Shown: piece by piece, positions 1 through 64,000 of the stretch
How the letters are laid out: each line of letters starts with the position of its first letter
How positions within the stretch are numbered: the first letter of the stretch is position 1
Assembly: GCA_036253495.1 (NCBI GenBank)
Contig: GCA_036253495.1_4125.1
Length of the DNA stretch: 64,000 bases
Source: a phage
Direction: 5' to 3' (one strand)
Position numbers and translations under genes: made by a program
The notes under the pieces: generated by a model
Told to the model about the DNA's origin: nothing
Database searches by the model: none
What the model saw: only the letters and a program-made list of their open reading frames with translations

Positions 1-3000
1 TAATGCATAATAACGTCGATTTCTTGGAATCGTCTGTTAGGTGTGATAAAGTCACTTGGTAGTGAACCAATCTTTTCCCAACGTTGGGTTACGTCATTAA
101 ATTGTGCATATTCTAAATCCCAAATGTCTTTTTCAGTCTTAACCCACACACCATCAACTAAAATATAGCCATCTGGGTCAAGGTCATTACTGATACCATT
201 AATCAAATCATCATCAGAAGTTTTCTGTTCTATTTGAGAACGGATTTTGGTTCTGTATGGTTTAACTTCTTCGAAGTACTCAACAATTTGATTAATCAAG
301 TTGTCATTTGAGTAGTTTTGTACGAGAGATTGTTCTAAACCTACAATATAGATATATGAGGTTTTGAATACCCAGTCAACAACACTTTGTTCAGTGTGTA
401 CGTACTTAACCATATCAAAAACAATATTACTTTGATATAAGTTGAATGTATTTTTCAACAACGCTAACGCATTACGAACGTTAACCTCATGAGAATTCAA
501 AGAACCATCATCATTGTAAACATTGTACCCAGAATATAACATTGAATTCAATTCAACTGTACTATTCTCACGTCCAATAGCTTTCCAGTATATATTATTA
601 CGAGATGCAGTCTTGATGTATAATGTCCAAACACCATCACTATCAGTTACACGGATAATATCACCAATTTGGTAATTTTTAGTGTTTGCGTCATCTAAAC
701 TAACTTCTTGTGTATATTCAGTGTTGCTATCGTATCCAGTATCGTACCAATCAGCCAGATTCCAGTACTGGGTCATATCCAAAGATGTACCAAGTGATTC
801 TATGAAGTCAGCTTGTTTAATCATCTTGTGTTGACCTTCACCTCTATTTTCTAGAGTGATTGTAACAGTACTACCAACTGTACTTGGACTGTTCATCAAT
901 TGAATGTATCCATTTGGATCAATGTGAACAAAATATACTGAACTAGAAGATAATGGTGATGGCAGAGTTCCGATGGAACTTACAAATACTGCATCATTCT
1001 CTTTAAAGCGGTTATCTTCTGGTGCAATTACCAATTCATTGTTAAATGATAGAACACGGAATGTAATATCATTTGGGTTCATTTTTAATGTTTTCACATT
1101 AAACACATCATTCATAACAACACTGTTAGTTGTGATGTTCTGTGAACGGTAAAAGTTATTTGCACTCTCAACAAACGCACGACGAGCTTCAATGACATTC
1201 TGGAACCAAGTTTTATTAGAACCTAAACCAGTTTCAACTTTAGGATAAATTATTTCATTTACAACACCAGTTGAAGTAGTTTCTTGACCAATTAGTGAGT
1301 TCCATAGTGAATTCCAAATATCTGGGTTAAAGTCATAACTATCACCTTCTTTACAGAGTTGATATTGATCATGCTTCAGTACTTCGATATTGTCATTTCT
1401 ATATGAAATTGTCAAAATGCTTGTATCATCATTAACTTCAAATTGCATATTACTTAGAATGAAACTATTTTCATTAATAGGTGCAAACCAAGGAACATTC
1501 AATTGTGTTGGATCTTGAATAATACGTGCAATATCAGTACAAGACTTACTACGAGTAGTCATTGGTGGAACATAAATGGTATTACGAACCCAGAAATAAT
1601 AACGAACTACATATGTATCAGTGATTGGATCATATTCCATAGATGAACTGTAGTTCTCATCCATTGCAATCCCACTTGGGAGATACATAGTATTGTTTTT
1701 ATTTTTATTGGCTTGTTCTGCACAATATTTTTCCCAGTTGTATGGTTCTACTGGTGAACTAACCCATTCTAGAACATCAATAACACTGTGTGGTAATAAT
1801 TTACCCCAATTATAACGCTTATATTCATTAGTTGCTTTTACATCAACGTTACCATCCTCATCAAAGATTGGACGGGTATAATCCAGATAGAATGCAGTGC
1901 TAGTGTTCCACCACACTTTACCTACCTTTTCAGCACCCCATGCTTGTAATAGTTCACCGTTACTGCTATACTGTGCTGGGTCCACTGGAGAGATGAAATC
2001 AACATCTTGCATTGCAACCCCAGGAATAACACCGTTAATTGGGTCAAACACATTCAAATACAATGCAGTAATGTTTGTTCTTTCATCATACGTAGTAGGA
2101 CGGTCAAACAAAGTGCTTTCAGGTGCACTGTAACTATATTTTTTAGCAATATATTCATCGCGTTCTTGTTGAGTACTAAATCTACTAACATAACGATACA
2201 AACGTGGTGCTGATTCTACTGTTGAAAAGTCAATAGTAATGGAAGTGTCAAATGGCACTACCATAACTTTTGGATCTAGTCCAGAAGTGTAGTATTGGCA
2301 TTCATCACGTAGGGCATCAGGCATAAAGTTTGTTTCATCAACAAAATAATAATAATCACCATCATTGAGTGGGATATCATCAGACAATAGTACTTTACAA
2401 TATTGCTCAGCATATGGATCTTCACTTTCAATTGGTGTAATAGAAACCATTGTAATACCAGTATCTACTAAATCATACACATTCCATTCGTTATTGATAT
2501 CTTGGAACATCCAAACAGATGTTGGGATTTTACCAGAATTATTCATATAACTAATGCGGTCTTGATTTGCAGTTTCGTAATTTAATGTGGTATAATCAAT
2601 TTCATCTAGGGTTACTGGTCCAATATTAGGTAATTGGATATTCTCACTTCTCCCATTACGCATAGGGAATGAGAATTTACCTTTTGGACGACTAATCCAG
2701 CGTGAATCTTCACCAATTTCACCATAATATACAATTTCATTCTCAGATTCAACCTTATCGGAATAACGGTCAAACGTAATCATTTGTGGTTGTTGTTTAA
2801 ACTCATTATTAATTAGTTTAAATTGAAGATTTTTAACACCATCAATGTTACCATAAGAACCAACACGGAATGCCCATTCTTGTAATGCTTTATACTCATC
2901 AGTATTATATGATTTAGATACACGTAATACTTTTTCTAGTACTTGGTTAGTGCCTTTATCATGAATAAAACCTTTATAGAAATCAATTCGACCAGGCTCA

Positions 3001-6000
3001 TTAGTGATCATACGTTGTAAGTAATCACGAGACTGATAGCCAATTAAGTGGTTTGAAAGTTCATTTAATTGAACATCACTAACTGGGGTTTCATTATCAT
3101 AATAATGTTGGAAATTAGACACCAAAGTTTCAAATGATGGTAATGTCCCAGCTTCTAGGATGATAAATCCAGGAGCTTGTAAACGTCCAGACCATGAACC
3201 AGTGATATATCCATACAATTTAATCAATTCTTGAACTGCACCATAGGTTGGTTCATAGATATAATCACCGAAAATAGTCTGATCATCAAAAATAACAGCA
3301 TGTTCATAAGAACTGATACTTAAACGAATAAGTGCCATGCGTTTATTTGATTCTTCAGTAGTTCTTACCGTGAATATGTTACCAATACGAGATGTTTCAA
3401 TCTCAAATTGACGTATACCTTGGTTTGAATCATCTAATAATGACCAAACACCACCACTATTTTGTGCAATTGACTGAACTGAACCAAAATCTGTACCAAA
3501 TTTAGCATTAATTGCTGATGGGGTACAAGAAATGAATTCACCAGTACTCAATTGTTGTTGACTCCAGATTAAAAAGTCTTTTGCAATTGTATTCCAGTCC
3601 TGTTGGATACCAGATTCATCAACTTCTTCAAAAATCCAACCATGTTGCTTTAGATACTCACCATAACCACAAATAAATGTGTAAACTTCCTGGAAGGTAT
3701 TCATCAAAGTTCCGTAAGGAATGGATGCATCATTTTTCCACTCATTATAATGAACAACATTACGATTATCAACTTTCAAAGATACTTTATGACCGTTTTT
3801 AACAGGCAATTTATAATTGAATGTTGCAGAGACTAAATCATAACCATCAATTTGGTAAGCACTACCAGTCCAAGTAATTTTAATTGCACTCATTTGCTCA
3901 TTTCTAATATTATTAGAACGAACTAAACCGATAGATTGGTTTTCTTGTGAAATTAGACCAGTTGCTTCTGATGTAAATGTTAATTGATCAGCTTTAGTGA
4001 ATCCACCTAGTTTATGACCCACATTAATATGAGAAGAACGAACAATTTCACCGTACTTAGTTGTAATATTTTTGTTTTGATACATCAAATAATCACTAAC
4101 AATCATTTGATAACCAATAACGCGAGTACTATTCTCACCATGTACGATTGTATCACTATTAAAGTTCAAACGTAAACGAGTATCACCATATAAAAACTGT
4201 GGTTCATTACCAGATACAGTTTTTAATGTATTATTTCGGGTATCCCAGAAATAGTTTGTGAACTGTGCAGGTTTAGCTTTGAATAACATCAATAATTCAT
4301 CATATGCAAACATTGCTGTGTTCATATAAGTGAATTCCATATCACCCATATCACCATAAGTCCACGGTTCAGCACGATGATTTAGACTACCATATACAAG
4401 ACCTAAAACTTCAGGAGCAATGTACTCAATGACGCAAATATCAACACCAGATGCTGTCTGCTTGCCTGTTTCAGTGATCTTAAATGGTTGTGTACCAAAA
4501 CGTTTGTACTTGTCATATTGACCTTTACGTGCACCAAACAAGATAGTACCCGTTGAGCTATCACCTTTCTCGTTACCAACGTCCCATAACCCACTAGGAA
4601 CCATGTTACCTTGTTCGTTGATAACTAATGCCTCATATACATAAACAACATCACCATCACGTTCGCCAACTTGAACTGCGGTAGGTTCATATTCCTGGTT
4701 CCACCAAACTGGACGTTGGGAGAAACCAAACATTTCCCACGGATGGGTTGCTGGGCGATATGTACCAAATTGGTCAGTGTAGATTGCTCGCCATGATCCA
4801 CGTGCTTCTATTTGTGTTTGTTGACCATTAACCATATAATGTGTTCCAGTATAGTTCCAAGTCATCCAGTTATTTGGATCATAATCATGTGAACTGTTAC
4901 TGATACCATTGGTTGCGATGAAATTAATATAACCACGTAGTAGTAAGTTCTTTTTCTCTTCGTCATTATACTCTGTATCTCTGAAATACGGAGTTGGGAA
5001 AAGATCAGAAGCATCTAGCTTAGGTTGGTAATCTTCATCTTTGAAAATAACATCAATACTATTGAAAATTCTATTTTCTAACTCATATATAACGTCATCC
5101 ATTTTATCAACACCGTTTATTACACGGTATGCTTTAGTGATTGCACCTGTATGACTGATGTTATAACAGCTTTGCTTACTACCAGCATTCAAAAATGTTG
5201 CTTTTTCTGGAACGTGTGCTTTCAAAATACCCAAAAACTGTGGAGTTGGTGGTACAAACGCACGAATGAAGCCAGAAGTACTTGCTACGTTATCATAATA
5301 GAATGGGAAAGTATTATCATGACCCATATTAATAATTGTTAGAATTTCATCAACAATATTAGAAGCATTATTAGCTAAGAAGTTTGCTGGGTTCTCATTG
5401 TACAAACGGATCATTTGTGTATTGAACTTGTTTACGAAACGGAAATATTCGGATTGCATAAACAATACAGATTCAAATAGGTCAATATCTTCATTTGCAG
5501 AATGTGCCATTAACGGTAGCATTGATGCTTCGTTTTGAATAATCTTAGTACCAACGGAGTTATCCACTAAACCTTTAGACAAACGATCTTCGTAGTCGTT
5601 GAAATCATCAACGGAACCACTGGTGATATTCTTTTGAATGATATCTTTAAAATGTAATGTAAAATTACTTTGGTTGATATAAAGAATATTATCGTTGTAT
5701 GGGTTATTTTGTAAATTGATTGGGATTTCATATGCACCCAACTCTTTATTTGGTACTTCAGTACTGCTGTATGTTCTAATTTGAATCACTGATTCATCTT
5801 TAAGAGCTACATCTTCACCTAAAGTGATGCTTTGAACCTTGTTATTATATACATGACGTGTATAATCGGTTACATCAACTCCATCAACTTGAATTTCAAT
5901 GATTTCGGTACTCTTACCATCAATAATTTTCTGGGCTAATTCAAATGTGCGATTGAAACGTTCACTTTGAATACCTTCACCACTAATTACATGCCAATCC

Positions 6001-7538
6001 ATATAGGTTTGACGTTCTTCTTTGTAATATTGATAGGTACGATCCACTTCAGTAACATATGCATACATACCTTCTAATGGATTTTTAAAGTTTTCCATTT
6101 CGAATACAGTATTGAATACACGATACATATCAGTGTGTTCTATTTGTGGCGTTTGTTTAACGAATTGCTTTGAATCTTCCTTAGAACGAACCCAATCGGT
6201 CTTAAGGTGTAGTTCATTATCTTTACCAACTACATTATAGTAGTACAATCCAGAAATTTCAGTTTCAACACCCAAATGATCATATGTATAACGAACACTT
6301 TGTAGGAAGTTTTCGTACATATAGTAATTATAATTACCTAGTTCGATATTATAACCATATACTTTATCAGTGCCGTAATTATAGTTGATTTTAAAACCAA
6401 ATAGGGATGAACCATCAAAATTACTTGATGGATAAATTGTAGAATCATTTAATTTAAAACCATCACGGTCATATAATTGGAATTGTGGGAATACGTTTAC
6501 ACCAGATTTTGTTTGTGCTCTAATCCAGTTAACACCATTCCAGTACATGGATGTATTTTTATATACATTACCATCACGCACCAAAATAACATCACCATTA
6601 TGTGGCTCACCACTTGGGCGGTCATCAGTTTCTTCATCTGGGTCCAATGCTAGACCATATGTGCGAGAACCATCTTGCATTTTCTTAATAAAAACTTTAT
6701 AAATGCGGTTGTTTTCACCAACGTTACCTATACTAGTGAAAAGAATACGCATACCATCTTGTGGAATAATCCCGTCAATACGAATACCATCATTTACGTC
6801 TTTTTGGACGATATCTTCTGGTTTAATTGTATCAGAGAAAAGATCCACAACACCACGGAAATGTGTCCCGTAGTTAATTAATTCGATATTTTTATTGTAC
6901 TCGATGATTGGTGCTTGTGCACGAATAAAACGAGTATCTTGTGTCATGTCAGCAGTTAGTACTGTTCCATCTTCTAGTGTTTGACCAATAGTATACCAAA
7001 AGTTCTGTAGGGACCATGTGTTTCCGTTATCAGCACCACGTTCCATAACAATAAAGTCAGGAGTTGTGATACCATAACTATTTTTACTATCCCACAAATA
7101 GGAACTGTAGTTGGTCATTTTGTTTGGGTTAATTGGTGGTGTCCAAGAATAGAACTTACCAGAAAATAGACGGCTCTCGTTTGAAGTTAACGTGCCGTAG
7201 TGTTCCATGTAGCCAACCAAATCATCATAAAATTGAAGCGAACGAATGCTTGTGTCATCATTACGAGACACATATGCTGTTGATAATTGATATAGCTGAC
7301 GTTCAACGGTTGCTTCGTCAAGGAAAATCTTAGCAGATGCAGCAGGAGAACCCATATCACCAATATATCCATCAACGATTTCATTATCCGCTGGATTGAA
7401 CCATTGTTGAATTACATCATCACTAACCTTTTGAATGTCTTCTAAGCCTTGCATCCATTCAGGTAATCTTTTAATGAAAAGCTTCTGTTGTACTGCTTCT
7501 GCCGTTTTAGTTGGTAGAAACTTAAAATTATTAGTCAT
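1..7538 (-). CDS. giant virion/tail-associated protein, partial (>2,500 codons; C-terminus lies beyond window start)
   Basis: Minus-strand frame starts at ATG 7536-7538 (GGAG about 9 nt upstream); no long minus ORF with a stop is listed in the track for 1-7538 and the first 120 nt checked by hand carry no in-frame stop, so the frame runs off the window; plus-strand ORFs here are short shadow ORFs; follows baseplate genes on the same strand. Confidence 0.6.
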   Translation of the reverse strand, partial: MTNNFKFLPTKTAEAVQQKLFIKRLPEWMQGLEDIQKVSDDVIQQWFNPADNEIVDGYIGDMGSPAASAKIFLDEATVERQLYQLSTAYVSRNDDTSIRSLQFYDDLVGYMEHYGTLTSNESRLFSGKFYSWTPPINPNKMTNYSSYLWDSKNSYGITTPDFIVMERGADNGNTWSLQNFWYTIGQTLEDGTVLTADMTQDTRFIRAQAPIIEYNKNIELINYGTHFRGVVDLFSDTIKPEDIVQKDVNDGIRIDGIIPQDGMRILFTSIGNVGENNRIYKVFIKKMQDGSRTYGLALDPDEETDDRPSGEPHNGDVILVRDGNVYKNTSMYWNGVNWIRAQTKSGVNVFPQFQLYDRDGFKLNDSTIYPSSNFDGSSLFGFKINYNYGTDKVYGYNIELGNYNYYMYENFLQSVRYTYDHLGVETEISGLYYYNVVGKDNELHLKTDWVRSKEDSKQFVKQTPQIEHTDMYRVFNTVFEMENFKNPLEGMYAYVTEVDRTYQYYKEERQTYMDWHVISGEGIQSERFNRTFELAQKIIDGKSTEIIEIQVDGVDVTDYTRHVYNNKVQSITLGEDVALKDESVIQIRTYSSTEVPNKELGAYEIPINLQNNPYNDNILYINQSNFTLHFKDIIQKNITSGSVDDFNDYEDRLSKGLVDNSVGTKIIQNEASMLPLMAHSANEDIDLFESVLFMQSEYFRFVNKFNTQMIRLYNENPANFLANNASNIVDEILTIINMGHDNTFPFYYDNVASTSGFIRAFVPPTPQFLGILKAHVPEKATFLNAGSKQSCYNISHTGAITKAYRVINGVDKMDDVIYELENRIFNSIDVIFKDEDYQPKLDASDLFPTPYFRDTEYNDEEKKNLLLRGYINFIATNGISNSSHDYDPNNWMTWNYTGTHYMVNGQQTQIEARGSWRAIYTDQFGTYRPATHPWEMFGFSQRPVWWNQEYEPTAVQVGERDGDVVYVYEALVINEQGNMVPSGLWDVGNEKGDSSTGTILFGARKGQYDKYKRFGTQPFKITETGKQTASGVDICVIEYIAPEVLGLVYGSLNHRAEPWTYGDMGDMEFTYMNTAMFAYDELLMLFKAKPAQFTNYFWDTRNNTLKTVSGNEPQFLYGDTRLRLNFNSDTIVHGENSTRVIGYQMIVSDYLMYQNKNITTKYGEIVRSSHINVGHKLGGFTKADQLTFTSEATGLISQENQSIGLVRSNNIRNEQMSAIKITWTGSAYQIDGYDLVSATFNYKLPVKNGHKVSLKVDNRNVVHYNEWKNDASIPYGTLMNTFQEVYTFICGYGEYLKQHGWIFEEVDESGIQQDWNTIAKDFLIWSQQQLSTGEFISCTPSAINAKFGTDFGSVQSIAQNSGGVWSLLDDSNQGIRQFEIETSRIGNIFTVRTTEESNKRMALIRLSISSYEHAVIFDDQTIFGDYIYEPTYGAVQELIKLYGYITGSWSGRLQAPGFIILEAGTLPSFETLVSNFQHYYDNETPVSDVQLNELSNHLIGYQSRDYLQRMITNEPGRIDFYKGFIHDKGTNQVLEKVLRVSKSYNTDEYKALQEWAFRVGSYGNIDGVKNLQFKLINNEFKQQPQMITFDRYSDKVESENEIVYYGEIGEDSRWISRPKGKFSFPMRNGRSENIQLPNIGPVTLDEIDYTTLNYETANQDRISYMNNSGKIPTSVWMFQDINNEWNVYDLVDTGITMVSITPIESEDPYAEQYCKVLLSDDIPLNDGDYYYFVDETNFMPDALRDECQYYTSGLDPKVMVVPFDTSITIDFSTVESAPRLYRYVSRFSTQQERDEYIAKKYSYSAPESTLFDRPTTYDERTNITALYLNVFDPINGVIPGVAMQDVDFISPVDPAQYSSNGELLQAWGAEKVGKVWWNTSTAFYLDYTRPIFDEDGNVDVKATNEYKRYNWGKLLPHSVIDVLEWVSSPVEPYNWEKYCAEQANKNKNNTMYLPSGIAMDENYSSSMEYDPITDTYVVRYYFWVRNTIYVPPMTTRSKSCTDIARIIQDPTQLNVPWFAPINENSFILSNMQFEVNDDTSILTISYRNDNIEVLKHDQYQLCKEGDSYDFNPDIWNSLWNSLIGQETTSTGVVNEIIYPKVETGLGSNKTWFQNVIEARRAFVESANNFYRSQNITTNSVVMNDVFNVKTLKMNPNDITFRVLSFNNELVIAPEDNRFKENDAVFVSSIGTLPSPLSSSSVYFVHIDPNGYIQLMNSPSTVGSTVTITLENRGEGQHKMIKQADFIESLGTSLDMTQYWNLADWYDTGYDSNTEYTQEVSLDDANTKNYQIGDIIRVTDSDGVWTLYIKTASRNNIYWKAIGRENSTVELNSMLYSGYNVYNDDGSLNSHEVNVRNALALLKNTFNLYQSNIVFDMVKYVHTEQSVVDWVFKTSYIYIVGLEQSLVQNYSNDNLINQIVEYFEEVKPYRTKIRSQIEQKTSDDDLINGISNDLDPDGYILVDGVWVKTEKDIWDLEYAQFNDVTQRWEKIGSLPSDFITPNRRFQEIDVIMH

Positions 7539-7574
7539 GTATAGGACTCCATAAATTCGTTCATTCATTTGATT

Positions 7575-7582
7575 TATTTATG
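7575..7582 (-). promoter_or_regulatory. late-promoter-like motif CATAAATA upstream of giant ORF
   Basis: Plus-strand tatttatg = minus CATAAATA, about 36 nt upstream of ATG at 7538; resembles T4 late promoter TATAAATA. Confidence 0.4.
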
Positions 7583-7583
7583 C

Positions 7584-7610
7584 TATAAAAAAGGCGACCC
7601 GAAGGCCGCC
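7584..7610 (-). terminator. rho-independent terminator after baseplate-J-like gene
   Basis: Minus-strand hairpin GGCGGCC-TTCG-GGTCGCC followed by T-run (plus-strand A-run 7585-7590). Confidence 0.55.
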
Positions 7611-7619
7611 ACGATTTTA

Positions 7620-10600
7620 TTAAAAACCAATATTAATATTACTTTTAGCTAGAGAGTTAACGATTTGTACGTTATCAACGGTAGCAGTACTAATGAATAT
7701 TTGGTCAGGTCTAGAAGGTATCTCAAACAATGAACCAAACTTAGAATTAGGGTTTTGAGCTACAATTACAACAGTACTAATGTGTCTACCAAGTTGGGTA
7801 TGAAGGTACGTACACAAATCAGTATAATAGAAACTTTCACCAAAATCCCAGTTCTCAACTGCAAAGTACTGGTTAGTTAATGAAACAATATTTTGACGAA
7901 TTTCATCATCACTCATTGTACTATTAGGTAATTTCACTACTTTGAAATCAGCTTTATAATCCGGTGCTGCACTATTACCAAATAAAGGCAAATATTCAGC
8001 ACTGTGCCATATCAAACTATCACTAATTACAGTTTTCTTCTCAACATCCTTGAAGATATCTTGTAATTCAACCGATGTTGGTGGTTTAGGCATATCACCT
8101 TTAGCACCATTCTTCAACCAAATATCAACTTCTGTCTTATATGAGTTTGTTAAAACATACATATCAATTAAGTTGGTTCTGCTTGGGTCGATTCGATTAT
8201 CATCTGGTGCATAATGCTTCCAGTGGAAGTTAATAGACGTTCTAGCATTAGTTTTTATAGTAAGTTCAGATGTAATATCCTTATAACCATAATAATTAAG
8301 CTTTTTATTAGCGTCAACACTTGTACCCATGTTTTTAATACAACGATAGAAAGCAGTTTCTGGAGTAGCCGCACTTGGGTCTGTAACTTCAGTCATGTTC
8401 TGAATTAGAACACCCAAACGGTCATTGTTATTACCAACTGTTTGTTCGATGAAGTAATATTGCCCTTCGTATTGGAATGCAATAATAAAACCAGTACCTT
8501 TACTATATAGTTCACTTAGTGTAGTTGAGCGAATTTCATTATTACGAATGAATTCTTGTCTCTTGTACGCATTAGTTTCCGCTAATGCCTGATCCATTGT
8601 GTAATTCCATGTTGAATCCATGATAGTGAATGATGAATTTGGTAATGTCAATGAAGAAATAGTAAAATCTTCATTTTGTTGAAATACCAATATACCACCA
8701 TATTTTCTAGAATCTTCACCTGTCCAATCAGGAACAATAGATTGGAATTGGTTAGGATTTAATGGAATACCATTACTATCCATACTTTCTGATGTAATTA
8801 CAACTCTTGAACCATCCAAATAACCATTTTCTTGTTTTATTGTATCCAGAATCTGGAAATCAATGTTATTGGTTAGACCCACGTTACTAGTACTGGTAGA
8901 GTTTGATGAAAGAATCTCAATTTTATCACTTTGCACTGAACCAGAACTAATATCAGTGATTTTCTTAGAGCTTACAAAGTAAAAACGAACTTTTTCTCCA
9001 CCAACAAATACATACTCAACACCATTGGAATCAAATTCCCATGTTTCAGCAGTGTATTGGATGTTAACCATCACCTGTACTAACGAACCATTGTATGTTA
9101 TAGTATCACTAGTGGTTGTCATTTCCAAAGGAACCCATGTAGTGGATACAATATCATAAATTAGAATAAAGTTAGTTTTCTTATCTAACATTGCAGCAAT
9201 ATTTTGTACTTCAACTGTGTTGAAACGAGTTCTATATGGGCTAATGTACTCCTGAATCTGCATAGAGGAAGAAATAGGCGTACTTAGAACATAAAAACCG
9301 TTAGGTAACACGCTAACAATACTAGCCCATACGATATTATTTGAACTACTACCGAATTTAATTAATGTACCAACTTTATAATCACCATAAATTGTACCAG
9401 TTGCCCCAATAATACGACCATATGTATTAGTTGCATAGCTTGAACTATATGATGGAACCCAGTTTTGTTGTAATTCAACACGTACTGTATTCTGCGGATA
9501 TGCTTGATACTTCTGAATAACAGCATTTTCACCAATTAATGGTTGTATATCATCGATAACAATACTAGAATTAGATTTAGTACTTGGTAAATTAACAGAT
9601 TTATTGTATTTGGTGACATTTTTGTACATTGCACCATCATCACTAAACACATCAGTGTTTTGATACTTACCAGTTGGGTCATTTATGTCAATAAATCGTG
9701 ATTGTCCACTGTAAATTCGGTTAATCGCTTTAGATTTCAGTACTGCATTACCTTGACTCAACGGAGCAATGTTATAATCTTCACCATTCACAAAACGGTT
9801 TTGTGTATAATACATTTGTGGTGCACGAGCTTTAATTTGTTCAAGGGTTTCTGCACTTTGTGCACGGTCTGATTCAAATTGTAAACTAAATTTAATATCT
9901 AATGTACTATTCTCATAGTTAGATTGTGATTTAGTTCTGTAAATGTACTTAACACTTTTGTTTTGAATGTCAGCAGTTTTGATGTTGTATGTTTCGCCAT
10001 TACTAACACGATACCAAACGCGATATGTACCACGTGGAACAACACCACTACGTGAATCAGGGAACTTAATACTGATTTGGTCACGATCACGAGTAGTTAC
10101 CGCATAAATTGTTTTAAGTTGGCGTGTTACAGTGTTATATGCGATACTTTCCATCGATGGAACCTTAGTCCATTTAGTACGAACTATACCATCTTCAGTG
10201 ATTTCCTGTACCCATACGTCAGTTTCGTTAATATTGTCTACGTTTATATCCTGAATACGGTTTTCTTGTCTTACATCGTATTGGAAATCTTGATATTGTA
10301 ATGTTCCTTGAATAAAATAAACAAAGAATCCAGTATTAGGTGAACTAAAACCATTACCATCATTCTGATACACAATATATTTCTGTTCTTGTGGCTCAGG
10401 GTGTCTTTCATCAACACCAATAACGTTAATATCTGGGTTTACGACTTCAAATGTCATCGATTCACCATTTACTGTTGCGGTGAATGGTAAATTAGGTGCA
10501 GACATAGGTAAAGTGTTCATTCTATACAAATGACGAGACACACCATTAATATCTAAACGTTTTACTGGATTACCAAACTGGTTAGTACTGACAAATGCAC

Positions 10601-11084
10601 TATTCATCACCAGAATAAAGTTTTCATACCAGTTAGAGTCCATTGGGTCATTCCAACGGATAATTTTATCTTTAAGAGATTCGTTATAGCTGTTGCGAAC
10701 GTCTTGGTTAGTTTTAATTTCAGTTAGTTTTGCTGTTGCTCGCCCTGGATATGCACGACGAGGTGAATATGAGATCATTTTAGCTAATTTAAGTACAGAT
10801 GCACGACGACTAGCAGTATCTAGGAAGTTTTCACGCGTGTTTAAATCCATACGAAATGCTAAGTTTTGTCCAAGCATCGCAATGGTATCTAAAATGAAGA
10901 TAAACTGGTCATTCTCAATCCAGTCATTGAATGAATCAGGATATGTTTGACGCAAATAATCAATCATACTTTGACGTATAGTATCGAAGTCATAAGCCGT
11001 CAGATTTATTTTATAGAAACTTTCATATACCTGGGTCCAGTCTTCCCCCGCGTATAAATTAGATTGTCTTTTTTGTTGTGACAT
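7620..11084 (-). CDS. baseplate wedge protein, baseplate-J (T4 gp6)-like N-terminus with long C-terminal extension
   Basis: 1154-aa ORF; N-terminal region shows the baseplate-J pattern (YDFDTIRQSMIDYL...FLDTASRRASVLKLA); position next to gp25-like gene; AAGGA RBS. Confidence 0.5.
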   Translation of the reverse strand: MSQQKRQSNLYAGEDWTQVYESFYKINLTAYDFDTIRQSMIDYLRQTYPDSFNDWIENDQFIFILDTIAMLGQNLAFRMDLNTRENFLDTASRRASVLKLAKMISYSPRRAYPGRATAKLTEIKTNQDVRNSYNESLKDKIIRWNDPMDSNWYENFILVMNSAFVSTNQFGNPVKRLDINGVSRHLYRMNTLPMSAPNLPFTATVNGESMTFEVVNPDINVIGVDERHPEPQEQKYIVYQNDGNGFSSPNTGFFVYFIQGTLQYQDFQYDVRQENRIQDINVDNINETDVWVQEITEDGIVRTKWTKVPSMESIAYNTVTRQLKTIYAVTTRDRDQISIKFPDSRSGVVPRGTYRVWYRVSNGETYNIKTADIQNKSVKYIYRTKSQSNYENSTLDIKFSLQFESDRAQSAETLEQIKARAPQMYYTQNRFVNGEDYNIAPLSQGNAVLKSKAINRIYSGQSRFIDINDPTGKYQNTDVFSDDGAMYKNVTKYNKSVNLPSTKSNSSIVIDDIQPLIGENAVIQKYQAYPQNTVRVELQQNWVPSYSSSYATNTYGRIIGATGTIYGDYKVGTLIKFGSSSNNIVWASIVSVLPNGFYVLSTPISSSMQIQEYISPYRTRFNTVEVQNIAAMLDKKTNFILIYDIVSTTWVPLEMTTTSDTITYNGSLVQVMVNIQYTAETWEFDSNGVEYVFVGGEKVRFYFVSSKKITDISSGSVQSDKIEILSSNSTSTSNVGLTNNIDFQILDTIKQENGYLDGSRVVITSESMDSNGIPLNPNQFQSIVPDWTGEDSRKYGGILVFQQNEDFTISSLTLPNSSFTIMDSTWNYTMDQALAETNAYKRQEFIRNNEIRSTTLSELYSKGTGFIIAFQYEGQYYFIEQTVGNNNDRLGVLIQNMTEVTDPSAATPETAFYRCIKNMGTSVDANKKLNYYGYKDITSELTIKTNARTSINFHWKHYAPDDNRIDPSRTNLIDMYVLTNSYKTEVDIWLKNGAKGDMPKPPTSVELQDIFKDVEKKTVISDSLIWHSAEYLPLFGNSAAPDYKADFKVVKLPNSTMSDDEIRQNIVSLTNQYFAVENWDFGESFYYTDLCTYLHTQLGRHISTVVIVAQNPNSKFGSLFEIPSRPDQIFISTATVDNVQIVNSLAKSNINIGF

Positions 11085-11150
11085 TTATTAATCCTTTAAG
11101 CCAATAAAGTACTGGGTCAGTACTGAAATTTTATATAGAAATATTTATCC

Positions 11151-11176
11151 AAAAGAAAAGCACTCCGAAGAGTGCT
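11151..11176 (-). terminator. rho-independent terminator after gp25-like gene
   Basis: Hairpin AAGCACTC-TTCG-GAGTGCTT followed by T-rich tract on minus strand. Confidence 0.5.
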
Positions 11177-11183
11177 TAGTAAA

Positions 11184-11579
11184 TTATAATTTAGATGTTG
11201 TGAATGTCGCCATTCTATTATTACTTCTGGCATCAAACACTATAGTTAGTTGTTCTAATTTATCAAGCATTACATACTCTAAAATTATATCCAAACGATA
11301 ACCATATTCAACATTACTAACTGTTAGATTTTTTAAATTCAAACGTGGGTCTAATGAAATAATTCTACGAGCGTCAGCTTCTAAAAGATTTTTTGTATTA
11401 TAACCATCAAGTTCAAAAATCAAATCCCAAGCAATGAAACCATAATCAGCATCAAATGCTCTTTCACCTTTCTTTGTATTGAAGTGGTTCATCAAATCCT
11501 GTCTCACCAACTCAGCATCATACAGAGTTTGTGTTTTACCCACAACAGGAGTAGAGAAACCTTTAAAAACTATTGCCAT
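11184..11579 (-). CDS. baseplate wedge subunit, gp25/GPW family
   Basis: 131 aa; size and motif pattern (FDADYGFIAWDLIFE...LDPRLNL...GYRLDIILEYV) match the gp25/GPW lysozyme-fold baseplate family. Confidence 0.7.
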   Translation of the reverse strand: MAIVFKGFSTPVVGKTQTLYDAELVRQDLMNHFNTKKGERAFDADYGFIAWDLIFELDGYNTKNLLEADARRIISLDPRLNLKNLTVSNVEYGYRLDIILEYVMLDKLEQLTIVFDARSNNRMATFTTSKL

Positions 11580-11592
11580 AGACTTTCCTCAT

Positions 11593-12081
11593 TTATACGG
11601 ATTCAACAATCCTTGCCATTTTTTCAGCACGAGAAGTTGTTTGACGATACCAAGCGGAATCACGCATTTCTTTGCCAGCGGTTTTATAATCACCACGACC
11701 CAATGCTGCCATTGCTTTCTTAAAGTTCAATACACGAGATTTACCCATTTGGAATACCATCATCCAAAGTACACGTTGTACTTGAATAGGTGCAGTCATT
11801 CCGAATTGATCGTAAATCTCTTTTGCTTCTCTGTATGCATTTAGGGAATCTTTTTGAAGTAATGCTTCAGCTTCAGCTTCCGTTAGCCCTGCACTGAAAT
11901 TTTCACCTTTTAGTACTAAGTGACCATATCCAATGGTATCTAGTCCTAGGCTATCTTTATAAACTCTGAATTTACCATTCTTGAAATAACCTAATTTAGT
12001 TTGGAAAGCAATAGTACCTTCAAACTCTTTAATTTCTTTCAAATACTGTGCATCATCAGGTTTAATTTCCCATTTACTCAT
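11593..12081 (-). CDS. e: T4-type lysozyme (endolysin, GH24)
   Basis: 162 aa; YKDSLGLDTIGYGHL, VFQMGKSRV and SAWYRQTTSRAEKMARIV align to T4 lysozyme motifs (YKDTEGYYTIGIGHL, VFQMGETGV, SRWYNQTPNRAKRVI). Confidence 0.85.
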   Translation of the reverse strand: MSKWEIKPDDAQYLKEIKEFEGTIAFQTKLGYFKNGKFRVYKDSLGLDTIGYGHLVLKGENFSAGLTEAEAEALLQKDSLNAYREAKEIYDQFGMTAPIQVQRVLWMMVFQMGKSRVLNFKKAMAALGRGDYKTAGKEMRDSAWYRQTTSRAEKMARIVESV

Positions 12082-12115
12082 ATACTTCTCCTATAATATT
12101 TATTGGATAAAATAT

Positions 12116-14779
12116 TTATTGACATGCCTCAATTCTACGTGCCATTAACTCTGCACGACGAGTTGTTTGACGATACCAAGCGGAACTACGTATATGAGCA
12201 GCAGCACCACGATAATCACCTTTAGCTAAACATCCAAGCATACCCTTGAATTTTTGAACTTTGTATTTGCCCATTTGGAATACCATTTGACATAGTACTT
12301 GTTGAGCAATAACAGGTGTTTTTAAATCCCAGGCCGCATATATTGATTTGGCATCATTAATTGCTTGCGTACTGTCTCGTACTAATATTGCTTCAGCTTC
12401 TGCTTCAGTTATACCACCAGAAAAATCTTCACCTCCGACAATAAGGTGTCCATATCCAATTGTAGGGAATCCACGGCTATCAATATAACGCCAGAATTTT
12501 CCATTTCTGAAATATCCAAGTGCTGTTTGATATTGGATAGTACCTTCGTGTTCTTTAAGTTCGGATATAAATTGGGAATCACCCGGAGCAACTTTCCATC
12601 CAACGGCAGTTTTATCAACATTACCTACATTATAATTTTGTTCAACTTTTGGAGCGGTTCCTGCATTTCGAGGCTTACGTTCTCTACGACGAGGAACATG
12701 ACGAGAACCACGTTGTGAATAACCAGTTCCAATAGTTCGTATGCGAGTTGATATTACCAATTCATCACTATCAGCAGATGGTCTGACCACATCTTTAGGG
12801 TTATTTTGTGTTGATGGTTGACCACCAATTAATGTTTTATTCGCCGCAGCAGAACCCTGACCAGTTACAGTTGTGTAGAATAATCCAGGATCAACTGAAC
12901 CACTAAAACCATAGATATTAGATGAGCGAACTCTTATTTCAAATCGTAATATACCATTAGCAGTTCCTATTACTTGTCCTTTTTCAACAACATCTTTATT
13001 GAATAGGTCAGAAGTTAAACCATAGAAAACAGATTTATAACCAGATTTATGCTCAACAATAAGAGCATCACCACTGATACCAACAATCCCACCATCTGGT
13101 GCAACCACACTTCCACGGGCTTGAATTTCCCATCCACTACTATCACGCTTGGTTCCATTCTCGGTCGTTACACCCTTACCCCAATAACCATTCTGGCGAA
13201 TAGTACCGCTACATGGCATAAGCATATGCAAACCTTCAAACGTCTGCGAATAACCAGTCATTCCTGGTTCAGCCGCCATTAAATCTTGTGTTTGAACTTC
13301 ACTTGTCTCTGGGGCATAATTTACAAATTGAATTGCTTCTGTTTCTTGTTGCTCTGCAAGTGTAGGTTGAACATCATTTGCTGGTTGTGGCTCAACTGGA
13401 GATGTTGTACTACCTTGACCACCACCACTTATACCAGGATCAACCCTATCACCGTGGTTTTCTGCATCTTTCCAGTTAGCAATCATATGAATGTGGTCAT
13501 TAAGACCCACTGATGGAGTTTTGAAGTCAGGAGCCATGAATGCAGCACTACCACTATTACCTGCACTATCAACCGTTAGGTTTTGACCACCACCACTAAT
13601 GTTAACGGATGAACCACCAATAACGTTTGCTGAGGATGAACCTTTAATAGATGCAGTTGACCCAGCCGTAATATCAGTACTGCTACCACTTTGAAGACGT
13701 AATGAAGCACCAGTAACCAAACGAAGATCAGCACCAGAATTAATTACAACCTGACCATTGACCTTAGCATCCAAATTACCGACCAATTCCAGTTTGGTAT
13801 TTCCACCAACACGAGTATTGAAGTCTTGCCCACTTTCAATATTATAAGAACGACCTGCAACCATGTTAATATCTTGACCTGCACGAATGTTTATGTTTTT
13901 ATCACAGTGCATTTCAATATCACCATCGCCAGTGAATTTAATACGAGCCGTACCATCACGGTTAATTAATAAAACATTACCAGTGGCTTCAGAAATAAGA
14001 AGTTGTGCACCACTACGTGTTTTAATAACAATACCTTCATTCTTTCTGGAACCAACACGAGTGTCATTAACTGGGTTGTTAAATTGTGTGTCTTGGTATC
14101 CATCAGGGTCTTGATCCCATGTTGGCTTGGTCAATTCTTCTTCTGTATATCCATCATCAAGAATAAAACTATTACCACGAGGTGTACTCATACCATATAC
14201 AGTACTGGTTGTTTGACGAGTACTGCTGCGGTTTGCAACACCTGCTTCATCATCGTATAATAAGTTTTGTTTTTTCAATCCTTCAACAGCAGGAACGTTA
14301 ATATATTTGTCTTGCATGTCAGTTGTGATTGTGTTACGATCATAATCAGTTACTGGTAATGGCATATCAGTACCATTGTAATTGGTATCCGCAGTTGCCA
14401 TTCCAGGAACCATTGTATTCATACGTTGGTCATAAACACATCCAATCCAGTAAGCTTGGAATGTACGTGCTTGTGCAAAAATAACAACAACAGTACATCC
14501 CACATCTGGTGGAACGGCCCAAAAACCATAACCCTTTGGATATTGTCCATAACTATCTGCACTCGGTATTCCTGGAGTTTTGCCAGCAAACGGAGCCATA
14601 TAAGAAGCTTCAATCCATGAATCTTTAGAGTTTTTATCACTTTGTGAACCTTGTATCCATACTTTTAGCTTACCAGATTTCGTAGGATCACGGTTATCCA
14701 TAACGGTTGCTAATTGTGGATAAGATGGGTCAAAACGACCCAACTGTTCCTTTGCATACTTTTTACTTGTATCTGCCAT
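12116..14779 (-). CDS. baseplate hub/spike protein (gp5-like) with internal M23-peptidase-like region and C-terminal T4-type lysozyme domain
   Basis: 887 aa; Gly/Ser-rich repetitive central region (beta-helix-like); segment GYWGKGV...HKSGYKSVFYGL...GQVIGTANGILRFEI resembles LytM/M23; C-terminal 150 aa paralogous to the adjacent lysozyme. Confidence 0.7.
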   Translation of the reverse strand: MADTSKKYAKEQLGRFDPSYPQLATVMDNRDPTKSGKLKVWIQGSQSDKNSKDSWIEASYMAPFAGKTPGIPSADSYGQYPKGYGFWAVPPDVGCTVVVIFAQARTFQAYWIGCVYDQRMNTMVPGMATADTNYNGTDMPLPVTDYDRNTITTDMQDKYINVPAVEGLKKQNLLYDDEAGVANRSSTRQTTSTVYGMSTPRGNSFILDDGYTEEELTKPTWDQDPDGYQDTQFNNPVNDTRVGSRKNEGIVIKTRSGAQLLISEATGNVLLINRDGTARIKFTGDGDIEMHCDKNINIRAGQDINMVAGRSYNIESGQDFNTRVGGNTKLELVGNLDAKVNGQVVINSGADLRLVTGASLRLQSGSSTDITAGSTASIKGSSSANVIGGSSVNISGGGQNLTVDSAGNSGSAAFMAPDFKTPSVGLNDHIHMIANWKDAENHGDRVDPGISGGGQGSTTSPVEPQPANDVQPTLAEQQETEAIQFVNYAPETSEVQTQDLMAAEPGMTGYSQTFEGLHMLMPCSGTIRQNGYWGKGVTTENGTKRDSSGWEIQARGSVVAPDGGIVGISGDALIVEHKSGYKSVFYGLTSDLFNKDVVEKGQVIGTANGILRFEIRVRSSNIYGFSGSVDPGLFYTTVTGQGSAAANKTLIGGQPSTQNNPKDVVRPSADSDELVISTRIRTIGTGYSQRGSRHVPRRRERKPRNAGTAPKVEQNYNVGNVDKTAVGWKVAPGDSQFISELKEHEGTIQYQTALGYFRNGKFWRYIDSRGFPTIGYGHLIVGGEDFSGGITEAEAEAILVRDSTQAINDAKSIYAAWDLKTPVIAQQVLCQMVFQMGKYKVQKFKGMLGCLAKGDYRGAAAHIRSSAWYRQTTRRAELMARRIEACQ

Positions 14780-16929
14780 TACTCACCACCTGGGTTTATT
14801 ATACTATCTTTACGTTTAAGTGCACGAGCGACAATAGCACCTTGAATTTGTTGCGTGAAAGTACCGTTTGTACCAAAATCATGAATTATTTTGTTTACGC
14901 GATAGATTGTTTCGTTGAATGTGGTTGGCGTGGTTATGTCCAAAATACCAGTATTATCATTAATAGAAACAACTGGTTGTAATTTCAATAACAAATATGC
15001 TTCAGTTGAAATATAATTTGCATATTTGAAATCCTCTGGATTTATATATAATGCTTCACCATTTACCAACATATCCAAATATTGAAGATATGCATGATCA
15101 CCCCACCCCAACCAATATGGGTCACCAATTACACGCATATCCAACTTACACATAAATGGACGGTTATAATAGTTGTCGCGTATTTTACGTCTGTCCATTT
15201 CATACGTACTACTATTATCGTTATCAGATGCCGATAAAGTTGTATGGTTGTTTGTAGCTTCAGTTGGTATAGTGAATATTTCACCCCTACGATCACCAAT
15301 TCCATCAGCACCCATGTCATTTTCTTCATATACACTACGATAATCTTCAATGTATTCAGGAAGGACATGAACTTTGTAATTCATATAAGCATCTTGTTCT
15401 TCTTGATTACCCACACCCATCGCATTTTTTAATTGCTCATCTACTTCATTTAGTAATGCAGTTTGAGCTTGTGTTATAATTTCCCCTTTACTTCGTGCTT
15501 TTCTTATATCACTAGTCTTATTCCACGCATCTAATGGGTTACTATATTGAACCCCTTGTATGGTTAATTCCTGTGATGCATGTGTACCACTTCTGTTACC
15601 TTGGTCTTGTATTGGACCTGGGTTACGTGTTGTAGCTACATAAAATTGCTGATCGAAATTCATATCCAAATCTAATATTTCATTATTCAATCCACTGAAT
15701 TGATAATTGTATATTTTCATTCTTAACTTTTCTTCATTATCTCTAGGGTCAAGATAACGTTCAGAGTTTTCTAGGAACGTTTCGAAGTTAAAGTTTTCTG
15801 GTTGTAAATCCGATTCATGAACAACATCACCAATTCGAAAACGAACAATATTAAAAATAACTTTATATACTGATGTATTACGTAAATTATCAAAACCAAC
15901 ATATTGTTTAAGTGGGATTATATTAACAAATTGGCGAACGCTAGTACTATCACCTTCACGAACAGTACATGCATCAATAACATCATCAATTATTCTTGAT
16001 ATTGGTGTACTTGGATTCCATGAAAAGTTTTTAGAACCCTGTGAACCATTTTTTGTTGAAGTTACTTCAGTCATTTGTTTAGAATCATAGTTTATGAACA
16101 TATCAGCAAGTTCAGGTGCAACTTTAAATTCAAAAAATTTACCTTCTGCCAGTTCTGGAAATTTCATACACAAATAACCATACTGTTGTTCTGACATTTC
16201 ATTTAACTTATCTTCCAAATCATAACAAAATGCTCCAAATTGTGCAGCAGTACATGAGAATGTTTCTTTTAATGTCCATTCTACGTTATCAACCAATGCA
16301 GCACGATTGTGTACTAAGTTAATGGTATATAACATTGTACTACCAGTTGCACTGGCACTTGCTTTAACGTTGTTAATCTTCACTGACCAACGTTTTGTAG
16401 TGTTTGGTATGACTTGAGGAACACCATCTTCATTATAACCAATGAACTTTAGTTCAAGGATTAATGGTAAATCCATAAATTTATGATAACGAAGTTTATT
16501 ACTTAATGATATCAACTCATCGTAAAAACTCATACTATTGTTTTCTGACATACTTATTGAAGCAGTATTAAATGTATAGTTTGTTGTCATACCAGGAGTT
16601 GAGGGACCAGCTTGCGTCATCTGAACATTTGTGATATTATACTTACCAGTAACGCCACTTTCAGTGATTACATAACGTTGGACTTCAGCATCTGGATTTT
16701 CCCAGAACATCTTAAAGTCATCTTTATCTAAGGCAAACAAGGTAAAGTGCCACGTTGCTGAATTGTATTTTAATAAAACATTTTCATTGTCAATAATAAA
16801 ATCAGAAATCTTTTTATCGTCATAAATTCTATCAGTATGTGTGCTTTGAATTGGTTTTGATTGTACGTTACTTACTTTAGCACCATATTTGTTACTCTGA
16901 CTAGGGTCTAGTCCAATTTTAGTATCCAT
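14779..16929 (-). CDS. baseplate hub-associated protein (possibly gp27-like), function uncertain
   Basis: 716-aa ORF immediately upstream of and overlapping the spike gene start; assignment by synteny only. Confidence 0.3.
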   Translation of the reverse strand: MDTKIGLDPSQSNKYGAKVSNVQSKPIQSTHTDRIYDDKKISDFIIDNENVLLKYNSATWHFTLFALDKDDFKMFWENPDAEVQRYVITESGVTGKYNITNVQMTQAGPSTPGMTTNYTFNTASISMSENNSMSFYDELISLSNKLRYHKFMDLPLILELKFIGYNEDGVPQVIPNTTKRWSVKINNVKASASATGSTMLYTINLVHNRAALVDNVEWTLKETFSCTAAQFGAFCYDLEDKLNEMSEQQYGYLCMKFPELAEGKFFEFKVAPELADMFINYDSKQMTEVTSTKNGSQGSKNFSWNPSTPISRIIDDVIDACTVREGDSTSVRQFVNIIPLKQYVGFDNLRNTSVYKVIFNIVRFRIGDVVHESDLQPENFNFETFLENSERYLDPRDNEEKLRMKIYNYQFSGLNNEILDLDMNFDQQFYVATTRNPGPIQDQGNRSGTHASQELTIQGVQYSNPLDAWNKTSDIRKARSKGEIITQAQTALLNEVDEQLKNAMGVGNQEEQDAYMNYKVHVLPEYIEDYRSVYEENDMGADGIGDRRGEIFTIPTEATNNHTTLSASDNDNSSTYEMDRRKIRDNYYNRPFMCKLDMRVIGDPYWLGWGDHAYLQYLDMLVNGEALYINPEDFKYANYISTEAYLLLKLQPVVSINDNTGILDITTPTTFNETIYRVNKIIHDFGTNGTFTQQIQGAIVARALKRKDSIINPGGE

Positions 16930-16940
16930 GTGTTACTCCA

Positions 16941-17255
16941 TTAACCTACACTGCGTGTACCATTAAGGTATGATTGAATGCGTTGACTTGACGGTACTCT
17001 AATAGTTATTCCAGTTTGAAAGTTGTAAATCGGGTCTTCACCCAATAAATCAGGATTAAGTAAGGCGAATACATAATATAAACGCTCATTACCATACATT
17101 TCATACGCTAAACGCCACGGTTGGTGGTTGTACTTTGCAGGTATTTCATAAAAATCATCAGTATCTGCTGGAATTATGTCACGAGGTAAGGTATAATCCA
17201 AATACCACGTCTGTTTAACTTTTGCATAAGGTGAATATTGACTATAGTTTGACAT
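16941..17255 (-). CDS. small baseplate protein with LysM-like motif
   Basis: 104 aa; YEIPAKY...YGNERLYYVFALLNPDL...GITIRVP resembles a LysM fold signature; located in baseplate operon. Confidence 0.35.
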   Translation of the reverse strand: MSNYSQYSPYAKVKQTWYLDYTLPRDIIPADTDDFYEIPAKYNHQPWRLAYEMYGNERLYYVFALLNPDLLGEDPIYNFQTGITIRVPSSQRIQSYLNGTRSVG

Positions 17256-17986
17256 TAAATGAATCCTCCATTGCGAAGCATATCACCACGCTTAAATGCG
17301 TTAAGATTAAACTTCTTAGTCATAAATTCTGATGTTGGTTGCTCTTCTAATTGAATAGTTACCGATATCTTTTGTGGAACCCACACTTCATCTTGTGGAT
17401 TCATGTACCCAGAACTTCTTAATTGTTCAAAAAATTGTCTACTATCCATATCGGACAAATTAAAAGTACTGTTACTACTATCCAATGGTACTTGAATATA
17501 AGAAACATCATTTGGATAGGTAAAATTATATGATTTCATTACTACAGGAATATCATTATATGTATAACGACCATACCCACTTAGTAATAGGATTGGTGGT
17601 GGTGCACCAGGAACAGCTAAATCGGGGTTATTAGCTGATGCAGCTTTTCTACCAAAATCCATCAATGATACAGAGCGAATAAAATGCATACATGCTAAAG
17701 TGTATAGAGCTTCAGCAGCAGTATTTGCATAAAATTCACCTTGTATCGTGAAAATAGTATTACTTGTATTTTTATAGTTGTTATAGTTACTATTTGAATG
17801 CACAGGAGACTGTGTTTCATACTGAATACTTCTTTGTTCAGTGATTGTTGGCGTTACGGTCCATACCAAACCATTGGTTGGACGCAAAAACGATAGTAGT
17901 GTTGGGTTGGCTCCGTCACCAAAATCCCCATACACATAGTTAGCACCAGCGGCTTTAGGTCTTAGTCGGATTCGACGATCAATCAT
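17255..17986 (-). CDS. baseplate/tail structural protein, unknown
   Basis: Track ORF 17255..18013; start moved to the second ATG (17986), which has GGAG 9 nt upstream, because the first ATG sits only 6 nt from the TATAAATA motif. Confidence 0.4.
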   Translation of the reverse strand: MIDRRIRLRPKAAGANYVYGDFGDGANPTLLSFLRPTNGLVWTVTPTITEQRSIQYETQSPVHSNSNYNNYKNTSNTIFTIQGEFYANTAAEALYTLACMHFIRSVSLMDFGRKAASANNPDLAVPGAPPPILLLSGYGRYTYNDIPVVMKSYNFTYPNDVSYIQVPLDSSNSTFNLSDMDSRQFFEQLRSSGYMNPQDEVWVPQKISVTIQLEEQPTSEFMTKKFNLNAFKRGDMLRNGGFI

Positions 17987-18019
17987 TTGTGTTACTCCAT
18001 TACAAGGAAACATTTGAAG

Positions 18020-18027
18020 TATTTATA
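18020..18027 (-). promoter_or_regulatory. late promoter TATAAATA for minus-strand baseplate operon
   Basis: Exact T4 late-promoter consensus on minus strand about 33 nt upstream of ATG 17986. Confidence 0.5.
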
Positions 18028-18049
18028 GGTGGGACAAAGCTGATTTTAG

Positions 18050-18058
18050 TGCTATAAT
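18050..18058 (+). promoter_or_regulatory. extended -10 promoter (TGcTATAAT) upstream of gp55-like gene
   Basis: TGCTATAAT motif; the same motif recurs upstream of other plus-strand genes in the window. Confidence 0.5.
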
Positions 18059-18110
18059 ATTAGCGATGGCACACGGATTGTGCCTATTGGTCATTACATG
18101 GAGAGTTACA

Positions 18111-18950
18111 ATGATAAACAAGCCGAAGCGTAAGAAGTATCTGAATAACGCAGACTTATTACGTGAAATACATAAAAGTAAGATATCATACTGCTGGCTT
18201 TTGGATAAAAGTTATGGTATGTATGATTATATTGTGTTTCATGAGTCTGAAATCACAGAAGAATTACTTGAAAAGGCAAAAGCAGCACGAATCAAACGTT
18301 TGAATAATGAAATGCTTGATAGTGTTCGCGAAAAAGAGAATATGAGTGCTAAGAAAGCAAAGGAATATGCTGATGAGCACGGTCTATTCGTAAATGATGT
18401 ACCACTGGATGAAGTGGTGATTAGAGTTATCACTGATGAGCACATTCCACCAGATACACGAGTGAATTTTGAACCATTTAAACATTATATCGTTGATAAT
18501 GAAGGTATTCTGTATGAAGTTGTTCGTTCACATTGGAAAGGCGACTTGGAAGATGGCGATTTCTGCTTAACACATGGTAAAATCACAAATGAACTCGGTA
18601 AAATGTTCATTAAACTAGCCGAAGAGATCTCTCACAAATCTAACTACAGAAATTATACGTATTTGGATGAAATGATGGGTGATGCTAGAATACAATTAGT
18701 TAAAAATGCACTTCTCTTTAAAGAGAGTATCTTGTATAAGAAAGATAAACCCGCTGTCCAACTAAATCCTTTCTCATACTATACGTCATTCGTTAACAAT
18801 AGCTTCCGTTCTATTTTGAACAGTGAGAAGAATGTACGTAACATTCGCGACGACCTTCTTGAGATGCATGGTTTTACACCATCACATACAAGACAGATTG
18901 AAATCGAAATGAATATGATTGAAAGGAAAAATGACGATGGCACTATTTGA
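18111..18950 (+). CDS. 55: late sigma factor (T4 gp55-like) with internal extension
   Basis: N-terminus KPKRKKYLNNADLLREI resembles T4 gp55 (KPKYNYVNNKELLQAI) and C-terminal NPFSYYTSFVNNSFRSIL resembles NPHAYITQACFNAFVQRI; start placed at ATG with GGAGAG RBS. Confidence 0.65.
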   Translation: MINKPKRKKYLNNADLLREIHKSKISYCWLLDKSYGMYDYIVFHESEITEELLEKAKAARIKRLNNEMLDSVREKENMSAKKAKEYADEHGLFVNDVPLDEVVIRVITDEHIPPDTRVNFEPFKHYIVDNEGILYEVVRSHWKGDLEDGDFCLTHGKITNELGKMFIKLAEEISHKSNYRNYTYLDEMMGDARIQLVKNALLFKESILYKKDKPAVQLNPFSYYTSFVNNSFRSILNSEKNVRNIRDDLLEMHGFTPSHTRQIEIEMNMIERKNDDGTI

Positions 18951-19968
18951 TAAAGCAATTACATTCACTGATATTCATTTAGGATTAAAGAATAACAGTA
19001 AGCAGCACAACGAAGATTGTTTGAACTTCATTAAATTTATGATTGATGAAGCCAAAAAGAAAGGTATTAAAGTATGTGTGTTTATGGGAGATTACTTCCA
19101 TAACCGCAGCAACATTAATATTCAAACATTAAACTATGGTTTACAAATTCTCCAATTACTAAATGACAACTTTGATAAAGTTTACTTCTTAGTTGGGAAC
19201 CATGACATGTATCATAAAAACAAACGCGATATTACAAGTATTAATATGGCACAAGTTTATGAAAACATCGAGTTCATTAATGAAATTACTACAATCGACG
19301 ATTGTACTTTCATTCCATTTATGATTGAAGATGAATACAAAATGCTACCTAAATTACAAAGCAAATATGTATTTGGTCATCTTGAATTACCTGGATATTT
19401 GCTTAACAAAATGGTAGAAATGCCAGATCATGGCAAAGAGACTGAAGGTTCTTTTGGTGGTTGTGAGTATGTTTTTAGTGGGCATTTCCATAAACGACAA
19501 TCAAAACTCACATCCAAAGGAACTCGTGTCATTTATACTGGTAACTGTTTCCCTCATAACTTCTCAGACACATGGGATGATGCTAGAGGTGTTATGATTC
19601 TTGAACACGGTTCAGAACCAACATTCAAATCATGGGATGCTGCACCGAAATACAGAACATTTACTTTGTCAGAGCTACTAACTGATCCAAGTTATTACTT
19701 ACAAGATAACTCTATCTCGAAAGTTCAGGTTGATATTCCAATCACAACTGATGAGATTAGTTTTATTCGTGATACTTTTACTAAACTTTATAATATTCGT
19801 GAGTTTAACGTTGTTACAAGTAAACAAAGTATCAAAGAACTTTTGGAAGAAGGTGAACACTTTGAAAGTACTGAATCAGTTGATGAGATAGTTTTACAAC
19901 AAATCATGGAAATTGATTCTCCAATGTTCGACAAGAATCTACTAATACAAATCTATAGATCATTATAA
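18937..19968 (+). CDS. 47: Mre11/SbcD-like recombination nuclease (T4 gp47-like)
   Basis: Metallophosphoesterase motifs (DIHLG, GDYFH, GNHDM, GHFH); adjacent to Rad50-like gene; track start 18919 is a TTG, so ATG 18931 or 18937 is the more likely start. Confidence 0.85.
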   Translation: MALFDKAITFTDIHLGLKNNSKQHNEDCLNFIKFMIDEAKKKGIKVCVFMGDYFHNRSNINIQTLNYGLQILQLLNDNFDKVYFLVGNHDMYHKNKRDITSINMAQVYENIEFINEITTIDDCTFIPFMIEDEYKMLPKLQSKYVFGHLELPGYLLNKMVEMPDHGKETEGSFGGCEYVFSGHFHKRQSKLTSKGTRVIYTGNCFPHNFSDTWDDARGVMILEHGSEPTFKSWDAAPKYRTFTLSELLTDPSYYLQDNSISKVQVDIPITTDEISFIRDTFTKLYNIREFNVVTSKQSIKELLEEGEHFESTESVDEIVLQQIMEIDSPMFDKNLLIQIYRSL

Positions 19969-19977
19969 GGGACACGG

Positions 19978-22125
19978 ATGTTAAACATTACACGTATAAC
20001 AATGAGGAATTTCTTTTCCTTTGGTAATGCACCACAAGTTATTGATTTAAATGGTGCTGACATATCTTTAGTACTCGGTCAAAACAATGATGCTGTCATT
20101 GAAGGTGGTGATAGTTCTGGTCGTCGTAACGGTGTAGGTAAAAGTGCAATTATTCAAGGTCTTGTTTTTGGACTATTTGGAAAAAGTATTGGTAACGATA
20201 TTAAAATTCCAAACTTAGTTAATAAAACAAATGCTAAAAATTGTGAAGTTACCGTTGAGTTCGAGAAAGACGGTATACAATACCTTGTTGAGCGTGGGCG
20301 TAGTCCCACATATTTCAATTTCATCACTCTAGGTCAGGACAATAAAGTTCTCGATGAATCAAGAGGTGAAAAGAAAGATACACAAGAAGATCTAAATGAA
20401 ATTCTAGGAATCTCTCAATTACTTTTTGAGCACATTGTAGTACTGAATGCTAACGTTGAACCTTTCCTTGCTCTTTCTTCACAGAAACAACGTGATATGA
20501 TTGAAGAGCTATTAGGTATTACCCAATTAACAGAGAAAGCTGAACTGTTAAAGGATATGAACAAAGAGTCAAAACGTTTAGCTGACCAAGAGAAGTTTAA
20601 AATTGAAACAGTTGCAGCAAGTAATGAACGCATTCAACGCAGCATTGAAACCTTACAGGAACAGGCTAATAAGTTTGAAATTGATAAGGCTAATAGAGTG
20701 CAAAAACTAAAAAGTGAATTGGAAGTATACAGTACTTTTGTATTTTCTGATTTATATGCTGCTGCTGAAGAGAAAGAAGAAGCACTTCTACACATCTCTA
20801 AACGTTTACAACTCGAACGTAGAGTTCAAGAACTTGCAGTGAAATATGATCAGTACGATAGAGAACTAGCCACTAATAAAAATATTATTCAGCATAGTAT
20901 CGATAAATTAAAAACTATTGATATTGAATCTGAATTAAAAAACCATGAAGAAATGGAACTGTGGAAACAACTAGAATCTATCTTAAAAGATAATCAGTTG
21001 CAAAAGAATTTCAAAACACAGAAACTAAATTCACTAAATCTTTCGTTGAATGCTCATATTAAATCTCTTACAGCAGAAGAAGAGAAATTAAAATCAGTTG
21101 AGGATAGTAAATGTCCACTTTGTTTATCAGAGTTGGAGCATAATGAGCATGGTAATGGTATAAAAGATAAGATTAATGATACTATTCGTCTAATCAGAGA
21201 AAATATAAGTAAGGTTGAGTTGGAAATTGCAACACTATCAGATGAAATCAATGCAATTGAGATATTTGATATGCCCCCTAAACCTGTAACTTTCTATAAT
21301 ACCCTTACCGAAGCCCAAATGCATGACCATAAGCTACAAGAACTTATTAAAAAGAGTGAGGAAGAACAAATTAACATCTACCGTGATGAACTAATGTCTT
21401 CTTATGAGGCTCTTGATGCATTAGAAGTAAAGGAAGTTCCAGATGCGTTGAATAAATCAGAAGTTAAAGAGTTAGAAATGACTTTTAACTCACTTACTCA
21501 ACAACTTGAACGCGAAATGAACACAACTAATACGTTTATTAGTCAGATTAATACTTTAACAACCGATTCGTTGGTTCCTATTGATTATACTGACTTCAAT
21601 AACCTTGAAAAATTGGCTAATCACCAAGATTTCTTAGTTAAACTATTGCTCAATAAGGATAGTTATGTTCGTAAACGTATCATTGAACAAAATATCTCAT
21701 ATTTGAACTCCAGATTGCAGTACTATATTGATATGTGTGGTTCAGAACACAATGTGGTCTTCTTGAATGACCTTAGTGTTGAGATTGAGAAGAGTGGACA
21801 GTACTTTGACTATAAACAATTGAGTCGTGGAGAACGAACACGTGTTAATATTGCATTATCATGTGCTTTCCGCGATACTTATGAATCATTATATCAAAGT
21901 ATTAATATTCTTATCATAGATGAGATGATAGATCAGGGTCTTGATTCAAGTGGTGTTCTAAGAGTATGGTCAATCTTCCAGGATATGGCTGCTGTACGTG
22001 GTAAAAACGTATATGCAATATCTCACAGAGAAGAATTACTATCTAAAACAGAAAAAATCCTTAAAGTGGTAAAAGAAGACGGTTTCAGTACTGTTGAATA
22101 TGCTACTCTTGATGATATTTTCTAA
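19978..22125 (+). CDS. 46: Rad50/SbcC-like ATPase (T4 gp46-like)
   Basis: N-terminal Walker A (GRRNGVGKS), long coiled-coil middle, C-terminal signature/Walker B region (LSRGERTRVNIAL...LIIDE). Confidence 0.85.
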   Translation: MLNITRITMRNFFSFGNAPQVIDLNGADISLVLGQNNDAVIEGGDSSGRRNGVGKSAIIQGLVFGLFGKSIGNDIKIPNLVNKTNAKNCEVTVEFEKDGIQYLVERGRSPTYFNFITLGQDNKVLDESRGEKKDTQEDLNEILGISQLLFEHIVVLNANVEPFLALSSQKQRDMIEELLGITQLTEKAELLKDMNKESKRLADQEKFKIETVAASNERIQRSIETLQEQANKFEIDKANRVQKLKSELEVYSTFVFSDLYAAAEEKEEALLHISKRLQLERRVQELAVKYDQYDRELATNKNIIQHSIDKLKTIDIESELKNHEEMELWKQLESILKDNQLQKNFKTQKLNSLNLSLNAHIKSLTAEEEKLKSVEDSKCPLCLSELEHNEHGNGIKDKINDTIRLIRENISKVELEIATLSDEINAIEIFDMPPKPVTFYNTLTEAQMHDHKLQELIKKSEEEQINIYRDELMSSYEALDALEVKEVPDALNKSEVKELEMTFNSLTQQLEREMNTTNTFISQINTLTTDSLVPIDYTDFNNLEKLANHQDFLVKLLLNKDSYVRKRIIEQNISYLNSRLQYYIDMCGSEHNVVFLNDLSVEIEKSGQYFDYKQLSRGERTRVNIALSCAFRDTYESLYQSINILIIDEMIDQGLDSSGVLRVWSIFQDMAAVRGKNVYAISHREELLSKTEKILKVVKEDGFSTVEYATLDDIF

Positions 22126-22137
22126 TATAATGAATAA

Positions 22138-22161
22138 AGGGAGCCTTAGCTCCCTTTTTTT
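22138..22161 (+). terminator. rho-independent terminator after gp46-like gene
   Basis: AGGGAGC-CTTA-GCTCCCT hairpin followed by TTTTTTT. Confidence 0.6.
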
Positions 22162-22637
22162 ATATCTAACATGTTTAATTTGCCGTCCTTAATAAGCTTC
22201 CTAGCCTGTTTTACACGAGCAGTAGTGTTGCTACAAGGGACAACTCCTAACCCTTCCAGAATCGCGTTTTGCTGCGTTGCTGGGAGCCTTTTAAACTTAT
22301 TAACATCCACAGTTAATGCCGTGTGATGAATCACTTGCTCTTCTGGTGGAATATTATTGTTCTTTTCAAGATAATCTGCCAGATTTCTTAGTACTTCATG
22401 AAGAGGTTTATCAGTTAAATGACGCAAGTATCGATTGAAAGAGTTCTGCACCTTACCTTCCCATGCGTTAACCTCATTTTGTAGAACTTCTCTACAATGC
22501 TGGTTTTCGAAGTGATAGTGGTCGAGTACTGGTTTCTTAATCGGTTCCTTGATTATAGGATCAATACCTTTTTGCTTTTTTAATAATTCATTTCTGTACG
22601 TAGCAGCTTCCTTACTATCTTTAAGTCTTCGTTTCAT
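22146..22637 (-). CDS. Endonuclease VII-like (His-Me finger) protein lacking the canonical Zn-ligand cysteines
   Basis: 163 aa; LDHYHFEN and NAWEGKVQNSFNR align with T4 Endo VII LDHDHELN and NAAEGQMKHKFNR; only one Cys present. Confidence 0.45.
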   Translation of the reverse strand: MKRRLKDSKEAATYRNELLKKQKGIDPIIKEPIKKPVLDHYHFENQHCREVLQNEVNAWEGKVQNSFNRYLRHLTDKPLHEVLRNLADYLEKNNNIPPEEQVIHHTALTVDVNKFKRLPATQQNAILEGLGVVPCSNTTARVKQARKLIKDGKLNMLDIKKGS

Positions 22638-22731
22638 AATGTGCCTTAGATCTAAGTTAGTTTATGAAATATTTATGAAATACATTCCTAAGAAATTTTT
22701 AAGTACTTTTTTATAAAAAAGATTAGATATT

Positions 22732-22761
22732 TTGAGACACTTTTAAATTGCGTGCTATAAT
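22732..22761 (+). promoter_or_regulatory. strong sigma70-type promoter (TTGAGA-18 nt-TGcTATAAT) firing into ORF-free region
   Basis: -35 TTGAGA at 22732-22737, extended -10 TGCTATAAT at 22753-22761. Confidence 0.6.
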
Positions 22762-22766
22762 GTTTC

Positions 22767-23246
22767 ATGTAGTACTGACAATCCTGTTGAATGCAGAAAT
22801 GCATATAAATTAGAACCTAATCCACTCGAAAATGTAGAGGGTAGATGAGCAGTTCAACAGTGCGATGAGCAAAAGAAACCCGTTAGATGTGGGCATATTA
22901 TGAACCCCTCACGGCGACACGGCTCAATAAAGAACTCCGATAAGCATACAGAGAGTTCCTCGATAGATGTATAAGGATCGCACCTTACCAGATATGCTAA
23001 GGGAGTTTGATGATTCATTTCATTAAACAGCCTGAAGTTTGATTGTATAGACTTTCAGGTGAGTGTCAGGATGTTTAAGACTGACGACCGTTGCACATGA
23101 CTGCGATAGAGAGAAACAGAGCAACCCGCTTTCGTTCTTAATATTTTTTACAATATAATTACGTTTAAATTTTAAGAAATTCGCAATACAATAATACCGA
23201 TGCCATCAGCGTCAAGAAACAGAGACTTAATTGTCTCTTTTTTATT
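22767..23246 (+). ncRNA. candidate non-coding RNA (about 480 nt) between promoter and terminator; identity unknown
   Basis: No ORF longer than about 25 codons with an RBS on either strand; several stem-loops (e.g. CCTGAAGT...ACTTTCAGG, GTCAG...CTGAC); ends at hairpin AGAGAC-TTAATT-GTCTCT plus T-run at 23220-23246. Confidence 0.3.
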
Positions 23247-23473
23247 ATCTTCATTCCCCTGCGGGGGGATGAAATATCCTCAACAAATCCCGTCAAGTAT
23301 TAAATCATTTAAAGTTCTTTATAATTATATTAAAATGAATATGAGTTAACGTAGTTAACGAATATTCTTCAGCTAACGAATGAAATGAGTTAGATGAGTT
23401 CAATATAAATCAAATGAATTCCTTCAAGAATAAATCTTTTAAGATCATAATTTCTTTCATCTACTTTGTAAGT

Positions 23474-23519
23474 AAAAACCCAAAAAAACAAAAACAAAAA
23501 ACCAGCAACAATGTGCTGG
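23474..23519 (-). terminator. rho-independent terminator (minus strand)
   Basis: Minus-strand hairpin CCAGCA-CATTGT-TGCTGG followed by a long T-run (plus-strand A-rich tract 23474-23501). Confidence 0.6.
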
Positions 23520-23532
23520 CTTCTTATGAGTA

Positions 23533-23694
23533 TTAGTGCTTCTCGTTCATCTTCTTTACTTTCTTATTGTATGCCTTAATAAGCATATCTCTGTCATTTA
23601 CTGGCATATTAAGTAGAGTTGCATAATCGACATTATCTACATAAACAGCAGCATCCATAAGGGCATTTTTAATATCTGATTTATTCAACTCCAT
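23533..23694 (-). CDS. small ORF (53 aa) or -1 frameshift extension of the upstream 295-aa protein
   Basis: Frame open from the slippery T TTT TTC site inside the upstream gene to a TAA 14 nt before the terminator; internal ATG at 23694 with weak RBS. Confidence 0.3.
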   Translation of the reverse strand: MELNKSDIKNALMDAAVYVDNVDYATLLNMPVNDRDMLIKAYNKKVKKMNEKH

Positions 23695-23711
23695 ATCATC
23701 CAGAAGTTCTT

Positions 23712-24599
23712 TTATTTCTTCTGGGTTTGAGAAGAGAAGCTGAGATCGAAAAAATGAGTAGGGTCATACTTTAATCCAGTAAGTTCCCATTGATGCTGAC
23801 ATTCAATACATTCAACTTCCATTGTATGCGATACACCAATCTCTAGTACTTCATCCATTTTCTCTCTGATTTGCTTGATCACTTCTTTTGATTGAGTACC
23901 TAACCATTCACTTATGAATTTCTTATCTGATACTTCATCACCATCAGGAGTAATTACCTTATCAATAACTCCAGCAATCATATCAAAGTTTAGTTGTGCC
24001 ATGTTTTCAAATACTTCAGAAAACATTTTAATTTTATCATCTTCAGAAATATCAATAGTACTTTCAAGATACTTAGTTTTTTGCTGTTCAGCTAACATAC
24101 GTTGAGAAAACTCTGAATATTCTTTCCAAGTAAGTGGTCTGAACTGAAGAGACAAACCATTATTAAGATCAATACTAGGAATTTCAGTAAAAGATTCTGC
24201 CGTTTCCAATAGATAAGAAAGATCACGTTCAAAACGGCCTTCTTTGGAACATGATGGACATACGACATTGACATCATAACTGGTTTCTTTGGATGCTAAC
24301 TTGATAGCAATAAGAATTTGCTCAACATCATTGACAAAAAGCTCATCTGCGTTTAGAATGTTTGGTACACAGTTTTCGATAACAGATGACACTGCACTAC
24401 CATTGAGTAACATATCAGGTGTATTGAGCATCATTTCGTCACGAGCACTACGAGCACAGACACCACATTTAATGCCTTTGCTCCCCAATACACCATCTTT
24501 GTACTGGAAAATGTTGTTAGTGACGAGTTTAGTACTAATTTCTTCGATTTTTGTGTATTTTGCTAACGGGTTCATTGACATAATACTTTCTCCATGCAA
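23712..24599 (-). CDS. hypothetical protein with three CxxC pairs (possible Zn-binding)
   Basis: 295-aa ORF; CGVC, CPSC and CIEC motifs; no recognisable NTPase motif. Confidence 0.6.
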   Translation of the reverse strand: MHGESIMSMNPLAKYTKIEEISTKLVTNNIFQYKDGVLGSKGIKCGVCARSARDEMMLNTPDMLLNGSAVSSVIENCVPNILNADELFVNDVEQILIAIKLASKETSYDVNVVCPSCSKEGRFERDLSYLLETAESFTEIPSIDLNNGLSLQFRPLTWKEYSEFSQRMLAEQQKTKYLESTIDISEDDKIKMFSEVFENMAQLNFDMIAGVIDKVITPDGDEVSDKKFISEWLGTQSKEVIKQIREKMDEVLEIGVSHTMEVECIECQHQWELTGLKYDPTHFFDLSFSSQTQKK

Positions 24600-24658
24600 T
24601 AATTATGAAAGTATTTATGTATGTTCAAAACTTCAAAATCACCCAAGAGGAATATTTT

Positions 24659-25147
24659 ATGATAAAGACAACAATCAAACGTTTGTTCCAAGCCTTTGGT
24701 ATCTTTATGGTTGTTATGTTAGTAATCGGTATGATTGTTCCGAAAAGCGAAACATCCACAACTAAAGAATCAGAGTACAAAGAGCAGTTAACTAAACGTG
24801 AATTACCAACACAAATTGTTAGCTACAAAGGTAAACTGTATAACGAAGATCCTAATGAGGAACATTTAAAATGGACATTCATCCAATTCACTGTTAACGG
24901 TGATGAAGTACTGATGGGTCAGACATATGAATCATGGAGTTATATTGGAAGTACTGCATCTGGATATGATGTTTATTACAACATTAACGACTTCACTTAT
25001 ACTGTCGGCGGTGTTCAAAAGACAGTAAAACTTGAAGGTACATTGTATGTTAATAGAGAAACAAACTCTATCATATTCAGTAATAAAAATGTTAGTGACG
25101 GTTCACCAAAACGAACCTATAGTGCAGTACTGGAACCACGATACTAA
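24659..25147 (+). CDS. small membrane-anchored protein (N-terminal TM helix), unknown function
   Basis: Start moved to ATG with AAGAGGAA RBS (MIKTTIKRLFQAFGIFMVVMLVIGMIVP...); hydrophobic N-terminus then soluble domain. Confidence 0.5.
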   Translation: MIKTTIKRLFQAFGIFMVVMLVIGMIVPKSETSTTKESEYKEQLTKRELPTQIVSYKGKLYNEDPNEEHLKWTFIQFTVNGDEVLMGQTYESWSYIGSTASGYDVYYNINDFTYTVGGVQKTVKLEGTLYVNRETNSIIFSNKNVSDGSPKRTYSAVLEPRY

Positions 25148-25165
25148 AATAATTAAATAAAATCA

Positions 25166-25204
25166 AAGCCCATATGGTTAATATCCATGTGGGCTTTTTT
25201 TTTA
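25166..25204 (+). terminator. rho-independent terminator
   Basis: 11-bp stem AGCCCATATGG/CCATGTGGGCT (one G-U) followed by T9. Confidence 0.7.
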
Positions 25205-25256
25205 TGCATTGCATTTCATAAATATTCCTATATAAACTTAATGTAGGAATTATTAT

Positions 25257-27428
25257 ATGGCTGTAAACAACAGTGATTACTTACTACAACAGATAGTGAA
25301 TAAATCTAATGATACCGTAGATGGTCTTTCAGCTATACGTGAATTGTTAGCAGAAAGTTTAAAGAATGATAAAAAGAAAAATAATGGTGGTGGTAACCCA
25401 TCACCTGGCGATTCATCTGGACCAAGTGGTGGTGGACGCGGTTCTCGTGGTAATTCATCCTCTATGGGTAAAATGTTCAGAGCAATGTCCAGCGAAATGA
25501 CAAACGTTGGTAAAACAATGATGAGTACTTCAGCGAATGTCAGTACTGTCATTAACTCAATGGGTATGAGTGCATCATCCGTAGCTGGCTCTCTTTCTAT
25601 GATCCCTGGTCCTGTAGGAATGGCAGCATCAGCATTTAAAATGGTTGCTGATGTAGGGATGGCAGTATATAACGTAATGAACGCCCAGCTTGAAATGTAC
25701 AACAGAGTCAACAGTGCGGGTGTTTCTCTTGCTGAAGGTTATGGCTCTTTGCTAAAAGGTTCAGGTTCAGCGTTAATGTCTATGGATCTATTCAGTGAAG
25801 TAATATCAACTCATAGTGATGTTATTGCACAATTGGATGGTTCGTATGGAGATGGCGTTAAGGAATTTGGTAAATTGTTAGGTGTAGTTCAAAATGCCCA
25901 AGATAAACTTGGCCTATTTGGTATGTCACAAAAAACTTTATCAGATTTAGCAGCACGTAACATCAAAATTCAAAAACAATTTGGTGGTGCAGAACTAGTA
26001 AGGAATATAAACCAAGCACAAAGTACCCAAGAGTTAATTAAAACTATGTCTACTTTTAGTAAGACAATGGGTATGTCAATTGATGAATTACTTAAAAAGA
26101 CACAATCACTTGATAAATCATTTGATGCAAGAATACTAAAAACTACACTAAACAACTGGGTGGGACTATCAGAAGAAACCGCAACATTAACCACTAAAGC
26201 ACTTACCGAAGCGGCAGGTGGTATGGGGGATATGGGTACTGATTTCCTAAGATTGATTAGCCACAGAATATCAATTGGTGGTGTTCCTGATGATTTATTA
26301 TCTCCAATGATTAGCGAATTCGCTGACCTTGGTGAGAACATGGTTAAGTCTGGTGTAACCGATGCAAAAGCTATACGTGAAGCACAATATCAGTGGGTGA
26401 AGAAAAACAGAAAACGCGTTGAAAAAGATATGGAAGATATGCAACGAAGTCAAAACTTCACCGCTGCCGCATTTGCTAAGCAAATGTTAGATATGGAAGC
26501 TGCAATTAATGCTGACAAAAATCGACCAGCAGATAAAATCGCAGAATTTACTGATAGATTGAACAGATGGGTCAGTACTGAATTTGTTGCTCCATTCAAT
26601 AAAATGTATGCTGATGTTCAAAATAATGTTGTTGATTATTTGACAGCAATTGCAGATCGTACCGATAGTGCATGGGGATTTATTTGGGAATTGGCTAAAG
26701 ATGGATTTGGGTTAGTTCCAATATTCAAGGATGCAGTTGCTTATGTTGATCGTGTCGGTAATGAATTTGTATTGTGGCTTGAAGGATTAGGTGCAGATAT
26801 ATTTGGTGATACATACACTCAAGTTTCAAAAGCATTCGATGACTTCATGAAGAATCTCATGGATTTACCTGGAAAGTTATGGGATAAAGTAAAAGGATGG
26901 TTTGGTTCAGATGATAAATCTGAAAAACAAGAAGAACCTAAAAAGAAAATAGAAGAGAAAGCTACATCTTTCTGGGATTCTATTGGTAATTCAGTAGACG
27001 ATTTCACAAAATTTGTAGAAGAAAAAACACTTGACTTCCAAAAATGGAAATCTTCTAAATTATATACACCACCTAGACCATTTAACGTAGATAATGCATA
27101 TCGAGTCTTGGGCTATGAACCACCTAAAAACGTCCAGACTACAGTAATGCCAAATACACCACCTATGATGGAATTAACTCGTAAACATTATGATAAATCC
27201 GCATGGAAACCTGGTGAAGCACCATTCCCACCAGAACCAGATCGTGATATAAAATCTCTGGTAACGCCACAAAACGGAACTATAAATAATGACATGAGTT
27301 CAGAAGAGATCAAAGAAATTTTTAAACGTCTAGCAGAAATGAGTGAACAATCACTCGCAGCAACAAATCAGACAAATAATTACTTAAGAACAATTTCTGA
27401 AAATACACAAGGTGAACGCAATAGTTAA
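25257..27428 (+). CDS. large virion-associated protein (Gly/Ser-rich N-terminus, Met-rich segments); tape-measure-like or internal/ejection protein, unresolved
   Basis: 723-aa ORF preceded by CATAAATA late-type motif (25217-25224); immediately upstream of portal gene. Confidence 0.4.
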   Translation: MAVNNSDYLLQQIVNKSNDTVDGLSAIRELLAESLKNDKKKNNGGGNPSPGDSSGPSGGGRGSRGNSSSMGKMFRAMSSEMTNVGKTMMSTSANVSTVINSMGMSASSVAGSLSMIPGPVGMAASAFKMVADVGMAVYNVMNAQLEMYNRVNSAGVSLAEGYGSLLKGSGSALMSMDLFSEVISTHSDVIAQLDGSYGDGVKEFGKLLGVVQNAQDKLGLFGMSQKTLSDLAARNIKIQKQFGGAELVRNINQAQSTQELIKTMSTFSKTMGMSIDELLKKTQSLDKSFDARILKTTLNNWVGLSEETATLTTKALTEAAGGMGDMGTDFLRLISHRISIGGVPDDLLSPMISEFADLGENMVKSGVTDAKAIREAQYQWVKKNRKRVEKDMEDMQRSQNFTAAAFAKQMLDMEAAINADKNRPADKIAEFTDRLNRWVSTEFVAPFNKMYADVQNNVVDYLTAIADRTDSAWGFIWELAKDGFGLVPIFKDAVAYVDRVGNEFVLWLEGLGADIFGDTYTQVSKAFDDFMKNLMDLPGKLWDKVKGWFGSDDKSEKQEEPKKKIEEKATSFWDSIGNSVDDFTKFVEEKTLDFQKWKSSKLYTPPRPFNVDNAYRVLGYEPPKNVQTTVMPNTPPMMELTRKHYDKSAWKPGEAPFPPEPDRDIKSLVTPQNGTINNDMSSEEIKEIFKRLAEMSEQSLAATNQTNNYLRTISENTQGERNS

Positions 27429-27443
27429 AGGATTAATAATATA

Positions 27444-29171
27444 ATGAGTTGGAAACGTCACATGACTATGGGAAGATCAAAATTATCGATCGTACCCCAG
27501 CAATCCAATAGTAATAAATCCACTGGGAGCAAAACTAATTTTGCTTCCTACCTTCCGGTGGTTTATAACGGATTGGCAAACCGTACTGACCGTTACAGTC
27601 AATACGACCAGATGGATCAAGACCCAGAAATCAGAACGGCACTAAACATTATTGCTGACTTTTGTACACAGAGTACTGAAGATTTTGGTCTACCATATAA
27701 AATTAAATATAAAGATAATATTGGTGATACGGAAGTAACCACTATTGAAGACCGCTTAGATGCATGGACTGAACAGAATGATTTCAAAACAAGAATGTAT
27801 GAAATTGTTCGCGGACTACTTAAGTACGGTGACCAGTTCTTTATTCGTGACCCAGAAACATTCGACTGGTATTGGGTTAACCCAAAAAATGTCGAACAGG
27901 TTTTTGTTAACGAAGCAACCGGAAAAACACCAGTAATATACTATATAAGAGATGTATCTCTTAACCTTAAAGATAAAGTTTTTAGTAACCTTCAAATTGG
28001 TTTTGATAAAGCTTCATATCCAGGGGCAATACCGAACACACTAGGTGGTGGTGGTCAAGTTGCCGCAGGTGGTGCATCTGGTTTTACCAACCAAGGTAAT
28101 AGTTCCGATCCATTTAATACAAATGGTCGTATGGATATTATACCAGTTGGTGCAGAACACGTAATTCATCTGTCACTAAATACAGGACAAGATGGAGTTT
28201 GGCCTTTCGGTACAAGTATACTAGAAGATGTCTTTAAAGTCTACAAACAAAAAGAACTTCTTGAAGATAGTATTATTATCTATCGTGTACAACGTGCACC
28301 AGAACGCCGTGTATTCAAAATTGATGTTGGTGATATGCAAACTCACCAAGCAATGGCATATGTTGAACGCTTTAAAAATGAAATCCATCAAAGACGTATA
28401 CCTTCTAATAAAGGTGGCAGTACTTCATTGATGGATGCAGCATACAACCCACTAAGTATATTGGAAGACTATTTCTTCCCACAAACTTCCGAAGGTCGTG
28501 GTTCAGATGTTCAAACACTACCTGGTGGTGATAACTTAGGTCAGATTGATGACTTGAGATATTTTAATAATAAACTAATTCGTGGCTTACAAATCCCAGC
28601 ATCTTACCTTCCACAAGGTCCAGATGACGGCGGCGTATCACTATTTGGTGATGGGGCAACTCAAGCAATGGCAAGTGAATTACGTTTTAATAACCAATGT
28701 ATGCGTTATCAGCGTCTAGTTGCAAAAATTTTCGATGCCGAATTTAAGCGTTTTATGGTAAAAAATGGATATAACATTAGTACTTCTTCTTTTGAAGTTA
28801 TTATGAATCCACCAATTAACTTGGCTTCTTATCGTAAAGCAGAATTGGATGCGAAACTCATTAATACATATATGCCACTTAATGAATTACCATATATGGC
28901 GAAACAAACTATCCTTGAAAAAATGGGCTTCTCCCAGAAAGATATTGTTAAAAATGAACAGCTATGGTTACAAGAGAATCCACAAGATTCTAATGCACCA
29001 CAACAAGAAGATGTTGCTGGATTACAGTCAGTTGGTATCGACTCTCCTAATGACCCAGGTATGGACCTAGGATTAGATGCAGAAGGTAATCTGGAAAGTG
29101 CTGACGCTGAATACCAAAATCAGCAAGGAAATGGCTCTTTTGACCCTAATAATTTAGGTGAATCTTTTTAA
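27444..29171 (+). CDS. 20: portal vertex protein (T4 gp20-like)
   Basis: IIIYRVQRAPERRVFKIDVGDM and LPGGDNLGQIDDLRYF align with T4 gp20 [22 protein letters not shown] and LPGADNTGNMEDIRWF; head-module synteny. Confidence 0.85.
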   Translation: MSWKRHMTMGRSKLSIVPQQSNSNKSTGSKTNFASYLPVVYNGLANRTDRYSQYDQMDQDPEIRTALNIIADFCTQSTEDFGLPYKIKYKDNIGDTEVTTIEDRLDAWTEQNDFKTRMYEIVRGLLKYGDQFFIRDPETFDWYWVNPKNVEQVFVNEATGKTPVIYYIRDVSLNLKDKVFSNLQIGFDKASYPGAIPNTLGGGGQVAAGGASGFTNQGNSSDPFNTNGRMDIIPVGAEHVIHLSLNTGQDGVWPFGTSILEDVFKVYKQKELLEDSIIIYRVQRAPERRVFKIDVGDMQTHQAMAYVERFKNEIHQRRIPSNKGGSTSLMDAAYNPLSILEDYFFPQTSEGRGSDVQTLPGGDNLGQIDDLRYFNNKLIRGLQIPASYLPQGPDDGGVSLFGDGATQAMASELRFNNQCMRYQRLVAKIFDAEFKRFMVKNGYNISTSSFEVIMNPPINLASYRKAELDAKLINTYMPLNELPYMAKQTILEKMGFSQKDIVKNEQLWLQENPQDSNAPQQEDVAGLQSVGIDSPNDPGMDLGLDAEGNLESADAEYQNQQGNGSFDPNNLGESF

Positions 29172-29241
29172 TAATAAATAACAATGTATATAAATGAAGG
29201 GAACGTAAAAAATTCCCTTCATATTAATGCAAGGAGATAGC

Positions 29242-29472
29242 ATGTTAAAGGATATCTTTGAATCGAATTCTGATTCTATGTACGACCCTGAAGATGATCA
29301 GACCGTATATAAAATTACGGATTCCAGAAAACCCAAACTCACATTGCAAGTACTTAACAATCTGCGTAAGTACAGAGAATTTAAAGCAAATGAAGAACAG
29401 CGTAGAAATAATGTAGTCGCTGTTGTTTATGCTCCAGCACCAGCACCTGATGCTAATGCCGGAATGATGTAA
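29242..29472 (+). CDS. small prohead-core-like protein (gp67-sized), tentative
   Basis: About 76 aa with AGGAGA RBS; position between portal and protease genes as in T4. Confidence 0.35.
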   Translation: MLKDIFESNSDSMYDPEDDQTVYKITDSRKPKLTLQVLNNLRKYREFKANEEQRRNNVVAVVYAPAPAPDANAGMM

Positions 29473-29576
29473 TACCTTAAAAATCGCTCTTTTTAAAGCT
29501 TTTAAAAATGACGAATTTTTTCAGTACTAAATAATATCATACTTTATAGGAATTAAATATATCTTTGGAGGATATA

Positions 29577-30419
29577 ATGGCTAATTTAAAACTACTACAA
29601 GAAGCAATCGAAGCTTTTGCTAACGGCGAGCAAGATGTAGCTGATAAAAAAATGCGTAAGTACTTTGTTGAACAAGCACAAGAAATTAACAAAGAACTAG
29701 AAGAAAGCATGGACGACGAAGAATGCTGCGATGAAGACGACAAAGAAGAGAAACTAGAAGAAGACTTCGACGTTTCCCCAGATGCTGGTCTTAATAGTCA
29801 AATCGAATATTCTCTTGGTGAAGAAGACAAGAGTGCTGAAGATGATATCGAATTCCAAGCTGGTGAAGAAGATTCTGAAGGTGAAGTTGGTGCAGAAGGT
29901 GAAGAAGTCCCTTCCGAAGACCAATGGGCTTCCATTCAAGATGCTTTCCGTGGCCTACAACAAATGTTTGATGAAATCTCCGGCGAAGGTGAAGTTGACC
30001 TAGACGCTGAAGAACCAGTAGGTGGCGAAGAAGAAGTTGATCTAGAAGTTGGTTCCGAAGACGGCGGTGATGATTTCGCTGATGTTCAATTCGGTGATGA
30101 AAAAGTTGGTGAGTCTTTCAAACTAAAAGCAGTTGCTGATGTTGATAAGAAAGAAAAAGCTGGTGCAAATACTAAATCCCCAGTTGCTTCCCAAGCTAAA
30201 TCTCCAGTACAAGGCGTAGCTCCAGTAAAAATCGCTAAAAACTCAACTCCAGTAGTTGATGACAAATTTGATGGCGTAGATACTGAATCTCACACCGTAC
30301 CAGAAGATATGAATAATGTTATGGATAGCGGCAAAGGCGTAATGAAAGACGTTAAGAAAGTAACCACTGGTTCTTCTAAGTCTCGTTCCCCACTACCAAA
30401 ATCACAACCAAAATTCTAA
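29577..30419 (+). CDS. highly acidic prohead core/internal protein, tentative
   Basis: Start at ATG with GGAGGA RBS; Glu/Asp-rich; codon usage like other highly expressed late genes. Confidence 0.45.
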   Translation: MANLKLLQEAIEAFANGEQDVADKKMRKYFVEQAQEINKELEESMDDEECCDEDDKEEKLEEDFDVSPDAGLNSQIEYSLGEEDKSAEDDIEFQAGEEDSEGEVGAEGEEVPSEDQWASIQDAFRGLQQMFDEISGEGEVDLDAEEPVGGEEEVDLEVGSEDGGDDFADVQFGDEKVGESFKLKAVADVDKKEKAGANTKSPVASQAKSPVQGVAPVKIAKNSTPVVDDKFDGVDTESHTVPEDMNNVMDSGKGVMKDVKKVTTGSSKSRSPLPKSQPKF

Positions 30420-30449
30420 TAATAAATAAAACAAAGAAAGGAGATCATT

Positions 30450-31070
30450 ATGAGTATGATTCGTGAATGGTCTTCATTCAATGATTCACAAATTGTTATG
30501 GAACATCGTGATAATGGGCTGGGAGGTCGCGATTGCTATCTTCGTGGTATCGCAATTCAAGCTGACCAGCGTAATTTGAACGAAAGAATTTACCCTTTAG
30601 CCGAAATTGCTAAAGCTGTTAATAATATGGCTCAACGTTTGGCTAAAGGCGAAAGCATTCTAGTAGAATGTGACCACCCTGAAACTTTGACTATTAACCT
30701 TGACCGTGTAGCAGCAATGATTACTAAAGTCTGGATGGAAGGTTCTAATGGGATGGCAGAAATCAAATTACTTGATACTGCACATGGTCAAAATATTCGT
30801 AAAATGCTCGAAGCAGGTGTAAAACTTGGTGTAAGTTCTCGTGGTTCCGGTAACGTTGATTATAATGGAATAGTTTCTGATTTCGAAATTATCACAATTG
30901 ATATTGTTGCTCAACCTAGTGCTCCCGAAGCGTACCCAACAGCGGTATTTGAGTCTTTGATGAGTAAGTACGGCTCACCTTGCAATGGACCTAAAAAAAT
31001 CACAGAATCTAAATCAGTAAATAAACTAGATTCTGAAATTTATGATTTTTTCAAGAAATTAAAAGGTTAA
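30450..31070 (+). CDS. 21: prohead core protease (T4 gp21-like)
   Basis: 206 aa; position between portal and scaffold; LDTAHG and GVSSRGSG motifs typical of prohead protease family. Confidence 0.65.
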   Translation: MSMIREWSSFNDSQIVMEHRDNGLGGRDCYLRGIAIQADQRNLNERIYPLAEIAKAVNNMAQRLAKGESILVECDHPETLTINLDRVAAMITKVWMEGSNGMAEIKLLDTAHGQNIRKMLEAGVKLGVSSRGSGNVDYNGIVSDFEIITIDIVAQPSAPEAYPTAVFESLMSKYGSPCNGPKKITESKSVNKLDSEIYDFFKKLKG

Positions 31071-31138
31071 CATTTTAAAATTATAAATATTTGTATATTT
31101 GAAGTACAGATATTTCAGTACTTAAAGGAGAGAACAGA

Positions 31139-32257
31139 ATGTCTAAATTAGAAAAGCTTCTAAAAGAATCATCTCTTTCTGATGAAGCAAAACAGCTAAT
31201 TCAGGAAGCATGGAATGAAGAAAAGAACACACTAGCCGCTGAAATGCGTGAAGAAATGAAAGGCCGTTATAAACAAGACCTAGCTGAACTAACAGAAGGT
31301 CTTAACACTATGGTTACTCAAGTTATCGCTGAAGAAATGGGTGCAGTATATGACGAGAAAAAACGTCTCGTTGAAGACCGCGTTACCCTCCGTAAAACTC
31401 TTGGTAACTTCTCTGAATTCGCTAATTCAGTACTAGCTGAAGAAGTTAAACAAATGCGTAACGAACGTAAACTAGTTCAAGAAAGCCTCGGTAAATTCGT
31501 TAATTTCTCTAACGGTATCCTAGCTGAAGAACTAAAAGAATTCCACAGCGAAAAACGTCAACTAGTAGAAGCTCGTGTAAAACTACTTGCTGAAGGTTCT
31601 CGTCAAATTGCAGAAGCACGTAATAACTTTATCAAACGTACCTCTGAAAGTGCTGCTAAATATATTGCAGAAACCACTCAGAAAAATCTTTACGCTTTGA
31701 AACAAGATCTTGCTGAAGCTAAACAAAATATGTTCGGTCGTAAAATCTTTGAAGCATTTGCTCAAGAATTTAATACCAAACAATTTAATGAGAATTCACT
31801 ACTTCGTTCTTTGACTGAATCAATCAAATCTAAAGAAGATGAGATTGCTCAAGTTAAACAAGAACTAAATGAATCTGTTAACGCAGTTAAAGAAGTTCAA
31901 TCAAAACTACGTATCATGGAAGATACACAGGCACGCAATGCAATTATGTCTGAATTGGTTAAGCCTTTGACTAGTCAACAAAAACAAATTATGGAATCCC
32001 TTCTAGCTGCTTCTCCAACAGAAAAGCTTAAAGAAGATTTCAGCAAGTACCATAAGTCTGTACTTAACGGTACTAAAGTAAATGAATCTGCTACCACTCG
32101 TCAAGCAGTTCAACCTTCAGCGAAGAAAACAACCCTAGCAGAAGGTAAAGTAATCACTGGCAACCGTCAGGCTATTGTTGAAAGCGAAGAAATGACCGCT
32201 GACGATATGGCATTCCTAAAAGAACTCGACGTTCTTTCTGGTATCAATAAAAAATAA
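31139..32257 (+). CDS. 22: prohead scaffold protein (T4 gp22-like), coiled-coil with internal repeats
   Basis: Charged, helical sequence with a repeating unit of about 37 aa (LAEE.K...R.LVE...LG.F..F.N); TATAAATA late promoter at 31082-31089; position before capsid gene. Confidence 0.6.
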   Translation: MSKLEKLLKESSLSDEAKQLIQEAWNEEKNTLAAEMREEMKGRYKQDLAELTEGLNTMVTQVIAEEMGAVYDEKKRLVEDRVTLRKTLGNFSEFANSVLAEEVKQMRNERKLVQESLGKFVNFSNGILAEELKEFHSEKRQLVEARVKLLAEGSRQIAEARNNFIKRTSESAAKYIAETTQKNLYALKQDLAEAKQNMFGRKIFEAFAQEFNTKQFNENSLLRSLTESIKSKEDEIAQVKQELNESVNAVKEVQSKLRIMEDTQARNAIMSELVKPLTSQQKQIMESLLAASPTEKLKEDFSKYHKSVLNGTKVNESATTRQAVQPSAKKTTLAEGKVITGNRQAIVESEEMTADDMAFLKELDVLSGINKK

Positions 32258-32349
32258 ACATTTTAAAGCATTTTAATAATCAATTTTTTCAGTACCATAA
32301 ATAATAACATACTGAAAAACGAATATAACATCTTTAAGGAGATAATATA

Positions 32350-33525
32350 ATGTCACAACTACTAAATGAATCCAAATGGGTAGCAGTTAAAGAGAAACTA
32401 GTTGAAGGTCTTCAAGGTACTCGTAAATCCGTAATGGAAACCGTTCTTGATAACCATCGTAAAGTTATGCTACAAGAATCTGCAACCGCTGGTGCAACTT
32501 CTGCTGGTAACATCGCTACTCTAAACAAAGTGATTCTACCAATTATGCGTCGTGTAATGCCAACCGTTATCGCTAACGAAATCATCGGTGTTCAACCAAT
32601 GACTGGCCCAGTTGGTCAAATCCACACTCTACGTGTTCAATACGCTGACAACGCACCAGGTGTTGTAGCTGGCGAAGAAATGCTATCTCCATTCAAGATT
32701 GCTAAATCTTACACTGGTGAGCTAAACTCTGACAACAGCAACCCACAAGCTGCTCCTACTAGCCAACTAGAAGGTACTATGGGTCGTCGCGTTAACATCC
32801 GTATCCTACGTGAAACTGTTGAAGCGAAATCTCGTCGTCTATCTGCACGCTGGACTGTTGAATCTGCACAAGATGCACAATCTCAACATGGTATCGACGT
32901 TGAAGCTGAACTAATGGCTGCTATTGCACAAGAAGTTACCGTTGAAATCGACCAAGAACTACTAAGCCGTCTACGTGCACTACCTGGTGCTGCTGCTGTA
33001 ACTTATGACCAATCTAAAGTTACTGGCGTTGCAACCTTCGTAGGTGATGAGCACGCTGCTCTAGCTACCCTAATCAACCGTCAAGCGAACGAAGTTGCTC
33101 GTCGTACCAAACGTGGTGCTGCGAACTGGGCTGTTGTTTCCCCAACCGCTCTAACTATTCTACAATCTGCAACTACTTCTAGCTTTGCACGTACTACTGA
33201 AGGTACTTTTGAAGCACCAACTAACGTTAAATTCGTTGGTACTCTAAACAGCACCATGCGTATCTTCGTTGATACCTATGCTTCAGATGTTGAAGATATC
33301 CTAATCGGTTACAAAGGTAATGCAGAAACTGACGCTGGTGTTTTCTACTGCCCATACATCCCATTGATGGCATCTGGTACTGTTATGGACCCTAACACTG
33401 GAGAACTCGTTACAACCTTCTTGACACGCTATGGCTACGTCCAGCTAACAGATTCTACTAGTTCACTAGGTAATGCAGCAGATTATTATTCTAAAATTGC
33501 TATCAAAAACGTTACTTTCATGTAA
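32350..33525 (+). CDS. 23: major capsid protein (gp23-like, compact 391-aa form)
   Basis: IANEIIGVQPMTGPVGQIHTLR, IEAKSRRLSA and YKGNAETDAGVFYCPYIPL align with T4 gp23 IAFDICGVQPMNSPTGQVFALR, IEAKSRQLKA, YKGPNEMDAGIYYAPYVAL. Confidence 0.9.
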   Translation: MSQLLNESKWVAVKEKLVEGLQGTRKSVMETVLDNHRKVMLQESATAGATSAGNIATLNKVILPIMRRVMPTVIANEIIGVQPMTGPVGQIHTLRVQYADNAPGVVAGEEMLSPFKIAKSYTGELNSDNSNPQAAPTSQLEGTMGRRVNIRILRETVEAKSRRLSARWTVESAQDAQSQHGIDVEAELMAAIAQEVTVEIDQELLSRLRALPGAAAVTYDQSKVTGVATFVGDEHAALATLINRQANEVARRTKRGAANWAVVSPTALTILQSATTSSFARTTEGTFEAPTNVKFVGTLNSTMRIFVDTYASDVEDILIGYKGNAETDAGVFYCPYIPLMASGTVMDPNTGELVTTFLTRYGYVQLTDSTSSLGNAADYYSKIAIKNVTFM

Positions 33526-33580
33526 TTTACAAAAAAGTAGAAAAAAGCAAAAACACAGAATTAAATTCTTTTCAAAAAAA

Positions 33581-33612
33581 GGGACTCTTCGGAGTCCCTT
33601 TTCTTTTTTTTC
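33581..33612 (+). terminator. rho-independent terminator after capsid gene
   Basis: GGGACTC-TTCG-GAGTCCC hairpin followed by a T-rich run; A-run upstream. Confidence 0.7.
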
Positions 33613-33621
33613 AAAAAAGTG

Positions 33622-33650
33622 TTGACATAGATCCTAGAAATAGATATAAT
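33622..33650 (+). promoter_or_regulatory. consensus sigma70 promoter (TTGACA-17 nt-TATAAT)
   Basis: Exact -35 and -10 hexamers with 17-nt spacer, about 35 nt upstream of ATG 33686. Confidence 0.7.
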
Positions 33651-33685
33651 ACGCGTATAGTAATTAATGTATAGGATATGAAGAA

Positions 33686-34825
33686 ATGAACAAAGAGCGG
33701 TTTGTTGAAAGTATGAATGAAAAGTATTCGTCATTGGGAATTAACGGTGACTTTGATTTCTCAAATTTAGTTTTTAAGACAAGTAAGATGACCGTAAAAT
33801 GTAACCACTGTGGTAAAGAAAACACAAAAAGTGCATTACGCCATTTGGAATGTACCTGCAAATGTTATTCAAATCTTTCACAGAAAATATCAAAAGACGA
33901 ATTTATTGATAGAATGAATGAAAAATTTGGTGTTGGTGTTTATAAATTTGATAAACTTTTCTTTTTGAATGTTAGGGATGTTATTGAAGTATACTGTTCC
34001 AAACACGAAGGATACTTTAAAACAACCCCATACAATATGAGTCGTAGTGTGAATGGGTGTAACATTTGCATTCCAAATAAAAAAATGAATCATGATGAAT
34101 TTGTTTATAGATGTAACGCGTTATATCCGTATTTGGATTTTAACCGAGTTGATGAAAATGGTGATAAAATAACAAAATTTGTAGGAACAACAAAGTATAT
34201 AAAAGTATGGTGTAATAGACATAATGGAATTTGGGATGTTTATGCAAATACTTTGTTGAAAGGTAAAAATCATTGTGGTATATGTACCGGACGCAAACTT
34301 AGAACCAAAGAACAATTTGTAGAATTAGCATCTAAGATTCATGATAACAAATATGATTATTCAGAAGTTGAATATAAAAATAGTGAACATAAGGTGAAAA
34401 TTATTTGTACAGAATGTAATGAATCATTTTCACAACAGCCAAAAGCTCACTTATCTGGTAGAGGGTGTCCGGTATGTGGGAAGTATGGATATCAACAAAA
34501 TAAGCCAGGTTATTTTTATATACAAAAATTAACTCCAAAAAATATAAATGAAGTAGCAATTTATAAAATTGGAATTACTGGAGATTTATTCAGAAGAATG
34601 TATGAACAATCTCTACATTCAGAATATTTTCATGAGTTTATCAGAACTGAATTCTTTAGTGATGGTATAAAACCACTGGAGTTAGAAACACTTATAAAAA
34701 AAACTATTACATGTGGAATAATAACAGAAAATGAATTACAAGATGGATTTAGTGAAACGATTTCATCAAATGATGTTTATGAAGTTCACAAAATCGTAAA
34801 TAAATTTATAGAGAGTGAAAAATGA
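33686..34825 (+). CDS. GIY-YIG-like (T5orf172-type) protein with three N-terminal zinc-ribbon-like repeats; probable freestanding homing-endonuclease-like gene
   Basis: Three modules of about 75 aa ending in C..H...G.GC..C; C-terminal GYFYIQKL...IYKIGITGDLFRR fits the GIY-YIG/T5orf172 pattern. Confidence 0.5.
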   Translation: MNKERFVESMNEKYSSLGINGDFDFSNLVFKTSKMTVKCNHCGKENTKSALRHLECTCKCYSNLSQKISKDEFIDRMNEKFGVGVYKFDKLFFLNVRDVIEVYCSKHEGYFKTTPYNMSRSVNGCNICIPNKKMNHDEFVYRCNALYPYLDFNRVDENGDKITKFVGTTKYIKVWCNRHNGIWDVYANTLLKGKNHCGICTGRKLRTKEQFVELASKIHDNKYDYSEVEYKNSEHKVKIICTECNESFSQQPKAHLSGRGCPVCGKYGYQQNKPGYFYIQKLTPKNINEVAIYKIGITGDLFRRMYEQSLHSEYFHEFIRTEFFSDGIKPLELETLIKKTITCGIITENELQDGFSETISSNDVYEVHKIVNKFIESEK

Positions 34826-35319
34826 AATATAAAAATTTACAAAAAATGAAATATTATGCTGTTCTTCATGGCGAAGAAGGGGATGACTGGGCTTTTTATA
34901 ATTATGATAAATTAGTTGAAGGATATGCTTATAATTTTGATGATGATTATTATCAATTAAGAATTCAATATGATGAATATATAATATTTTCTGACAATTT
35001 CTGCACTAACTCAACTTCCATTGGTATTGGATCTATCAAAAATGAACTTACAAATCAAATAGTAAAGTGTAGAAATAAATCAAATGAAGTTATTGTGTAT
35101 ACGGAAGGTGCAAACTATTCATCTGGTATGAAACTGATCGGACGACCTAATTTCGATAGTACTGACGAACTATTTCAAATATCAACAGTATGTAATATTG
35201 ATTGGGATAAAGTCAAAGAAGCATTTCGTATATTGGATGAATTGAATGAGATAATCAATTTTAAATATTATCTAACTAAACCATCTGAATCTCTAGAATT
35301 AACTAATTTACCGAAATAA
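34822..35319 (+). CDS. hypothetical protein
   Basis: 165-aa ORF, start overlaps preceding stop. Confidence 0.4.
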   Translation: MKYKNLQKMKYYAVLHGEEGDDWAFYNYDKLVEGYAYNFDDDYYQLRIQYDEYIIFSDNFCTNSTSIGIGSIKNELTNQIVKCRNKSNEVIVYTEGANYSSGMKLIGRPNFDSTDELFQISTVCNIDWDKVKEAFRILDELNEIINFKYYLTKPSESLELTNLPK

Positions 35320-35339
35320 CAATAAGGAGGTTAACACGG

Positions 35340-35690
35340 ATGTTAACTGTATACATTTTTAAAAAAGAAGAGTACTTAAAGAGTCAGTACTCAAAAATTG
35401 AGATCAATGTTCCTTATGGAACGTTGGTGGGTTATGATGAGGCTACGGAGACGTTGTATTACAATGATGATCGTCTGGATTACAGTACTGATCATTTTAT
35501 AGAAGATATATTGAGTACTGATTCAGAAGACATGTTGTATGAAGAATATATTGACAAATACAAAGAACGCATGTCGAAGTTACATGCTGATGCTCCAGTA
35601 CTGAACACTCCTAAAACCCCATCCGAGTTTGATCCTCAAAATCCATTTCAACGCCTGATAGATGCGGGTGTAAACTTCAGAATTAGTTAA
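35340..35690 (+). CDS. hypothetical acidic protein
   Basis: 116-aa ORF with GGAGG RBS. Confidence 0.45.
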   Translation: MLTVYIFKKEEYLKSQYSKIEINVPYGTLVGYDEATETLYYNDDRLDYSTDHFIEDILSTDSEDMLYEEYIDKYKERMSKLHADAPVLNTPKTPSEFDPQNPFQRLIDAGVNFRIS

Positions 35691-35720
35691 TAATAAATAT
35701 CTCCATACTAGGAGATATCT

Positions 35721-36029
35721 ATGTCACAAATATGTTATGTAATCACTAATAGTGCATGGCCTGAATATGTAAAGATAGGCTTCACTACAAAATCAGAGAT
35801 GAAAGAGCGTTTAGGTGTTTACCAGACTGCTTCACCATTCAGGGATTTTGAGGTATACCATCAGGTTATGTTTGACGATGCACGAACAGCAGAAAAGGAA
35901 GTGCATAAGAGATTAAAGCAAATGAATGCAACAAGGCAACCTAACTCTGAATGGTTCAAGATGCCTAAAAAGTTAGCTGCAAATATTATTGATTCCGTAT
36001 TGGATGATATGGAAAATGATTTACTATAG
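35721..36029 (+). CDS. small T5orf172/GIY-YIG-like domain protein
   Basis: 102 aa; CYVITN...YVKIGFTT...R...E..VH..L...SEWF pattern. Confidence 0.5.
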   Translation: MSQICYVITNSAWPEYVKIGFTTKSEMKERLGVYQTASPFRDFEVYHQVMFDDARTAEKEVHKRLKQMNATRQPNSEWFKMPKKLAANIIDSVLDDMENDLL

Positions 36030-36069
36030 ATATAAATATGATATATATTAAACAAAAAAGGATTTTTAC

Positions 36070-37680
36070 ATGAGCATAAGTTTTAATCATCCACAGAATA
36101 CTGTAACCAGTACTGCGGAAAATGGTTCATTGAATCTAATAGTACTAGGTGGTACACCAACTAATCCTCGACCAATTAGAATGAATTCTTCATCGGTAAT
36201 ACTACCTGTTCAGGATTTGCCTGTTGGTGAAGCAGGGGCGATAGTATTTGACAAAAACACTCTTACTTTGAAGTATCATGATGGTACTAACTGGATTGAA
36301 ATGTTAAGTGCTGCCGATGTAGTTGCACCAATTGAACAACAGATTCAGGATATCAATTCTATACTTGGAACTAAGGTTGATAGAGTAACCTATTCAATGT
36401 CATCAATTCCAACTGCTTCTATTAGCGGAACTACATTGAATATTATATTCCCAACACCTTCATCAATTCAAGGTGCTAATGGTTTGTACACGAGTGCTAA
36501 ACCTGGATGTATTATGCATTATAGCTTGACATCTGGACAAACCGTTGCTAGTATACGTGAACAAATGTCGGGTAGTACTGGTGGACAGAGTGGTCGTGAC
36601 GGCTCCCAAGCTAAACCGTGGAAAACATCCGATGGTTGGTGTTTTGCTGATGGTATGTGGTGGCAGTGGCAAGGTGCTAATGGTACAATAACCAAACAAG
36701 TACCAAACTTGAACCGTGATGGATATTTAAGAAGTATCACCACTAGTGGTATAACCAAAACTGACGCAATGATAGCAGGTGGTGGTTCATTAACACCGAG
36801 TACTTTCACTATTCCAGACCACATTCATGGGACTGGTAAAATGTTAGGTACTAACGGTAGTGATGCGGATGATGCTGTTTTCATTAGTGGTAGAGCATGG
36901 AATGATGGCAGAGGCTATCGTGGTCCTGCAATCTTTGGTGATAAGAATGCCCGTATGGAGTTTAGTGTAGATGGTAACAATGCAGCAACTGCATTATCAA
37001 CTTCACAACCAATTTATGATGATGCGAATGCACGCACAATAACCCATAACCATACAGTAACAGGTATTGACGTACCACACTTTAACACTGCAATTTTGTA
37101 TAACATTTCCGAACCATCAGTTGCGATGAGCGAAAATACTGCAAATGGTCGTTTTGTTCGTAAAACTGGTGATACAATGTCTGGTGAATTATACATTGCT
37201 AACCGTGCTGGTATTCGTGGTGGTGGTGATTTGTACTTATTCTTCCAGAACGCTAGTGGTGGTGAACGTGCCGCAGTATACTTCCAAGGTAATGAACTAA
37301 GACTTCGTGCTGGTGGTGGTGCTGTAACAGTTAACAGTGGTGGTTCTTTGTATATACCAGGTTCATTAACAGTTAACGCAGCATCAGCAACTGTCGGAAC
37401 GAAACATATAGTACGTTCTGTTAACGGCTCAACTGCTGGTTCTGATGGTAATGTAAATATATCTGTCGGATCAGTACAAGATGTACGTTTTTTCAATCAA
37501 GATTATTATTGGCCGGGTGGTAATGAGTTATCATGGCACTTTGTGTGTCCATCAGGTGCAGTACTAAGTGGTATAAATGTACAAGATGTTGGTAAAAACT
37601 CTGCTGATAACATTGGTGGTGTGAATTATAAATTTATACAAATTTTGGTTGATGGTAGCTGGAGAAATATAAACGGATAA
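36070..37680 (+). CDS. tail-fiber-like protein (putative receptor-binding protein)
   Basis: 536 aa, Gly-rich; RKTGDTMSGELYI motif of the kind seen in phage tail fibres; TATAAATA at 36031-36038 upstream. Confidence 0.55.
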   Translation: MSISFNHPQNTVTSTAENGSLNLIVLGGTPTNPRPIRMNSSSVILPVQDLPVGEAGAIVFDKNTLTLKYHDGTNWIEMLSAADVVAPIEQQIQDINSILGTKVDRVTYSMSSIPTASISGTTLNIIFPTPSSIQGANGLYTSAKPGCIMHYSLTSGQTVASIREQMSGSTGGQSGRDGSQAKPWKTSDGWCFADGMWWQWQGANGTITKQVPNLNRDGYLRSITTSGITKTDAMIAGGGSLTPSTFTIPDHIHGTGKMLGTNGSDADDAVFISGRAWNDGRGYRGPAIFGDKNARMEFSVDGNNAATALSTSQPIYDDANARTITHNHTVTGIDVPHFNTAILYNISEPSVAMSENTANGRFVRKTGDTMSGELYIANRAGIRGGGDLYLFFQNASGGERAAVYFQGNELRLRAGGGAVTVNSGGSLYIPGSLTVNAASATVGTKHIVRSVNGSTAGSDGNVNISVGSVQDVRFFNQDYYWPGGNELSWHFVCPSGAVLSGINVQDVGKNSADNIGGVNYKFIQILVDGSWRNING

Positions 37681-37683
37681 TTT

Positions 37684-38139
37684 ATGATAACTTTAAAAAA
37701 TTTTAAATCATATGAAGGTAATGACCCTAAATTAAAAAAATTAAATGTTGCTTTTTTAATTTCAGAATGTGGAATGGATTGGTATGATTCTCAAAAATTA
37801 TTTTCCGAAAATACAATGAAAATTGTGGTTGATAAAAATAATATAGTTTGCAATGCAACACGTGATATTACTATGATGTATCCAGTGGATGCTAGTGTAT
37901 ATGAAATTGAATATGATGGTGATGGACATGAACTAAGAGGAAAAATATATCATGAAGAAGATGGCACTTTTTCTGAAAGACCACCTCGTAAACCTACCCC
38001 ACAACAAATATTCAATGATTTGAGTGAACGTAAAAAAGTACTGGACATGAAGAAAGAATTCGATATGTTGAGCACTGAAGAAGCTGCTGAGTACGAGAAG
38101 CTAATCTCTGATCTTAAAGAAGTTTTAAACCTTCTTTAA
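37684..38139 (+). CDS. hypothetical protein, possible tail-fiber assembly/chaperone partner
   Basis: 151-aa ORF starting 4 nt after the fibre gene stop. Confidence 0.3.
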   Translation: MITLKNFKSYEGNDPKLKKLNVAFLISECGMDWYDSQKLFSENTMKIVVDKNNIVCNATRDITMMYPVDASVYEIEYDGDGHELRGKIYHEEDGTFSERPPRKPTPQQIFNDLSERKKVLDMKKEFDMLSTEEAAEYEKLISDLKEVLNLL

Positions 38140-38237
38140 AAATTTGGGACACATTGAGAAGTACTGATATAATAGAGACATTCCACGAGGAACATTGTGG
38201 AGTGTCTATTTTTTCATTAACACATGGAGATACAACA

Positions 38238-38540
38238 ATGGCTAAGTCTAAAAAAGAAGCAAAAGTAGAAATTCGTGACCTAAACGACGAACAACGTAAA
38301 CGTCTAAGTGATGGTCTAAACAATGCAGTGGTACAGCTAACCTTTATTGATGATACCAAAGCTTCCTATACTGATTTCATCAACTCTCTTTCTGATGAGC
38401 TAGGTATTGATGCATCCGATATCAAACAAGCTGCACAACGCATTTACAAAGGCGATTACTTTGATAAGCAAAACAAACTAGACAACATCGAAACTATCCT
38501 AAGCGTAACTAATAATCTACCACAAGCTGATGATTATTAA
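38238..38540 (+). CDS. hypothetical small protein
   Basis: Start moved from track 38154 to ATG with GGAGA RBS, because the TGATATAAT promoter at 38165-38173 lies inside the longer ORF. Confidence 0.45.
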   Translation: MAKSKKEAKVEIRDLNDEQRKRLSDGLNNAVVQLTFIDDTKASYTDFINSLSDELGIDASDIKQAAQRIYKGDYFDKQNKLDNIETILSVTNNLPQADDY

Positions 38541-38566
38541 TCAGTACTGAATACTTAAAAATTTAT

Positions 38567-38598
38567 GAGCCTCCAATGTTGGGGGCTTTTATTTTAAC
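38567..38598 (+). terminator. rho-independent terminator
   Basis: AGCCTCC-AATGTT-GGGGGCT hairpin followed by TTTTATTTT. Confidence 0.55.
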
Positions 38599-38625
38599 TT
38601 AATACAATGTAAAGGAATACAATAG

Positions 38626-41600
38626 ATGTATATCGATGCTTATATGGAACGTAAACGTACTGGTGATATTCTTCACGTAGTTGAACGTAAAAACGGGAAG
38701 CGTATTCTCCGTGAACTGGAGCCAGTATTTGAGTATTATGTAGAATCACCATTAGGTACACACAAAACTGTATATGGTACAATGGCACAACATCTTGAGT
38801 TTTCTTCACAGGCTCAAATGAATAAAAGCGTAGAGCAGCACAAAAGTGAAGGTCTACGAATTTTTGAAAGTGATTGTAACATTACGTTTAAAACGTTAGC
38901 GAAAGAGTACATGGGTAAGGGTTCTCCTGACCTTAACATTGCATTCTTCGATATCGAAACAGACTTCCATAAGAAGTTTGGGTATGCACCACCATCAGAC
39001 CCGTTCAACCGTGTAACTGCAATTTCTTTGTATCAATCATGGACTGGTAAGGATTATGTTTTAACACTTCCTCCAGTTGACATGGAAATTTACGAAGCAC
39101 AAGACATTGTTCGACGTTTGAACGAAGAGACAAATGATCCTAACAGTACTGTCATCCTTTATACGGATGAAAAAGAAATGTTTATGGAATTCTTTAGTCT
39201 TATTGATGATTCTGATGTATTATCAGGGTGGAATAGTGAGTTCTTTGATATTCCATACATGATTAACCGCACAAAGAAAATCTTCAATGAAGCAACCACT
39301 GCTCGTTGGTGCTTGTGGAATAAGAAACCTAGTGCTCGTGAAGCAGATAACTTTGGTAAAACTGTAGTAACCTATGATTTAGTTGGTCGTGTTCACTTAG
39401 ATTATCTTGCTCTTTATAAGAAACATGCTGGTCAAGTTGAACAATCATATAAACTAGATTACATTGCAGAGAAAGTAACTAAAGAGAATAAAGTATCTTA
39501 TGAAGGTTCTTTGGATAAACTATATCGTGAAGATTACATTACCTTCTTGCGTTATTCTAAGCAGGATAGTATTCTTCTGAAGAAAATTGATGCTGTATGT
39601 GACTTTATCAACCTACACAACCGTCTTGCTCATAAAGAGTGTGTACTAATTAGTACTACAATGGGTTCGGTAGCTCTGATTGATACTGCAATTATTAACC
39701 TTGCACATAGTCGTGGTGAAGTGGTATTCAACAAAGCACCTAAAGATGATTTTGAAGTTGATTATGAAACAGAATCATATGAAGATGAAGATGATGAAGC
39801 AGATGAGAAAATTAGTGCTAAAGCTGCTGGTGCATGGGTACAAGATCCAGTACTAGGTTTGGTGAGTGATTTGGGATGTACTGACTTTAACTCACTGTAT
39901 CCAACTGTACTTCGTACATTAGGTATGAGTACTGAATGCATTCTTGGGCAACTTCGTCAGGATTACACTGATGCGTATCTTGCTGCTAAAATTCAAGAGC
40001 AAAAGGCCAAATCCAAATCGAAATCATTCGAACCAGACTGGACTGCTGCATGGCATGGTTTGTTTGCTGCTGTTGAGTTTACAATGGTTCATGAGAAATC
40101 AGATCAAACAATCATTGTTGATTTGGAAGATGGAAGTTCTTTCCATGCGACTGGCAAAGAGTTGTATGATATAATCTTTGCCGAGGACAGTACTATTGTT
40201 CTAAGTGCTAACGGAACACTATTTGACAAGTCTAAGTATGGTGTAATTCCAGACATTCTAACTCAATGGTATTCTGAACGTAAAGCACAACAAAAGATGG
40301 TAATTGATTACAAACACATGTATAGTGATGGTTGGGAATTTAATGGTCATGAGAAAGTTGAACCACTTCTATCCAACTATATTCCTGGTACAATGTTCCG
40401 CACCAACTTACATGAAAATGATCCTGTTTATCTATTGCGTATTGCAATTGGTAAAGGTCAATGGGAAGATGTAGCTAAACTAATTGTTGAAAATGGTTTA
40501 GAACTAAAAGACGGAAGAATTTTCTGTTCTAAAGAAGATAAAGCATATTTCAAACAACAAAGTGCATTCTGGAAACAGAACCAGCAGATTCGTAAGATTC
40601 TTCTAAACAGTCTATATGGTGCACTATTGAACAAAGGTTCACGTTTCTTTGATAAGCGTTTGGGTCAGTCTGTTACCTTAACTGGTCGTTCTATGACTAA
40701 ACACATGGCGAGTCGTATCAATGAAATTACAACTGGTGTTTACAATCACCAGGGTGGTTCTGTAATTTATGGTGATACTGACTCCGTATACTTCAGTGTA
40801 ACCCATTACTTGAAAGAACAAGGTATTCCGTACAATCTATCTAAAGAAGAAATTGTTGATATGTACATTAAAATTGGTGATGAAGTTGGTGAGTCCTTCC
40901 CATCTTTTATGCATCAGATGTTCAACACTGGAATTGAGAAAGGTAAGATTGTAGGTGCTGACCTTGAGATGGTAGGTTCTCGTGGATTGTTCCTGAAGAA
41001 GAAACGTTATGCAATTCTGAAGTACTGGGAAGATGGATTCCGTAAAGATGTTGATGGTAAACCTGGTGAAATCAAGGCAATGGGTCTTGAGATTAAACGT
41101 TCAGATACGCCAAAATACATCCAGAACTTCCTAGAAGAGACTCTAATCGCTCTACTGGTAGGGGAGTCAGAGGCTGAACTAAAACAGCGTGTACGTGACT
41201 TTAAAGCGGTATTTAAAGACATTCCTGTACACGAGAAAGGTTCTCCGCGTACCGTTAAGAACTACACTAATCTGGAAGCTGAATATAACACTACTGGTAA
41301 GTGTAAAGTTGGACACGTATTGGCAGGTATTCAATGGAACCGTCTACGTGAAGTGTATGATGACAAGTCAGTACCAGAAGTTACTGATGGTACAAAAGTT
41401 ATCGTGTGTAATCTAAAAGATAACCCAATGGGAATTAAAGCTGTAGGATATCCAATTGACTGTGTAGAGTATCTACCTGAATGGTTCTTAGAATTACCGT
41501 TTGATAGTGAGAAAATGGAAGAGATAGTTTTAACTAAGAAATTAGAAAACATCTTTGGTATTCTCGATATGGATATTGGTATTCATGAGAAAAGTACAGC

Positions 41601-41631
41601 AGCAGTTAACAATGGTTTCTTCTCTTGGTAA
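38626..41631 (+). CDS. 43: family B DNA polymerase (T4 gp43-like)
   Basis: 1001 aa; exonuclease motif FFDIETD, polymerase motif C YGDTDSVYF, LYPTVLR region. Confidence 0.9.
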   Translation: MYIDAYMERKRTGDILHVVERKNGKRILRELEPVFEYYVESPLGTHKTVYGTMAQHLEFSSQAQMNKSVEQHKSEGLRIFESDCNITFKTLAKEYMGKGSPDLNIAFFDIETDFHKKFGYAPPSDPFNRVTAISLYQSWTGKDYVLTLPPVDMEIYEAQDIVRRLNEETNDPNSTVILYTDEKEMFMEFFSLIDDSDVLSGWNSEFFDIPYMINRTKKIFNEATTARWCLWNKKPSAREADNFGKTVVTYDLVGRVHLDYLALYKKHAGQVEQSYKLDYIAEKVTKENKVSYEGSLDKLYREDYITFLRYSKQDSILLKKIDAVCDFINLHNRLAHKECVLISTTMGSVALIDTAIINLAHSRGEVVFNKAPKDDFEVDYETESYEDEDDEADEKISAKAAGAWVQDPVLGLVSDLGCTDFNSLYPTVLRTLGMSTECILGQLRQDYTDAYLAAKIQEQKAKSKSKSFEPDWTAAWHGLFAAVEFTMVHEKSDQTIIVDLEDGSSFHATGKELYDIIFAEDSTIVLSANGTLFDKSKYGVIPDILTQWYSERKAQQKMVIDYKHMYSDGWEFNGHEKVEPLLSNYIPGTMFRTNLHENDPVYLLRIAIGKGQWEDVAKLIVENGLELKDGRIFCSKEDKAYFKQQSAFWKQNQQIRKILLNSLYGALLNKGSRFFDKRLGQSVTLTGRSMTKHMASRINEITTGVYNHQGGSVIYGDTDSVYFSVTHYLKEQGIPYNLSKEEIVDMYIKIGDEVGESFPSFMHQMFNTGIEKGKIVGADLEMVGSRGLFLKKKRYAILKYWEDGFRKDVDGKPGEIKAMGLEIKRSDTPKYIQNFLEETLIALLVGESEAELKQRVRDFKAVFKDIPVHEKGSPRTVKNYTNLEAEYNTTGKCKVGHVLAGIQWNRLREVYDDKSVPEVTDGTKVIVCNLKDNPMGIKAVGYPIDCVEYLPEWFLELPFDSEKMEEIVLTKKLENIFGILDMDIGIHEKSTAAVNNGFFSW

Positions 41632-41789
41632 GGATAATATTATGACTAAATTAGTAAATGATGAAGTAGAACTAAGCTACAATGAAGTATATGATGTATA
41701 TTCAAACGCAGAACTTGAAATTACTGAAGATGATTTGAATTCAGCATGGGAAGTATATGTGAAGTGGGCCGCTACTCAAGGGGATAAAC

Positions 41790-42101
41790 ATGAGTAATGT
41801 TTACAAACGTATTGGTGAAGTACTGGAAGATAGCACAATTATCAATTCAGTACTTGCGTATGATAATGATGAAGAAGAAGTACTAAAAGGTGCGGGTTTT
41901 ACCCGTACTGGTTCGGTTGTTATTGATGGTGATATTGTGGATGTATACTCACTAGCCAAAAAACGTAAGGTTGTCGTGATAGATGAGTCTTGGACACAAC
42001 AAGACTTGGATAATTTACACAAAACAAAAACCATCAACCGCATTGGTATGAGTTCAAACATCGATAAACCATATCTAAAAAAATGGAATACAAAATTCTG
42101 A
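41790..42101 (+). CDS. hypothetical protein
   Basis: 103-aa ORF with AAGGGGA RBS. Confidence 0.45.
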   Translation: MSNVYKRIGEVLEDSTIINSVLAYDNDEEEVLKGAGFTRTGSVVIDGDIVDVYSLAKKRKVVVIDESWTQQDLDNLHKTKTINRIGMSSNIDKPYLKKWNTKF

Positions 42102-42109
42102 TAAAATAA

Positions 42110-42139
42110 TTGAGACAAGCACTGTTAACGAGATATAAT
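42110..42139 (+). promoter_or_regulatory. sigma70-type promoter (TTGAGA-18 nt-TATAAT)
   Basis: Hexamers at 42110-42115 and 42134-42139, upstream of ATG 42195. Confidence 0.5.
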
Positions 42140-42194
42140 GGTGCTTGTCATAGACTTGACATTAACGAACAAAACAATAAACGGAGAATATATA

Positions 42195-42926
42195 ATGGAT
42201 CTACGCAATGTACTACGTGACCTAGTTAACACCACTAGCGGTATTGATTTTTCTTGTATCGCAATCAGCAGTGAAGACCGTGGTGAAGGTCAACGCGTTT
42301 ACATGGAAGCATATACCGATGACCGCACTTTGGTTATGCGTGCATACACTAAAGAAGACGTTCCAGAAGTTCAAGGTCGTTTTGGTCTAGGTAACTTGGG
42401 TCTTCTACAAGGTCTAATGTCCCTAAAGACTTACAGTACTGAAGGTACTACTATCACTTCTAATTTGAAAGATGGTGTTGTTAAAAGCCTAGCATTCAAA
42501 TCTGAAGAAGCAAGCACTACCTTTATGGTACAAGCTGAAAAACTAATTCCACCACAACCACGTTTCACTGAACAACCATATGACGTACAGGTTACACCTA
42601 GTGCAGCTAAAGTTCAGGAACTAAAGAGTTTCTCTGGTGTGTTTAAATCTTTCAGTTCACTAGTTACCCCATACACTGAAGGTGACACCCTTTACTTCCA
42701 CGTTGGTGAGAAGAACAAGAGTAACCACGTTGGTGCTCTAGCTTTCTCTAAAACTGAAGGTGAATTAGGTTTGGGCTTTGGTTATAACATTGACCGTGTT
42801 CTTCAAGCATTAGCTCGTGTATCTAATGCAGAATCAGTAACACTTGGTTTAACCAAGACTGGTATGATGAACGTTACATTAGATACTGGTATCGCAGTAT
42901 ACAAAATCTATGTAACTGGTTGTTAA
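42195..42926 (+). CDS. putative sliding clamp (gp45-like) or abundant structural protein; uncertain
   Basis: 244 aa; size and weak pattern resemblance to gp45; highly-expressed-type codon usage. Confidence 0.3.
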   Translation: MDLRNVLRDLVNTTSGIDFSCIAISSEDRGEGQRVYMEAYTDDRTLVMRAYTKEDVPEVQGRFGLGNLGLLQGLMSLKTYSTEGTTITSNLKDGVVKSLAFKSEEASTTFMVQAEKLIPPQPRFTEQPYDVQVTPSAAKVQELKSFSGVFKSFSSLVTPYTEGDTLYFHVGEKNKSNHVGALAFSKTEGELGLGFGYNIDRVLQALARVSNAESVTLGLTKTGMMNVTLDTGIAVYKIYVTGC

Positions 42927-42936
42927 TAAAAGTACA

Positions 42937-42966
42937 GGGGAACTGGAGTTCCCCTTTTGGTTTTAA
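42937..42966 (+). terminator. rho-independent terminator
   Basis: GGGGAAC-TGGA-GTTCCCC hairpin followed by TTTTGGTTTT. Confidence 0.65.
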
Positions 42967-42985
42967 AAGTAAAGGAAGATATAAA

Positions 42986-43192
42986 ATGCCACTATATACA
43001 TATCGTTGTGAAAAAGAAGACTGTAAACACAGTATGGATAAAATTGTAAAAATCGCAAATCGTGAAGAACCACACGATTGTCCTATTTGTAATGGTGAAA
43101 AAACCATGAAATTGGAATTGTTCACTCCAGGTGATAAAGGGGCTAATCTTTATTTCCGTGGTAAATGGTTTGCAAACACTGGAGGTTACTAA
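42986..43192 (+). CDS. FmdB-type zinc-ribbon protein
   Basis: 68 aa; MPLYTYRCEKEDCKH...HDCPICNGEK: two CxxC pairs with the typical N-terminal MP.Y.Y.C signature. Confidence 0.55.
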   Translation: MPLYTYRCEKEDCKHSMDKIVKIANREEPHDCPICNGEKTMKLELFTPGDKGANLYFRGKWFANTGGY

Positions 43193-43194
43193 TA

Positions 43195-43493
43195 TGAAAC
43201 TAAAAATGATTAACGATTATGTTCTTGTTCGTCAGATTGAAGCACAAAACAAAAGTACTGGTGGTATTATCCTCGGTAATGTAGAGCCTCCATGTGTTGG
43301 TATGGTTATTTCTGTTGGTGAAGGTAAAGTACTACCAAATGGTCAAATCGCTGAACATAACATTCGTGAGGGTGATATGGTTGTTTTTGGTCGTTCTTCT
43401 CTGAACACCCCCCTGACTGAAGATCTTGGTGGTGGTGAAGATACATACTATGTAATGAAAATTGAAGAAATCTTTGGAAAGAAAAATGGCTAA
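43195..43493 (+). CDS. GroES-like co-chaperonin (Hsp10; functional analogue of T4 gp31)
   Basis: MKLKMINDYVLVRQIEAQNKSTGGIILG...GMVISVGEGKVLPNGQ...GDMVVFG aligns along its length with GroES ([27 protein letters not shown]...GEVLAVGNGRILENGE...GDIVIF). Confidence 0.7.
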
Positions 43494-44211
43494 GAAAAGG
43501 TTATTACCTTTCTGGATGGTCCCCGCTCATTGGGGACTTTCTGGTAAAGCGAAAGAGATTGCTAAAGCATACTATTACAATGACGATTATGAAGCAGATT
43601 TGAAAGTTGCAGAACTAACATATCTTACTGAATATGAAGTTGATGTTGCACAATTGGACATTAAAAAGAAATATGGTGTTATTGATACACTAAAATATCT
43701 AATTGAACAGGCGGCTGTCGAATTAAAGTACTCTAAGATTACACGTGAAGAGTACGATTTAAAAGTACTTGACGCAAAGTTAAGTACTGATACTATTACT
43801 CAAAAAGAGTATGATATGGAAGTAATCGAGCTAATGCCTGAAGGTGATGATAAACGATTGAAAGCCATTGAGTATGCGTATAAGTATGATGAAATTACAC
43901 AACAAGAGTATTCAAAGGAAATCTATACATTACGTAAAGAGCCTTGGATTGATTTGGATGTAATTTTGAATCCTGATACAAACGAAGTAGAATTTGTATT
44001 TGATTACAATGAATACTTTTGGAAGAAATTAAAAGCCGAAGGTCACCCAGGAACGGATGAAGAAGAGATTATTGATAACTTTGTTCGTGATTTGGGTCGC
44101 AAATTAGCTACTGACGATTATAGTGATAACGAAGATGCAAAGCTAGTGAGTGCGAACGCAGGGTTAGAGAATCTACCTGGTTTACCTGAAGGTTTCAAAT
44201 CATACAAATAA
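43486..44211 (+). CDS. hypothetical protein with internal short repeats
   Basis: About 241 aa; repeated units KITREEYDLKVLDAKLS / TITQKEYDMEVIELMPE / EITQQEYSKEIYTLRKE. Confidence 0.45.
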   Translation: MAKKRLLPFWMVPAHWGLSGKAKEIAKAYYYNDDYEADLKVAELTYLTEYEVDVAQLDIKKKYGVIDTLKYLIEQAAVELKYSKITREEYDLKVLDAKLSTDTITQKEYDMEVIELMPEGDDKRLKAIEYAYKYDEITQQEYSKEIYTLRKEPWIDLDVILNPDTNEVEFVFDYNEYFWKKLKAEGHPGTDEEEIIDNFVRDLGRKLATDDYSDNEDAKLVSANAGLENLPGLPEGFKSYK

Positions 44212-44216
44212 AAAAA

Positions 44217-44240
44217 AGGAGAACAATATGTTCTCCTTTT
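44217..44240. terminator. bidirectional rho-independent terminator between convergent genes
   Basis: AAGGAGAAC-AATAT-GTTCTCCTT hairpin flanked by A-run upstream and T-run downstream. Confidence 0.65.
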
Positions 44241-44254
44241 CTTGTATTAATTTA

Positions 44255-44947
44255 TTAAACCATTGCTGGGATAGATTTGAACATCTTGATACCGAAATCA
44301 CCAGCAGCATCAGCAGCTTGGGATTTTAGGAAGACTTCAGTAACGCCATCTTTTGCAAGCATTGGGATACCAGTTAGATCGTCGATAAGTAGGCGACCTT
44401 CTTCGATTTCAGTACTTGGAACGCCTTGGAAAGATACTAGGTCTTTGTCAAATACGTTCGCACGCTCAACTAGGAAAGTAACAACAGAAGCACTTGCAAT
44501 ATCAACAGTACCAACACTTAGTACACCATCAACTGCGTTAGTGAAACCTTCAACTGCTAGTGGAGCGGAAGCATCATTACCACCGATTTCAGAAGTACTT
44601 AGAACAACTGCACGTTGTTGAACAACATCAACTAGACGTTTAACGTTAGTTTGAGCAGCGTAGGAAGCATTGTAATCAGCTTCAACAGTTGCAACTTCGA
44701 ATGGAGTACCGTCGATACGGATGATACCTTTGTCATTTAGATATTCGGTAATAACTTCAGGAATATCAGTGTTTAGAAAACGTTGTAGACCAGCAAAAGA
44801 ACCAACTGCACCAGTAACACGCACGTTAACGTCACCTAGTTTACTAACAGCGATAGAAGCTAGGGCGTTAGTACCACAGAAATAACCTAGAATTTTGTCA
44901 AAAGAATAACCGTTAATTCGTTCAAAAGAAGTATTAATATTAGACAT
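44255..44947 (-). CDS. abundant-protein-like paralog A (unknown; putative virion component)
   Basis: 230 aa; shares VVQQRAVVLSTSE with the next gene (LLQQRAVLVTTSV); codon usage matches the capsid and scaffold genes. Confidence 0.55.
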   Translation of the reverse strand: MSNINTSFERINGYSFDKILGYFCGTNALASIAVSKLGDVNVRVTGAVGSFAGLQRFLNTDIPEVITEYLNDKGIIRIDGTPFEVATVEADYNASYAAQTNVKRLVDVVQQRAVVLSTSEIGGNDASAPLAVEGFTNAVDGVLSVGTVDIASASVVTFLVERANVFDKDLVSFQGVPSTEIEEGRLLIDDLTGIPMLAKDGVTEVFLKSQAADAAGDFGIKMFKSIPAMV

Positions 44948-44962
44948 GTTAATCTCCTTATA

Positions 44963-45562
44963 TTATAGTTGAACTGGTAGAGCAGCACGAACTTTAATAG
45001 CTACAGCTTTAGCAGCTTCAGCATCACCAACACCATCAGTAGTAACATCTACGAAAGATTTAGTACGGAAGAATTTAGCTTGAGCGATTACTTTAGCTAG
45101 TTCAACAGTTGGATCAACTGGAACAGAGTAAGCAGCACCTGGACGAACATCTTGTTTAGCGAAAACGTCTTGACGTTCGCAGATGAAGGTTAGTGCAACA
45201 GAACCAGCACCGCCAGCAACATCAGCACCAGAAGTACCGAAAGCAACTACGTTACCGCCAACAGTTTTGAAATCCGCTGGGATTACTACGTCAGTGTCAA
45301 GAGCTAGTACAGAAGTAGTAACTAGAACAGCACGTTGTTGTAGTAGTTGGGTTAGCATGAATTGGTTGTATTGTGCGTTAGTGATCGCAGTTTGTAGTGC
45401 TTCATCTTGTAGTTCAGAACCATCGGAAGTTACTTTGGTAGTACCAACTTCAACATCTGCTGGTAGATCAACAACGATAGTTACAAAACCATTATCACCA
45501 CCCCAGTACTCACGGGAGTTAGCAGACATACCATAGTTACGGTTAAAAGAATTAAGACTCAT
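44963..45562 (-). CDS. abundant-protein-like paralog B (unknown; putative virion component)
   Basis: 199 aa; paralogous to 44255-44947; same codon-usage signature. Confidence 0.55.
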   Translation of the reverse strand: MSLNSFNRNYGMSANSREYWGGDNGFVTIVVDLPADVEVGTTKVTSDGSELQDEALQTAITNAQYNQFMLTQLLQQRAVLVTTSVLALDTDVVIPADFKTVGGNVVAFGTSGADVAGGAGSVALTFICERQDVFAKQDVRPGAAYSVPVDPTVELAKVIAQAKFFRTKSFVDVTTDGVGDAEAAKAVAIKVRAALPVQL

Positions 45563-45605
45563 AAAAATCTCCTTGTCAATTTTGTGCAGGACTCTCCTGC
45601 TTAAG

Positions 45606-45685
45606 ATTATTTATCAATTATTTAAAAGCACCCACATAATAAGTGATTTTCTTTCCTTGATTATATGCTATTATTTATCAATTAT
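45606..45685 (-). promoter_or_regulatory. two copies of a 16-nt direct repeat (ATTATTTATCAATTAT) upstream of the paralog operon; on the minus strand each contains GATAAATA
   Basis: Exact copies at 45606-45621 and 45670-45685. Confidence 0.4.
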
Positions 45686-45704
45686 GGGAAGAGACATTTA
45701 TATG

Positions 45705-45713
45705 TGCTATAAT
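45705..45713 (+). promoter_or_regulatory. extended -10 promoter (TGcTATAAT) upstream of RNase H gene
   Basis: TGTGCTATAAT motif about 80 nt upstream of ATG 45792. Confidence 0.45.
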
Positions 45714-45779
45714 TATTAACGAAAAACACGAAAAATGGATTTTCATGGCATCCAGAATGGTAACATCCATCACCGATAA

Positions 45780-47265
<1,486 letters not shown>

Positions 47266-47297
47266 CTGGAGAGGGATGCCGTATGGTGTCCCTATAG

Positions 47298-52199
<4,902 letters not shown>

Positions 52200-52222
52200 T
52201 TAGTATTAGATAAATGTACGTA

Positions 52223-52250
52223 GGGCAACGGAGTTTGCCCTATTTTATTT
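52223..52250 (+). terminator. rho-independent terminator
   Basis: GGGCAA-CGGAGT-TTGCCC hairpin followed by TATTTTATTT. Confidence 0.6.
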
Positions 52251-52272
52251 CATAAAATTCAAGGAGTGAATT

Positions 52273-53391
52273 ATGAAAATGACAAGTGGTTTTGCAAACA
52301 TTCTAAAAAATAGTACTGGTAGTGTTAAAAAGAATACAGGTGTAAGTGTTGGTTTTCACGATCCAGACACATGGATTAGTACTGGTAACTACGCTCTGAA
52401 CTACCGTATTAGTGGTTATTTTGACCGTGGTATTCCACTAGGTAAAGTAACTATGTTTGCTGGCGAATCTGGTTCTGGTAAATCATTTATCGTATCTGGT
52501 AACATCGCACGTGAAGCACAACAGCAAGGTATCTTCGTTGTCATGATTGACTCTGAAAACGCCCTTGATTCTGATTGGCTACATGCACTCGGAGTAGATA
52601 CTTCCGAAGAAAAATTATTGAAAGTAAACATGGGTATGATTGGCGACGTTGCTAAATTCACCTATGAGTTCATTGAAGGGTATCGTAAAGAATACGAAAA
52701 TACCCCTAAAGAAGAACGTCAAAAAGTGTTGTTCATTATCGATTCTATTGGTATGCTTAACACTGAAGTTGCAAATGACCAAATGAAAGCTGGTAACCTA
52801 AAAGGTGATATGGGTCACAAACCTAAACAGCTTAAAGCATATATCACGAACTGTGTAAACAGTATCGGGGCATTGAACATTGGTATGGTTTGTGTTAACC
52901 ATAGTTATGAGTCACAGGACATGTTCAACCCTGATCCTAAAGTTTCCGGTGGTAGCGGATTGATTTATGCATCATCTATGGTAATTGCAATGGGTAAACT
53001 AAAACTTAAAGAAGATGAAGACGGTAATAAAACATCTGATGTAAGTGGTATTCGTTCAAAATGTAAAGTAATGAAAACACGTTATAATAAACCGTTTGAA
53101 GATGTAGAAATCAAGATTCCTTGGGATAAAGGAATGGACCCACGTAGTGGTCTACTAGATATGTTCGAGAAATACGGCCTGATTGTTAAATCTGGTAACC
53201 GACTAATGTATGTAGACATTGACACTGGTGAACAAATCCTCAAGTATCGCAAAGACTGGATGCGTAATGAAGATTCATGTTTAGATTTGGTTATGCATCA
53301 ATTTAAACGTCACCCACTGATTGAAGAAGTCAAGGAAGAAGAAAAAGGTGATGAATCTTTTGGTACTGACATTGAACTCGGTGAGGAATAA
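52273..53391 (+). CDS. uvsX: UvsX recombinase (RecA-like)
   Basis: Walker A GESGSGKSF, IDSIGML, NHSYESQ, SGLLDMF match T4 UvsX (GPSKSFKS, IDSLGNL, NHTYETQ, SGLLDMA). Confidence 0.9.
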   Translation: MKMTSGFANILKNSTGSVKKNTGVSVGFHDPDTWISTGNYALNYRISGYFDRGIPLGKVTMFAGESGSGKSFIVSGNIAREAQQQGIFVVMIDSENALDSDWLHALGVDTSEEKLLKVNMGMIGDVAKFTYEFIEGYRKEYENTPKEERQKVLFIIDSIGMLNTEVANDQMKAGNLKGDMGHKPKQLKAYITNCVNSIGALNIGMVCVNHSYESQDMFNPDPKVSGGSGLIYASSMVIAMGKLKLKEDEDGNKTSDVSGIRSKCKVMKTRYNKPFEDVEIKIPWDKGMDPRSGLLDMFEKYGLIVKSGNRLMYVDIDTGEQILKYRKDWMRNEDSCLDLVMHQFKRHPLIEEVKEEEKGDESFGTDIELGEE

Positions 53392-53852
53392 TGAAACCTT
53401 GGCATTGGATCATTAAAGATGATAAAAGCAAACTTATTGATATGATTACATTCTTCGATGAAGAAATCGAAGAAGCACGTAAGGAAGTCAAGAAGATTGG
53501 TATCATTGAAAAGATTGCTCAAGAAATCCCTGGCTGGCATGAGACACGTCTTAGTCAGCTTCAAGAACTTGAAGCAGTACTGGAAATGTTAGAAATTGAA
53601 ATGAAGCAGATACAAGCTGAAAAGTTCAAATACTATCTTGAGGCATACCGTAGAGCATTATCATCATCTGATTGTAAAAAGTATGTTGATGGTGATAAAG
53701 AAGTATGTGAATTATATGAACTAATTAATGAAGTATCATATATTCGAAATCAATATAGTAGCATTGTTAAATCGTTGGAGATGAAAGCATTTCAACTTAA
53801 CAATATAGTAAAACTAAGAACAGCAGGTATCGAAGATGCTCGTTTAGAATAA
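53391..53852 (+). CDS. hypothetical coiled-coil protein
   Basis: 153-aa ORF, start overlapping uvsX stop. Confidence 0.45.
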   Translation: MKPWHWIIKDDKSKLIDMITFFDEEIEEARKEVKKIGIIEKIAQEIPGWHETRLSQLQELEAVLEMLEIEMKQIQAEKFKYYLEAYRRALSSSDCKKYVDGDKEVCELYELINEVSYIRNQYSSIVKSLEMKAFQLNNIVKLRTAGIEDARLE

Positions 53853-53862
53853 ACTAATCATA

Positions 53863-53890
53863 AGGACGCAATCATGCGTCCTTTTTATTT
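53863..53890 (+). terminator. rho-independent terminator
   Basis: AGGACGC-AATCAT-GCGTCCT hairpin followed by TTTTTATTT. Confidence 0.65.
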
Positions 53891-53901
53891 GAGAAAAAAA
53901 C

Positions 53902-54720
53902 ATGTCTAAAATAGATGATTTTCTAAAACAAGTCTCAGTACTCGACACTGAAACCACTGGTGTTGAGAGTGATGATGATATTATTGAATTTAGTATTTCT
54001 TATCCTCAAAATGCACATGAAAATATTGACACAGTTGATAACTATACATTGCGATATAAACCATTGAAAGACATTCCACCTGAAGCGTCGGCAGTGCATT
54101 TTATCAGTACTGAAGATGTTGCAAATTGTATTGGGTATAAAGATGATCTTGAAAATATTGACGCACTAATGGGGTGTAGAGAATATTATGTTGGTCATAA
54201 TGTGCAATTTGACCGTAGAATGATGGTTGATAATGAATATAAATATCGTAACTCAATTTCACAGTATCTTCTTGATGAGGATAAATGGATTTGTACCCTT
54301 CGTTTTGCTAAGAAAATGTTTGCTGAAGATGTAGAATTCAAAAATCTAACACTAAGTTATTTGTGGTATAAATTTGGATGTTATCGTGATGTACATCGTC
54401 CTGTTAATGCTCATGCTGCAAAAGATGATGTATTCATGTGCTATCAGGTTCTAATTAAACTTATTGAAGTTGCTATTGAACGTGGTCATATTGATCCAGA
54501 ACAGGATATTGGTGAACAAATTGTCACATTCTGCAATACACCAATGCGTTATCAATTTATGCCATTTGGTAAGCATAAAGGCGAACCAATGAGTACTGTA
54601 CCATTGAATTACATTGAATGGATGATTACTAATAGTGATATCCTAGACACGAGTAATCCAAACTGTGATAAAGATTTAGTATATACATTTGAGTACGAGT
54701 ATAGTAGTCGTACTAACTAA
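53902..54720 (+). CDS. DEDDh 3'-5' exonuclease (DnaQ-like; DexA/ExoX-like) with C-terminal KHKGEP-type domain
   Basis: Exo I VLDTETTG, Exo II YVGHNVQFD, Exo III HRPVNAHAAKDD; C-terminal FGKHKGEPMSTVPLNYIEWM. Confidence 0.75.
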   Translation: MSKIDDFLKQVSVLDTETTGVESDDDIIEFSISYPQNAHENIDTVDNYTLRYKPLKDIPPEASAVHFISTEDVANCIGYKDDLENIDALMGCREYYVGHNVQFDRRMMVDNEYKYRNSISQYLLDEDKWICTLRFAKKMFAEDVEFKNLTLSYLWYKFGCYRDVHRPVNAHAAKDDVFMCYQVLIKLIEVAIERGHIDPEQDIGEQIVTFCNTPMRYQFMPFGKHKGEPMSTVPLNYIEWMITNSDILDTSNPNCDKDLVYTFEYEYSSRTN

Positions 54721-54734
54721 AAGGATATTCATGG

Positions 54735-56219
54735 ATGAATACTTGTAAGCTAACCTTATTGGATGAGGTTAATTGTAAATTTGAAGGACTTTCTCCTTCA
54801 ATTCGTCAAAAGATGATTAGGGCAACTGAATATGTGTTGCCTTATGCTAAATTCACCCCAGCAGGTAGAATCGGGCGTTGGGATGGAAAAGTTCAATTTA
54901 TGAATTTAGGTGGAAGCACTTACTTTCATATGCTTGACAAACTTTTACCTATTCTTGAAGAAGCTAACATTGACATTGAACTTGAAGACCATAGACCAAA
55001 TTATGGATTCAATTTTGAACCTATTGATGAAAATATCTTTAGTGATGTGGTTTTTGGTGCTGGACACCACATGGAAGGTAAGTCAATCAAGCTCAGGGAG
55101 CACCAGGTTAATGCAGTTAATGCTTGCCTTGCTAACCCACATGGTTTATTATTAGCTGCTACTGGTGCGGGTAAGACGCTAATCACAGCAGCATTATCCA
55201 AGAAGGTCCAAGAGTATGGACGTTCTGTTATTATTGTACCTAGTACTGATCTAGTTCAACAGACATATGATGATTATGTCATGTGTGGACTAGACACTGG
55301 TGTTTTTTATGGTGCACAAAAGGATTTTGGTCACCAACACACAATCACAACATGGCAATCATTCAACTCTTTATGGAAAAAGACGAAGAAGGGTGAAATT
55401 GAACTAACTGAACAAGACGTTCATGATTTCATCGATGGTGTTGTGTGTGTTATCGTTGATGAATGTCAAGGTGCTGGTGGTGATGCATTAGTGCAGGTTC
55501 TATCAAAGGTAATGAACAATGTCCCGTTGCGTTGGGGACTAACTGGTACAATACCAAAAGATCCAGTAGTTGCAGCAAAGATAAAATGTAATGTTGGTGA
55601 TGTGATTTTCAAAATCACTGCAAAAGAATTACAAGATAAACAAATTCTAAGTACCTGTAACGTAAACTGTATCAAATTAAAAAGTAATTTAAAATTTGCA
55701 TCATATGCAGAAGAATTAAAATACTTAGTAACTGACCGTGACCGAATGGCATATGTGGCATCTTTGATAAGTGCACTGTCTGAATCTGGTAACACGTTGG
55801 TTCTTGTTGACCGTTTGGAAGCTGGTGAATTGTTATGTGAATTTTTGGGAATCCCCAAAACTGAATTTGTTCGTGGTGAAACGAAGAAGAAAGACCGTGA
55901 ATCATCATATGGTGAAATTCGCTGGGCTGACAACAAAATACTCATTGCAACATATGGTGTAGCTAGTACTGGTATTAGTATTTCACGTTTATATAACGTA
56001 GTACTGATAGAGCCAGGTAAAAGCTTTGTGCGAACTATACAGTCCATTGGACGTGGGTTGCGTAGAGCAGAAGATAAAGACCACGTAGAAATTTATGATA
56101 TAAGTGGATCTAATAAGTACAGTGCAAAACACTTACGTGAAAGAATTGCATATTATAAAGAAGCACAATATCCACATAGTGTAATCGACGTGAAAGATTG
56201 GGAAAATACAGCGGGATAA
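54735..56219 (+). CDS. SF2 DNA helicase (UvsW-like)
   Basis: Motif I AATGAGKT, motif II VIVDECQ, motif VI SIGRGLRR. Confidence 0.75.
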   Translation: MNTCKLTLLDEVNCKFEGLSPSIRQKMIRATEYVLPYAKFTPAGRIGRWDGKVQFMNLGGSTYFHMLDKLLPILEEANIDIELEDHRPNYGFNFEPIDENIFSDVVFGAGHHMEGKSIKLREHQVNAVNACLANPHGLLLAATGAGKTLITAALSKKVQEYGRSVIIVPSTDLVQQTYDDYVMCGLDTGVFYGAQKDFGHQHTITTWQSFNSLWKKTKKGEIELTEQDVHDFIDGVVCVIVDECQGAGGDALVQVLSKVMNNVPLRWGLTGTIPKDPVVAAKIKCNVGDVIFKITAKELQDKQILSTCNVNCIKLKSNLKFASYAEELKYLVTDRDRMAYVASLISALSESGNTLVLVDRLEAGELLCEFLGIPKTEFVRGETKKKDRESSYGEIRWADNKILIATYGVASTGISISRLYNVVLIEPGKSFVRTIQSIGRGLRRAEDKDHVEIYDISGSNKYSAKHLRERIAYYKEAQYPHSVIDVKDWENTAG

Positions 56220-56273
56220 TCCCGCTGTTAATGATATAATGGACTGTATAATAAATCAAGGATGTTAACAAAT

Positions 56274-56699
56274 ATGGAACTTAAATCGAGTATCGCATTT
56301 ATCTGCGACCAAGAAACTTTAGACATTATGGATGTGTTATTGAATGATGATAATATCATGGATGACATGGTATCTTCATTGGATTATATTTCCGAATTAG
56401 AAACAGATGACACAAATGTATGGCGTTGTAACACAGATGGTGATTCATGGGTTAATATCTATGAATTACAGCAACGCATTGATTCTAAATTTGAATCACT
56501 AAAATATGATATCATTTATGCAAGTACTGATTCTAAAACATTCGTTGATATTGTTAGTCTAAGTGGAAACTTTGATTCATATCTTGATACTGATACTGAT
56601 AAGATTCAAGAACTTTGTGATACCTATGGATTAGAATTTTATGGGTGTGATGAAGAAGAAGATTATTATGATGAAGAAGACGAAGATTCATTATACTAA
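56274..56699 (+). CDS. hypothetical acidic protein
   Basis: ORF with AGGA RBS; very acidic C-terminus (EEEDYYDEEDED). Confidence 0.45.
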   Translation: MELKSSIAFICDQETLDIMDVLLNDDNIMDDMVSSLDYISELETDDTNVWRCNTDGDSWVNIYELQQRIDSKFESLKYDIIYASTDSKTFVDIVSLSGNFDSYLDTDTDKIQELCDTYGLEFYGCDEEEDYYDEEDEDSLY

Positions 56700-56708
56700 G
56701 GAGACAAT

Positions 56709-57206
56709 ATGAACGTATTAACCCCAGAAAATAATTCATTTGATATGGATTTGGTTACTGAACACATTCCAGAAGAAATGTATTGTGTGTTGGATTTGAG
56801 TGCAAATGGTGATTCAGATTTTTATTTCCGACATATTCTAAACACTGTATCTTTTAATAGTATCAGTGCAGATCTTCAAATTGGTGATAAGGTTATTCAA
56901 GTACCATTGGGATGGCAAATTATGCTAGGTGATGAAGAATCAGGTATGGTTGAGATGTGTACTATTGAAAACATCTTAAACATGAAAGAGCCTAAAGCAT
57001 TTGTATACAACCCGATTCGTTCGATGTATCCAAAATTCGAGCCAGTAAAAGTACTAAGAGTATTTGCACTTACAACTAAGTGGCAGATTCCTATGTTACC
57101 TAAAAAGAATTTACTATGTGTTCCATTGAGTAGTGGTGATAATCCACCATGTGTTTACTTCGCCGATGAGAACGAAAAGATTCAAGACTTATACTTAGGA
57201 GTATAA
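56709..57206 (+). CDS. hypothetical protein
   Basis: 165-aa ORF with GGAGA RBS. Confidence 0.5.
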   Translation: MNVLTPENNSFDMDLVTEHIPEEMYCVLDLSANGDSDFYFRHILNTVSFNSISADLQIGDKVIQVPLGWQIMLGDEESGMVEMCTIENILNMKEPKAFVYNPIRSMYPKFEPVKVLRVFALTTKWQIPMLPKKNLLCVPLSSGDNPPCVYFADENEKIQDLYLGV

Positions 57207-57210
57207 AATA

Positions 57211-58053
57211 GTGTTAGATTTCAGTAATGTTAAAAGTAAATCGTCTGATGAAGTTATTAAACAAGAAAGTCATTCATTTTCTATTAATGATTTTCTTAAA
57301 CATATTGACAGGGCTGATTACAAATATTACTCTGAAATGACCGAAGAAGAACGTAAAGATTTCACACCTTATACTGTTCTTCGTTGGGTAAGTTCGTTGG
57401 ATGATTCTTTGCAAGTAACTTACCCAAGTAGTAAAGTTGAAAGCGTTTTTGGTAAATGGAAAGCTGGTGGCAAAGATGCACTTACTGAATTAATCAATGA
57501 ATTAAATTCAAGTGGTGTAAATGTGTCATCAGTGACAAAGTACTGTCATGCTGATTATGATTGGAGAATCAAGTTTGCAGTACAGGGTCAGTCCGATGCA
57601 AATAAATTGATTGCAGCCATGAATGATTTTAGCATTTCAGGGTCGGAAGTGATTTCATTGGTTGATAGCACAACAGTAAAATACCAATTGATTATGTTAA
57701 ATGATATGGTCAATGATGGTTTCTGGGATATGAAAGAACACCCTGAACTAGTTTATCAATTGATGTGTACTGTTCAGGATATGGTTGGTGGTAAAGAATT
57801 ACCACGTAGTTGGCTTAACTTTTCAAAGAGTTTAAAACATGTAAACAATGCATTATTTGACTTGATTAAAAGTACACAACCAAGTTCAGTTGCCAATCAA
57901 ATGAACGAGGATGAGTATAAAATCATCTTATTACAATACACTAAGAAATCATTCGAAACTTTACTTGACAACATGGGTTATCAAGATAAAGATTCAAAAG
58001 CAATGATGAAACTATTCAAAGAAGAATGTAAGAAATATGGCAAAGATATCTAA
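57211..58053 (+). CDS. hypothetical protein (GTG start)
   Basis: 280-aa ORF; AGGAG about 10 nt upstream of GTG. Confidence 0.45.
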   Translation: MLDFSNVKSKSSDEVIKQESHSFSINDFLKHIDRADYKYYSEMTEEERKDFTPYTVLRWVSSLDDSLQVTYPSSKVESVFGKWKAGGKDALTELINELNSSGVNVSSVTKYCHADYDWRIKFAVQGQSDANKLIAAMNDFSISGSEVISLVDSTTVKYQLIMLNDMVNDGFWDMKEHPELVYQLMCTVQDMVGGKELPRSWLNFSKSLKHVNNALFDLIKSTQPSSVANQMNEDEYKIILLQYTKKSFETLLDNMGYQDKDSKAMMKLFKEECKKYGKDI

Positions 58054-58744
58054 ACCTGTATATCAATGTAAATTTTGTGATCGTGAATTTAAACGTGAAG
58101 ACACAGTACATTCTCACAAATGTGAAAAGCGTGATAGATATGAAAATCGAGACAGCCGCACCATGCGTGAGGCTTTTCGTTTATATATGCAATTCATGGA
58201 AACTAACAATTTCAAAATTAAAAAAGATGTAGAACCATATATTAGTTTTATCAAGTCAAGATACTTTAAAGATTTCTATGATTTTGCAGAATACTATCTG
58301 AATAATAGGGATATATTGCATATAGATGATTTCACTTTACATCTTATGAGAACTAATGTTCCTATTATGCAATGGAGCACCTACAAAGCTAAGGATGAAT
58401 GGATACTTTCATGTATACGAAATGAGCACCCAAACGATGCCGTTGCAAGAAGCGTAAATGCTTTAGTAGAATGGGAACAAATGACAAATAATCCGTGGAA
58501 TACATTCTTTAAGAATGTTAGTTCTGCACGTTTGATTTCTTGGATTGAAAGTGGTAAAATATCACCTTGGTTGATATGGACTGCCCCAGTGAGTTCATCC
58601 AATGAATTGTTCTCACGACTATCAGATTCTGAATTTGAATATATACTTAAATACATCGATCCTAGCTTTTTTGAAATTAAAAAGTTGAAATATAAGAAAG
58701 AGTTTGAGGATATAAGAAGTATGTTAACTCAGGTGGGTTTATGA
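58037..58744 (+). CDS. hypothetical protein with N-terminal C2H2-like zinc-finger motif
   Basis: CKFCDREFKREDTVHSHKC near N-terminus. Confidence 0.45.
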   Translation: MAKISKPVYQCKFCDREFKREDTVHSHKCEKRDRYENRDSRTMREAFRLYMQFMETNNFKIKKDVEPYISFIKSRYFKDFYDFAEYYLNNRDILHIDDFTLHLMRTNVPIMQWSTYKAKDEWILSCIRNEHPNDAVARSVNALVEWEQMTNNPWNTFFKNVSSARLISWIESGKISPWLIWTAPVSSSNELFSRLSDSEFEYILKYIDPSFFEIKKLKYKKEFEDIRSMLTQVGL

Positions 58745-59070
58745 ATAATAAAAGTATATACAATAAAATACCAGAAGGGTACGTTCCTGTACCTAAATCG
58801 GACAAAAGTAAAGAATTACAATTACTTCGTCAAGGAAGCATAACTGAAATAACATTGGGTGACAAAACGTTCCAAGTTCATGATCCAGTAAAAATAGAAC
58901 AATTGATTAAGCTAGTCGAGAGGCATGAAGAACGTTTACATTCTGTGTCTAATGAGTCAGCACAGTTGAAAAGAAAGATTCAGTACATGGAAAACGAAAT
59001 ACGAACCTTAAGAAATTCTATTAATAAATTACAGGATCAAATAAAGAATGCAGGATTCAACCAATTCTAA
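58741..59070 (+). CDS. hypothetical coiled-coil protein
   Basis: 109-aa ORF overlapping neighbours. Confidence 0.45.
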   Translation: MNNKSIYNKIPEGYVPVPKSDKSKELQLLRQGSITEITLGDKTFQVHDPVKIEQLIKLVERHEERLHSVSNESAQLKRKIQYMENEIRTLRNSINKLQDQIKNAGFNQF

Positions 59071-59686
59071 TCATTACAGAAAAGCTAGAACAGATATTGA
59101 TATTGATTTTAAAGATAGTAAATCTGTCATAGCTCAATTGCCATGTGTAAGAAGTACTGAAAAGATTACAGAAGATGGATTGATTGCACATAATAGTGGT
59201 GTACACTTTGATAATATTCCAATCGATCCAATAACTGGTTTGGCGAGTATACAATATAAAGAAGCCGAAAGATTGGGGTATCAGAAGGTTGATATCCTTT
59301 CACAATCGGCTTACATGTATGTTCGTGACAGAGAACATCTAAAGGAACTTATGAACAGAGAGCCTAATTGGGATCTGTTGTTAGAACCAGAAATTGTTGA
59401 TCATTTATCACAAATTAAAAAGCATATAACTTTACTTAATGTTTGGAAACCCCGTTCTATAGACGAGTTGGCTATGTTTATTGCTATGATTCGCCCAGGG
59501 AAACGAAATTGTCAAAGTATGAACTCTTGGTCTGAAGTAGAATCGGTTATTTGGGATTATAGTAGTATTGGGCTAGATAGTGAGGGCAAAAAATTGCGTT
59601 ATTTTAAAAAACCACATGCTTATGCTTATAGCTTAATGATTGTGGTACAATTAAACGCATTGGTTGAACATCTTACTTCTTCTTAA
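59048..59686 (+). CDS. mini DnaE-like protein (carries Pol III alpha core-like motifs); function unknown
   Basis: 212 aa; DIDIDF (cf. DnaE PDFDVDF), AHNSGV (cf. KHAGGV), AMIRPGK (cf. ALFRPGP), KPHAYAYSL (cf. KSHSAAYAL); recalled from memory. Confidence 0.4.
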   Translation: MQDSTNSNHYRKARTDIDIDFKDSKSVIAQLPCVRSTEKITEDGLIAHNSGVHFDNIPIDPITGLASIQYKEAERLGYQKVDILSQSAYMYVRDREHLKELMNREPNWDLLLEPEIVDHLSQIKKHITLLNVWKPRSIDELAMFIAMIRPGKRNCQSMNSWSEVESVIWDYSSIGLDSEGKKLRYFKKPHAYAYSLMIVVQLNALVEHLTSS

Positions 59687-60026
59687 GTGCCACATTACGT
59701 CTTTTAATACGTTTTTGTGGCAAATCACTTAACGAAATTACCGGACCACAAACGAAATTCACCATAGGCGTATCGAAGCGTTGTGTGAAAGGTTCAAATT
59801 TCTCCATTTCTTCTTGAAAGAAAAGACACACTGGGATTGACCTGTTACTTTGCCACCACCAATCGTGTGCTATTCCTAACAATTCATCTTGCATAGATTC
59901 ATCCATAAGATCAAAACAATACAAAGTAGTATATTGCTTACTTTTAATCTTGATGATACCAATGTAAGTTTTACCATTATATTGCAGTACTGTAATAAAT
60001 GGTGGAATAGTATTATATTGATTCAT
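59673..60026 (-). CDS. hypothetical protein (lone minus-strand gene in a plus-strand block)
   Basis: 117-aa ORF; CATAAATA late-type motif on minus strand at 60063-60070. Confidence 0.45.
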   Translation of the reverse strand: MNQYNTIPPFITVLQYNGKTYIGIIKIKSKQYTTLYCFDLMDESMQDELLGIAHDWWWQSNRSIPVCLFFQEEMEKFEPFTQRFDTPMVNFVCGPVISLSDLPQKRIKRRNVALKKK

Positions 60027-60033
60027 ATGAGTT

Positions 60034-60071
60034 CCATAAATATTAGTATAAATTTATACCTATTATTTATG
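60034..60071. promoter_or_regulatory. palindromic divergent late-promoter pair (CCATAAATA ... TATTTATGG)
   Basis: Perfect 9-bp inverted repeat flanking a 20-nt AT-rich spacer, between divergent genes starting at 60026 and 60084. Confidence 0.45.
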
Positions 60072-60083
60072 GAAGGAATAATC

Positions 60084-61061
60084 ATGTCCCATCACGGTGT
60101 GTATATGTACCCTTATAATCAGGAAGTATCATTGGGCAATTTTAATATGCCATTTAACAATGATAAGTTAACGATTTATCGTGGTGCTAACAATAACGTA
60201 ACTTTCACAGTACACAATGCTGATGGAAAGTACACTCAATTAAAAACTAATGAATATTTAACATTTATGATTTTCGATGCACGTAACAACACGATTTTGT
60301 TTGATACTGTATTGGAAAAGATTTTACCAAGTTGGTTAAACGATAGTGGTCAGGCTAAACCTACTTTGGGTAATAGTAAAAAAGTATATTATGGTTGTAT
60401 AATCCCTGCTGGTATTATACAAGATACTAGCCCTGGTTCCAAATACAGATGGAGTATTACTAAAGTAACTATGGACGGTTCGTTGATTGAACCAACACAG
60501 TACTTATATACTGGTTTAAATTATGAAGCATCATCTGAACTAATTATCTCCGACAAAGCAGCACCTGTTTTCGTACCAAGCATTGAAGTTTCTGCTGATC
60601 AGAATCCATCTTGGAAATCTATCAAGTCTGCGTTCAGAGAACCTATTAGTGATGGTTTTAAAGGTGAATTTGATGTTATGTGTACATCGCCTTTGAGAGC
60701 ACAAATGCAATATGGTTTAGTTGATGGTTTAAGTACTATTGCAATTTACTGTAATGGTTTTATTGGTAGGATACAGTTACAAGGATGCTTGAGTAATGAT
60801 GTACCAAGTGATAGTGATAACTATAAGTGGTTTATTATCAAGTTGGATGGAAAAGAGTACATCGAGAATGGCATAGATGAGAATGGCGTACCTGTTCCGT
60901 TGGAAGGTATACAGGCATTTAATTTTAAAGGTAATTACATGTGGCTTCGTGTGGTTGTTAGTATTCGTCCAATCTCCAAACCAATCCCATATGATTATGC
61001 TGCAATCCGTAAAATCTATAACCCACTCTTAACTGTTCCTAAAATTTTGATTCGTCGATGA
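60084..61061 (+). CDS. hypothetical protein (possibly structural)
   Basis: Start moved to ATG 60084 with GGAAGGA RBS; the longer track ORF from 59889 runs through the promoter region. Confidence 0.5.
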   Translation: MSHHGVYMYPYNQEVSLGNFNMPFNNDKLTIYRGANNNVTFTVHNADGKYTQLKTNEYLTFMIFDARNNTILFDTVLEKILPSWLNDSGQAKPTLGNSKKVYYGCIIPAGIIQDTSPGSKYRWSITKVTMDGSLIEPTQYLYTGLNYEASSELIISDKAAPVFVPSIEVSADQNPSWKSIKSAFREPISDGFKGEFDVMCTSPLRAQMQYGLVDGLSTIAIYCNGFIGRIQLQGCLSNDVPSDSDNYKWFIIKLDGKEYIENGIDENGVPVPLEGIQAFNFKGNYMWLRVVVSIRPISKPIPYDYAAIRKIYNPLLTVPKILIRR

Positions 61062-61078
61062 GACATACTCATAAGCTG

Positions 61079-61087
61079 TGATATAAT
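61079..61087 (+). promoter_or_regulatory. extended -10 promoter (TGaTATAAT) upstream of primase gene
   Basis: TGTGATATAAT motif about 30 nt upstream of ATG 61115. Confidence 0.45.
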
Positions 61088-61114
61088 CATCGAAGACAAG
61101 AAAAGGAATTACAT

Positions 61115-62164
61115 ATGAACTCAGTACAAGACATTATGGCACAAATCATGAATGACCCTGTACCTGGTATTGGTATATGGGCACACCACAACTGTCCTAT
61201 GTGTGTGTTTCGTGGACATTCAAGACCTGATGTAAAGGGTCGTGGTAATCATATGTTTAATTCTGATGGTTCAGTATCTTATAACTGTTTTAACTGTAGT
61301 TTAAAGACAGGTTGGCAACCTGGAAAATATATGAGCAAAGATATGGAGTCTTTGCTCATTTCTTTTGGTGCACAACAAAAAGATATAGAATTATTAAAAT
61401 TTTACATAAAAGAAATGGTAGAGAGTGGTGATTATGCTGAACAAGAGTCTACCACATCGAAGTTATATCAAAGGGTAACAGCACGCGATTTACCACCTAA
61501 TTCAAAGACATTTTTTGAATGGGCTTCAGATGATAATGCACCCAATGAATTTTTTAGTGTACTGAATGCAGTAAATGACCGAAATCCATATCTATTGGAT
61601 TTGGAATTATATTGGAGTCCATCTAAAGAACATAAAATGTATGATAGATTTATTATACCTTACTATATGAATGGTAAAATAATTGGGTATACTGCAAGAC
61701 ATAAATTAAAAGACCCAGGAAGTACGTATCGTTTTATTAATCAGGTAAGTACTAATATTTTGTACAATTATGATTTGTTGAATGATGAACGTATAAAAAC
61801 TTTATTGGTATGTGAAGGACCAATGGATGCCGCATTGATGGGTGGTGTATCAGCAAATAACTTTAAGTTATCTACACCACAGATTGAAATACTTAAACAG
61901 GCACAGAGTAAAGGTAAAAAAGTAGTAATTGTACCAGACAGGGATAAAGATGGATTAGTGACAATTGACCAAGCATTAGAGCATGGTTTTAGTGTTGCCT
62001 TTCCAAACTTTGGAGCCGTAAAAGAAGGTAGTGGTATTCGTCACATAAAAGATTTTGACGAAGCCTGTGCCAAATATGGTCGTTTATTTTGTCTACAACT
62101 AATACATGAAAGTATAGTTGACGAACCTTTCTATATCAAAGCACAAACCGATAAATGGATGTAA
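61115..62164 (+). CDS. 61: DNA primase (T4 gp61-like; zinc ribbon + TOPRIM)
   Basis: Zn-binding CPMCVF...CFNC; TOPRIM LLVCEGPMDAA and VVIVPDRDKDG. Confidence 0.8.
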   Translation: MNSVQDIMAQIMNDPVPGIGIWAHHNCPMCVFRGHSRPDVKGRGNHMFNSDGSVSYNCFNCSLKTGWQPGKYMSKDMESLLISFGAQQKDIELLKFYIKEMVESGDYAEQESTTSKLYQRVTARDLPPNSKTFFEWASDDNAPNEFFSVLNAVNDRNPYLLDLELYWSPSKEHKMYDRFIIPYYMNGKIIGYTARHKLKDPGSTYRFINQVSTNILYNYDLLNDERIKTLLVCEGPMDAALMGGVSANNFKLSTPQIEILKQAQSKGKKVVIVPDRDKDGLVTIDQALEHGFSVAFPNFGAVKEGSGIRHIKDFDEACAKYGRLFCLQLIHESIVDEPFYIKAQTDKWM

Positions 62165-62182
62165 AAGAAATAAGGGAATATA

Positions 62183-63709
62183 ATGATTCAAAGCACAGTG
62201 GACGTCAAACAATATGGGATTAATGCCCAACAATATCTATTATCACAAATTTTCAGTAACCCAGATTTATATGTACGCTGTAAAAATATTCTTAAACCTG
62301 AATATTTCGATAGCACTTTTCATGAAAGTATTAAATTCGTTCATGATTACAGTGCAAAATATAGTGCATCACCAACTTTAAAAGATATTGAAGTTAAGGG
62401 TGGTTTTGCATACGATAGTACTGAAGTAAGTGAGCTACACAAGCAATCAGTACTTGATACATGCAGTGAGTTCTGCCGACACAAAGCACTAGCTTTGGCT
62501 GTTGAGAAAGGTATGGAGTTAGTACATCAGAAAAAATATGGTGGAATCGAAGAACTAATTCGTGAAGCTATGCTTGTTTCTGTACAAAACGAACTAGGTC
62601 TGGATATCTTTGAAAATCCAGAAGATACAATTCGCTCACTAAGTACGATGCAAGGTTCATTCAAGAGTGGTTGGGAAACACTGGACTTTAAACTATTTGG
62701 TGGTTTCGGTCGCCGTGAACTTGAGATCTTCGCAGCAGCATCCGGTGGTGGTAAATCAGTTGTTCTGCAAAACTTAGCAGTAAACTTTGCTAAAGCTGGA
62801 CTGAACGGTGCTTACATTTCACTAGAACTTGCTGAAGAGTTGGTTGCAGTCCGTATCTATGGTATGATGACTGAATCCAAATTGAGTAATGTTAAACATG
62901 AAGCAGACCGAATTGGTTTACAAGTACAAATGGAAGGTAAAAACAGTGGTGTAATGCGTATCAAGCGTTTGCCTGAATCTGTGACAACCACAGATGATAT
63001 TGAAAGTTACCTTCGTGAATTACAAATCAAATTGGAAATTAAACTTGATTATGTTTGTGTGGACTACTTAGATCTATTAACATCTAATCGTCTTGGTCCA
63101 AATGATAAATCGAATACATTTACCAAAGATAAGTTTGTTTCTGAAGAATTGCGTGCTCTAGCAACTAAGATGGATTTAACTGTATTCACTGCATCCCAGT
63201 TTAACCGTAGTGGTATGGGTGAAGATAAGAAAAGCCAAAGTCAGATTGCTGGTGGTATTTCAAAGATCTATACCGCAGATAACGTAATTTACATTGAAGC
63301 ACGAAAAGAAACTGGTGAGATGTGGTTCGACTTCCAGAAAACACGTAACAGTAGTGCAGTTGGTTCTCGTTTGCGTATGTCTTATGACATTGATTCATTA
63401 CGTGTGTTGGACCATGCAACAACCATTCAGCAATTCGAAACCGATGGTTCTGGGTTCAAGCATAGCGGACTAACAAAGGTCGGTGGTGGTAACATGGCAC
63501 TCCCCCCAACCACTATGCAAACATTGCGTCACACGCTTTCTGGTGCACAAAAACCAGTACAAACACAAAGTACTGTTGAAGCTGATGACGTAACACTAAA
63601 TACAGAAAATGCTACACTTTCTAGCACTACAGAGGAAACCCAACAACCTGTTAATATTGGCACTAATCGTGCGAATATGATGAAACAATGGTTGAATCAA
63701 AGGAAATAA
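62183..63709 (+). CDS. 41: replicative DnaB-like helicase (T4 gp41-like)
   Basis: Walker A AASGGGKSV, Walker B YVCVDYLD; size and adjacency to primase. Confidence 0.85.
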   Translation: MIQSTVDVKQYGINAQQYLLSQIFSNPDLYVRCKNILKPEYFDSTFHESIKFVHDYSAKYSASPTLKDIEVKGGFAYDSTEVSELHKQSVLDTCSEFCRHKALALAVEKGMELVHQKKYGGIEELIREAMLVSVQNELGLDIFENPEDTIRSLSTMQGSFKSGWETLDFKLFGGFGRRELEIFAAASGGGKSVVLQNLAVNFAKAGLNGAYISLELAEELVAVRIYGMMTESKLSNVKHEADRIGLQVQMEGKNSGVMRIKRLPESVTTTDDIESYLRELQIKLEIKLDYVCVDYLDLLTSNRLGPNDKSNTFTKDKFVSEELRALATKMDLTVFTASQFNRSGMGEDKKSQSQIAGGISKIYTADNVIYIEARKETGEMWFDFQKTRNSSAVGSRLRMSYDIDSLRVLDHATTIQQFETDGSGFKHSGLTKVGGGNMALPPTTMQTLRHTLSGAQKPVQTQSTVEADDVTLNTENATLSSTTEETQQPVNIGTNRANMMKQWLNQRK

Positions 63710-63712
63710 CGA

Positions 63713-63985
63713 ATGGCTAATGAATCCAGTAAAAAGAATCTACTTGATAGTATAGTAAATTATACTCCAGAGAAGGATACATTGCAGAGTTTTGGTAATA
63801 GGGCCGACCATGCCATAAATTCTGTAATTCATTTATTGGAGAGTATAGATAATGAGTTTAATAGTATTGATGCTGAAGATTTAAAGAAACGATTATTTTT
63901 GAGTATCAAGAACCGAGATTACAAAAAGTTTCAGAAGGGGTTGGAAAATATAGCACTGGATGAAAAACGTAATAAAGGTAATTGA
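63713..63985 (+). CDS. hypothetical small protein
   Basis: 90-aa ORF immediately after helicase gene. Confidence 0.4.
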   Translation: MANESSKKNLLDSIVNYTPEKDTLQSFGNRADHAINSVIHLLESIDNEFNSIDAEDLKKRLFLSIKNRDYKKFQKGLENIALDEKRNKGN

Positions 63986-64000
63986 TATGAAAAAGAAATT

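Follow-up and report, generated by a model that had tools for sequence, protein, structure and literature searches.

A probable T5orf172-class homing-endonuclease cassette beside the major capsid gene of an Asteriusvirus-like jumbo coliphage

What kind of gene lies immediately behind the major capsid gene in this DNA, and is it a resident of the locus or a visitor? The window, by which we mean the whole stretch of 64,000 nucleotides that was analysed, comes from an Asteriusvirus-like jumbo coliphage of the 121Q/PBECO4/A4 group. Among deposited phages, Escherichia phage A4 is the closest to it, with ~99% identity across most of the window, and 121Q and PBECO4 are further relatives. Genes at the locus run in the order protease, scaffold, gp23-like capsid, 379-aa nuclease, 165-aa ORF, 116-aa ORF, 102-aa T5orf172 protein and tail fibre. 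The gp23-type major capsid gene occupies 32350..33525 (Pfam Gp23, E=5.4e-90), and 160 nt separate its stop codon from the start of the nuclease ORF at 33686..34825 (+ strand), which was assigned to the T5orf172 type from the ORF call, a match to the phrog_681 profile, conserved motifs and a structure model. The stand-alone 102-aa T5orf172 protein is encoded at 35721..36029, downstream of the 116-aa ORF, and the 379-aa nuclease has no paralogue within the 64-kb window. An earlier note on this DNA had described a 379-aa ORF after the capsid gene and its terminator, a perfect TTGACA-17-TATAAT promoter ahead of it, and a freestanding homing-endonuclease-like character for a gene so placed between conserved structural genes; the first two statements proved correct at the coordinates given here and below, and the third is supported by the comparisons that follow.

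The capsid gene ends in an intrinsic terminator at 33577..33611 (+ strand), made up of an 11-bp stem with a GNRA-like loop (hairpin proper at 33577-33602) and a T-run. The terminator is kept in the occupied loci compared and in the empty locus of PBECO4; it is the left border of the inserted cassette and lies outside the cassette itself. Beyond it, at 33622..33650 (+ strand), stands a sigma-70 promoter that matches the TTGACA-17-TATAAT consensus at 12/12 positions, with a predicted transcription start at ~33657 and a leader of ~28 nt. It is the sole perfect match on both strands of the 64-kb window, which holds 5 matches when one mismatch is permitted, against 1.66 expected. We compared this region among seven T5orf172-occupied relatives, ph0011 and PBECO4, leaving out UE-S1, for which the sequence compared ended at TTGACA. 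All seven T5orf172-occupied relatives have the promoter in the same place at 11-12/12 with diverged spacers, a 10/12 match accompanies the unrelated nuclease of ph0011, and the best match at the empty PBECO4 locus reaches only 8/12. Because it is present at every assessable occupied site and absent from the empty PBECO4 site, the promoter belongs to the cassette. The inserted unit thus delimited consists of the promoter, the nuclease gene and a partner ORF, ~1.73 kb at 33612..35339 (+ strand). It is missing from PBECO4, where the ribosome-binding site of the 116-aa gene directly follows the terminator, and on its right-hand side identity to A4 is back at 99-100% from exactly 35340 onwards. In the downstream direction, towards the 116-aa, 102-aa and tail-fibre genes, no terminator was detected. 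Its G+C content is low (29% in the nuclease gene and 27% in the partner ORF, against 35.7% in the window and 43.9% in the capsid gene).

Among relatives, the insertion site, bounded by the capsid terminator and the 116-aa gene, is found in at least five states. It is empty in PBECO4, where this was seen directly, and, judged by locus span, in SD-1, SD-2, SD-6, SD-15, CMSTMSU and fEgEco12, which puts empty sites at ~7 of ~33 Asteriusvirus isolates. A 3-module allele of ~1.0 kb is carried by slurp01, G17, Sharanji, E9.1 and others, and a 4-module allele of ~1.19 kb by A4, 121Q, UB and BF17. The protein encoded by the latter is 45-47% identical to that of the window; for relatives' 3- or 4-module alleles together the figure is ~47%. 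Four metagenomic contigs were the only other source of the window's own clade, with its partner ORF; their proteins show 91, 72, 64 and 53% identity to the window's. Finally, ph0011 and UE-S1 have an unrelated nuclease of 532-552 aa at the site, with a DUF7487 domain and an MTES_1575 restriction-endonuclease-like region. The T5orf172 gene is therefore sporadic at this locus. We found no earlier description of an Asteriusvirus capsid-proximal hot spot with several alleles and an orphan partner ORF, and no title or abstract in our literature search addressed this locus.

The last part of the capsid gene, codons 301-391 (33250..33525, + strand), is a tract of high but exclusively synonymous variation that moves together with the nuclease allele. 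The window and A4 are essentially 100% identical up to ~32800 and have 0 differences in capsid codons 1-150, while codons 301-391 (the last ~270 nt) hold 33 synonymous and 0 non-synonymous changes. Identity to A4 decays through the capsid 3′ end in steps of 97, 96, 92, 92 and 74% per 100 nt and stands at ~55-65% across the nuclease gene. Over the final 90 nt of the capsid gene, A4 is identical to 121Q, which shares its type of homing endonuclease gene (HEG), despite 69 differing sites in the first 900 nt; likewise, the window is identical to L004, the closest relative of its cassette, and L005 is nearly identical to L006. As judged from these alignments, this 90-nt stretch tracks the nuclease allele and not the genome backbone. 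We regard the tract as a putative co-conversion tract, a putative target-immunity recoding, or both, and some of its silent changes may shield the carrier against its own enzyme. Ordinary recombination with diverged phages could also have produced the synonymous hypervariability, with no nuclease involved.

Comparison with L004 shows that exchange has also occurred within the cassette. The window and L004 share 98-100% identity throughout the four zinc modules and 71-76% in the T5orf172 domain, cannot be aligned in the partner ORF and are 100% identical again from 35340. Since identity to L004 falls only there and is restored at 35340, the nuclease domain and partner ORF were swapped as one block, of which one breakpoint is the linker that joins the binding part of the protein to the catalytic part.

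The partner ORF (165 aa, 34822..35319, + strand) has a start codon that overlaps the stop codon of the nuclease gene (ATGA), is translationally coupled to that gene and forms part of the cassette. It belongs to an orphan family with only 9 matching proteins in 5.8 billion, and it has no match in Pfam, PHROG, NCBIfam, PADLOC or the PDB. It is 24-28% identical to a 207-213-aa ORF directly after the nuclease gene in L004-L007, with which it has a GRPxFxSxDExFQI motif in common; the same downstream position is occupied in L011, and in 6/6 contexts examined the family lies downstream of the window's nuclease clade at this locus. A4_16, a tail-fibre chaperone by annotation that is likewise 165 aa long and does not occur in the window, was considered as a relocated counterpart and rejected, since it has no similarity to the partner ORF. 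One reading of these data is that the cassette has two components, with the partner aiding the T5orf172 domain, for example as a self-protection or specificity factor or as a modulator of cleavage. The small family of nine, the fixed position downstream of this nuclease clade and the joint swap with the nuclease domain are consistent with that reading, which if true would make the cassette a partnered freestanding homing endonuclease. Co-inheritance alone is no proof of a functional link, however, because the right-hand breakpoint must fall in conserved flank, and we think the two-component reading rather unlikely.

The catalytic part of the nuclease is predicted to be its C-terminal domain, residues 269-379 (34490..34825, + strand), which bears the motifs GYFY278, IY293KIG, R303R304, E307, H316, E334 and GFSE357 of a T5orf172 or GIY-YIG-like enzyme. 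The phrog_681 'endonuclease' profile of PHROG matches residues 13-376 with E=2.5e-58, and the window's bona fide 102-aa T5orf172 protein matches the same part of phrog_681 as this domain does. As a single sequence, the protein matches Pfam T5orf172 (PF10544) at E=0.0077 and 17.2 bits, below the gathering threshold of 20; across its 30 alignable relatives, 13 match T5orf172 (best 1.5e-6) and 11 match MUG113 (PF13455). In the 30 sequences, Y278, Y293, R303/R304, E334 and E357 either never vary or are more than 90% conserved. One conserved Glu is the putative equivalent of I-TevI E75 and Odn E180. Aligned by hhalign with the family of the 102-aa T5orf172 protein, the domain has its motifs in register, but the match, from low-diversity profiles, is not significant (E=0.016, probability 2.8%). 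Among other domains sought in the Pfam scan, the canonical GIY-YIG model (PF01541) went unmatched, NUMOD, IENR1 and helix-turn-helix DNA-binding domains were absent at E<=1, and no RepA_N or other borrowed targeting domain was found.

Because the full-length multidomain model (pTM 0.37) made a Foldseek search of the PDB uninformative, we re-modelled the nuclease domain alone, and the resulting AF2 model (pLDDT 93, pTM 0.86) has the order beta-beta-alpha-beta-alpha-alpha, a predicted GIY-YIG-like fold with a three-stranded sheet and flanking helices. In Foldseek this domain model had no significant hit in the PDB, the top one being a GIY-YIG UPF0213 protein at E=0.22, and PDB sequence searches with the protein and with family profiles found no solved relative. 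The C-terminal T5orf172/GIY-YIG-like domain proposed in the earlier note is thus upheld by the phrog_681 match, the Pfam matches of the family, the conserved residues and the model, and the fold on which that proposal was to be checked is the one predicted, with the Foldseek comparison falling short of significance. Against relatives, dN/dS is 0.11-0.28 in the binding and nuclease parts alike, with dS near saturation, which at the codon level indicates purifying selection on the gene.

The N-terminal part of the protein was said in the earlier note to consist of three tandem modules of ~75 aa. We found four homologous modules of 63-72 aa, all encoded on the + strand: module 1, residues 1-66 (33686..33883); module 2, residues 67-133 (33884..34084); module 3, residues 134-205 (34085..34300); and module 4, residues 206-268 (34301..34489). 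Modules 2-4 follow a C-x2-[H/C]...C-x2-C ligand pattern (C104xxH107...C125xxC128, C176xxH179...C197xxC200 and C241xxC244...C261xxC264, respectively), and module 1 is a variant, C39xxC42...H53xxC56xC58xC60, with the CxxC...CxC pattern seen in CapR. The spacing between Cys pairs is 13 residues in module 1 (C42 to C56) and 16-17 in modules 2-4, and the Cys cluster of module 1 has a one-residue deletion relative to the relatives (CTCKC vs CTCxxC). Module 1 is absent from the 300-306-aa alleles of slurp01, G17, Sharanji and E9.1.

That all four modules are related is indicated by HMMs built from the column block of each module in 30 homologues, each of which detects the other modules in the query; the module 3 HMM, for instance, finds modules 1, 2 and 4 at 1.7e-6, 8.8e-14 and 1e-21. 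Module 4 is nearest to the Pfam DUF4379/DUF723 consensus, and a DUF4379 match at residues 219-265 (E=3.4e-5) scores 24.4 bits against a Pfam cut-off of 24.5; Pfam describes DUF4379 as a 'probable treble clef zinc finger'. Among the 30 relatives, 26 have a Pfam match to DUF4379, 12 to DUF723 and 7 to CapR. In the AlphaFold model, modules 2-4 each clearly run from a helix through a beta-hairpin to a short helix, and module 1 is a helix with two strands, lacking the short helix, modelled at lower confidence (block pLDDT 56-78). A shared AACAAAGAAGAGT / NKEE[FY] start had prompted the idea that the downstream 116-aa gene is a relic of a nuclease module. The module HMMs gave no significant match, and we rejected the idea that this gene, or its 5′ end, is a relic or duplicate of a module.

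The earlier note also called the zinc array unusual. It is in fact typical, because zinc fingers of the CapR, DUF723 or DUF4379 kind occur in 200 of 229 T5orf172 HEGs, many of which have several, and phage Helene is drawn with six repeat domains, making repeated zinc fingers the published standard for this class (Barth, Dunham & Seed 2023, PMC10448857). The long composite target site that the earlier note suggested for such an array is a reasonable idea and already the accepted view.

Taken together, these observations lead us to consider it likely that this locus of an Asteriusvirus-like jumbo coliphage holds a freestanding homing-endonuclease cassette of the T5orf172 class, which is one branch of the GIY-YIG superfamily. 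The host-type sigma-70 promoter borne by the cassette would drive the gene, probably early in infection. By homology to CapR, the four zinc-finger modules would bind a long composite DNA site like beads on a string, and by homology to Odn the C-terminal T5orf172 domain would cut nearby DNA of co-infecting relatives without the allele. Recombinational repair from the cassette-bearing genome would then copy the cassette together with flanking DNA. Cleavage and homing by the window nuclease are here argued by analogy; allele turnover at the site and a synonymous capsid tract that travels with the allele are the traces that such homing would leave.

The same enzyme might instead serve the phage as a competition or exclusion nuclease, cutting the genomes of co-infecting relatives or satellites at a site that the zinc array recognises, with its spread a by-product. 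Odn, which acts against PLE, is a precedent for such use of a T5orf172 nuclease (PMC8263062), and a strong host-type promoter would yield early expression. Purifying selection on the gene fits such a benefit, as does its retention in most Asteriusvirus isolates, given that the site is empty in so few. Yet the co-travel of flanks and the turnover of alleles at one fixed site are predictions of homing that a trans-acting defence would not need, and the protein has no targeting domain of borrowed origin such as RepA_N, so that we judge exclusion as the main explanation unlikely. The two roles are not mutually exclusive in any case, as T4 SegG, which brings about marker exclusion, illustrates: homing and exclusion can coexist in one enzyme.

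Two further explanations would deny the enzyme a present nuclease function. Homing endonuclease genes often degenerate after fixation, and the one-residue deletion in the Cys cluster of module 1, the least confidently modelled part of the protein, would suit a decaying, non-functional remnant of a past invasion. We find this scarcely credible for a gene with an intact 379-codon frame, all zinc ligands of modules 2-4 and its catalytic motif kept, a dN/dS well below 1 and a perfect promoter, the more so as the recent block exchange between flanks that are ~100% identical indicates ongoing movement. Alternatively, the protein could be a domesticated DNA-binding regulator whose zinc array tunes transcription, for example near the capsid operon, with an inactive or vestigial nuclease domain. 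The gene does adjoin the capsid gene, and I-TevI, which is also an autorepressor (mentioned in PMC10448857), provides a precedent, as does CapR of PLE, an HEG-derived zinc-finger repressor of a capsid operon (PMC8096241). CapR, however, lacks the T5orf172 domain entirely, whereas the nuclease domain here retains every conserved motif residue under purifying selection. Several viable phages lack the gene, which therefore has no essential regulatory role; this also counts against a regulator, and we hold this explanation to be very unlikely.

The homing cassette that we favour leaves current concepts unchanged. Its value is as a clean natural example, in an E. coli jumbo phage, of a process known mainly from the Vibrio phage ICP1, in which nuclease genes sit at the edges of exchanged segments and drag part of an essential gene along. 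The locus also offers experimental material, with empty-site isolates, at least two diverged T5orf172 alleles (of 3 and 4 modules) and an unrelated nuclease at the same site, and the window phage and A4 form a near-isogenic pair that differs almost only here. Target specification by tandem zinc modules, whether T5orf172 enzymes home, and silent recoding of the capsid gene as immunity could all be approached with it.

Several known systems resemble parts of the cassette. The comparison with T4 seg genes made in the earlier note is sound as an analogy: like SegA-G and I-TevI, the gene is freestanding between conserved genes and polymorphic, with putative flank co-conversion and a modular 'beads on a string' design. 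It fails as a statement of membership, since the protein has no canonical GIY-YIG match (PF01541), NUMOD or helix-turn-helix; its nuclease domain is C-terminal where theirs is N-terminal, and its predicted DNA-binding parts are zinc-finger repeats where they have NUMOD or helix-turn-helix domains. The structure-specific GIY-YIG nucleases SLX1 and HIGLE (PDB 7wme, 6seh and 7cq2), at 13-16% sequence identity, are eukaryotic repair enzymes with a RING/PHD partner domain, and the resemblance implies no functional kinship. The CapR zinc finger binds DNA; Netter et al. 2021 (PMC8096241) defined it as a DNA-binding domain, along with the related domains of ICP1 T5orf172 HEGs. CapR proper is small, has no nuclease domain and spaces its Cys pairs by 24-26 residues (CxxC-(24-26)-CxC), and the window protein differs on each count. 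Odn (ICP1 gp88), directed against the PLE satellite origin, has the same class of nuclease domain with the conserved GIY-YIG Arg and Glu; it cuts DNA in vitro and needs the conserved Glu to do so, the E180A mutant being dead (Barth et al. 2021, PMC8263062), and it is the sole close functional precedent with in vitro nuclease activity. Odn has a RepA_N binding domain acquired from its target and a role in defence, in contrast to the zinc-finger array and homing-like genomic pattern of the window protein.

The closest likeness is to the T5orf172 HEGs of the ICP1 type. ICP1 gp53, gp121, gp130, gp165, gp174 and their relatives have the same arrangement of N-terminal tandem zinc fingers and a C-terminal T5orf172 domain, and T5orf172 HEGs are reported at genetic-exchange boundaries adjoining essential genes (PMC10448857). 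Like the window gene, those of the ICP1 type are freestanding, lie beside essential or structural genes at an exchange boundary and have had their domains shuffled between alleles, and the shuffling described in PMC10448857 matches the block swap between the window and L004. The window nuclease gene belongs to this already described type and fits the T5orf172 HEG family on every feature tested. It differs in its host, an Asteriusvirus jumbo coliphage that goes unmentioned in PMC10448857, in its set of four modules, the first of them CxxC-13-CxC, and in the coupled orphan partner ORF that travels along with it.

The nuclease gene (33686-34825, + strand), a putative homing endonuclease gene of the T5orf172 type that lies just 3′ of the capsid gene, is followed on the same strand by a 165-aa partner ORF (34822-35319), with the start codon of the second and the stop codon of the first overlapping in ATGA. 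Four relatives (loci L004-L007) carry a homologue of the partner ORF, 207-213 aa long and 24-28% identical, 3′ of their nuclease gene, and in a fifth (L011) the homologue is present as a split version. The partner ORF and its homologues have a GRPxFxSxDExFQI motif in common, and the family has only nine members among 5.8 billion proteins. Searches of family and structure libraries with the partner ORF product returned no match. Under the label 'Escherichia coli O157', NCBI lists a protein 100% identical to it, VWH97_07480, encoded on a contig of 352,052 bp; the window is thus probably part of a jumbo phage genome that was submitted within a bacterial assembly.

Nuclease genes of more than one family occupy the capsid-proximal site, which makes it a hot spot: phages ph0011 (L009, 1619-3217) and UE-S1 (L010, 1568-3226) encode at the same position a 532-552-aa protein that is unrelated to the window's nuclease and combines DUF7487 with an MTES_1575 restriction-endonuclease-like region. 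A promoter-like element matching at 10 of 12 positions lies 3′ of the capsid terminator in ph0011.

Elsewhere in the window, a segment of about 700 bp in phage A4 (L008, 39407-40108), encoding A4_16 (165 aa, 'putative tail fiber chaperone'), is missing at 38139-38143, another insertion or deletion between genomes that are otherwise 99% identical. Two 177-nt stretches (11860-12036 and 12386-12562) each show about 70% identity to the A4 counterpart of the other, and these cross-hits suggest that part of the baseplate-hub/lysozyme gene region has been duplicated internally.

The right flank of the cassette (promoter, nuclease gene and partner ORF; 33612-35339) is also unusually diverged between lineages, since the 116-aa and 102-aa genes downstream (35340-36764) are about 73% identical in DNA to those of phages 121Q and PBECO4, as against about 92.5% for capsid codons 1-300. 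The 102-aa product (35721-36029, + strand) is a stand-alone T5orf172/MUG113 protein without a DNA-binding domain, kept in all relatives examined, among them the cassette-free PBECO4. In PADLOC the protein hits PDC-S57, a candidate defence family (E = 3.6e-16).

Follow-up and report, generated by a model that had tools for sequence, protein, structure and literature searches.

A tail fibre gene and its chaperone gene, likely exchanged as one block, in a core locus of a RaK2-like jumbo coliphage

The systems closest to the locus described here include gp098 of Klebsiella phage RaK2 (= phiK64-1 S2-8), a secondary receptor-binding protein of the baseplate on which infection depends. It was found in virions by MS and immunogold labelling, lies at the baseplate of contracted particles and outside the long fibres, and is bound by a neutralising antiserum, and adsorption is not blocked when cells are preincubated with it (PMC10253068). 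Its counterpart CBB_260 was detected in CBB virions (11 peptides), and six short fibres are visible beneath the CBB baseplate (PMC5259590), as is likewise the case in micrographs of phAPEC6 and fEgEco12. The gene pairs S (gp49)/U of Mu (U being TfaMu, PDB 5YVQ), H/G of P2 and S/U of P1 each consist of a fibre tip and a downstream chaperone gene, as does the pair described below. For phiTE, the tip region of the STF was not modelled in the map behind PDB 9CUY (PMC11972413). The T4-type homing endonucleases I-TevI, segB and Aeh1 mobE, together with the late genes e and soc, offer a precedent for regulation by hairpins (PMC2988022).

The window, which is the whole 64,000-nucleotide stretch of DNA that was analysed, belongs to a RaK2-like jumbo coliphage, a myovirus of the A4 lineage sharing 99.3% identity with Escherichia phage A4. 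The genes at and around the fibre locus are as follows.

32350-33525: major capsid gene, upstream of the T5orf172, fibre and chaperone genes
33686..34825, + strand: 379-aa endonuclease with zinc-ribbon repeats and, at its C-terminus, a weak match to T5orf172 (phrog_681 'endonuclease', E 2.5e-58)
34822..35319, + strand: 165-aa orphan ORF, present here and missing in A4 and every other relative examined
35340..35690, + strand: conserved hypothetical protein of 116 aa, part of the core setting of the locus (phrog_15724, E 1.4e-52)
35721-36029, + strand: 102-aa stand-alone T5orf172/GIY-YIG-like domain protein (PF10544, PF13455, phrog_15085)
36070-37680, + strand: 536-aa tail fibre, predicted to be baseplate associated (phrog_13229 'tail fiber protein', E 1.3e-215)
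37684-38139, + strand: 151-aa tail fibre assembly protein (Tfa), short variant (phrog_136 'tail fiber assembly protein', E 4.9e-25)
38238..38540, + strand: 100-aa conserved small protein, regulator-like (phrog_12534, E 2.8e-45; phrog_639 'transcriptional regulator', E 8e-8)
38626-41631: DNA polymerase gene, downstream of the chaperone gene

The T5orf172, fibre and chaperone ORFs reported previously were all recovered at these coordinates on the + strand, and their placement between the head module and the DNA polymerase holds, with the major capsid gene upstream and the polymerase gene downstream. Three further ORFs, of 379, 165 and 116 aa, precede the T5orf172 gene. In every relative examined the order capsid, small ORF, T5orf172, fibre, chaperone, small ORF, DNA polymerase was kept, in Asteriusvirus, Mimasvirus, Eneladusvirus and metagenomic contigs and, for the most part, in Alcyoneusvirus. 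Because the capsid-to-polymerase order is conserved across these four named genera, the accessory cassette of the original prediction is not supported; the fibre locus is a fixed core locus of the RaK2-like phage group. The 116-aa protein shares 74 to 90% identity with its counterparts in Asteriusvirus and 50% with that of RaK2 (dN/dS of 0.04-0.05), and the 100-aa protein is identical (100%) to A4_17, sharing 87 to 93% identity in Asteriusvirus and 78% in RaK2. The gene for the latter forms the conserved right-hand flank, between the fibre and chaperone genes and the polymerase gene. The description of the locus as lying away from the baseplate module holds in the literal sense, as colinearity with phage A4 places the baseplate wedge and hub genes at approximately 7600-18000 of the window on the minus strand, but both sets of genes fall within the same structural region of about 30 kb.

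Using sliding identity and a mismatch map against one metagenomic relative (contig L019), a divergent block was delimited within this conserved setting.

36153..38018, + strand: exchanged cassette, comprising the fibre gene and most of the chaperone gene

Identity is 65 to 87% within the block and 97 to 100% in its flanks, so that the cassette swapping proposed for related phages is seen at this locus. The block runs from approximately codon 28 of the fibre to approximately codon 112 of the chaperone, with sharp boundaries; this mosaic structure, like the gene identities, the synteny and the selection pattern, was observed directly. We consider it likely that the 536-aa ORF and the ORF behind it encode a short baseplate tail fibre and its Tfa, that they occupy a core locus, and that the fibre-plus-chaperone block is exchanged as a unit.

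An unlikely alternative is that the fibre and chaperone genes are the cargo of a mobile accessory cassette, with the adjacent T5orf172 protein and 379-aa nuclease making double-strand breaks in co-infecting relatives and subsequent repair copying the neighbouring module across. The 379-aa endonuclease gives this reading some substance, as its allele shares only 47% identity with that of A4 in genomes that are otherwise 99.3% identical (47% is also its best match among phage records), and the gene is absent from Mimasvirus and Eneladusvirus. Tracts of synonymous divergence flank it, extending into the 3' end of the capsid gene and the 5' end of ORF116, and look like co-conversion. Across 64 kb the window differs structurally from A4 at just two places, both of them flanking the fibre block. 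The polymorphic, homing-endonuclease-like gene of the region is thus this endonuclease, and the mobile-type neighbours of the original prediction are borne out for it and not for the T5orf172 gene. Against a role in fibre exchange, the divergence tract of the endonuclease stops at about 35522, some 550 nt short of the fibre gene, and a causal part for nucleases in the exchange is conjectural. The neighbouring 165-aa ORF had no Pfam or PHROG match and no tblastn match in 50,697 phage records, and lies in a stretch of low GC content (27.6% GC in 34001-35000).

In Pfam searches the T5orf172 protein scored 49 bits with T5orf172 (PF10544; E 9e-13, cut-off 20) and 48.4 bits with MUG113 (PF13455; E 1.5e-12, cut-off 22.3); it also matches phrog_15085 (E 7e-56) and, like the T4-type homing endonucleases, carries a GIY-YIG-superfamily domain. 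Unlike them it has only 102 aa, of which the domain fills aa 4-92, and no further, DNA-binding domain was found in the Pfam search; this counts against its acting as the nuclease of a mobile cassette. Among the loci examined, the gene holds its place in all those from Asteriusvirus, Mimasvirus and Eneladusvirus, and RaK2 alone lacks it. Its product shares 81 to 87% identity in Asteriusvirus and 70 to 72% in Mimasvirus and Eneladusvirus, comparable to the polymerase, and a dN/dS of 0.01-0.02 points to strong purifying selection. Sporadic presence and absence among close relatives was not seen, in contrast to T4-type homing endonucleases; in at least three genera the gene is fixed and keeps its synteny. 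It also lies outside the exchanged block, being 92 to 99.5% identical where the fibre is 65 to 87% identical. The T5orf172 gene is therefore not recently mobile, contrary to what had been proposed for it, but a distinct gene, passed on vertically and to all appearances functional.

What the T5orf172 gene does share with the T4 endonucleases, and with the late genes e and soc, is its control region, a late-promoter motif with a hairpin that would sequester the ribosome-binding site; this layout, typical of T4 homing endonucleases, is a further point in favour of a mobile cassette. The signals found at the locus, in which promoters and terminators are assigned at consensus level, are listed here.

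33577..33602, + strand: terminator-like hairpin and T-run after the major capsid gene (11-bp stem, 5 GC pairs)
33622..33650, + strand: sigma-70-type promoter TTGACA-17-TATAAT before the 379-aa endonuclease gene (12/12 matches)
35693..35699, + strand: ATAAATA, late-promoter-like motif before the T5orf172 gene (consensus match)
35697..35718, + strand: RNA hairpin ATATCTCC / GGAGATAT (MFE -10.9 kcal/mol, z -3.6)
36031..36038, + strand: TATAAATA, late promoter motif of the T4 type; the fibre start codon follows 32 nt downstream
38176..38207, + strand: terminator-like hairpin and T-run after the chaperone gene (13-bp stem)

The first terminator-like hairpin is also present in A4, as is a site equivalent to the sigma-70-type promoter, which is predicted to be an early promoter for the run of endonuclease, ORF165, ORF116 and T5orf172 genes. 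ATAAATA is the published late-promoter consensus of CBB and GAP32 (PMC5259590), and here it is invariant in 10/10 aligned lineages within a variable spacer. The 3' arm of the overlapping hairpin holds the GGAG of AGGAG (35710-35714), which is most of the T5orf172 Shine-Dalgarno sequence. An equivalent hairpin was predicted in 14/14 lineages, and a covariance model found it at 16 of 17 loci, the exception being RaK2, which has neither the T5orf172 neighbour nor its hairpin. In the hairpin alignment 84% of cells are paired, versus 34 to 56% in slid controls, and covariation is thin, with one compensatory pair (UA<->CG). A late transcript would not carry the 5' arm, and translation of T5orf172 is probably limited to late transcripts by this hairpin. 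The fibre and chaperone genes are themselves probably late genes driven by TATAAATA, which occurs just 5 times in 64 kb, in three cases 30 to 50 nt upstream of structural genes (the baseplate operon, scaffold and fibre); the hairpin at 38176..38207 is the probable end of the late fibre transcript. A T5orf172 gene under late-promoter-plus-hairpin control beside a receptor-binding gene is a small, testable oddity.

Downstream of the T5orf172 stop codon, approximately 100 to 130 nt separate it from the left breakpoint of the cassette, a distance that would likewise fit a mobile cassette. One unlikely proposal is that T5orf172 is an entrenched, late-expressed nuclease that cuts the loci of relatives in mixed infections, at or close to the fibre gene's conserved 5' end, with repair of the break copying the fibre-plus-chaperone cassette. 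If true, this would account for the retention of T5orf172 just ahead of the fibre gene across three genera or more, for its homing-endonuclease-style regulation and for the position of the left breakpoint, and a domesticated homing-endonuclease remnant would drive the exchange of a host-range module in RaK2-like jumbo phages. For the breakpoints, ordinary homologous recombination is enough, given that the fibre and chaperone genes have conserved ends, and synteny at the locus extends to all relatives examined, across four named genera, which favours allelic exchange of a fibre block at a core locus over a mobile cassette.

The 536-aa fibre matches phrog_13229 over its full length (aa 1-534 to profile positions 1-541 of 544), and by sequence comparison its assignment as a fibre is far beyond chance. 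The following parts were distinguished.

aa 1-350, 36070-37119, + strand: N-terminal body, lineage-restricted
aa 326-328, 37045-37053, + strand: invariant HNH motif
aa 364-376, 37159-37197, + strand: GDTMSG neck motif
aa ~380-468, + strand: shaft
aa 469-536, 37474-37677, + strand: distal tip

The fibre would thus be built of a lineage-specific N-terminal body of about 350 aa, the GDTMSG neck, a short beta-rich shaft and a distal tip of about 70 to 150 aa. The protein contains 12.5% Gly, with RKTGDTMSGELYI at aa 364-376 and HxH motifs at aa 251-253 and 326-328; 46 columns were invariant in an alignment of 60 fibre sequences, including H326, H328, G367, D368 and M370. In an exhaustive search of 1.84 billion sequences, only 13 cluster representatives matched the N-terminal 350 aa at E<1e-30, and in all 13 the match begins at residue 1-3; this body may anchor the fibre to the baseplate. 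Sharing 48% identity with CBB_260 and, over aa 1-465, 56% with RaK2 gp098, the window fibre is, on sequence grounds, an ortholog of both. RaK2 gp098 likewise lies between the capsid and DNA polymerase genes and shares the N-terminal body and the HxH and GDTM(S/T)G motifs. It differs in having a repeat-extended shaft and a Gp53-like_C (PF21882) end with no chaperone gene, whereas the window fibre has a tip of the P2 H/Mu S type and would need a separate Tfa.

The resemblance to the P2 H, Mu S and P1 S tips is found in the last ~70 to 150 residues (aa 387-534 against P2-like H, E 3e-10; aa 448-534 against Mu-like S, E 8e-12; aa 459-531 against P1 S, E 2e-6), and, unlike these proteins, the window fibre carries an unrelated 350-aa N-terminal body. 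The distal tip shares 60% identity with the short fibre of Avunavirus 18-1-2 and 54% with phAPEC8 gp175, and also matches the chain sequence of the phiTE STF (PDB 9CUY chain c, E 8e-10). As the tip was left out of the 9CUY map model, there is no solved structure for a tip of the window type. Short fibres of the Vequintavirinae and phAPEC8 types have a similar neck motif (GDTMTG), but their N-terminal anchoring parts are unrelated. Foldseek comparison of the fibre model gave the Mu fibre 5yvq_A (E 2.3e-5, probability 0.99) as the single significant PDB match, followed by 8ju3, and the named significant matches in BFVD were nearly all tail fibres, in line with the identity of the 536-aa protein as a tail fibre.

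It is improbable that the 536-aa protein, instead of forming a short baseplate fibre, is a distal subunit of the long tail fibre and would bind the primary receptor reversibly. The ortholog in Yersinia phage fHe-Yen9-04 is annotated 'Long tail fiber protein p37', gp37-type long fibres are among the BFVD structural matches, and tips of the P2 H, Mu S and P1 S type are part of the main fibres of those phages. Against this stand the labelling of RaK2 gp098 at the baseplate of contracted particles, outside the long fibres and with no block of adsorption (PMC10253068), the length of only ~170 aa for the fibre-like part past the GDTMSG neck, the nearest tip relatives, which are short fibres of Vequintavirinae-type and phAPEC8-type phages, and the six short fibres beneath the baseplate of CBB, phAPEC6 and fEgEco12. 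[quoted passage not shown] The intact 536-aa ORF is not annotated in the phAPEC6 record, and the phAPEC6 proteome is for that reason uninformative on the fibre.

The chaperone gene begins with an ATG 3 nt past the fibre stop codon. Its product matches Mu protein U (PDB 5yvq_B, whose partner chain is the best PDB match of the fibre model) over the N-terminal domain (aa 4-76, E 3e-8) and shares 45% identity with P1 U over aa 1-86, and its sequence-based assignment to the Tfa family is firm. Together with the phrog_13229 and phrog_136 matches and the structural matches of the fibre, this upholds the original prediction of a tail-fibre gene with a dedicated chaperone. In a Pfam search the 151-aa protein did not reach PF02413 (Caudo_TAP), with no match at E 0.1 or better, although the 121Q ortholog does match PF02413 (E 2.7e-9). 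The window chaperone is shorter than Mu U and its longer relatives and lacks their terminal ...WPxxP segment.

Only 5 clusters of this chaperone were found in 5.8 billion proteins; among these, aa 1-~100 are variable and aa 110-151 nearly invariant, a build that fits the Mu and Pam3 model (PMC9608196). The AF2 model shows two helices (106-125 and 131-150, pLDDT 70-85) in the C-terminal region of aa ~106-150, and its N-terminal domain, with a pLDDT of <50, has a tentative fold. By analogy with phage Mu, the variable N-terminal domain would bind the fibre tip and the conserved C-terminal helices would gather three chains, so that trimer folding may begin at the C-terminus, giving the protein a predicted role in fibre trimerisation and folding. 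The identities of fibre tip and chaperone N-terminal domain do not co-vary except among close relatives. Whereas Mu U stays on the fibre, orthologs of the window chaperone were not detected in virions of CBB (PMC5259590) or phAPEC6, and Mu-like retention in the virion is therefore unlikely.

The fibre-plus-chaperone block would be replaced as a unit through homologous recombination, with the left breakpoint in the conserved first ~27 fibre codons and the right one in the conserved C-terminal chaperone helix. A dS of 0.61-0.73 was obtained for the fibre, whereas the flanking polymerase and regulator-like genes gave 0.11 and 0.05, and dN/dS is 0.32-0.40 in the fibre tip and 0.21-0.39 in the chaperone, compared with 0.01-0.13 in their neighbours. 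Segment identities within the fibre conflict with the capsid and polymerase relationships; residues 233-330 share only 11 to 16% identity with 121Q-type Asteriusvirus, yet 51% with RaK2. Other C-termini occur at the same locus in relatives, either PF21882 without a chaperone or PF13884 with an intramolecular chaperone, and over longer times the tip would have been shuffled with unrelated coliphages. The bounded divergent block, the raised dS and the different tips and chaperone strategies at one locus sustain the view of an exchangeable host-range module. Fast local evolution under host pressure (diversifying selection), with no horizontal exchange, is a very remote prospect, as it would fit the raised dN/dS of tip and chaperone but not a dS about 6-fold higher in the block than in its flanks, the abrupt boundaries, residues 233-330 that are non-homologous between the A4 and 121Q types yet common to other genera, tips common to unrelated phage families at 54 to 60% identity, or the PF21882 and PF13884 C-termini. 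At 77% complementarity, no inverted repeat exceeding 26 nt was found at the locus, and no invertase is among the ORFs listed for 30000-44000. Unlike the Mu S and P1 S systems (the Mu G and P1 C segments), the locus therefore has no invertible segment, and fibre variation arises by allelic replacement rather than inversion.

The fibre/chaperone pair is already annotated in phage A4, and what it does can be deduced from its characterised orthologs in RaK2 and CBB, which makes the core finding largely ordinary. Its practical value lies in the precise map of a naturally exchanged block of ~1.9 kb (36153-38018) whose breakpoints fall in conserved sequence, a ready design for retargeting A4-like jumbo phages. 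Three chaperone solutions, namely a separate Tfa, an intramolecular S74 domain and none, are found on one conserved fibre body at one locus, amounting to a natural experiment on fibre folding. A4-like jumbo phages infect the adherent-invasive E. coli strain LF82.

The three open reading frames (ORFs) of the locus were recovered with the lengths and coordinates of the original prediction, and the PHROG matches of the second and third bear out a fibre-like gene followed by its chaperone:

35721-36029, T5orf172 protein, 102 aa, scoring above threshold for both T5orf172 and MUG113 in Pfam
36070-37680, fibre, 536 aa, matching phrog_13229 ("tail fiber protein") over its whole length (E 1e-215)
37684-38139, chaperone, 151 aa, matching phrog_136 ("tail fiber assembly protein"; E 5e-25)

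The chaperone starts 3 nt past the fibre stop codon. The fibre contains 12.5% glycine, carries RKTGDTMSGELYI at residues 364 to 376, and has HxH motifs at residues 251 to 253 and 326 to 328. The original interpretation was partly right, as the pair is a fibre and chaperone forming an exchangeable host-range module, but it occupies a fixed core locus. Such pairs are of a known type, with fibre orthologs in RaK2 and CBB already characterized by experiment; the value of this locus lies in its clean cassette boundaries, in the combination of one fibre body with three chaperone strategies, and in a conserved T5orf172 neighbor with predicted hairpin control.

The window is part of a RaK2-like jumbo coliphage genome. 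By megablast, Escherichia phage A4 (ON286972) is 99.3% identical to it and colinear across 64 kb, with two exceptions; the 95.8% identity returned by blastn to the left of the endonuclease was an alignment-extension artifact (megablast, 99.3%). At 33527-35339, a different allele of the 379-aa endonuclease (47% amino acid identity) is found with an extra, orphan 165-aa ORF, while directly past the chaperone stop codon A4 has a 695-bp insertion with a second, orphan chaperone-like gene, A4_16. In A4 the fibre is annotated as "putative tail fiber protein" and the chaperone as "tail assembly chaperone." The large terminase subunit is represented by two ORFs, at 47298-48002 (234 aa) and 48278-49615 (445 aa), with a gap of approximately 275 nt; an Rfam scan of the whole window identified no family at threshold, including no intron family at this gap, which may reflect an intron, a split gene, or another cause; the two ORFs are annotated likewise in A4 (A4_29 and A4_30).

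The pair had been placed in an accessory cassette. Instead, the order capsid, endonuclease (variable), small ORF, T5orf172, fibre, chaperone, small regulator-like ORF, and DNA polymerase is kept in Asteriusvirus (121Q, vB_Ec-M-J, Turkey3, JNE01, ph0011, and phAPEC6), Mimasvirus (GAP32 and CBB), Eneladusvirus (fHe-Yen9-04), and five metagenomic contigs, and in RaK2 (Alcyoneusvirus) it is kept without T5orf172 and the chaperone. As inferred from colinearity with A4, the baseplate wedge and hub genes lie approximately 18 kb upstream on the opposite strand; thus, the description of the locus as away from the baseplate module holds in a narrow sense only.

Identity to L019, a metagenomic contig from Logan SRR23924993, was mapped along the region.

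Identity of window segments to the L019 contig
30400-33200, head genes, 97.5-100%
35330-36130, 116-aa ORF (ORF116) and T5orf172, 92-99.5%
36153-38018, fibre and most of the chaperone, 65-87%
from 38124, regulator-like gene and DNA polymerase, 93.5-99.5%

The predicted exchangeability of the host-range module is thereby upheld, with a block of 65 to 87% identity set within flanks of 92 to 100%. The left breakpoint is inside the first ~27 conserved fibre codons, and the right one falls in the C-terminal chaperone helix, which is invariant. Values of dS were raised in the fibre (0.61 to 0.73) compared with the polymerase (0.11) and the regulator-like gene (0.05), and the block is therefore of different ancestry and not just faster evolving. 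Within it, dN/dS was 0.06 to 0.13 for the N-terminal body, 0.32 to 0.40 for fibre residues 431 to 536, and 0.21 to 0.39 for the chaperone. A Mu-type switch with an invertible segment (Mu G or P1 C) was rejected: no invertase was found among the ORFs listed for 30000-44000, and inverted repeats were short and at chance level only.

At greater depth the fibre gene itself is mosaic. Against 121Q-type phages, the capsid and polymerase are 97 to 98% and 92 to 94% identical, respectively, and fibre residues 233 to 330 share only 11 to 16% identity with those phages, compared with 51% with RaK2 and 43 to 48% with Mimasvirus and Eneladusvirus. The tip (residues 469 to 536) shares ≤30% identity with each of the ten genome relatives compared besides A4. 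Among the 120 fibre homologs listed, 22 end in PF21882 (Gp53-like_C), a type that includes RaK2 and Turkey3, where the chaperone gene is absent; nine end in PF13884, the intramolecular S74 chaperone, and the remainder have ends of the Tfa-dependent type. Between the window fibre and that of the database relative P0001 (98% identical), nine of the 10 amino acid differences fall within residues 160 to 208 (36547-36693), a clustering that suggests a small gene conversion patch inside the conserved N-terminal body.

The mobile character proposed for the neighboring genes fits the 379-aa endonuclease and not T5orf172. The former (phrog_681, with zinc ribbons and a weak C-terminal T5orf172 match) behaves like a mobile element, as its alleles are divergent (47% identity to that of A4) and two genera lack it. 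Past the capsid terminator, a perfect sigma-70-type promoter serves this gene alone, and tracts of third-position differences flank it at the 3' end of the capsid gene (33264-33498) and the 5' end of ORF116 (35408-35522). The 165-aa ORF, which together with the endonuclease spans 33686-35319, lies in a stretch of 27.6% GC and matched nothing in Pfam or PHROGs, nor in 50,697 phage records. The T5orf172 protein is 81 to 87% identical within Asteriusvirus; its 70 to 72% identity in Mimasvirus and Eneladusvirus is close to that of the polymerase (73 to 76%). It has a dN/dS of 0.01 to 0.02, and its gene lies outside the exchanged cassette. Nothing in the analysis shows that exchange is driven by the neighboring nuclease-type genes.

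By sequence and equivalent genomic position, the fibre is the ortholog of RaK2 gp098 (56% identical over residues 1 to 465). This protein was detected in virions by MS/MS and immunogold labeling, with anti-gp098 antibody located at the baseplate, mostly on particles with contracted tails, and antiserum reduced plating efficiency; gp098 was proposed to be a secondary receptor-binding protein of the baseplate and not a long-fibre component (PMC10253068). The CBB ortholog, CBB_260, is 48% identical to the window fibre. It was represented by 11 peptides from virions, and CBB has six short fibres of ~29 nm beneath the baseplate (PMC5259590); similar short fibres have also been described for phAPEC6 and fEgEco12. 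In the phAPEC6 record (MK817115.1) a 49-aa ORF is annotated where an intact 536-aa fibre ORF is present (2383-3993 of the locus). As the latter is unannotated, the phAPEC6 virion proteome could not have reported the fibre and provides no negative evidence on its presence in virions.

The N-terminal body of the fibre (~350 aa) belongs to a narrow family, with only 13 matches at E<1e-30 when 1.84 billion cluster representatives were searched exhaustively, always beginning at the protein N terminus. A profile search of PDB sequences with a 60-sequence alignment gave no match for this body, which by that search is without a relative among solved structures. Across that alignment 46 positions are invariant, including H326, H328, and the G367-D368-x-M370 motif. 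The tip (the last ~70 to 150 residues, past the GDTMSG neck) is homologous to those of P2 H (E 3e-10), Mu-like S (E 8e-12), and P1 S (E 2e-6). It shares 60% identity with a short fibre of Avunavirus 18-1-2 and 54% with one of phAPEC8. The fibre also matched the "Short tail fiber" of 9CUY, from phage phiTE, of which only residues 3 to 92 are modeled (PMC11972413); the tip is therefore without a solved structure.

The chaperone matches Mu protein U over residues 4 to 76 (5yvq_B, E 3e-8) and shares 45% identity with P1 U over residues 1 to 86. It is a rare short variant, found in only five clusters in 5.8 billion proteins, and ends directly past the conserved "(S/A)TE(E/D)...Y..L" helix, without the ...WPxxP tail. 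Unlike the 171-aa 121Q ortholog, it has no match to Pfam Caudo_TAP. Across five relatives the N-terminal 100 residues are variable and residues 110 to 151, predicted by AF2 to form two helices, are almost invariant; the N-terminal domain modeled from this 5-sequence alignment had a pLDDT of <50. This pattern fits the published model for Mu and Pam3, in which the variable N-terminal domain binds the fibre tip while trimerization is mediated by C-terminal helices that are conserved (PMC9608196). No covariation between tip and chaperone N-terminal domain was found past close relatives; in the P0006 contig the tip is 59% identical and the chaperone N-terminal part only 36%. In virions of CBB (PMC5259590) and phAPEC6, no ortholog of the chaperone was detected. 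An orphan Tfa-like gene (165 to 166 aa) is present in A4 (10801-11498 of the locus) and in one metagenomic relative, L021 (3862-4362), inserted exactly past the chaperone stop codon (window 38139/38140), and absent from the window and L019. An earlier fibre/chaperone exchange may have left this gene behind as a relic. The 165-aa ORF of the window was rejected as a displaced copy of A4_16, as the two share no similarity.

Directly 5' of T5orf172 is an invariant ATAAATA (35693-35699), identical to the consensus published for late promoters in CBB and GAP32 (PMC5259590). This motif shares bases with the 5' arm of a predicted RNA hairpin (arms 35697-35704 and 35711-35718; z -3.6), the 3' arm of which holds the GGAG of the Shine-Dalgarno sequence AGGAG (35710-35714). 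An equivalent hairpin was predicted in 14 of 14 lineages and recovered by a covariance model in 16 of 17 loci, the exception being RaK2, and 84% of cells in the alignment were paired, compared with 34 to 56% for slid partners. A single compensatory pair (UA<->CG) was seen, along with one CG->UG change, and a one-column register problem was left for Mimasvirus-type sequences in the model-based alignment; covariation evidence is thus thin, and support for the hairpin is moderate, not strong. The layout is that of the T4 hairpin-regulated homing endonucleases and late genes: I-TevI, segB, mobE, e, and soc are translated only from late transcripts starting inside the hairpin (PMC2988022). A terminator-like hairpin lies 3' of the chaperone gene. 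Upstream of the fibre gene is TATAAATA, rarer than expected in the window (five copies versus 8.9), with three of the five located 30 to 50 nt upstream of structural genes or operons:

18020-18027 (-), baseplate operon
31082-31089 (+), scaffold
36031-36038 (+), fibre

We infer the expression timing of T5orf172, fibre, and chaperone; the placement of the TATAAATA copies would fit late promoters of the T4 type that act with the gp55-like sigma factor of the phage.

Follow-up and report, generated by a model that had tools for sequence, protein, structure and literature searches.

The window, by which we mean the whole 64,000-nucleotide stretch of DNA that was analysed, comes from an Asteriusvirus, a Rak2-like jumbo phage, with 99.7% identity to Escherichia phage A4, and E. 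coli is the host named for this giant phage. The locus carries two adjacent minus-strand genes, whose products of 199 and 230 aa are called P199 and P230 here, and all of their neighbours sit on the other strand (Table 1). Both open reading frames were present as a preliminary description had reported them, and both products are acidic (P199, 21.0 kDa, pI 4.53; P230, 24.4 kDa, pI 4.38). An RNase H gene lies divergently upstream of P199, and a structural gene followed by a GroES gene lies convergently downstream of P230. The same gene order and orientation were found in A4, phAPEC6, RaK2, CBB and Vibrio phage 2.275.O. We scanned the 15-nt spacer between P199 and P230 and identified neither a promoter nor a terminator, and the two genes are therefore read as an operon. 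Neither Rfam families nor tRNA genes were detected when the whole window was scanned. We consider the chances about even that the locus, taken as a whole, is best explained as a late operon complete in itself, carried by a Rak2-like jumbo phage. The early-type promoter of the RNase H gene is a neighbour of this operon and lies outside it; its 10-mer family occurs seven times in the window, and six of the seven occurrences are intergenic.

Table 1. Features at the P199-P230 locus, with positions given in the window.
Feature	Position	Strand	Basis and remarks
P199 gene, 199 aa	44963..45562	-	ORF; = A4_26, RaK2 gp107, CBB_271, phAPEC6 gp210
P230 gene, 230 aa	44255..44947	-	ORF; = A4_25, RaK2 gp106, CBB_270, phAPEC6 gp211
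Shine-Dalgarno AAGGAGA of P199	45568..45574	-	Sequence; AAGGAGATTT invariant in 13-phage comparison
Shine-Dalgarno AAGGAGA of P230	44953..44959	-	Sequence; inside the 15-nt intergenic spacer
Stem-loop GCAGGA-GAG-UCCUGC	45586..45600	-	Fold; ~2 nt past the inferred proximal start
Repeat copy 1, putative proximal late promoter	45606..45621	-	Core GATAAATA 45615->45608, 46 nt from ATG
Repeat copy 2, putative distal late promoter	45670..45685	-	Core GATAAATA 45679->45672, 110 nt from ATG
Bidirectional intrinsic terminator	44211..44243		Scan; common to the convergent + strand gene 43486-44211
Divergent early-type promoter (sigma-70, extended -10) GTGCTATAAT for the RNase H gene	45704..45713	+	

P199 was 100% identical to its A4 orthologue, and a database protein matched P230 with 100% identity; A4_26 and A4_25 are both labelled 'structural protein' in the A4 annotation. 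For both proteins the identity was ~76-80% to the phAPEC6 group, ~73% to RaK2 and ~57-59% to Mimasvirus/Eneladusvirus. Both matched PHROG 9326 with the whole profile covered (P230, 1e-77; P199, 4e-82), and members of this family include RaK2 gp107/gp106, GAP32_265/264, CBB_271/270, phAPEC6 gp210/gp211, and 121Q gene 618 with its neighbour. The locus is thus essentially already known, since the pair is an annotated virion structural family, and the earlier statement that these proteins match nothing recognisable did not hold. BLASTP aligned P199 and P230 with 34% identity across 86 aa (E = 4e-5), and hhalign of the two subfamily profiles gave a probability of 98.9% (E = 3e-17, 176 columns). By these sequence comparisons the two proteins are ancient paralogues, and the core motifs that the preliminary description saw them share were borne out. 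P230 differs from P199 by an extra helical insertion of ~30 aa, and the columns invariant in both subfamilies within or near the N-terminal arm are R8, G11, G22 and N24. The pair was kept in all Rak2-like phages examined, including RaK2 and GAP32. When P199 was searched by tblastn in sequenced phages, its hits were confined to phages of enterobacteria, Xanthomonas and Vibrio and never included phiKZ-like phages. An HMM search of an unannotated library of 1.84 billion representatives returned 42 proteins at E <= 0.001 and gave no further leads. Pfam, NCBIfam and PADLOC scans of P199 and P230 yielded no match; because of this, the annotation of phAPEC6 gp211 as 'hemagglutinin repeat' is unsupported. 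The suggestion that the proteins might act in anti-defence found no support in the same scans and was rejected, as no known defence-related family was matched.

Upstream of P199, the 16-nt element ATTATTTATCAATTAT was confirmed as two exact copies lying 64 nt apart. Using a first-order Markov model of the 229-nt spacer, we found that none of 20,000 simulations reached a direct repeat of at least 16 nt, and that a fraction of 0.008 reached at least 12 nt. Read on the minus strand, each copy is ATAATTGATAAATAAT, with GATAAATA inside, which agrees with the TATAAATA-like core of late promoters at 7/8 positions in both copies. The more general motif NATAAATA has 21 sites in the window, 14 of them in intergenic DNA (5.4% of the window), and nearly all of these intergenic sites are located 7-58 nt 5' of a virion gene on the same strand. 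The same core stands 5' of the MCP, scaffold, baseplate and fibre genes. A gp55-type late sigma gene is encoded at 18066-18950 (PHROG 12791, 1.5e-151; PHROG 234 'late sigma', 3.6e-17), and an ATAAATA late motif was independently predicted for CBB and GAP32 (PMC5259590). In a comparison covering 13 phages and at least four genera, both cores, their ~64-nt spacing and the 5' stem-loop were kept; TGATAAATAA at the proximal copy was invariant, as was ATAAATA at the distal copy. The exact 16-nt duplication pointed out earlier therefore stands for this lineage, while across the relatives what is kept is the ATAAATA core, together with TGATAAATAA in the proximal copy. A recent local duplication was rejected as the origin of the repeat, because both motifs are ancient in the 13-phage comparison. 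The placement of NATAAATA, the encoded gp55-type sigma and the invariance in 13 phages together support the earlier view of late-type motifs within the repeats. The proximal and distal transcription starts would lie near 45602 and near 45666, respectively.

The repeats might instead be operator sites of a regulator, or parts of divergent early promoters for the RNase H gene on the plus strand, and not late promoters. Copy 2 is located ~20-40 nt upstream of the early promoter GTGCTATAAT, and its flank on the plus strand forms a weak extended -10-like sequence, TGCTATTAT, whose TG is kept in most relatives; the promoter scan also reported a weak TTATCA-N18-CATAAT on the plus strand at copy 1. 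However, all seven ATAAATA bases were invariant in both copies among the 13 phages, including positions outside the plus-strand -10 hexamer, and the ATAAATA core also precedes the MCP, scaffold, baseplate and fibre genes. Moreover, elsewhere in the window no sequence comes within fewer than 2 mismatches of the 16-mer, so that it is not a general operator. We regard a role as operators or early-promoter parts in place of late promoters as quite improbable. The two functions are compatible with each other. Read on the other strand, the distal motif resembles a weak sigma-70 extended -10, so the RNase H gene could account for part of its conservation.

The stem of the stem-loop was 100% paired in the 13 phages, and the loops differ. 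RaK2 carries a double compensatory change (GUAAG/CUUAC), and the compensatory changes come from the RaK2 lineage alone. The energy of the fold does not stand out (z = -1.4). Stabilising stem-loops are known at the 5' termini of bacterial mRNAs, such as ompA, and by analogy the stem-loop described here probably stabilises the 5' end of the mRNA.

To estimate how strongly the pair is expressed, we calculated a codon score, the log-likelihood per codon against MCP plus scaffold usage, for 54 genes from our own ORF calls. P199 (0.340) and P230 (0.237) ranked second and third of the 54, and only the MCP (0.362) scored higher, in line with the capsid-like codon set noticed in the preliminary description. 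With the MCP alone as the reference, the scores were 0.394 for the MCP, 0.365 for P199 and 0.246 for P230, and 0.065, -0.027 and -0.148 for the scaffold, tail sheath and tail-tube genes, respectively. Since codon bias falls in the order MCP, P199, P230, scaffold, sheath and tube, it argues for copy numbers of P199 and P230 that would be closer to the 1620 MCP subunits than to ~150 tail subunits, codon bias being a proxy for copy number only. Published virion proteomes point the same way. Mass spectrometry of phAPEC6 virions gave 69.8% coverage for gp210 and 69.9% for gp211, compared with 74.9% for the MCP (PMC7247149), and in CBB virions CBB_270 reached 91.3% and CBB_271 56.4%, compared with 68.1% for the MCP (PMC5259590). 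RaK2 ORF106w and ORF107w were likewise detected in virions by mass spectrometry and were called abundant (PMC3622015). Peptide coverage of the orthologues, at 56-91%, is thus similar to that of the MCP, and the orthologues of both proteins have been shown to be incorporated in the virion in very large numbers. The codon ranking and these proteomes of RaK2, CBB and phAPEC6 lend support to the high late expression suggested before.

As shown for the orthologues, the head protease leaves the proteins uncleaved: the RaK2 proteins migrate at their predicted mass (PMC3622015), and the N-terminal [LI]xE motif that we sought in P199 and P230 was absent. The MCP carries LQE|S at residue 43, giving 37.3 kDa, which agrees with the 37 kDa mature MCP of 121Q; [LI]xE motifs number 23 in the scaffold and four in the core-like protein at 29577. 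AF2 models had a pLDDT of 88.2 and a pTM of 0.82 for P199, and a pLDDT of 82.5 for P230. Residues 1-20 were disordered in both models, despite the columns there that are invariant across the subfamilies. Sequence searches of the PDB returned only noise (E >= 0.04), Foldseek against the PDB gave no match, and the structure search of BFVD recovered only the family itself and a marginal 135-aa protein of Atu_ph07. Among known decoration-protein folds, gpD, Soc, Ig-like Hoc, OB-fold Dec and the beta-tulip gave no match in the structure searches, and the tube-protein fold (gp19/Hcp) was not found in P199 or P230. According to the models, the pair has a confidently predicted fold without a structural match.

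Based on these results, we propose the following course of events. Host RNA polymerase with the phage gp55-type late sigma would start at the two tandem T4-type promoters with GATAAATA cores, and the main transcript would probably begin ~2 nt before the conserved stem-loop, which would shield its 5' end. From two strong ribosome-binding sites the two acidic paralogues (21 and 24 kDa) would be translated, and transcription would stop at the bidirectional terminator. As for the function of the products, we tentatively suggest, at a little below even chances, that P199 and P230 are accessory proteins at the level of the capsid (cement or decoration) with roughly the stoichiometry of the MCP; possibly they form a pseudo-symmetric heteromer. 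A full extra protein layer and a density at each hexamer centre have been seen on the capsids (T=28) of 121Q and phAPEC6, and the authors of the phAPEC6 study were unable to assign the decoration layer with the mass-spectrometry data they had. This unassigned layer and the MCP-like codon bias are the indirect grounds for a cement or decoration role, which would make the pair the second layer or the hexamer-centre density of these capsids. The conserved N-terminal arm, disordered in the models, would be the anchoring element. More tentatively, the two proteins may form a heterodimeric cement lattice of new fold, which would then be what lets a T4-type MCP build a T=28 shell. A literature search for the clade turned up neither a transcriptome nor a capsid structure at high resolution.

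The pair might also belong inside the head. The heads of 121Q and phAPEC6 contain an inner body, a radiation-sensitive rod of 91 x 18 nm around which DNA is spooled, and P199 and P230 could build it, its proteins having not yet been named. By our own estimate, a solid rod of this size amounts to ~19 MDa, or ~400 heterodimers, which fits high abundance. The inner-body proteins of phiKZ (the gp93-97 family) are encoded by tandem paralogues, an arrangement that P199 and P230 resemble by analogy, and P199 and P230 evolve much faster than the MCP (for P199, 80% against 97% identity to PBECO4-type phages, and 58% against 91% to Eneladusvirus). However, the pair is unprocessed, judging from the RaK2 gel masses and the lack of an N-terminal LxE targeting or cleavage motif, whereas T4 internal and phiKZ inner-body proteins are reported to be cleaved by the head protease, a finding for which Thomas et al. 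(2012) are cited. A pI of 4.4-4.5 is unexpected for proteins embedded in DNA, and the codon bias above that of the scaffold suggests a copy number above a few hundred. The phAPEC6 paper reported no phAPEC6 protein similar to the phiKZ inner-body proteins, and in this reading P199 and P230, as the main building blocks of the rod, would be a second inner-body family, independently evolved, unprocessed, unrelated to that of phiKZ and with a fold lacking a solved relative. We consider an inner-body role, and with it such a second family, unlikely.

Two roles in the tail were weighed as well. In 2013, RaK2 gp106/gp107 were suggested to form the tail tube because of their size, their abundance and the beta content predicted for them (PMC3622015), and 21-24 kDa does resemble known tube proteins. 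However, directly downstream of the sheath gene A4_547 in A4 lie three genes, A4_549, 550 and 551, that match tail-tube families of PHROG (1.7e-83, 3.3e-79 and 1.4e-221), while the genes of P199 and P230 are distant from the tail module and far exceed the sheath and tube genes in codon bias. A tail-tube role is scarcely credible and was rejected, as the true tube-family genes adjoin the sheath gene and those of P199 and P230 do not. The pair could otherwise be a part of the tail surface, either decorating the sheath or forming the base of the whisker-like fibres ('hair') of phAPEC6, CBB and 121Q. Sheath decoration and fibres of these three phages have not been attributed to genes, and P199 and P230 are abundant and unprocessed. 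Yet the pair is also present in RaK2, a phage not previously described as having whiskers, and in GAP32, which may lack them. The phAPEC6 tail is decorated at only a few levels, so that copy numbers would be low, in conflict with the MCP-like codon bias. We find a place on the tail surface very improbable, and a whisker-specific protein was rejected because the pair is conserved in phages without described whiskers.

Given the MCP-like codon bias and peptide coverage, the lack of processing, the conservation in every clade member examined and the confidently predicted but unmatched fold, the pair is the strongest candidate for the extra layer, the hexamer-centre density or the inner body of 121Q and phAPEC6. 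Naming it provides a concrete target for fitting in higher-resolution maps and puts the earlier 'tail tube' guess to rest. The predicted tandem late promoters and the 5' stem-loop would make up a compact, conserved high-output expression cassette, which could be reused in the engineering of these phages. Current understanding is unchanged, and to a specialist the locus is ordinary.

Compared with the pairs of other Rak2-like phages, P199 and P230 show no material difference, having the same sequence family, gene order, strand, upstream promoters and stem-loop. Like the 5' stem-loops of the ompA type, the stem-loop is a stable hairpin within ~2 nt of the (here inferred) 5' end of a highly expressed mRNA. 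The putative promoters share with T4 late promoters (TATAAATA, gp55/gp33/gp45-dependent) an 8-bp -10-type core without a -35 element, a phage-encoded gp55-like sigma and a position 5' of morphogenesis genes; unlike in T4, the first base is free (N-ATAAATA, with G in both copies) and two predicted promoters stand in tandem, 64 nt apart. With the phiKZ inner-body proteins the pair has in common the tandem paralogues, the abundance and a jumbo-phage head containing an inner body, whereas no sequence similarity was found by HMM or tblastn and maturation cleavage is absent here. Soc, Hoc, gpD and Dec resemble P199 and P230 neither in sequence nor in fold, and P199 and P230 further differ from them in being two paralogues instead of one protein, with a capsid site that is only proposed. 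Like T4 Soc/Hoc, lambda gpD, phage L Dec and P74-26 Dec, they are small, abundant and unprocessed by the head protease. As with decoration proteins of the Soc/Hoc type, they have their own late promoter (here predicted) distant from the core head genes, and, in the models, a conserved disordered terminal arm that might take on an ordered form once on the capsid.

By megablast, the best match to 43400-46800 was Escherichia phage A4 (ON286972, Asteriusvirus, 355 kb) at 99.7% identity, accompanied by 80-85% matches from about 40 further Rak2-like jumbo phages. The two adjacent minus-strand genes of the preliminary description, encoding the 199-aa product P199 and the 230-aa product P230, were present exactly as given there. 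Their A4 equivalents, A4_26 (199 aa) and A4_25 (230 aa), are each labelled 'structural protein'. A convergent structural gene and GroES border the pair on one side; on the other come RNase H, transcribed divergently, and the large terminase. The proteins had been called unrecognisable, which did not hold: the family is already annotated, and both products matched PHROG 9326 'virion structural protein' along the entire family profile (P230, 1e-77; P199, 4e-82). The locus is not new, since the family annotation, the virion abundance and the late motif all predate this work.

Two other regions of the window were noted. A 1-nt insertion (window 'CAGATGCGGAAAAAC' vs phAPEC6 'CAGATG-GGCAAAAC') within the Walker-A coding stretch (ARQMGKTT) interrupts the large-terminase ATPase gene; taken together, the two resulting ORFs correspond to a gene that is unbroken in phAPEC6 and CBB. 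The identical split is annotated in the A4 record (A4_29/A4_30) and reflects either a sequencing error common to both or a genuine frameshift. A 514-nt region without an ORF of at least 50 aa, negative in tRNA and Rfam scans, holds several G+C-rich, hairpin-like segments where the A4 gene numbering wraps (A4_591 to A4_1), and may mark a genome end or have a regulatory function.

The core motifs said to be shared by P199 and P230 were borne out by BLASTP (34% identity over 86 aa, E = 4e-5), by the common PHROG family and by alignment of the subfamily profiles over 176 columns (probability 98.9%, E = 3e-17), the main difference being a helical insertion of about 30 residues following the first strand of P230. 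Each paralogue forms one conserved subfamily, both present in the same set of phages; on this evidence the duplication is ancient rather than recent. A Vibrio phage appears to have three copies at the same position. In this distant marine relative (2.275.O, locus L007, 1135-3206), the equivalent locus carries three tandem genes of 228, 184 and 234 aa, the first of which is a candidate family member preceded by AATAAATA and a stem CCAGG...CCTGG. P199 and P230 are about 76-80% identical to the phAPEC6/PBECO4 group vs 97% for the major capsid protein (MCP; PBECO4), and about 58% vs 91% to Eneladusvirus, indicating evolution at about 4-8 times the MCP rate; this is compatible with, and not diagnostic of, an exposed accessory protein. 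MCP relatives with 61-67% identity occur in Pseudomonas phage MIJ3 and the T=39 Salicola phage SCTP-2; tblastn with P199 returned no Pseudomonas or Salicola phage.

AF2 models built from the family alignments (P199, pLDDT 88.2, pTM 0.82; P230, pLDDT 82.5, pTM 0.79) revealed, in both proteins, an alpha+beta core with a long helix at its centre; roughly the first 20 residues are disordered. Foldseek against the PDB gave no match below E = 0.1, the BFVD structure search no match beyond the family itself, and Pfam, NCBIfam, PADLOC and PDB sequence searches no match; a profile search of 1.84 billion representatives gave 42 proteins in all. The family is clade-restricted and without a solved relative. 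The top-conserved positions common to both subfamilies (R8, G11, G22, N24) lie in the disordered arm, as would be expected if the arm gained order by binding one partner shared by both proteins.

Codon usage was scored as log-likelihood per codon, MCP plus scaffold vs window-wide usage, for the 54 genes of at least 90 aa. The capsid-like usage claimed for the pair is correct, because P199 (0.340) and P230 (0.237) ranked second and third, directly below MCP (0.362). When MCP was the sole reference, the gradient in the table suggests that demand for the two products is nearer to that for MCP than to that for tail components. In RaK2, ORF106w and ORF107w are abundant in the virion and, because their gel bands run at the predicted masses, are uncleaved (PMC3622015). 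Peptide coverage reached 91.3% for CBB_270 and 56.4% for CBB_271, with MCP at 68.1% (PMC5259590), and 69.8% and 69.9% for phAPEC6 gp210 and gp211, with MCP at 74.9% and sheath at 68.0% (PMC7247149). Because of these virion data, high late expression and virion incorporation are established experimentally for the orthologues, and together with the codon ranking they uphold the very high late expression first proposed.

Coordinates of the features, with codon scores for MCP as sole reference
Feature	Position	Strand	Codon score	Remark
P199 gene	44963-45562	-	0.365	
P230 gene	44255-44947	-	0.246	
Gap between P199 and P230 genes	15 nt	-		Sole content, Shine-Dalgarno
Bidirectional terminator	44211-44243			Closes P199-P230 operon
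16-nt repeat, proximal copy	45606-45621			
16-nt repeat, distal copy	45670-45685			
RNase H consensus early promoter	45704-45713	+		GTGCTATAAT
GTG[C/A]TATAAT sites	18049, 22752, 45704, 50956, 51032, 61078	+		
gp55-type late sigma gene	18066-18950			
MCP gene	32350-33525		0.394	
Head protein	29577		0.194	
Scaffold			0.065	
Tail sheath			-0.027	A4_547
Tail-tube gene			-0.148	A4_549
AGTACT examples	29521, 31115, 32289, 11117, 38541			
Large-terminase ATPase gene	47977-49615			ORFs 47977-48315 and 48278-49615; insertion ~48293-48296
ORF-free region	23019-23532			

Upstream of P199, the duplicated 16-nt element was found as two exact copies 64 nt apart, each reading ATAATTGATAAATAAT on the coding strand, and 0 of 20,000 Markov simulations yielded a repeat of that length. 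The late-type motifs attributed to it also stood: NATAAATA occurs at 21 window sites, 14 of them in the 5.4% that is intergenic and most others at gene ends before the next gene, and nearly all lie 7-58 nt upstream of a same-strand virion or morphogenesis gene (including MCP, scaffold, protease, baseplate wedge, hub, fibre and a 380-kDa protein). TATAAATAAT also precedes the A4 tail-tube gene, the window encodes a gp55-type late sigma, and for CBB and GAP32, too, ATAAATA had been predicted to be the late promoter (PMC5259590). We aligned 140 nt of upstream sequence from 13 phages (Asteriusvirus, Alcyoneusvirus, Mimasvirus, Eneladusvirus and unclassified). The proximal TGATAAATAA, the distal ATAAATA about 64 nt further upstream and the Shine-Dalgarno region AAGGAGATTT were invariant; from this conservation of the cores, the predicted tandem-promoter arrangement is ancient, and what is peculiar to the A4 lineage is only that the exact identity extends over 16 nt.

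The distal core overlaps a weak plus-strand TGCTATTAT. The 10-mer family of the RNase H promoter, GTG[C/A]TATAAT (extended -10), has seven window sites, six of them intergenic, and is probably the phage's host sigma-70 early promoter class; it was seen upstream of early and replication genes (late sigma, RNase H, ssb, primase). With late cores and an early promoter on opposite strands, the P199/RNase H spacer would form a compact divergent early/late control region. Separately, across the window the palindrome AGTACT occurs 123 times vs about 22 expected from base composition (5.6-fold), the majority in frame 0 as AGT-ACT codons; TCAGTAC is intergenic at nine places, three of which abut late promoters or ribosome-binding sites (MCP, scaffold and the head protein). 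AGTACT may mark where processing or modification takes place, or it may be a codon artefact.

A stem, GCAGG/CCTGC, begins about 7-8 nt past the proximal core and is paired in 13/13 sequences, with loops of 3-8 nt. RaK2 carries a double compensatory change (GTAAG/CTTAC), which supports a putative stem modestly because it is one lineage event; the local fold was -9.5 kcal/mol (z = -1.4). The predicted tandem late promoters and the 5' stem-loop form a conserved cassette. Given T4 spacing, transcription from the proximal core would start near 45602, about 2 nt ahead of the hairpin. Known stabilising 5' stem-loops have such a geometry, which the P199 mRNA hairpin would share at this predicted start.

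As to the role in the virion, we infer that capsid cement or decoration fits best, a tentative assignment kept slightly on the doubtful side of even. The T=28 capsids of 121Q and phAPEC6 have a second protein layer and, at every hexamer centre, a dimer-shaped density, neither of them assigned to a gene; a same-fold paralogue pair would appear two-fold symmetric at 10 Å resolution. A tail-tube role was tentatively proposed for RaK2 ORF106w/ORF107w (PMC3622015). We reject it: the sheath gene is directly followed by three genes with matches in PHROG tail-tube families (1e-79 to 1e-221), the P199/P230 fold is not tube-like, the pair is encoded at a distance from the tail module, and its codon bias greatly exceeds that of the sheath and tube genes. 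In A4 (locus L008, 12482-15134) these three consecutive paralogues (227, 258 and 364 aa) form an unusual triple tube module, with moderately high codon bias in the first gene only. A whisker component is unlikely, as the pair occurs in every Rak2-like phage, including RaK2, for which no whiskers had been described, and GAP32, which may lack them.

An inner-body location is possible but weakened. The head protease is T4-like, and cleavage at a T4-type maturation site found at MCP residue 43 (LQE|S) predicts a mature mass of 37.3 kDa, which agrees with the published 37 kDa of 121Q. The [LI]xE motif occurs 23 times in the scaffold, four times in the core-like protein at 29577 and once in P199, there buried in a conserved TF(I/L)xER strand; both paralogues are acidic (pI 4.53 for P199, 4.38 for P230). 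Processing, codon bias and charge favour a capsid-surface over an inner-body role. What is added here is the rejection of the tail-tube proposal, this surface argument, the fold without solved relative and the promoter/stem-loop cassette; the structural role is directly testable. Whereas T4 internal proteins and phiKZ inner-body proteins undergo processing, P199 and P230 both lack an N-terminal [LI]xE motif, and their paucity of motifs fits the uncleaved bands of the RaK2 orthologues.

Follow-up and report, generated by a model that had tools for sequence, protein, structure and literature searches.

A jumbo-phage gene that very probably encodes the C-terminal half of a split, minimal DNA polymerase III alpha subunit

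Results

Genes at the locus

We analysed a 64,000-nt stretch of phage DNA (the window) that is 99.3% identical, over the 3 kb compared, to the genome of Escherichia phage A4 (ON286972.1), a 355.5-kb jumbo myovirus (Asteriusvirus). Window position 58000 corresponds to position 240960 of the A4 record; further upstream the coordinates are shifted by indels, and the window positions given here are those of the ORF list. The offsets between the window and ON286972.1 are about 8 to 150 nt (the polymerase at 38626 versus 38634, the baseplate wedge gene at 7620 versus 7469). These indels, together with the 99.3% identity, indicate that the window belongs to a close variant of phage A4 and is not the deposited ON286972.1 itself. 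The ORF under study lies at 59048..59686, starts with ATG and encodes a 212-aa product, referred to below as the C-unit. It and the genes discussed with it are as follows.

38626..41631, + strand: family B DNA polymerase, 1001 aa (Pfam DNA_pol_B, E 6.6e-21; DNA_pol_B_exo1, E 3.7e-22)
53902..54720, + strand: DnaQ/epsilon-like 3'-5' exonuclease (RNase_T, E 6.3e-14; 'putative DNA polymerase III epsilon subunit' in phage A4)
58037..58744, + strand: C2HC/C2H2-type zinc-finger protein, 235 aa, phrog_11058, with an N-terminal C-x2-C-x12-H-x-C motif
59048..59686, + strand: putative C-terminal (Mg2+-binding and template-binding) subunit of a split minimal Pol III alpha, orthologue of A4_42, phrog_11778
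61115..62164, + strand: DnaG-type primase, 1.4 kb downstream of the C-unit, assigned from its annotation (the Pfam Toprim match is weak, E 0.0095)
62183..63709, + strand: DnaB-type replicative helicase (Pfam DnaB_C, E 8e-17)

The C-unit is 100% identical to A4_42 of phage A4, which is annotated as a 'hypothetical protein'. It belongs to phrog_11778 (E 3e-106), a family labelled 'DNA polymerase' in PHROGs, and several GenBank/RefSeq records already name members of the family 'DNA polymerase' or 'DNA polymerase III alpha subunit'. The first-pass annotation had remarked that a family B replicase is encoded by the same phage, and the gene at 38626..41631 bears this out; its product is presumed to be the main replicase.

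The gene stands within a replication and recombination block in the order SSB, RecA/UvsX, UvsY, DnaQ-like exonuclease, helicase, three unknown ORFs, a small coiled-coil 'structural' ORF and the C-unit; a small antisense ORF, a structural gene, the primase and DnaB follow. The same order was found in phage PA5oct and in distant metagenomic relatives. The primase is annotated as 'putative DNA primase' in phage A4 and as 'DNA primase subunit' in PBECO4 and PA5oct, and several genes near the C-unit are annotated as virion structural proteins in phage A4. Scans for promoters and terminators around the C-unit gene gave hits at chance level.

Several other ORFs of this region were recorded. The antisense ORF (59673..60026, − strand, 117 aa, phrog_11637) overlaps the 3' end of the C-unit gene by 14 nt; a minus-strand gene of ~120 aa occupies the same place in PA5oct (gp263) and in the metagenomic sequences L011 and L012, so the convergent arrangement appears to be conserved. 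Immediately upstream of the zinc-finger gene lies an ORF of 280 aa (57211..58053, + strand, phrog_11758) that has no Pfam match and whose N-terminus resembles sequences in L012 and L013. In the Turkey3 record, a 'sliding-clamp-loader small subunit' is listed among the features at the place of the zinc-finger match, a name that may refer to this 280-aa ORF. Two consecutive ORFs, A4_29 and A4_30 (window ~47298..48002 and 48278..49615, + strand), are both annotated as 'large terminase subunit', suggesting that the terminase may be split or interrupted.

Relationship of the C-unit to DnaE and PolC

We compared the protein with known families by single-sequence, profile and structure searches. A single-sequence Pfam search returned one match only, DNA_pol3_finger, with E 0.19 and 11.5 bits against a gathering cut-off of 22; neither DNA_pol3_alpha nor DNA_pol3_finger reached its gathering threshold. 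When family members were searched, DNA_pol3_finger was matched in 14 of the 27, the best with E 0.0031. The top PDB matches of a phmmer search, including mannosylglycerate synthase (E 0.28), were spurious, and so was a Smith-Waterman alignment with E. coli DnaE, which placed the protein on the PHP region.

Comparison by hhalign of a family profile (A1) with the single E. coli DnaE sequence gave E 0.008 at a probability of 5%. A profile built from 39 sequences (profile A4) was then compared with the PDB, and its top nine matches were all Pol III alpha chains (E 0.003-0.11), aligned through the collinear blocks DxDxD, G..K.DFL, RPG and F.KSHA..Y. From sequence alone the support for the C-unit is therefore marginal, as these Pfam and PDB-profile E-values indicate, and the profile check proposed in the first-pass annotation was answered by the family profile and not by the single sequence. 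In the structure search, the closest relatives were exclusively replicative polymerases, and the predicted model of the 212-aa protein alone had a compact, confident fold. Since single-sequence searches were sub-threshold or spurious, only profiles and structure resolved the relationship to DnaE; judged by these two comparisons, homology of the C-unit to the DnaE/PolC catalytic core is established.

Clustered at 90%, the family has 592 homologues, and clustered at 50% it has 544; almost without exception these are standalone proteins of ~200 aa. The C-unit gene and its PBECO4 orthologue are 81% identical in nucleotides and 91% in amino acids, with pN 0.060, pS 0.714 and dN/dS ~0.03, dS being near saturation. 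The C-unit is a working gene under purifying selection.

Catalytic and finger motifs

The first-pass annotation had noticed four DnaE-like motifs, in the order in which they occur in DnaE. They are present in that order in the translation, and the DnaE strings that it gave for comparison proved identical to those of E. coli DnaE, whose sequence we fetched and translated. A fifth motif, GYQKVDIL, which contains the third catalytic aspartate, had been missed. The five motifs are listed below.

59093..59110, + strand: DIDIDF, residues 16-21; the equivalents of D16 and D18 in E. coli DnaE are D401 and D403, which are catalytic, and that of D20 is D405
59186..59203, + strand: AHNSGV, residues 47-52, palm strand, equivalent of E. 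coli KHAGGV 510-515
59276..59299, + strand: GYQKVDIL, residues 77-84; K80 corresponds to E. coli K553 and D82 to D555, the third catalytic aspartate
59459..59503, + strand: IDELAMFIAMIRPGK, residues 138-152, finger helix and RPG turn, equivalent of E. coli 628-642 in hhalign and HMM alignments
59609..59671, + strand: KPHAYAYSL..., residues 188-208, O-helix equivalent, aligned to FNKSHAAAY

DIDIDF was aligned to MPDIDIDF of Mycobacterium tuberculosis DnaE1, and GYQKVDIL to the DnaE segments GLVKFDFLG and GLLKMDFLG in HMM alignments. Residues H48 and G51 correspond to E. coli H511 and G514, R149-P150-G151 to R639-P640-G641, K188-P189-H190 to K758-S759-H760, and Y194 to Y764. The catalytic role of aspartates D401 and D403 in E. 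coli DnaE has been described, as has that of H760, the steric gate, which is invariant in Pol III alpha (PMC8485763). The C-unit thus has, in H190, the finger O-helix with a steric-gate histidine that is a trait of DnaE and PolC.

In an alignment of 27 sequences, D16, D18, D20, H48, G51, G77, Y78, K80, D82, R149, P150, K152, K187, H190 and Y194 were invariant. Among 39 diverse members, with identities down to 26%, D16, D18, D82, K80, H48, G51 and P150 remained invariant and D20, R149 and H190 nearly so. The three catalytic aspartates, D16, D18 and D82, are in the invariant set; the first-pass annotation had proposed to check the conservation of three acidic residues.

Parts of DnaE that are absent from the C-unit

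The spacing between these motifs was compared with that in E. coli DnaE. D20 and H48 are separated by 27 residues, where E. coli has 105 (D405-H511), indicating that the thumb between the DxD strand and the HxxG strand is absent. Between the RPG turn and the KSH motif there are 36 residues, against 116, which indicates loss of the large finger insertion, the index finger. After Y194, 18 residues remain, compared with about 396 in E. coli. Only 15 residues precede D16, so that there is no PHP domain.

The canonical C-family architecture comprises PHP, Pol3 core, (HhH)2, clamp motif, OB and CTD (PMC3919608). Pfam searches and residue spacing placed no PHP, (HhH)2, beta-clamp-binding motif or OB in the ORF, and most of the fingers are missing. 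The earlier statement that the ORF has no PHP, thumb or fingers-extension regions was correct. No other Pol III alpha domain (PHP, thumb, clamp-binding, OB) is annotated in the ~124 kb that we inspected of the 355-kb phage A4 genome.

A palm of the Pol-beta-like type requires a helix-G[GS] NTP-binding element besides the acidic triad. The C-unit contains the triad (D16, D18 and D82) and lacks the G[GS] motif. The earlier description of the ORF as a DnaE catalytic core in miniature is therefore right as to its homology, for which profiles and structure speak, and incomplete as to the active site, half of which (GRGSS) is absent from this protein and is found in another, A4_84.

A probable partner protein that ends, on DnaE, just before the C-unit begins

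The second protein was found in the phage A4 record.

ON286972.1 273612..274130: N-terminal NTP-binding unit A4_84, 172 aa, assigned by its match to Pfam DNA_pol3_alpha

A4_84 (the N-unit) matched DNA_pol3_alpha above the gathering score (E 1.2e-9, 38.6 bits) and belongs to phrog_11127, labelled 'DNA polymerase'. Its gene lies 31.6 kb downstream of the C-unit gene in the phage A4 record, about 27 kb past the end of the window, and ~1 kb upstream of a clamp-loader gene. A search of the 64,000-nt window for an N-unit found none (best tblastn match, E 0.054); given the 99.3% identity to phage A4 over the 3 kb compared, we infer that the window's own genome carries the partner as well. A separate 172-aa gene for a 'truncated Pol III alpha' is described in the CBB genome paper, and A4_84 is its equivalent in phage A4.

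Residues 96-170 of A4_84 align without gaps to E. coli DnaE 318-392, including GRGS (R362-G363-S364). The GRGSS of A4_84 occupies residues 139-143 and is likewise conserved among N-units in alignment A3, which was used for the fusions described below and both types of unit; a first MAFFT alignment (A2) misplaced the N-units and was discarded. The C-terminus of A4_84, ...NEFLKW, matches E. coli ...ERFLNP at ~392, and the conserved region of the C-unit starts at ~396, about 4 residues further on. The two proteins thus abut in the DnaE sequence. One residue at this end differs throughout: where E. coli DnaE has R390 in its FERFL motif, every standalone N-unit in A3 carries a glutamate instead (xEFL), at its C-terminus.

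Co-occurrence and natural fusions of the two units

Phage records with a C-unit number 96 and those with an N-unit 95, and the hosts are distributed alike in both sets, which also answers the earlier call to look for orthologues in related phages. In every isolated phage compared, the two genes lie 14-44 kb apart. Relatives carrying both include RaK2, 121Q, CBB, GAP32, PA5oct, XacN1 and Atu_ph07, and the source phage falls in the 121Q/PBECO4/RaK2 group. A C-unit homologue of 37% identity was also seen at 68370..68840 of OQ508957.1 (Alishewanella phage vB_AspM_Slickus01), whose genome is 141.6 kb. The usual threshold for a jumbo genome is 200 kb, so the family is not strictly limited to jumbo genomes.

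Four single ORFs join an N-unit to a following C-unit: P0185, P0270 and P0271 (375-376 aa) and P0265 (336 aa). The order of the halves in all of these natural fusions is that of DnaE. P0185, P0270 and P0271 are 78-81% identical to one another and come from different samples, in three independent metagenomic clusters. Two of the fusion loci are as follows.

L005 1066..2193: P0185 fusion, 375 aa, a complete ORF inside its contig
L008 1516..3174 and 3171..4181: Rep gene and, downstream, the P0265 fusion (336 aa, with a shorter N-terminus), overlapping by ATGA

P0185 aligns through residues 10-180 to A4_84 over its full length (36% identity, E 5e-26) and through residues 189-372 to the C-unit profile. 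The Pfam DNA_pol3_alpha match of the fusion (E 4.8e-16) crosses the junction to residue 207 and takes in the DFDID (DxD) motif. An AlphaFold2 model of P0185 had pLDDT 88.3 and pTM 0.86, and the linker 181-190 was the only segment of the core modelled with low confidence. The structural support for assembly is this single-chain model of a protein ~36% identical to the phage A4 proteins, as distinct from a heterodimer prediction.

In the 8-kb contig L008, the only contig of its kind seen, the start of P0265 overlaps (ATGA) the stop of a 552-aa PF03090 'Replicase' protein with an HTH. The pair looks like a compact module of a Rep protein and a mini-polymerase for replication.

The zinc-finger neighbour

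The phrog_11058 zinc-finger gene was found in 94 phage records, roughly those that also carry the two halves. Its homologue is directly upstream of the C-unit gene in L006 and L007 (E 5e-12). Zero to three small genes separate the two in the Asteriusvirus, RaK2, CBB and GAP32 lineages, in a Vibrio phage, in PA5oct-like phages and in the metagenomic L006, L007, L011, L012 and L013; they are apart in Xoo-sp13, XacN1 and CM1. Counted by lineage, the arrangement occurs in six or more divergent ones. This adjacency is largely general synteny of the replisome block, and L006 and L007 keep the pair amid otherwise different neighbours. In L006, the ORF of 200 aa that immediately precedes the standalone C-unit was considered as an adjacent N-unit and ruled out (BLASTP E 0.18); it encodes the zinc-finger protein. 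PDB and Pfam searches with the zinc-finger neighbour gave no informative match. As a matter of speculation, the protein is a candidate accessory, possibly DNA-binding, factor.

Discussion

A proposed split active site

The C-unit is very likely the C-terminal half of a split mini Pol III alpha and not a stand-alone enzyme. In the arrangement that we propose, it would supply the palm strands with the metal-binding D16, D18 and D82 and with K80, as well as stripped-down fingers with the RPG turn and the O-helix bearing H190. The N-unit would supply the helix-GRGSS element that holds the triphosphate of the incoming nucleotide. The two are predicted to form a non-covalent heterodimer with one Pol-beta-type active site. 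There, the GRGS loop would act together with K80 in holding the triphosphate, the aspartates D16, D18 and D82 would coordinate two Mg2+, and H190 on the O-helix would exclude ribonucleotides. Such a complex could add dNTPs to a primer on a template, and we think it fairly probable that the assembled A4_84 and A4_42 pair has templated DNA polymerase activity. With no thumb, clamp motif, (HhH)2, OB or PHP, synthesis would probably be distributive and confined to short patches unless other phage proteins bind the DNA.

Alternative explanations

The first-pass annotation offered two readings: a radically minimised C-family-like nucleotidyltransferase complete in itself, or a domesticated fragment. 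All three catalytic aspartates, K80 and the steric-gate histidine are present in a protein whose own model is compact and confident, as a self-sufficient mini-enzyme would have them. The helix-G[GS] half of the palm, however, is absent from it and sits in the separate conserved 172-aa A4_84; the family boundary falls at E. coli residue ~396, virtually every genome has the partner too, and natural fusions always join both halves in the DnaE order. We regard the autonomous enzyme as extremely improbable. A catalytically dead remnant, whether a domesticated fragment or a pseudoenzyme, could serve as a structural or regulatory part of the replisome, and both the extreme reduction of the protein and the virion structural annotation of several neighbours would suit it. 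Pseudoenzymes usually lose catalytic residues, whereas 39 sequences of this family keep D16, D18, D82, K80, H48, G51 and P150 without exception, and H190 and R149 almost without exception. The GRGSS is conserved in the N-units and dN/dS is 0.03. A dead remnant is thus very unlikely.

It is also conceivable that the two pieces form an active enzyme other than a templated DNA polymerase, namely a terminal transferase, an NTP-using primer or tail synthase, or a nucleotide-signal synthase. The Pol-beta-fold superfamily contains many non-polymerase nucleotidyltransferases; without a thumb, index finger, (HhH)2, OB and clamp motif, most contacts to duplex DNA are gone; and an invariant K152 takes the place of the proline of the DnaE RPGP turn. 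Against this, the O-helix with the dNTP-selecting steric-gate histidine and Y194 has been kept essentially invariant, and the structural relatives are the replicative polymerases noted above. The gene also lies in a conserved replisome block beside primase and helicase, and the gene of one fused homologue shows translational coupling to that of a Rep replicase. We consider such a non-polymerase activity unlikely. The reading that we prefer is the split mini Pol III alpha acting on DNA.

Possible role and significance

The most likely role of this pair, which we infer from its setting, is that of an auxiliary replisome polymerase beside the family B replicase, acting in primer extension, gap filling or on recombination intermediates. 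The site beside the primase and helicase and the Rep-coupled fusion suggest primer extension or gap filling in particular. A bolder and rather improbable version is a three-part primer-extension polymerase, in which the N-unit and C-unit would form the active site, the zinc-finger protein would grip DNA in place of the thumb and (HhH)2, and primase-made primers would be extended and handed off to the family B replicase. If this were true, the 336-376-aa fusions would be the smallest self-contained C-family polymerases known, and a fusion together with a primase could form a minimal replication module and a model of the ancestral C-family enzyme.

If the two proteins reconstitute a polymerase, it would be by far the smallest C-family DNA polymerase, with about 380 residues in two chains versus about 1160. 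An active pair would establish what the smallest catalytic unit of the bacterial replicase fold is, and would amount to an experiment of nature in dividing one active site over two polypeptides. It would also bear on the origin of the C family from Pol-beta-like nucleotidyltransferases and on why phages whose family B replisome is of the T4 type keep a second polymerase.

Comparison with known systems

Relative to the bacterial DnaE and PolC enzymes of known structure (PDB 2HNH, 2HPI, 3E0D, 5LEW and 3F2B), the C-unit has 212 aa instead of ~1160 aa and lacks the PHP domain, the thumb, the index, ring and little fingers, the (HhH)2, the clamp-binding motif, the OB and the CTD; in the phage, the NTP-binding half of the palm resides in a second polypeptide. 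The intein-split DnaE of cyanobacteria is likewise encoded by two distant genes (PMC3919608). Its halves are joined by protein trans-splicing into full-length DnaE, whereas the phage pieces carry no intein sequences. Since each phage piece is small and complete and the rest of DnaE is absent, any assembly of the phage enzyme must be non-covalent.

Bacillus subtilis DnaE, which works beside PolC, offers a functional analogy only. This second C-family polymerase, in a replisome with another enzyme as its main replicase, extends primase products before hand-off (PMC5627055). It is of full length and binds the clamp; for the phage enzyme, primer extension is a proposed role.

The closest counterpart is a split minimal Pol III alpha described in group 2.2 jumbo phages (Iyer, Anantharaman, Krishnan, Burroughs & Aravind 2021, Viruses 13:63; PMC7824862). 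The family and its reading as a split enzyme were already published in 2021, as a prediction from sequence, and the present protein is a rediscovery; the authors suggested that the split Pol III alpha works together with the family B enzyme when strands are synthesised or repaired. Our literature searches found no experimental work on the activity of the split Pol III alpha or on heterodimer formation. The fusions, the Rep-coupled fused form, the conserved zinc-finger neighbour, the residue mapping and the structure-search statistics were not found in the parts of that paper that were read and are added here. The source phage, an Asteriusvirus of 355 kb, is a group 2.2 jumbo phage with a T4-like replisome and a family B polymerase. 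On the basis of the published description, the shared phrog and an identical phyletic pattern, the C-unit is, by computational assignment, the C-terminal unit of Iyer et al. In both cases a standalone Mg2+- and template-binding protein of ~200 aa (phrog_11778) is paired with an NTP-binding unit (phrog_11127) at a distant locus, here A4_84, in a phage with a family B polymerase, and the two systems agree in all essentials.

Follow-up and report, generated by a model that had tools for sequence, protein, structure and literature searches.

Opposed copies of a T4-like late promoter probably form the inverted repeat between two divergent genes of an Asteriusvirus jumbo coliphage

The inverted repeat that lies between two divergent genes of an Asteriusvirus jumbo coliphage very probably consists of two opposed copies of a T4-like late promoter, one serving each gene. 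The DNA analysed is one stretch of 64,000 nucleotides, referred to as the window, and all coordinates are those of the window. The phage is a member of the RaK2-like group. Over the 4.2 kb that surround the repeat, its identity is 99.5% to Escherichia phage A4 (ON286972, genus Asteriusvirus, 355 kb) and ~78% to 121Q, PBECO4 and some 35 further jumbo coliphages. The local gene order (a small ORF annotated 'DNA polymerase', a 117-aa minus-strand ORF, a virion structural protein, primase and a DnaB-like helicase) is common to Asteriusvirus, Alcyoneusvirus (RaK2), Mimasvirus (GAP32, CBB), Eneladusvirus (the Yersinia phage fHe-Yen9-03), the Salmonella phage Munch and the Xanthomonas phage XaC1. The 117-aa ORF is the sole minus-strand gene from ~45.8 kb to 64 kb. 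Both genes next to the repeat were found where the first-pass annotation had placed them (59673-60026 on the minus strand, and from 60084 onwards on the plus strand), and the divergent intergenic region between them measures 57 bp. The orthologue of the plus-strand product in CBB, CBB_289, is marked as a structural protein in the CBB supplement; the minus-strand partner, CBB_288, carries no structural mark there. The features of the site are:

59673-60026, minus strand: gene for a 117-aa protein (phrog_11637), with predicted late expression
60032-60035, minus strand: Shine-Dalgarno-like GGAA of the 117-aa gene (TTCC on the plus strand), at the outer end of the left arm; the minus strand reads TATGGAACTCATATG
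60036-60042, plus strand: late-promoter core ATAAATA in the left arm, 48 nt before the ATG at 60084
60046-60059: inner perfect 14-bp palindrome GTATAAATTTATAC, within the spacer
60064-60070, minus strand: late-promoter core ATAAATA (TATTTAT on the plus strand) in the right arm, 44 nt before the ATG at 60026
60071-60077, plus strand: Shine-Dalgarno sequence GGAAGGA of the structural gene, read from the sequence; its first 4 nt are the outer end of the right arm
60084-61061, plus strand: gene for a virion structural protein of 325 aa (phrog_14467)

The repeat had been described as a perfect 9-bp inverted repeat ending at 60071, with a 20-nt spacer that contains TATAAATT. The 9-bp match is indeed perfect (CCATAAATA at 60034-60042 and TATTTATGG at 60064-60072), which puts its end one base further, and TATAAATT is present at 60047-60054; the spacer itself is 21 nt long (60043-60063). 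The perfect match can be extended to 11 bp (TTCCATAAATA at 60032-60042 and TATTTATGGAA at 60064-60074) and the arms to 15 nt at 93% identity, with a single mismatch (60032-60046 and 60060-60074), so that near-perfect dyad symmetry spans 43 bp. The extension of the arms by TTCC/GGAA beyond the 7-bp core arises from the ribosome-binding sites, each of which directly adjoins the core that serves the opposite gene. The dyad symmetry thus reflects a symmetric layout of the region, ATG-SD-core ... core-SD-ATG.

The length of the repeat is by itself not significant. In dinucleotide shuffles of the window, 14.5 ± 4.6 perfect 9-bp inverted repeats with a spacer of at most 30 nt are expected (39 observed) and 1.3 ± 1.4 of 11 bp (7 observed), while a search with the whole-arm pattern TATTTATGGAA, allowing up to 2 mismatches, was uninformative (67 matches, 53.6 expected). 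The significance of the repeat comes from its motif content, its location and its conservation. That it is a chance inverted repeat, for which the expected number of 9-bp repeats leaves room, or a bidirectional intrinsic terminator, given that the stem-loop would be stable if transcribed, is extremely improbable: conservation of the region extends across genera, the stem is rich in A-U pairs and is followed not by a U-tract but by GGAAGGAAUAAUC, a terminator scan misses the repeat, and the repeat lies at the 5' ends of both genes rather than at their 3' ends. A search of 59000-61600 against Rfam at a permissive threshold returned no match.

The core of each arm belongs to a distinct class of sites in the window. 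In an unbiased count of all 7-mers, ATAAATA was the most enriched one in the 70 nt that precede each of 58 genes, taken in the orientation of the gene, with an enrichment exceeding that of the Shine-Dalgarno 7-mers. Eighteen of its 21 copies on both strands are found, pointing at a gene, within 2.9% of the sequence space (p = 2.6e-25). Over the whole window the motif is depleted (21 copies versus 33.8 expected), and is therefore avoided inside genes. Its targets are mostly virion genes, including those for the baseplate wedge and hub, prohead protease, scaffold, major capsid protein and tail fibre; several proteins annotated as structural and endonuclease VII are further targets. Single oriented copies precede ~16 genes other than the pair discussed here, at distances of 13-64 nt between motif and ATG, a range that includes both copies of the repeat. 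The motif has 15 copies in 50 kb of RaK2, of which 11, the orthologous pair among them, are located upstream of genes and directed towards them.

Alignment of the sites showed little outside the core. The information at each position from -19 to 0 relative to the motif was at most 0.43 bit, which indicates that there is no -35 element. The base preceding ATAAATA is most often C, as in both copies of the repeat, and a T is not conserved at this position. Downstream, a T 2 nt past the motif (14/19 sites) and an A 6 nt past the motif (13/19) are conserved. Flanks were scored in bits by a leave-one-out procedure. The plus-strand site scored +5.8, which is above the 95th percentile of random sites, and the minus-strand site -1.5, at the low end of the class; both values fall among those of the other candidate promoters. 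Scores were -10 to -14 for the three intragenic copies of ATAAATA and -8.5 ± 6 for random sequence. The T4 octamer TATAAATA had also been considered as the motif of this phage and was dropped in favour of ATAAATA, since it is not enriched in the window (5 copies versus 8.9 expected), which is explained by the loss of its first T. The predicted late promoter of these phages is nATAAATA and not the T4 octamer.

A second promoter class in the window has the form G(G/A)GACA-N14-15-TG(C/A)TATAAT, with an extended -10 element, and is found upstream of replication and regulatory genes; its targets include the genes for the late sigma factor, the DNA polymerase block, RNase H and primase. The sites are:

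18029-18058, plus strand: second promoter class
22733-22761, plus strand: second promoter class
38145-38173, plus strand: second promoter class
42111-42139, plus strand: second promoter class
45685-45713, plus strand: second promoter class
50937-50965, plus strand: second promoter class
51013-51041, plus strand: second promoter class
56212-56240, plus strand: second promoter class
61059-61087, plus strand: middle-type promoter TGAGACA-N15-TGATATAAT, immediately before the primase gene

These sites resemble the TGAAACG...TATAAT promoters reported for CBB and GAP32 (PMC5259590), and the one at 61059-61087 has an identical 29-nt layout. The middle-type promoter of the primase gene shows that the late gene pair forms an island among replication genes.

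The existence of this separate class for replication genes (GRGACA-N15-TGMTATAAT) also bears on the question whether the two ATAAATA elements could be -10 boxes of host sigma-70 promoters, active early or constitutively. The motif is A/T-rich and resembles a -10 box, and in the fHe-Yen9-03 record the minus-strand copy is annotated as the -10 signal for g286c, together with a -35 signal; the records of A4 and 121Q have no promoters annotated at the site. We consider host sigma-70 promoters very unlikely, given that the would-be -35 position upstream of the motif holds no information, that a consensus scan yielded only weak 9/12 matches at the site and fewer sites than in shuffles, and that the targets of ATAAATA are overwhelmingly virion genes.

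A candidate for the protein that reads ATAAATA is encoded in the window:

18066-18950, plus strand: gene for a gp55-family late sigma factor, the presumed reader of ATAAATA

The product matches phrog_12791 at 1.5e-151 and phrog_234, 'late sigma transcription factor', at 3.6e-17. In tblastn searches gp55 of S-PM2 and of other T4-like cyanophages was found at 1e-6 to 6e-9, and the gene is annotated in A4 as 'sigma factor for late transcription'; a sequence search of the PDB gave no match to gp55. Compared with T4 gp55, the protein of 294 aa has an extra N-terminal part, and the homology is found at residues ~140-277.

The sites share with T4 late promoters that they are short and consist of a -10 element only, with an ATAAATA core, an A ~6 nt downstream and a position upstream of virion genes. 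The T4 late promoter TATAAATA spans -13 to -6 (PMC1524935); the cores of the present sites correspond to -12 to -6, and the position of the A past the motif fits the T4 geometry. They differ from T4 in that the first T of the octamer is not conserved, a loss that is also seen in RB49, KVP40, S-PM2 and others (PMC1524935). In CBB, homologues of gp33 and gp45 were reported as undetected (PMC5259590); for this reason, the mechanism of activation may differ from that of T4.

The motif has been predicted before in relatives of this phage. Buttimer et al. 2017 applied MEME to the regions upstream of structural genes of CBB and obtained ATAAATA followed by an A/T-rich stretch as the predicted late promoter (PMC5259590). 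The same late motif was predicted in GAP32, and a gp55-like sigma factor was noted (PMC5259590). Table S7 of that study lists Porf_289 (ATAAATATTGTATA, 210,031-210,044) as a predicted late promoter (PMC5259590), which is the positional orthologue of the plus-strand copy at 60036-60042. The table was built only from regions upstream of structural genes and does not contain a Porf_288 (PMC5259590); the minus-strand partner and the facing arrangement are thus not described there. Two other entries, Porf_251 (176,198-176,211) and Porf_250 (176,224-176,237), are 13 nt apart (PMC5259590) and may be a second facing pair in CBB. The matching region of the window, which is divergent as well (24582-24660), has a minus-strand copy of ATAAATA only.

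Conservation of the pair was assessed by comparison with relatives. A run of 49 nt (60030-60078) shows 100% identity with 121Q, in a compared region that is ~78% identical; among the identical runs in these 9 kb it ranks third in length. Both ATAAATA and TATTTAT are invariant in the 17 distinct orthologous intergenic regions that were compared, which come from isolates of at least five lineages (Asteriusvirus, Alcyoneusvirus, Mimasvirus, Eneladusvirus, Munch-like phages and XaC1) and from uncultured IMG/VR contigs. The spacer differs in sequence among these 17 and is 19-25 nt long. The inner palindrome is not conserved outside Asteriusvirus, and symmetry beyond the 7-bp core is not kept. The purine-rich Shine-Dalgarno sequence of the plus-strand gene is found at the same place in all relatives, and the equivalent of the minus-strand gene is likewise purine-rich (the reverse complement of CTTCC, CTCCC or CCATCC). 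In the two most distant homologous loci, which are metagenomic and have 35-40% protein identity, the promoter pair was not recognisable; the conserved range of the pair therefore comprises the RaK2-like isolates and close uncultured relatives. A further conserved run, at 60104-60153 in the N-terminal coding part of the structural gene, was considered as an element at the nucleotide level and ruled out, as third codon positions vary across genera, which indicates conservation at the level of the protein.

Two conserved elements at variable spacing, with no symmetry past the core, argue for two independent promoters and not for the operator of a dimeric DNA-binding protein, for which the symmetry had also been considered suitable. 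Such an operator, bound for instance by the 117-aa protein as an autoregulator, could exist instead of or besides the promoters. The near-perfect 43-bp dyad symmetry speaks for it, as do the small divergent gene that adjoins the site and the invariant basic C-terminal tail of its product. Dimeric binding is nevertheless disfavoured and in our view highly improbable: the half-sites are 19-25 nt apart in the relatives, neither the inner palindrome nor the symmetry outside ATAAATA is conserved, and elsewhere ATAAATA occurs as a single, oriented motif rather than as half of a palindrome. The protein itself has no Pfam domain. Its AlphaFold model is confident (pLDDT 86.6), yet showed no significant fold match in the PDB, with no helix-turn-helix (HTH) or RHH fold among the matches, and in BFVD no protein of known function was matched significantly. 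The family (phrog_11637) comprises 48 clusters, all from RaK2-like phages, with W57, SNR60-62, P65 and GP94-95 as invariant residues and a conserved, strongly basic C-terminal tail, KR.KRR.

Overall, the divergent late-type promoter pair proposed by the first-pass annotation is supported, at the level of sequence, by the enrichment of the motif, its virion targets, the gp55-family gene, the invariance of both copies and the CBB listing. Host RNA polymerase with the phage gp55-like sigma factor would presumably read the -10-only ATAAATA. The plus-strand copy (60036-60042) would fire rightwards into the virion structural gene (60084-61061) and the minus-strand copy (60070-60064) leftwards into the 117-aa gene (59673-60026). 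The promoters had been described as back-to-back; their orientation is instead face-to-face and overlapping, with each core adjoining the gene that it does not serve. When the T4 spacing is applied, transcription is predicted to start at ~60048 (A) on the plus strand and at ~60057/60058 on the minus strand, both within GTA of the inner palindrome. The 5' ends of the two transcripts would overlap by ~10-11 nt, and each core would lie ~17-23 nt downstream of the predicted start of the other promoter. We infer the late timing, the exact start sites and the dependence on the sigma factor from these features of the DNA; late expression of the 117-aa gene is predicted from the ATAAATA motif alone. 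A literature search for transcription start or RNA-seq reports on Asteriusvirus or RaK2-like phages found none.

The first-pass annotation had read TATAAATT in the spacer as another late-type motif. This reading did not hold up, as ATAAATT occurs 45 times with 5 copies upstream of genes, and neither TATAAATT, ATAAATT nor near matches to the inner palindrome showed enrichment or positional bias in the window. TATAAATT coincides with the predicted initiation region. One site resembling the spacer motif, TTATAAATTTATAC, was seen at 37626.

The arrangement resembles that of face-to-face interfering promoter pairs in that the starts, on opposite strands, are separated by ~10 bp, and the initially transcribed region of either promoter contains the -10 element of the other, a likeness that is drawn here from coordinates alone. 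Classical pairs of this kind use sigma-70 promoters. Given the known size of the RNA polymerase footprint, simultaneous occupancy of both promoters on one DNA molecule would be impossible. We tentatively raise the idea, which we regard as rather doubtful, that the facing pair is a conserved regulatory device and not just a product of compaction, either by mutual exclusion that would determine how much 117-aa protein is made relative to the virion protein, or by arms that would gate translation.

Gating of translation would add to the promoters a hairpin like that of T4 genes e, soc, 49 and I-TevI, which use such a gate with an internal late promoter (PMC3014915). As in leaders of the T4 gene e type, the late promoter is located in the 5' arm and the Shine-Dalgarno sequence in the 3' arm of a potential hairpin. 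Middle RNA reading through from upstream would fold the arms and bury the Shine-Dalgarno sequence of the structural gene; late RNA would start in the loop, lack the 5' arm and be translated. The read-through RNA is predicted to fold the arms at -17 kcal/mol (z = -2.8), and the predicted late leaders are essentially unstructured (-1.9 and -1.4 kcal/mol). In 17 of 17 orthologous sequences, the left arm is paired with the right arm and the Shine-Dalgarno sequence in the fold of minimum energy, and in Mimasvirus, Eneladusvirus and related uncultured contigs the pairing probability of the Shine-Dalgarno sequence was 0.78-0.89 in the long RNA versus 0.29-0.72 in the predicted late RNA. Read-through could come from the closest upstream middle-type promoter on the plus strand, at ~56212-56240, and a scan of 59686-60084 found no intrinsic terminator between the upstream plus-strand genes and the repeat. 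We nevertheless judge such a gate unlikely. Unlike in the T4 leaders, the hairpin here follows automatically from two opposed modules of promoter and Shine-Dalgarno sequence, so that no separate selection is needed for the complementarity. Covariation is uninformative, as the 7 core pairs are invariant and the flanking pairs show one double change only; the consensus stem is weak (-2.5 kcal/mol), with a core that is all A-U. In the window itself, pairing of the Shine-Dalgarno sequence differs little between the long and the late RNA (0.64 versus 0.59). The symmetric half would be without use, as no minus-strand transcription enters from the right, and read-through is not required, the primase gene having its own promoter. 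Should the gate exist, it would amount to the T4 lysozyme gate in symmetric form, and would have been kept throughout the RaK2-like isolates and the related uncultured contigs that were examined. The preferred reading of the site remains that of two late promoters facing each other.

The gene for the major capsid protein has its late promoter (ATAAATA at 32297-32303) in a loop, between the arms TTTTTCAGTA / TACTGAAAAA of a perfect 10-bp inverted repeat at 32285-32319; the predicted start is at the beginning of the right arm of this repeat. Two tandem late-promoter cores on the minus strand (45608-45614 and 45672-45678), each after AATTG, precede the structural gene at 44963-45562 and share a 229-bp divergent region with the middle-type promoter of RNase H. 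Inside the primase ORF, a perfect hairpin with a 12-bp stem, ATGAGCAAAGAT...ATCTTTGCTCAT, is present at 61331-61359. The 54 nt at 61322-61375 in which it falls are the longest stretch without a difference from 121Q over the compared 9 kb, and the terminator scan picked up the hairpin on both strands.

The word counts brought out another motif. CAGTACT, with the core AGTACT, is the most frequent 7-mer in the window as well as in 50 kb of A4 and 50 kb of RaK2, with 102 matches on both strands versus 7.9 ± 3.1 in shuffles. AGTACT itself occurs at 123 sites versus 21.7 expected from base composition, which makes it the most over-represented 6-bp palindrome (5.7-fold). Its usual form is CAGTACT or CAGTACTG; examples are found at 59985-59992, 11118-11125, 31116-31122 and 32288-32295. 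The sites occur in all reading frames and on both strands, in genic as well as intergenic DNA, and positional conservation of TTCAGTAC between A4 and 121Q was seen for 1 of 4 sites. This distribution points to selection for the density of the motif rather than for particular sites; a binding, modification or nicking site is among the possible roles. A literature search on over-representation of AGTACT or CAGTACT found nothing, and the abundance of CAGTACT seems more surprising than the promoter pair. Five other 6-bp palindromes (CCATGG, CAGCTG, AGGCCT, AGCGCT and ACCGGT) do not occur in the window (0 each versus ~6.7 expected), which is consistent with avoidance of restriction sites.

The large terminase (47304-49615, plus strand) is represented by two CDSs in A4 (A4_29 and A4_30), and the window has an extra overlapping ORF between them. 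In RaK2 the terminase is a single 2.67-kb gene. The split in A4 could be due to an intron, an intein, a frameshift or a split gene.

The promoter pair is a conserved but ordinary regulatory feature, with a motif that had already been predicted in related phages; it improves the annotation and leaves current understanding unchanged. For a group of jumbo phages of ~350 kb that is almost unstudied, the analysis provides testable late-promoter coordinates together with predicted starts, and the site offers a compact test case for interference between facing promoters. The conserved 117-aa gene would be assigned to late expression and, together with the virion gene, would form a late island in the replication module.
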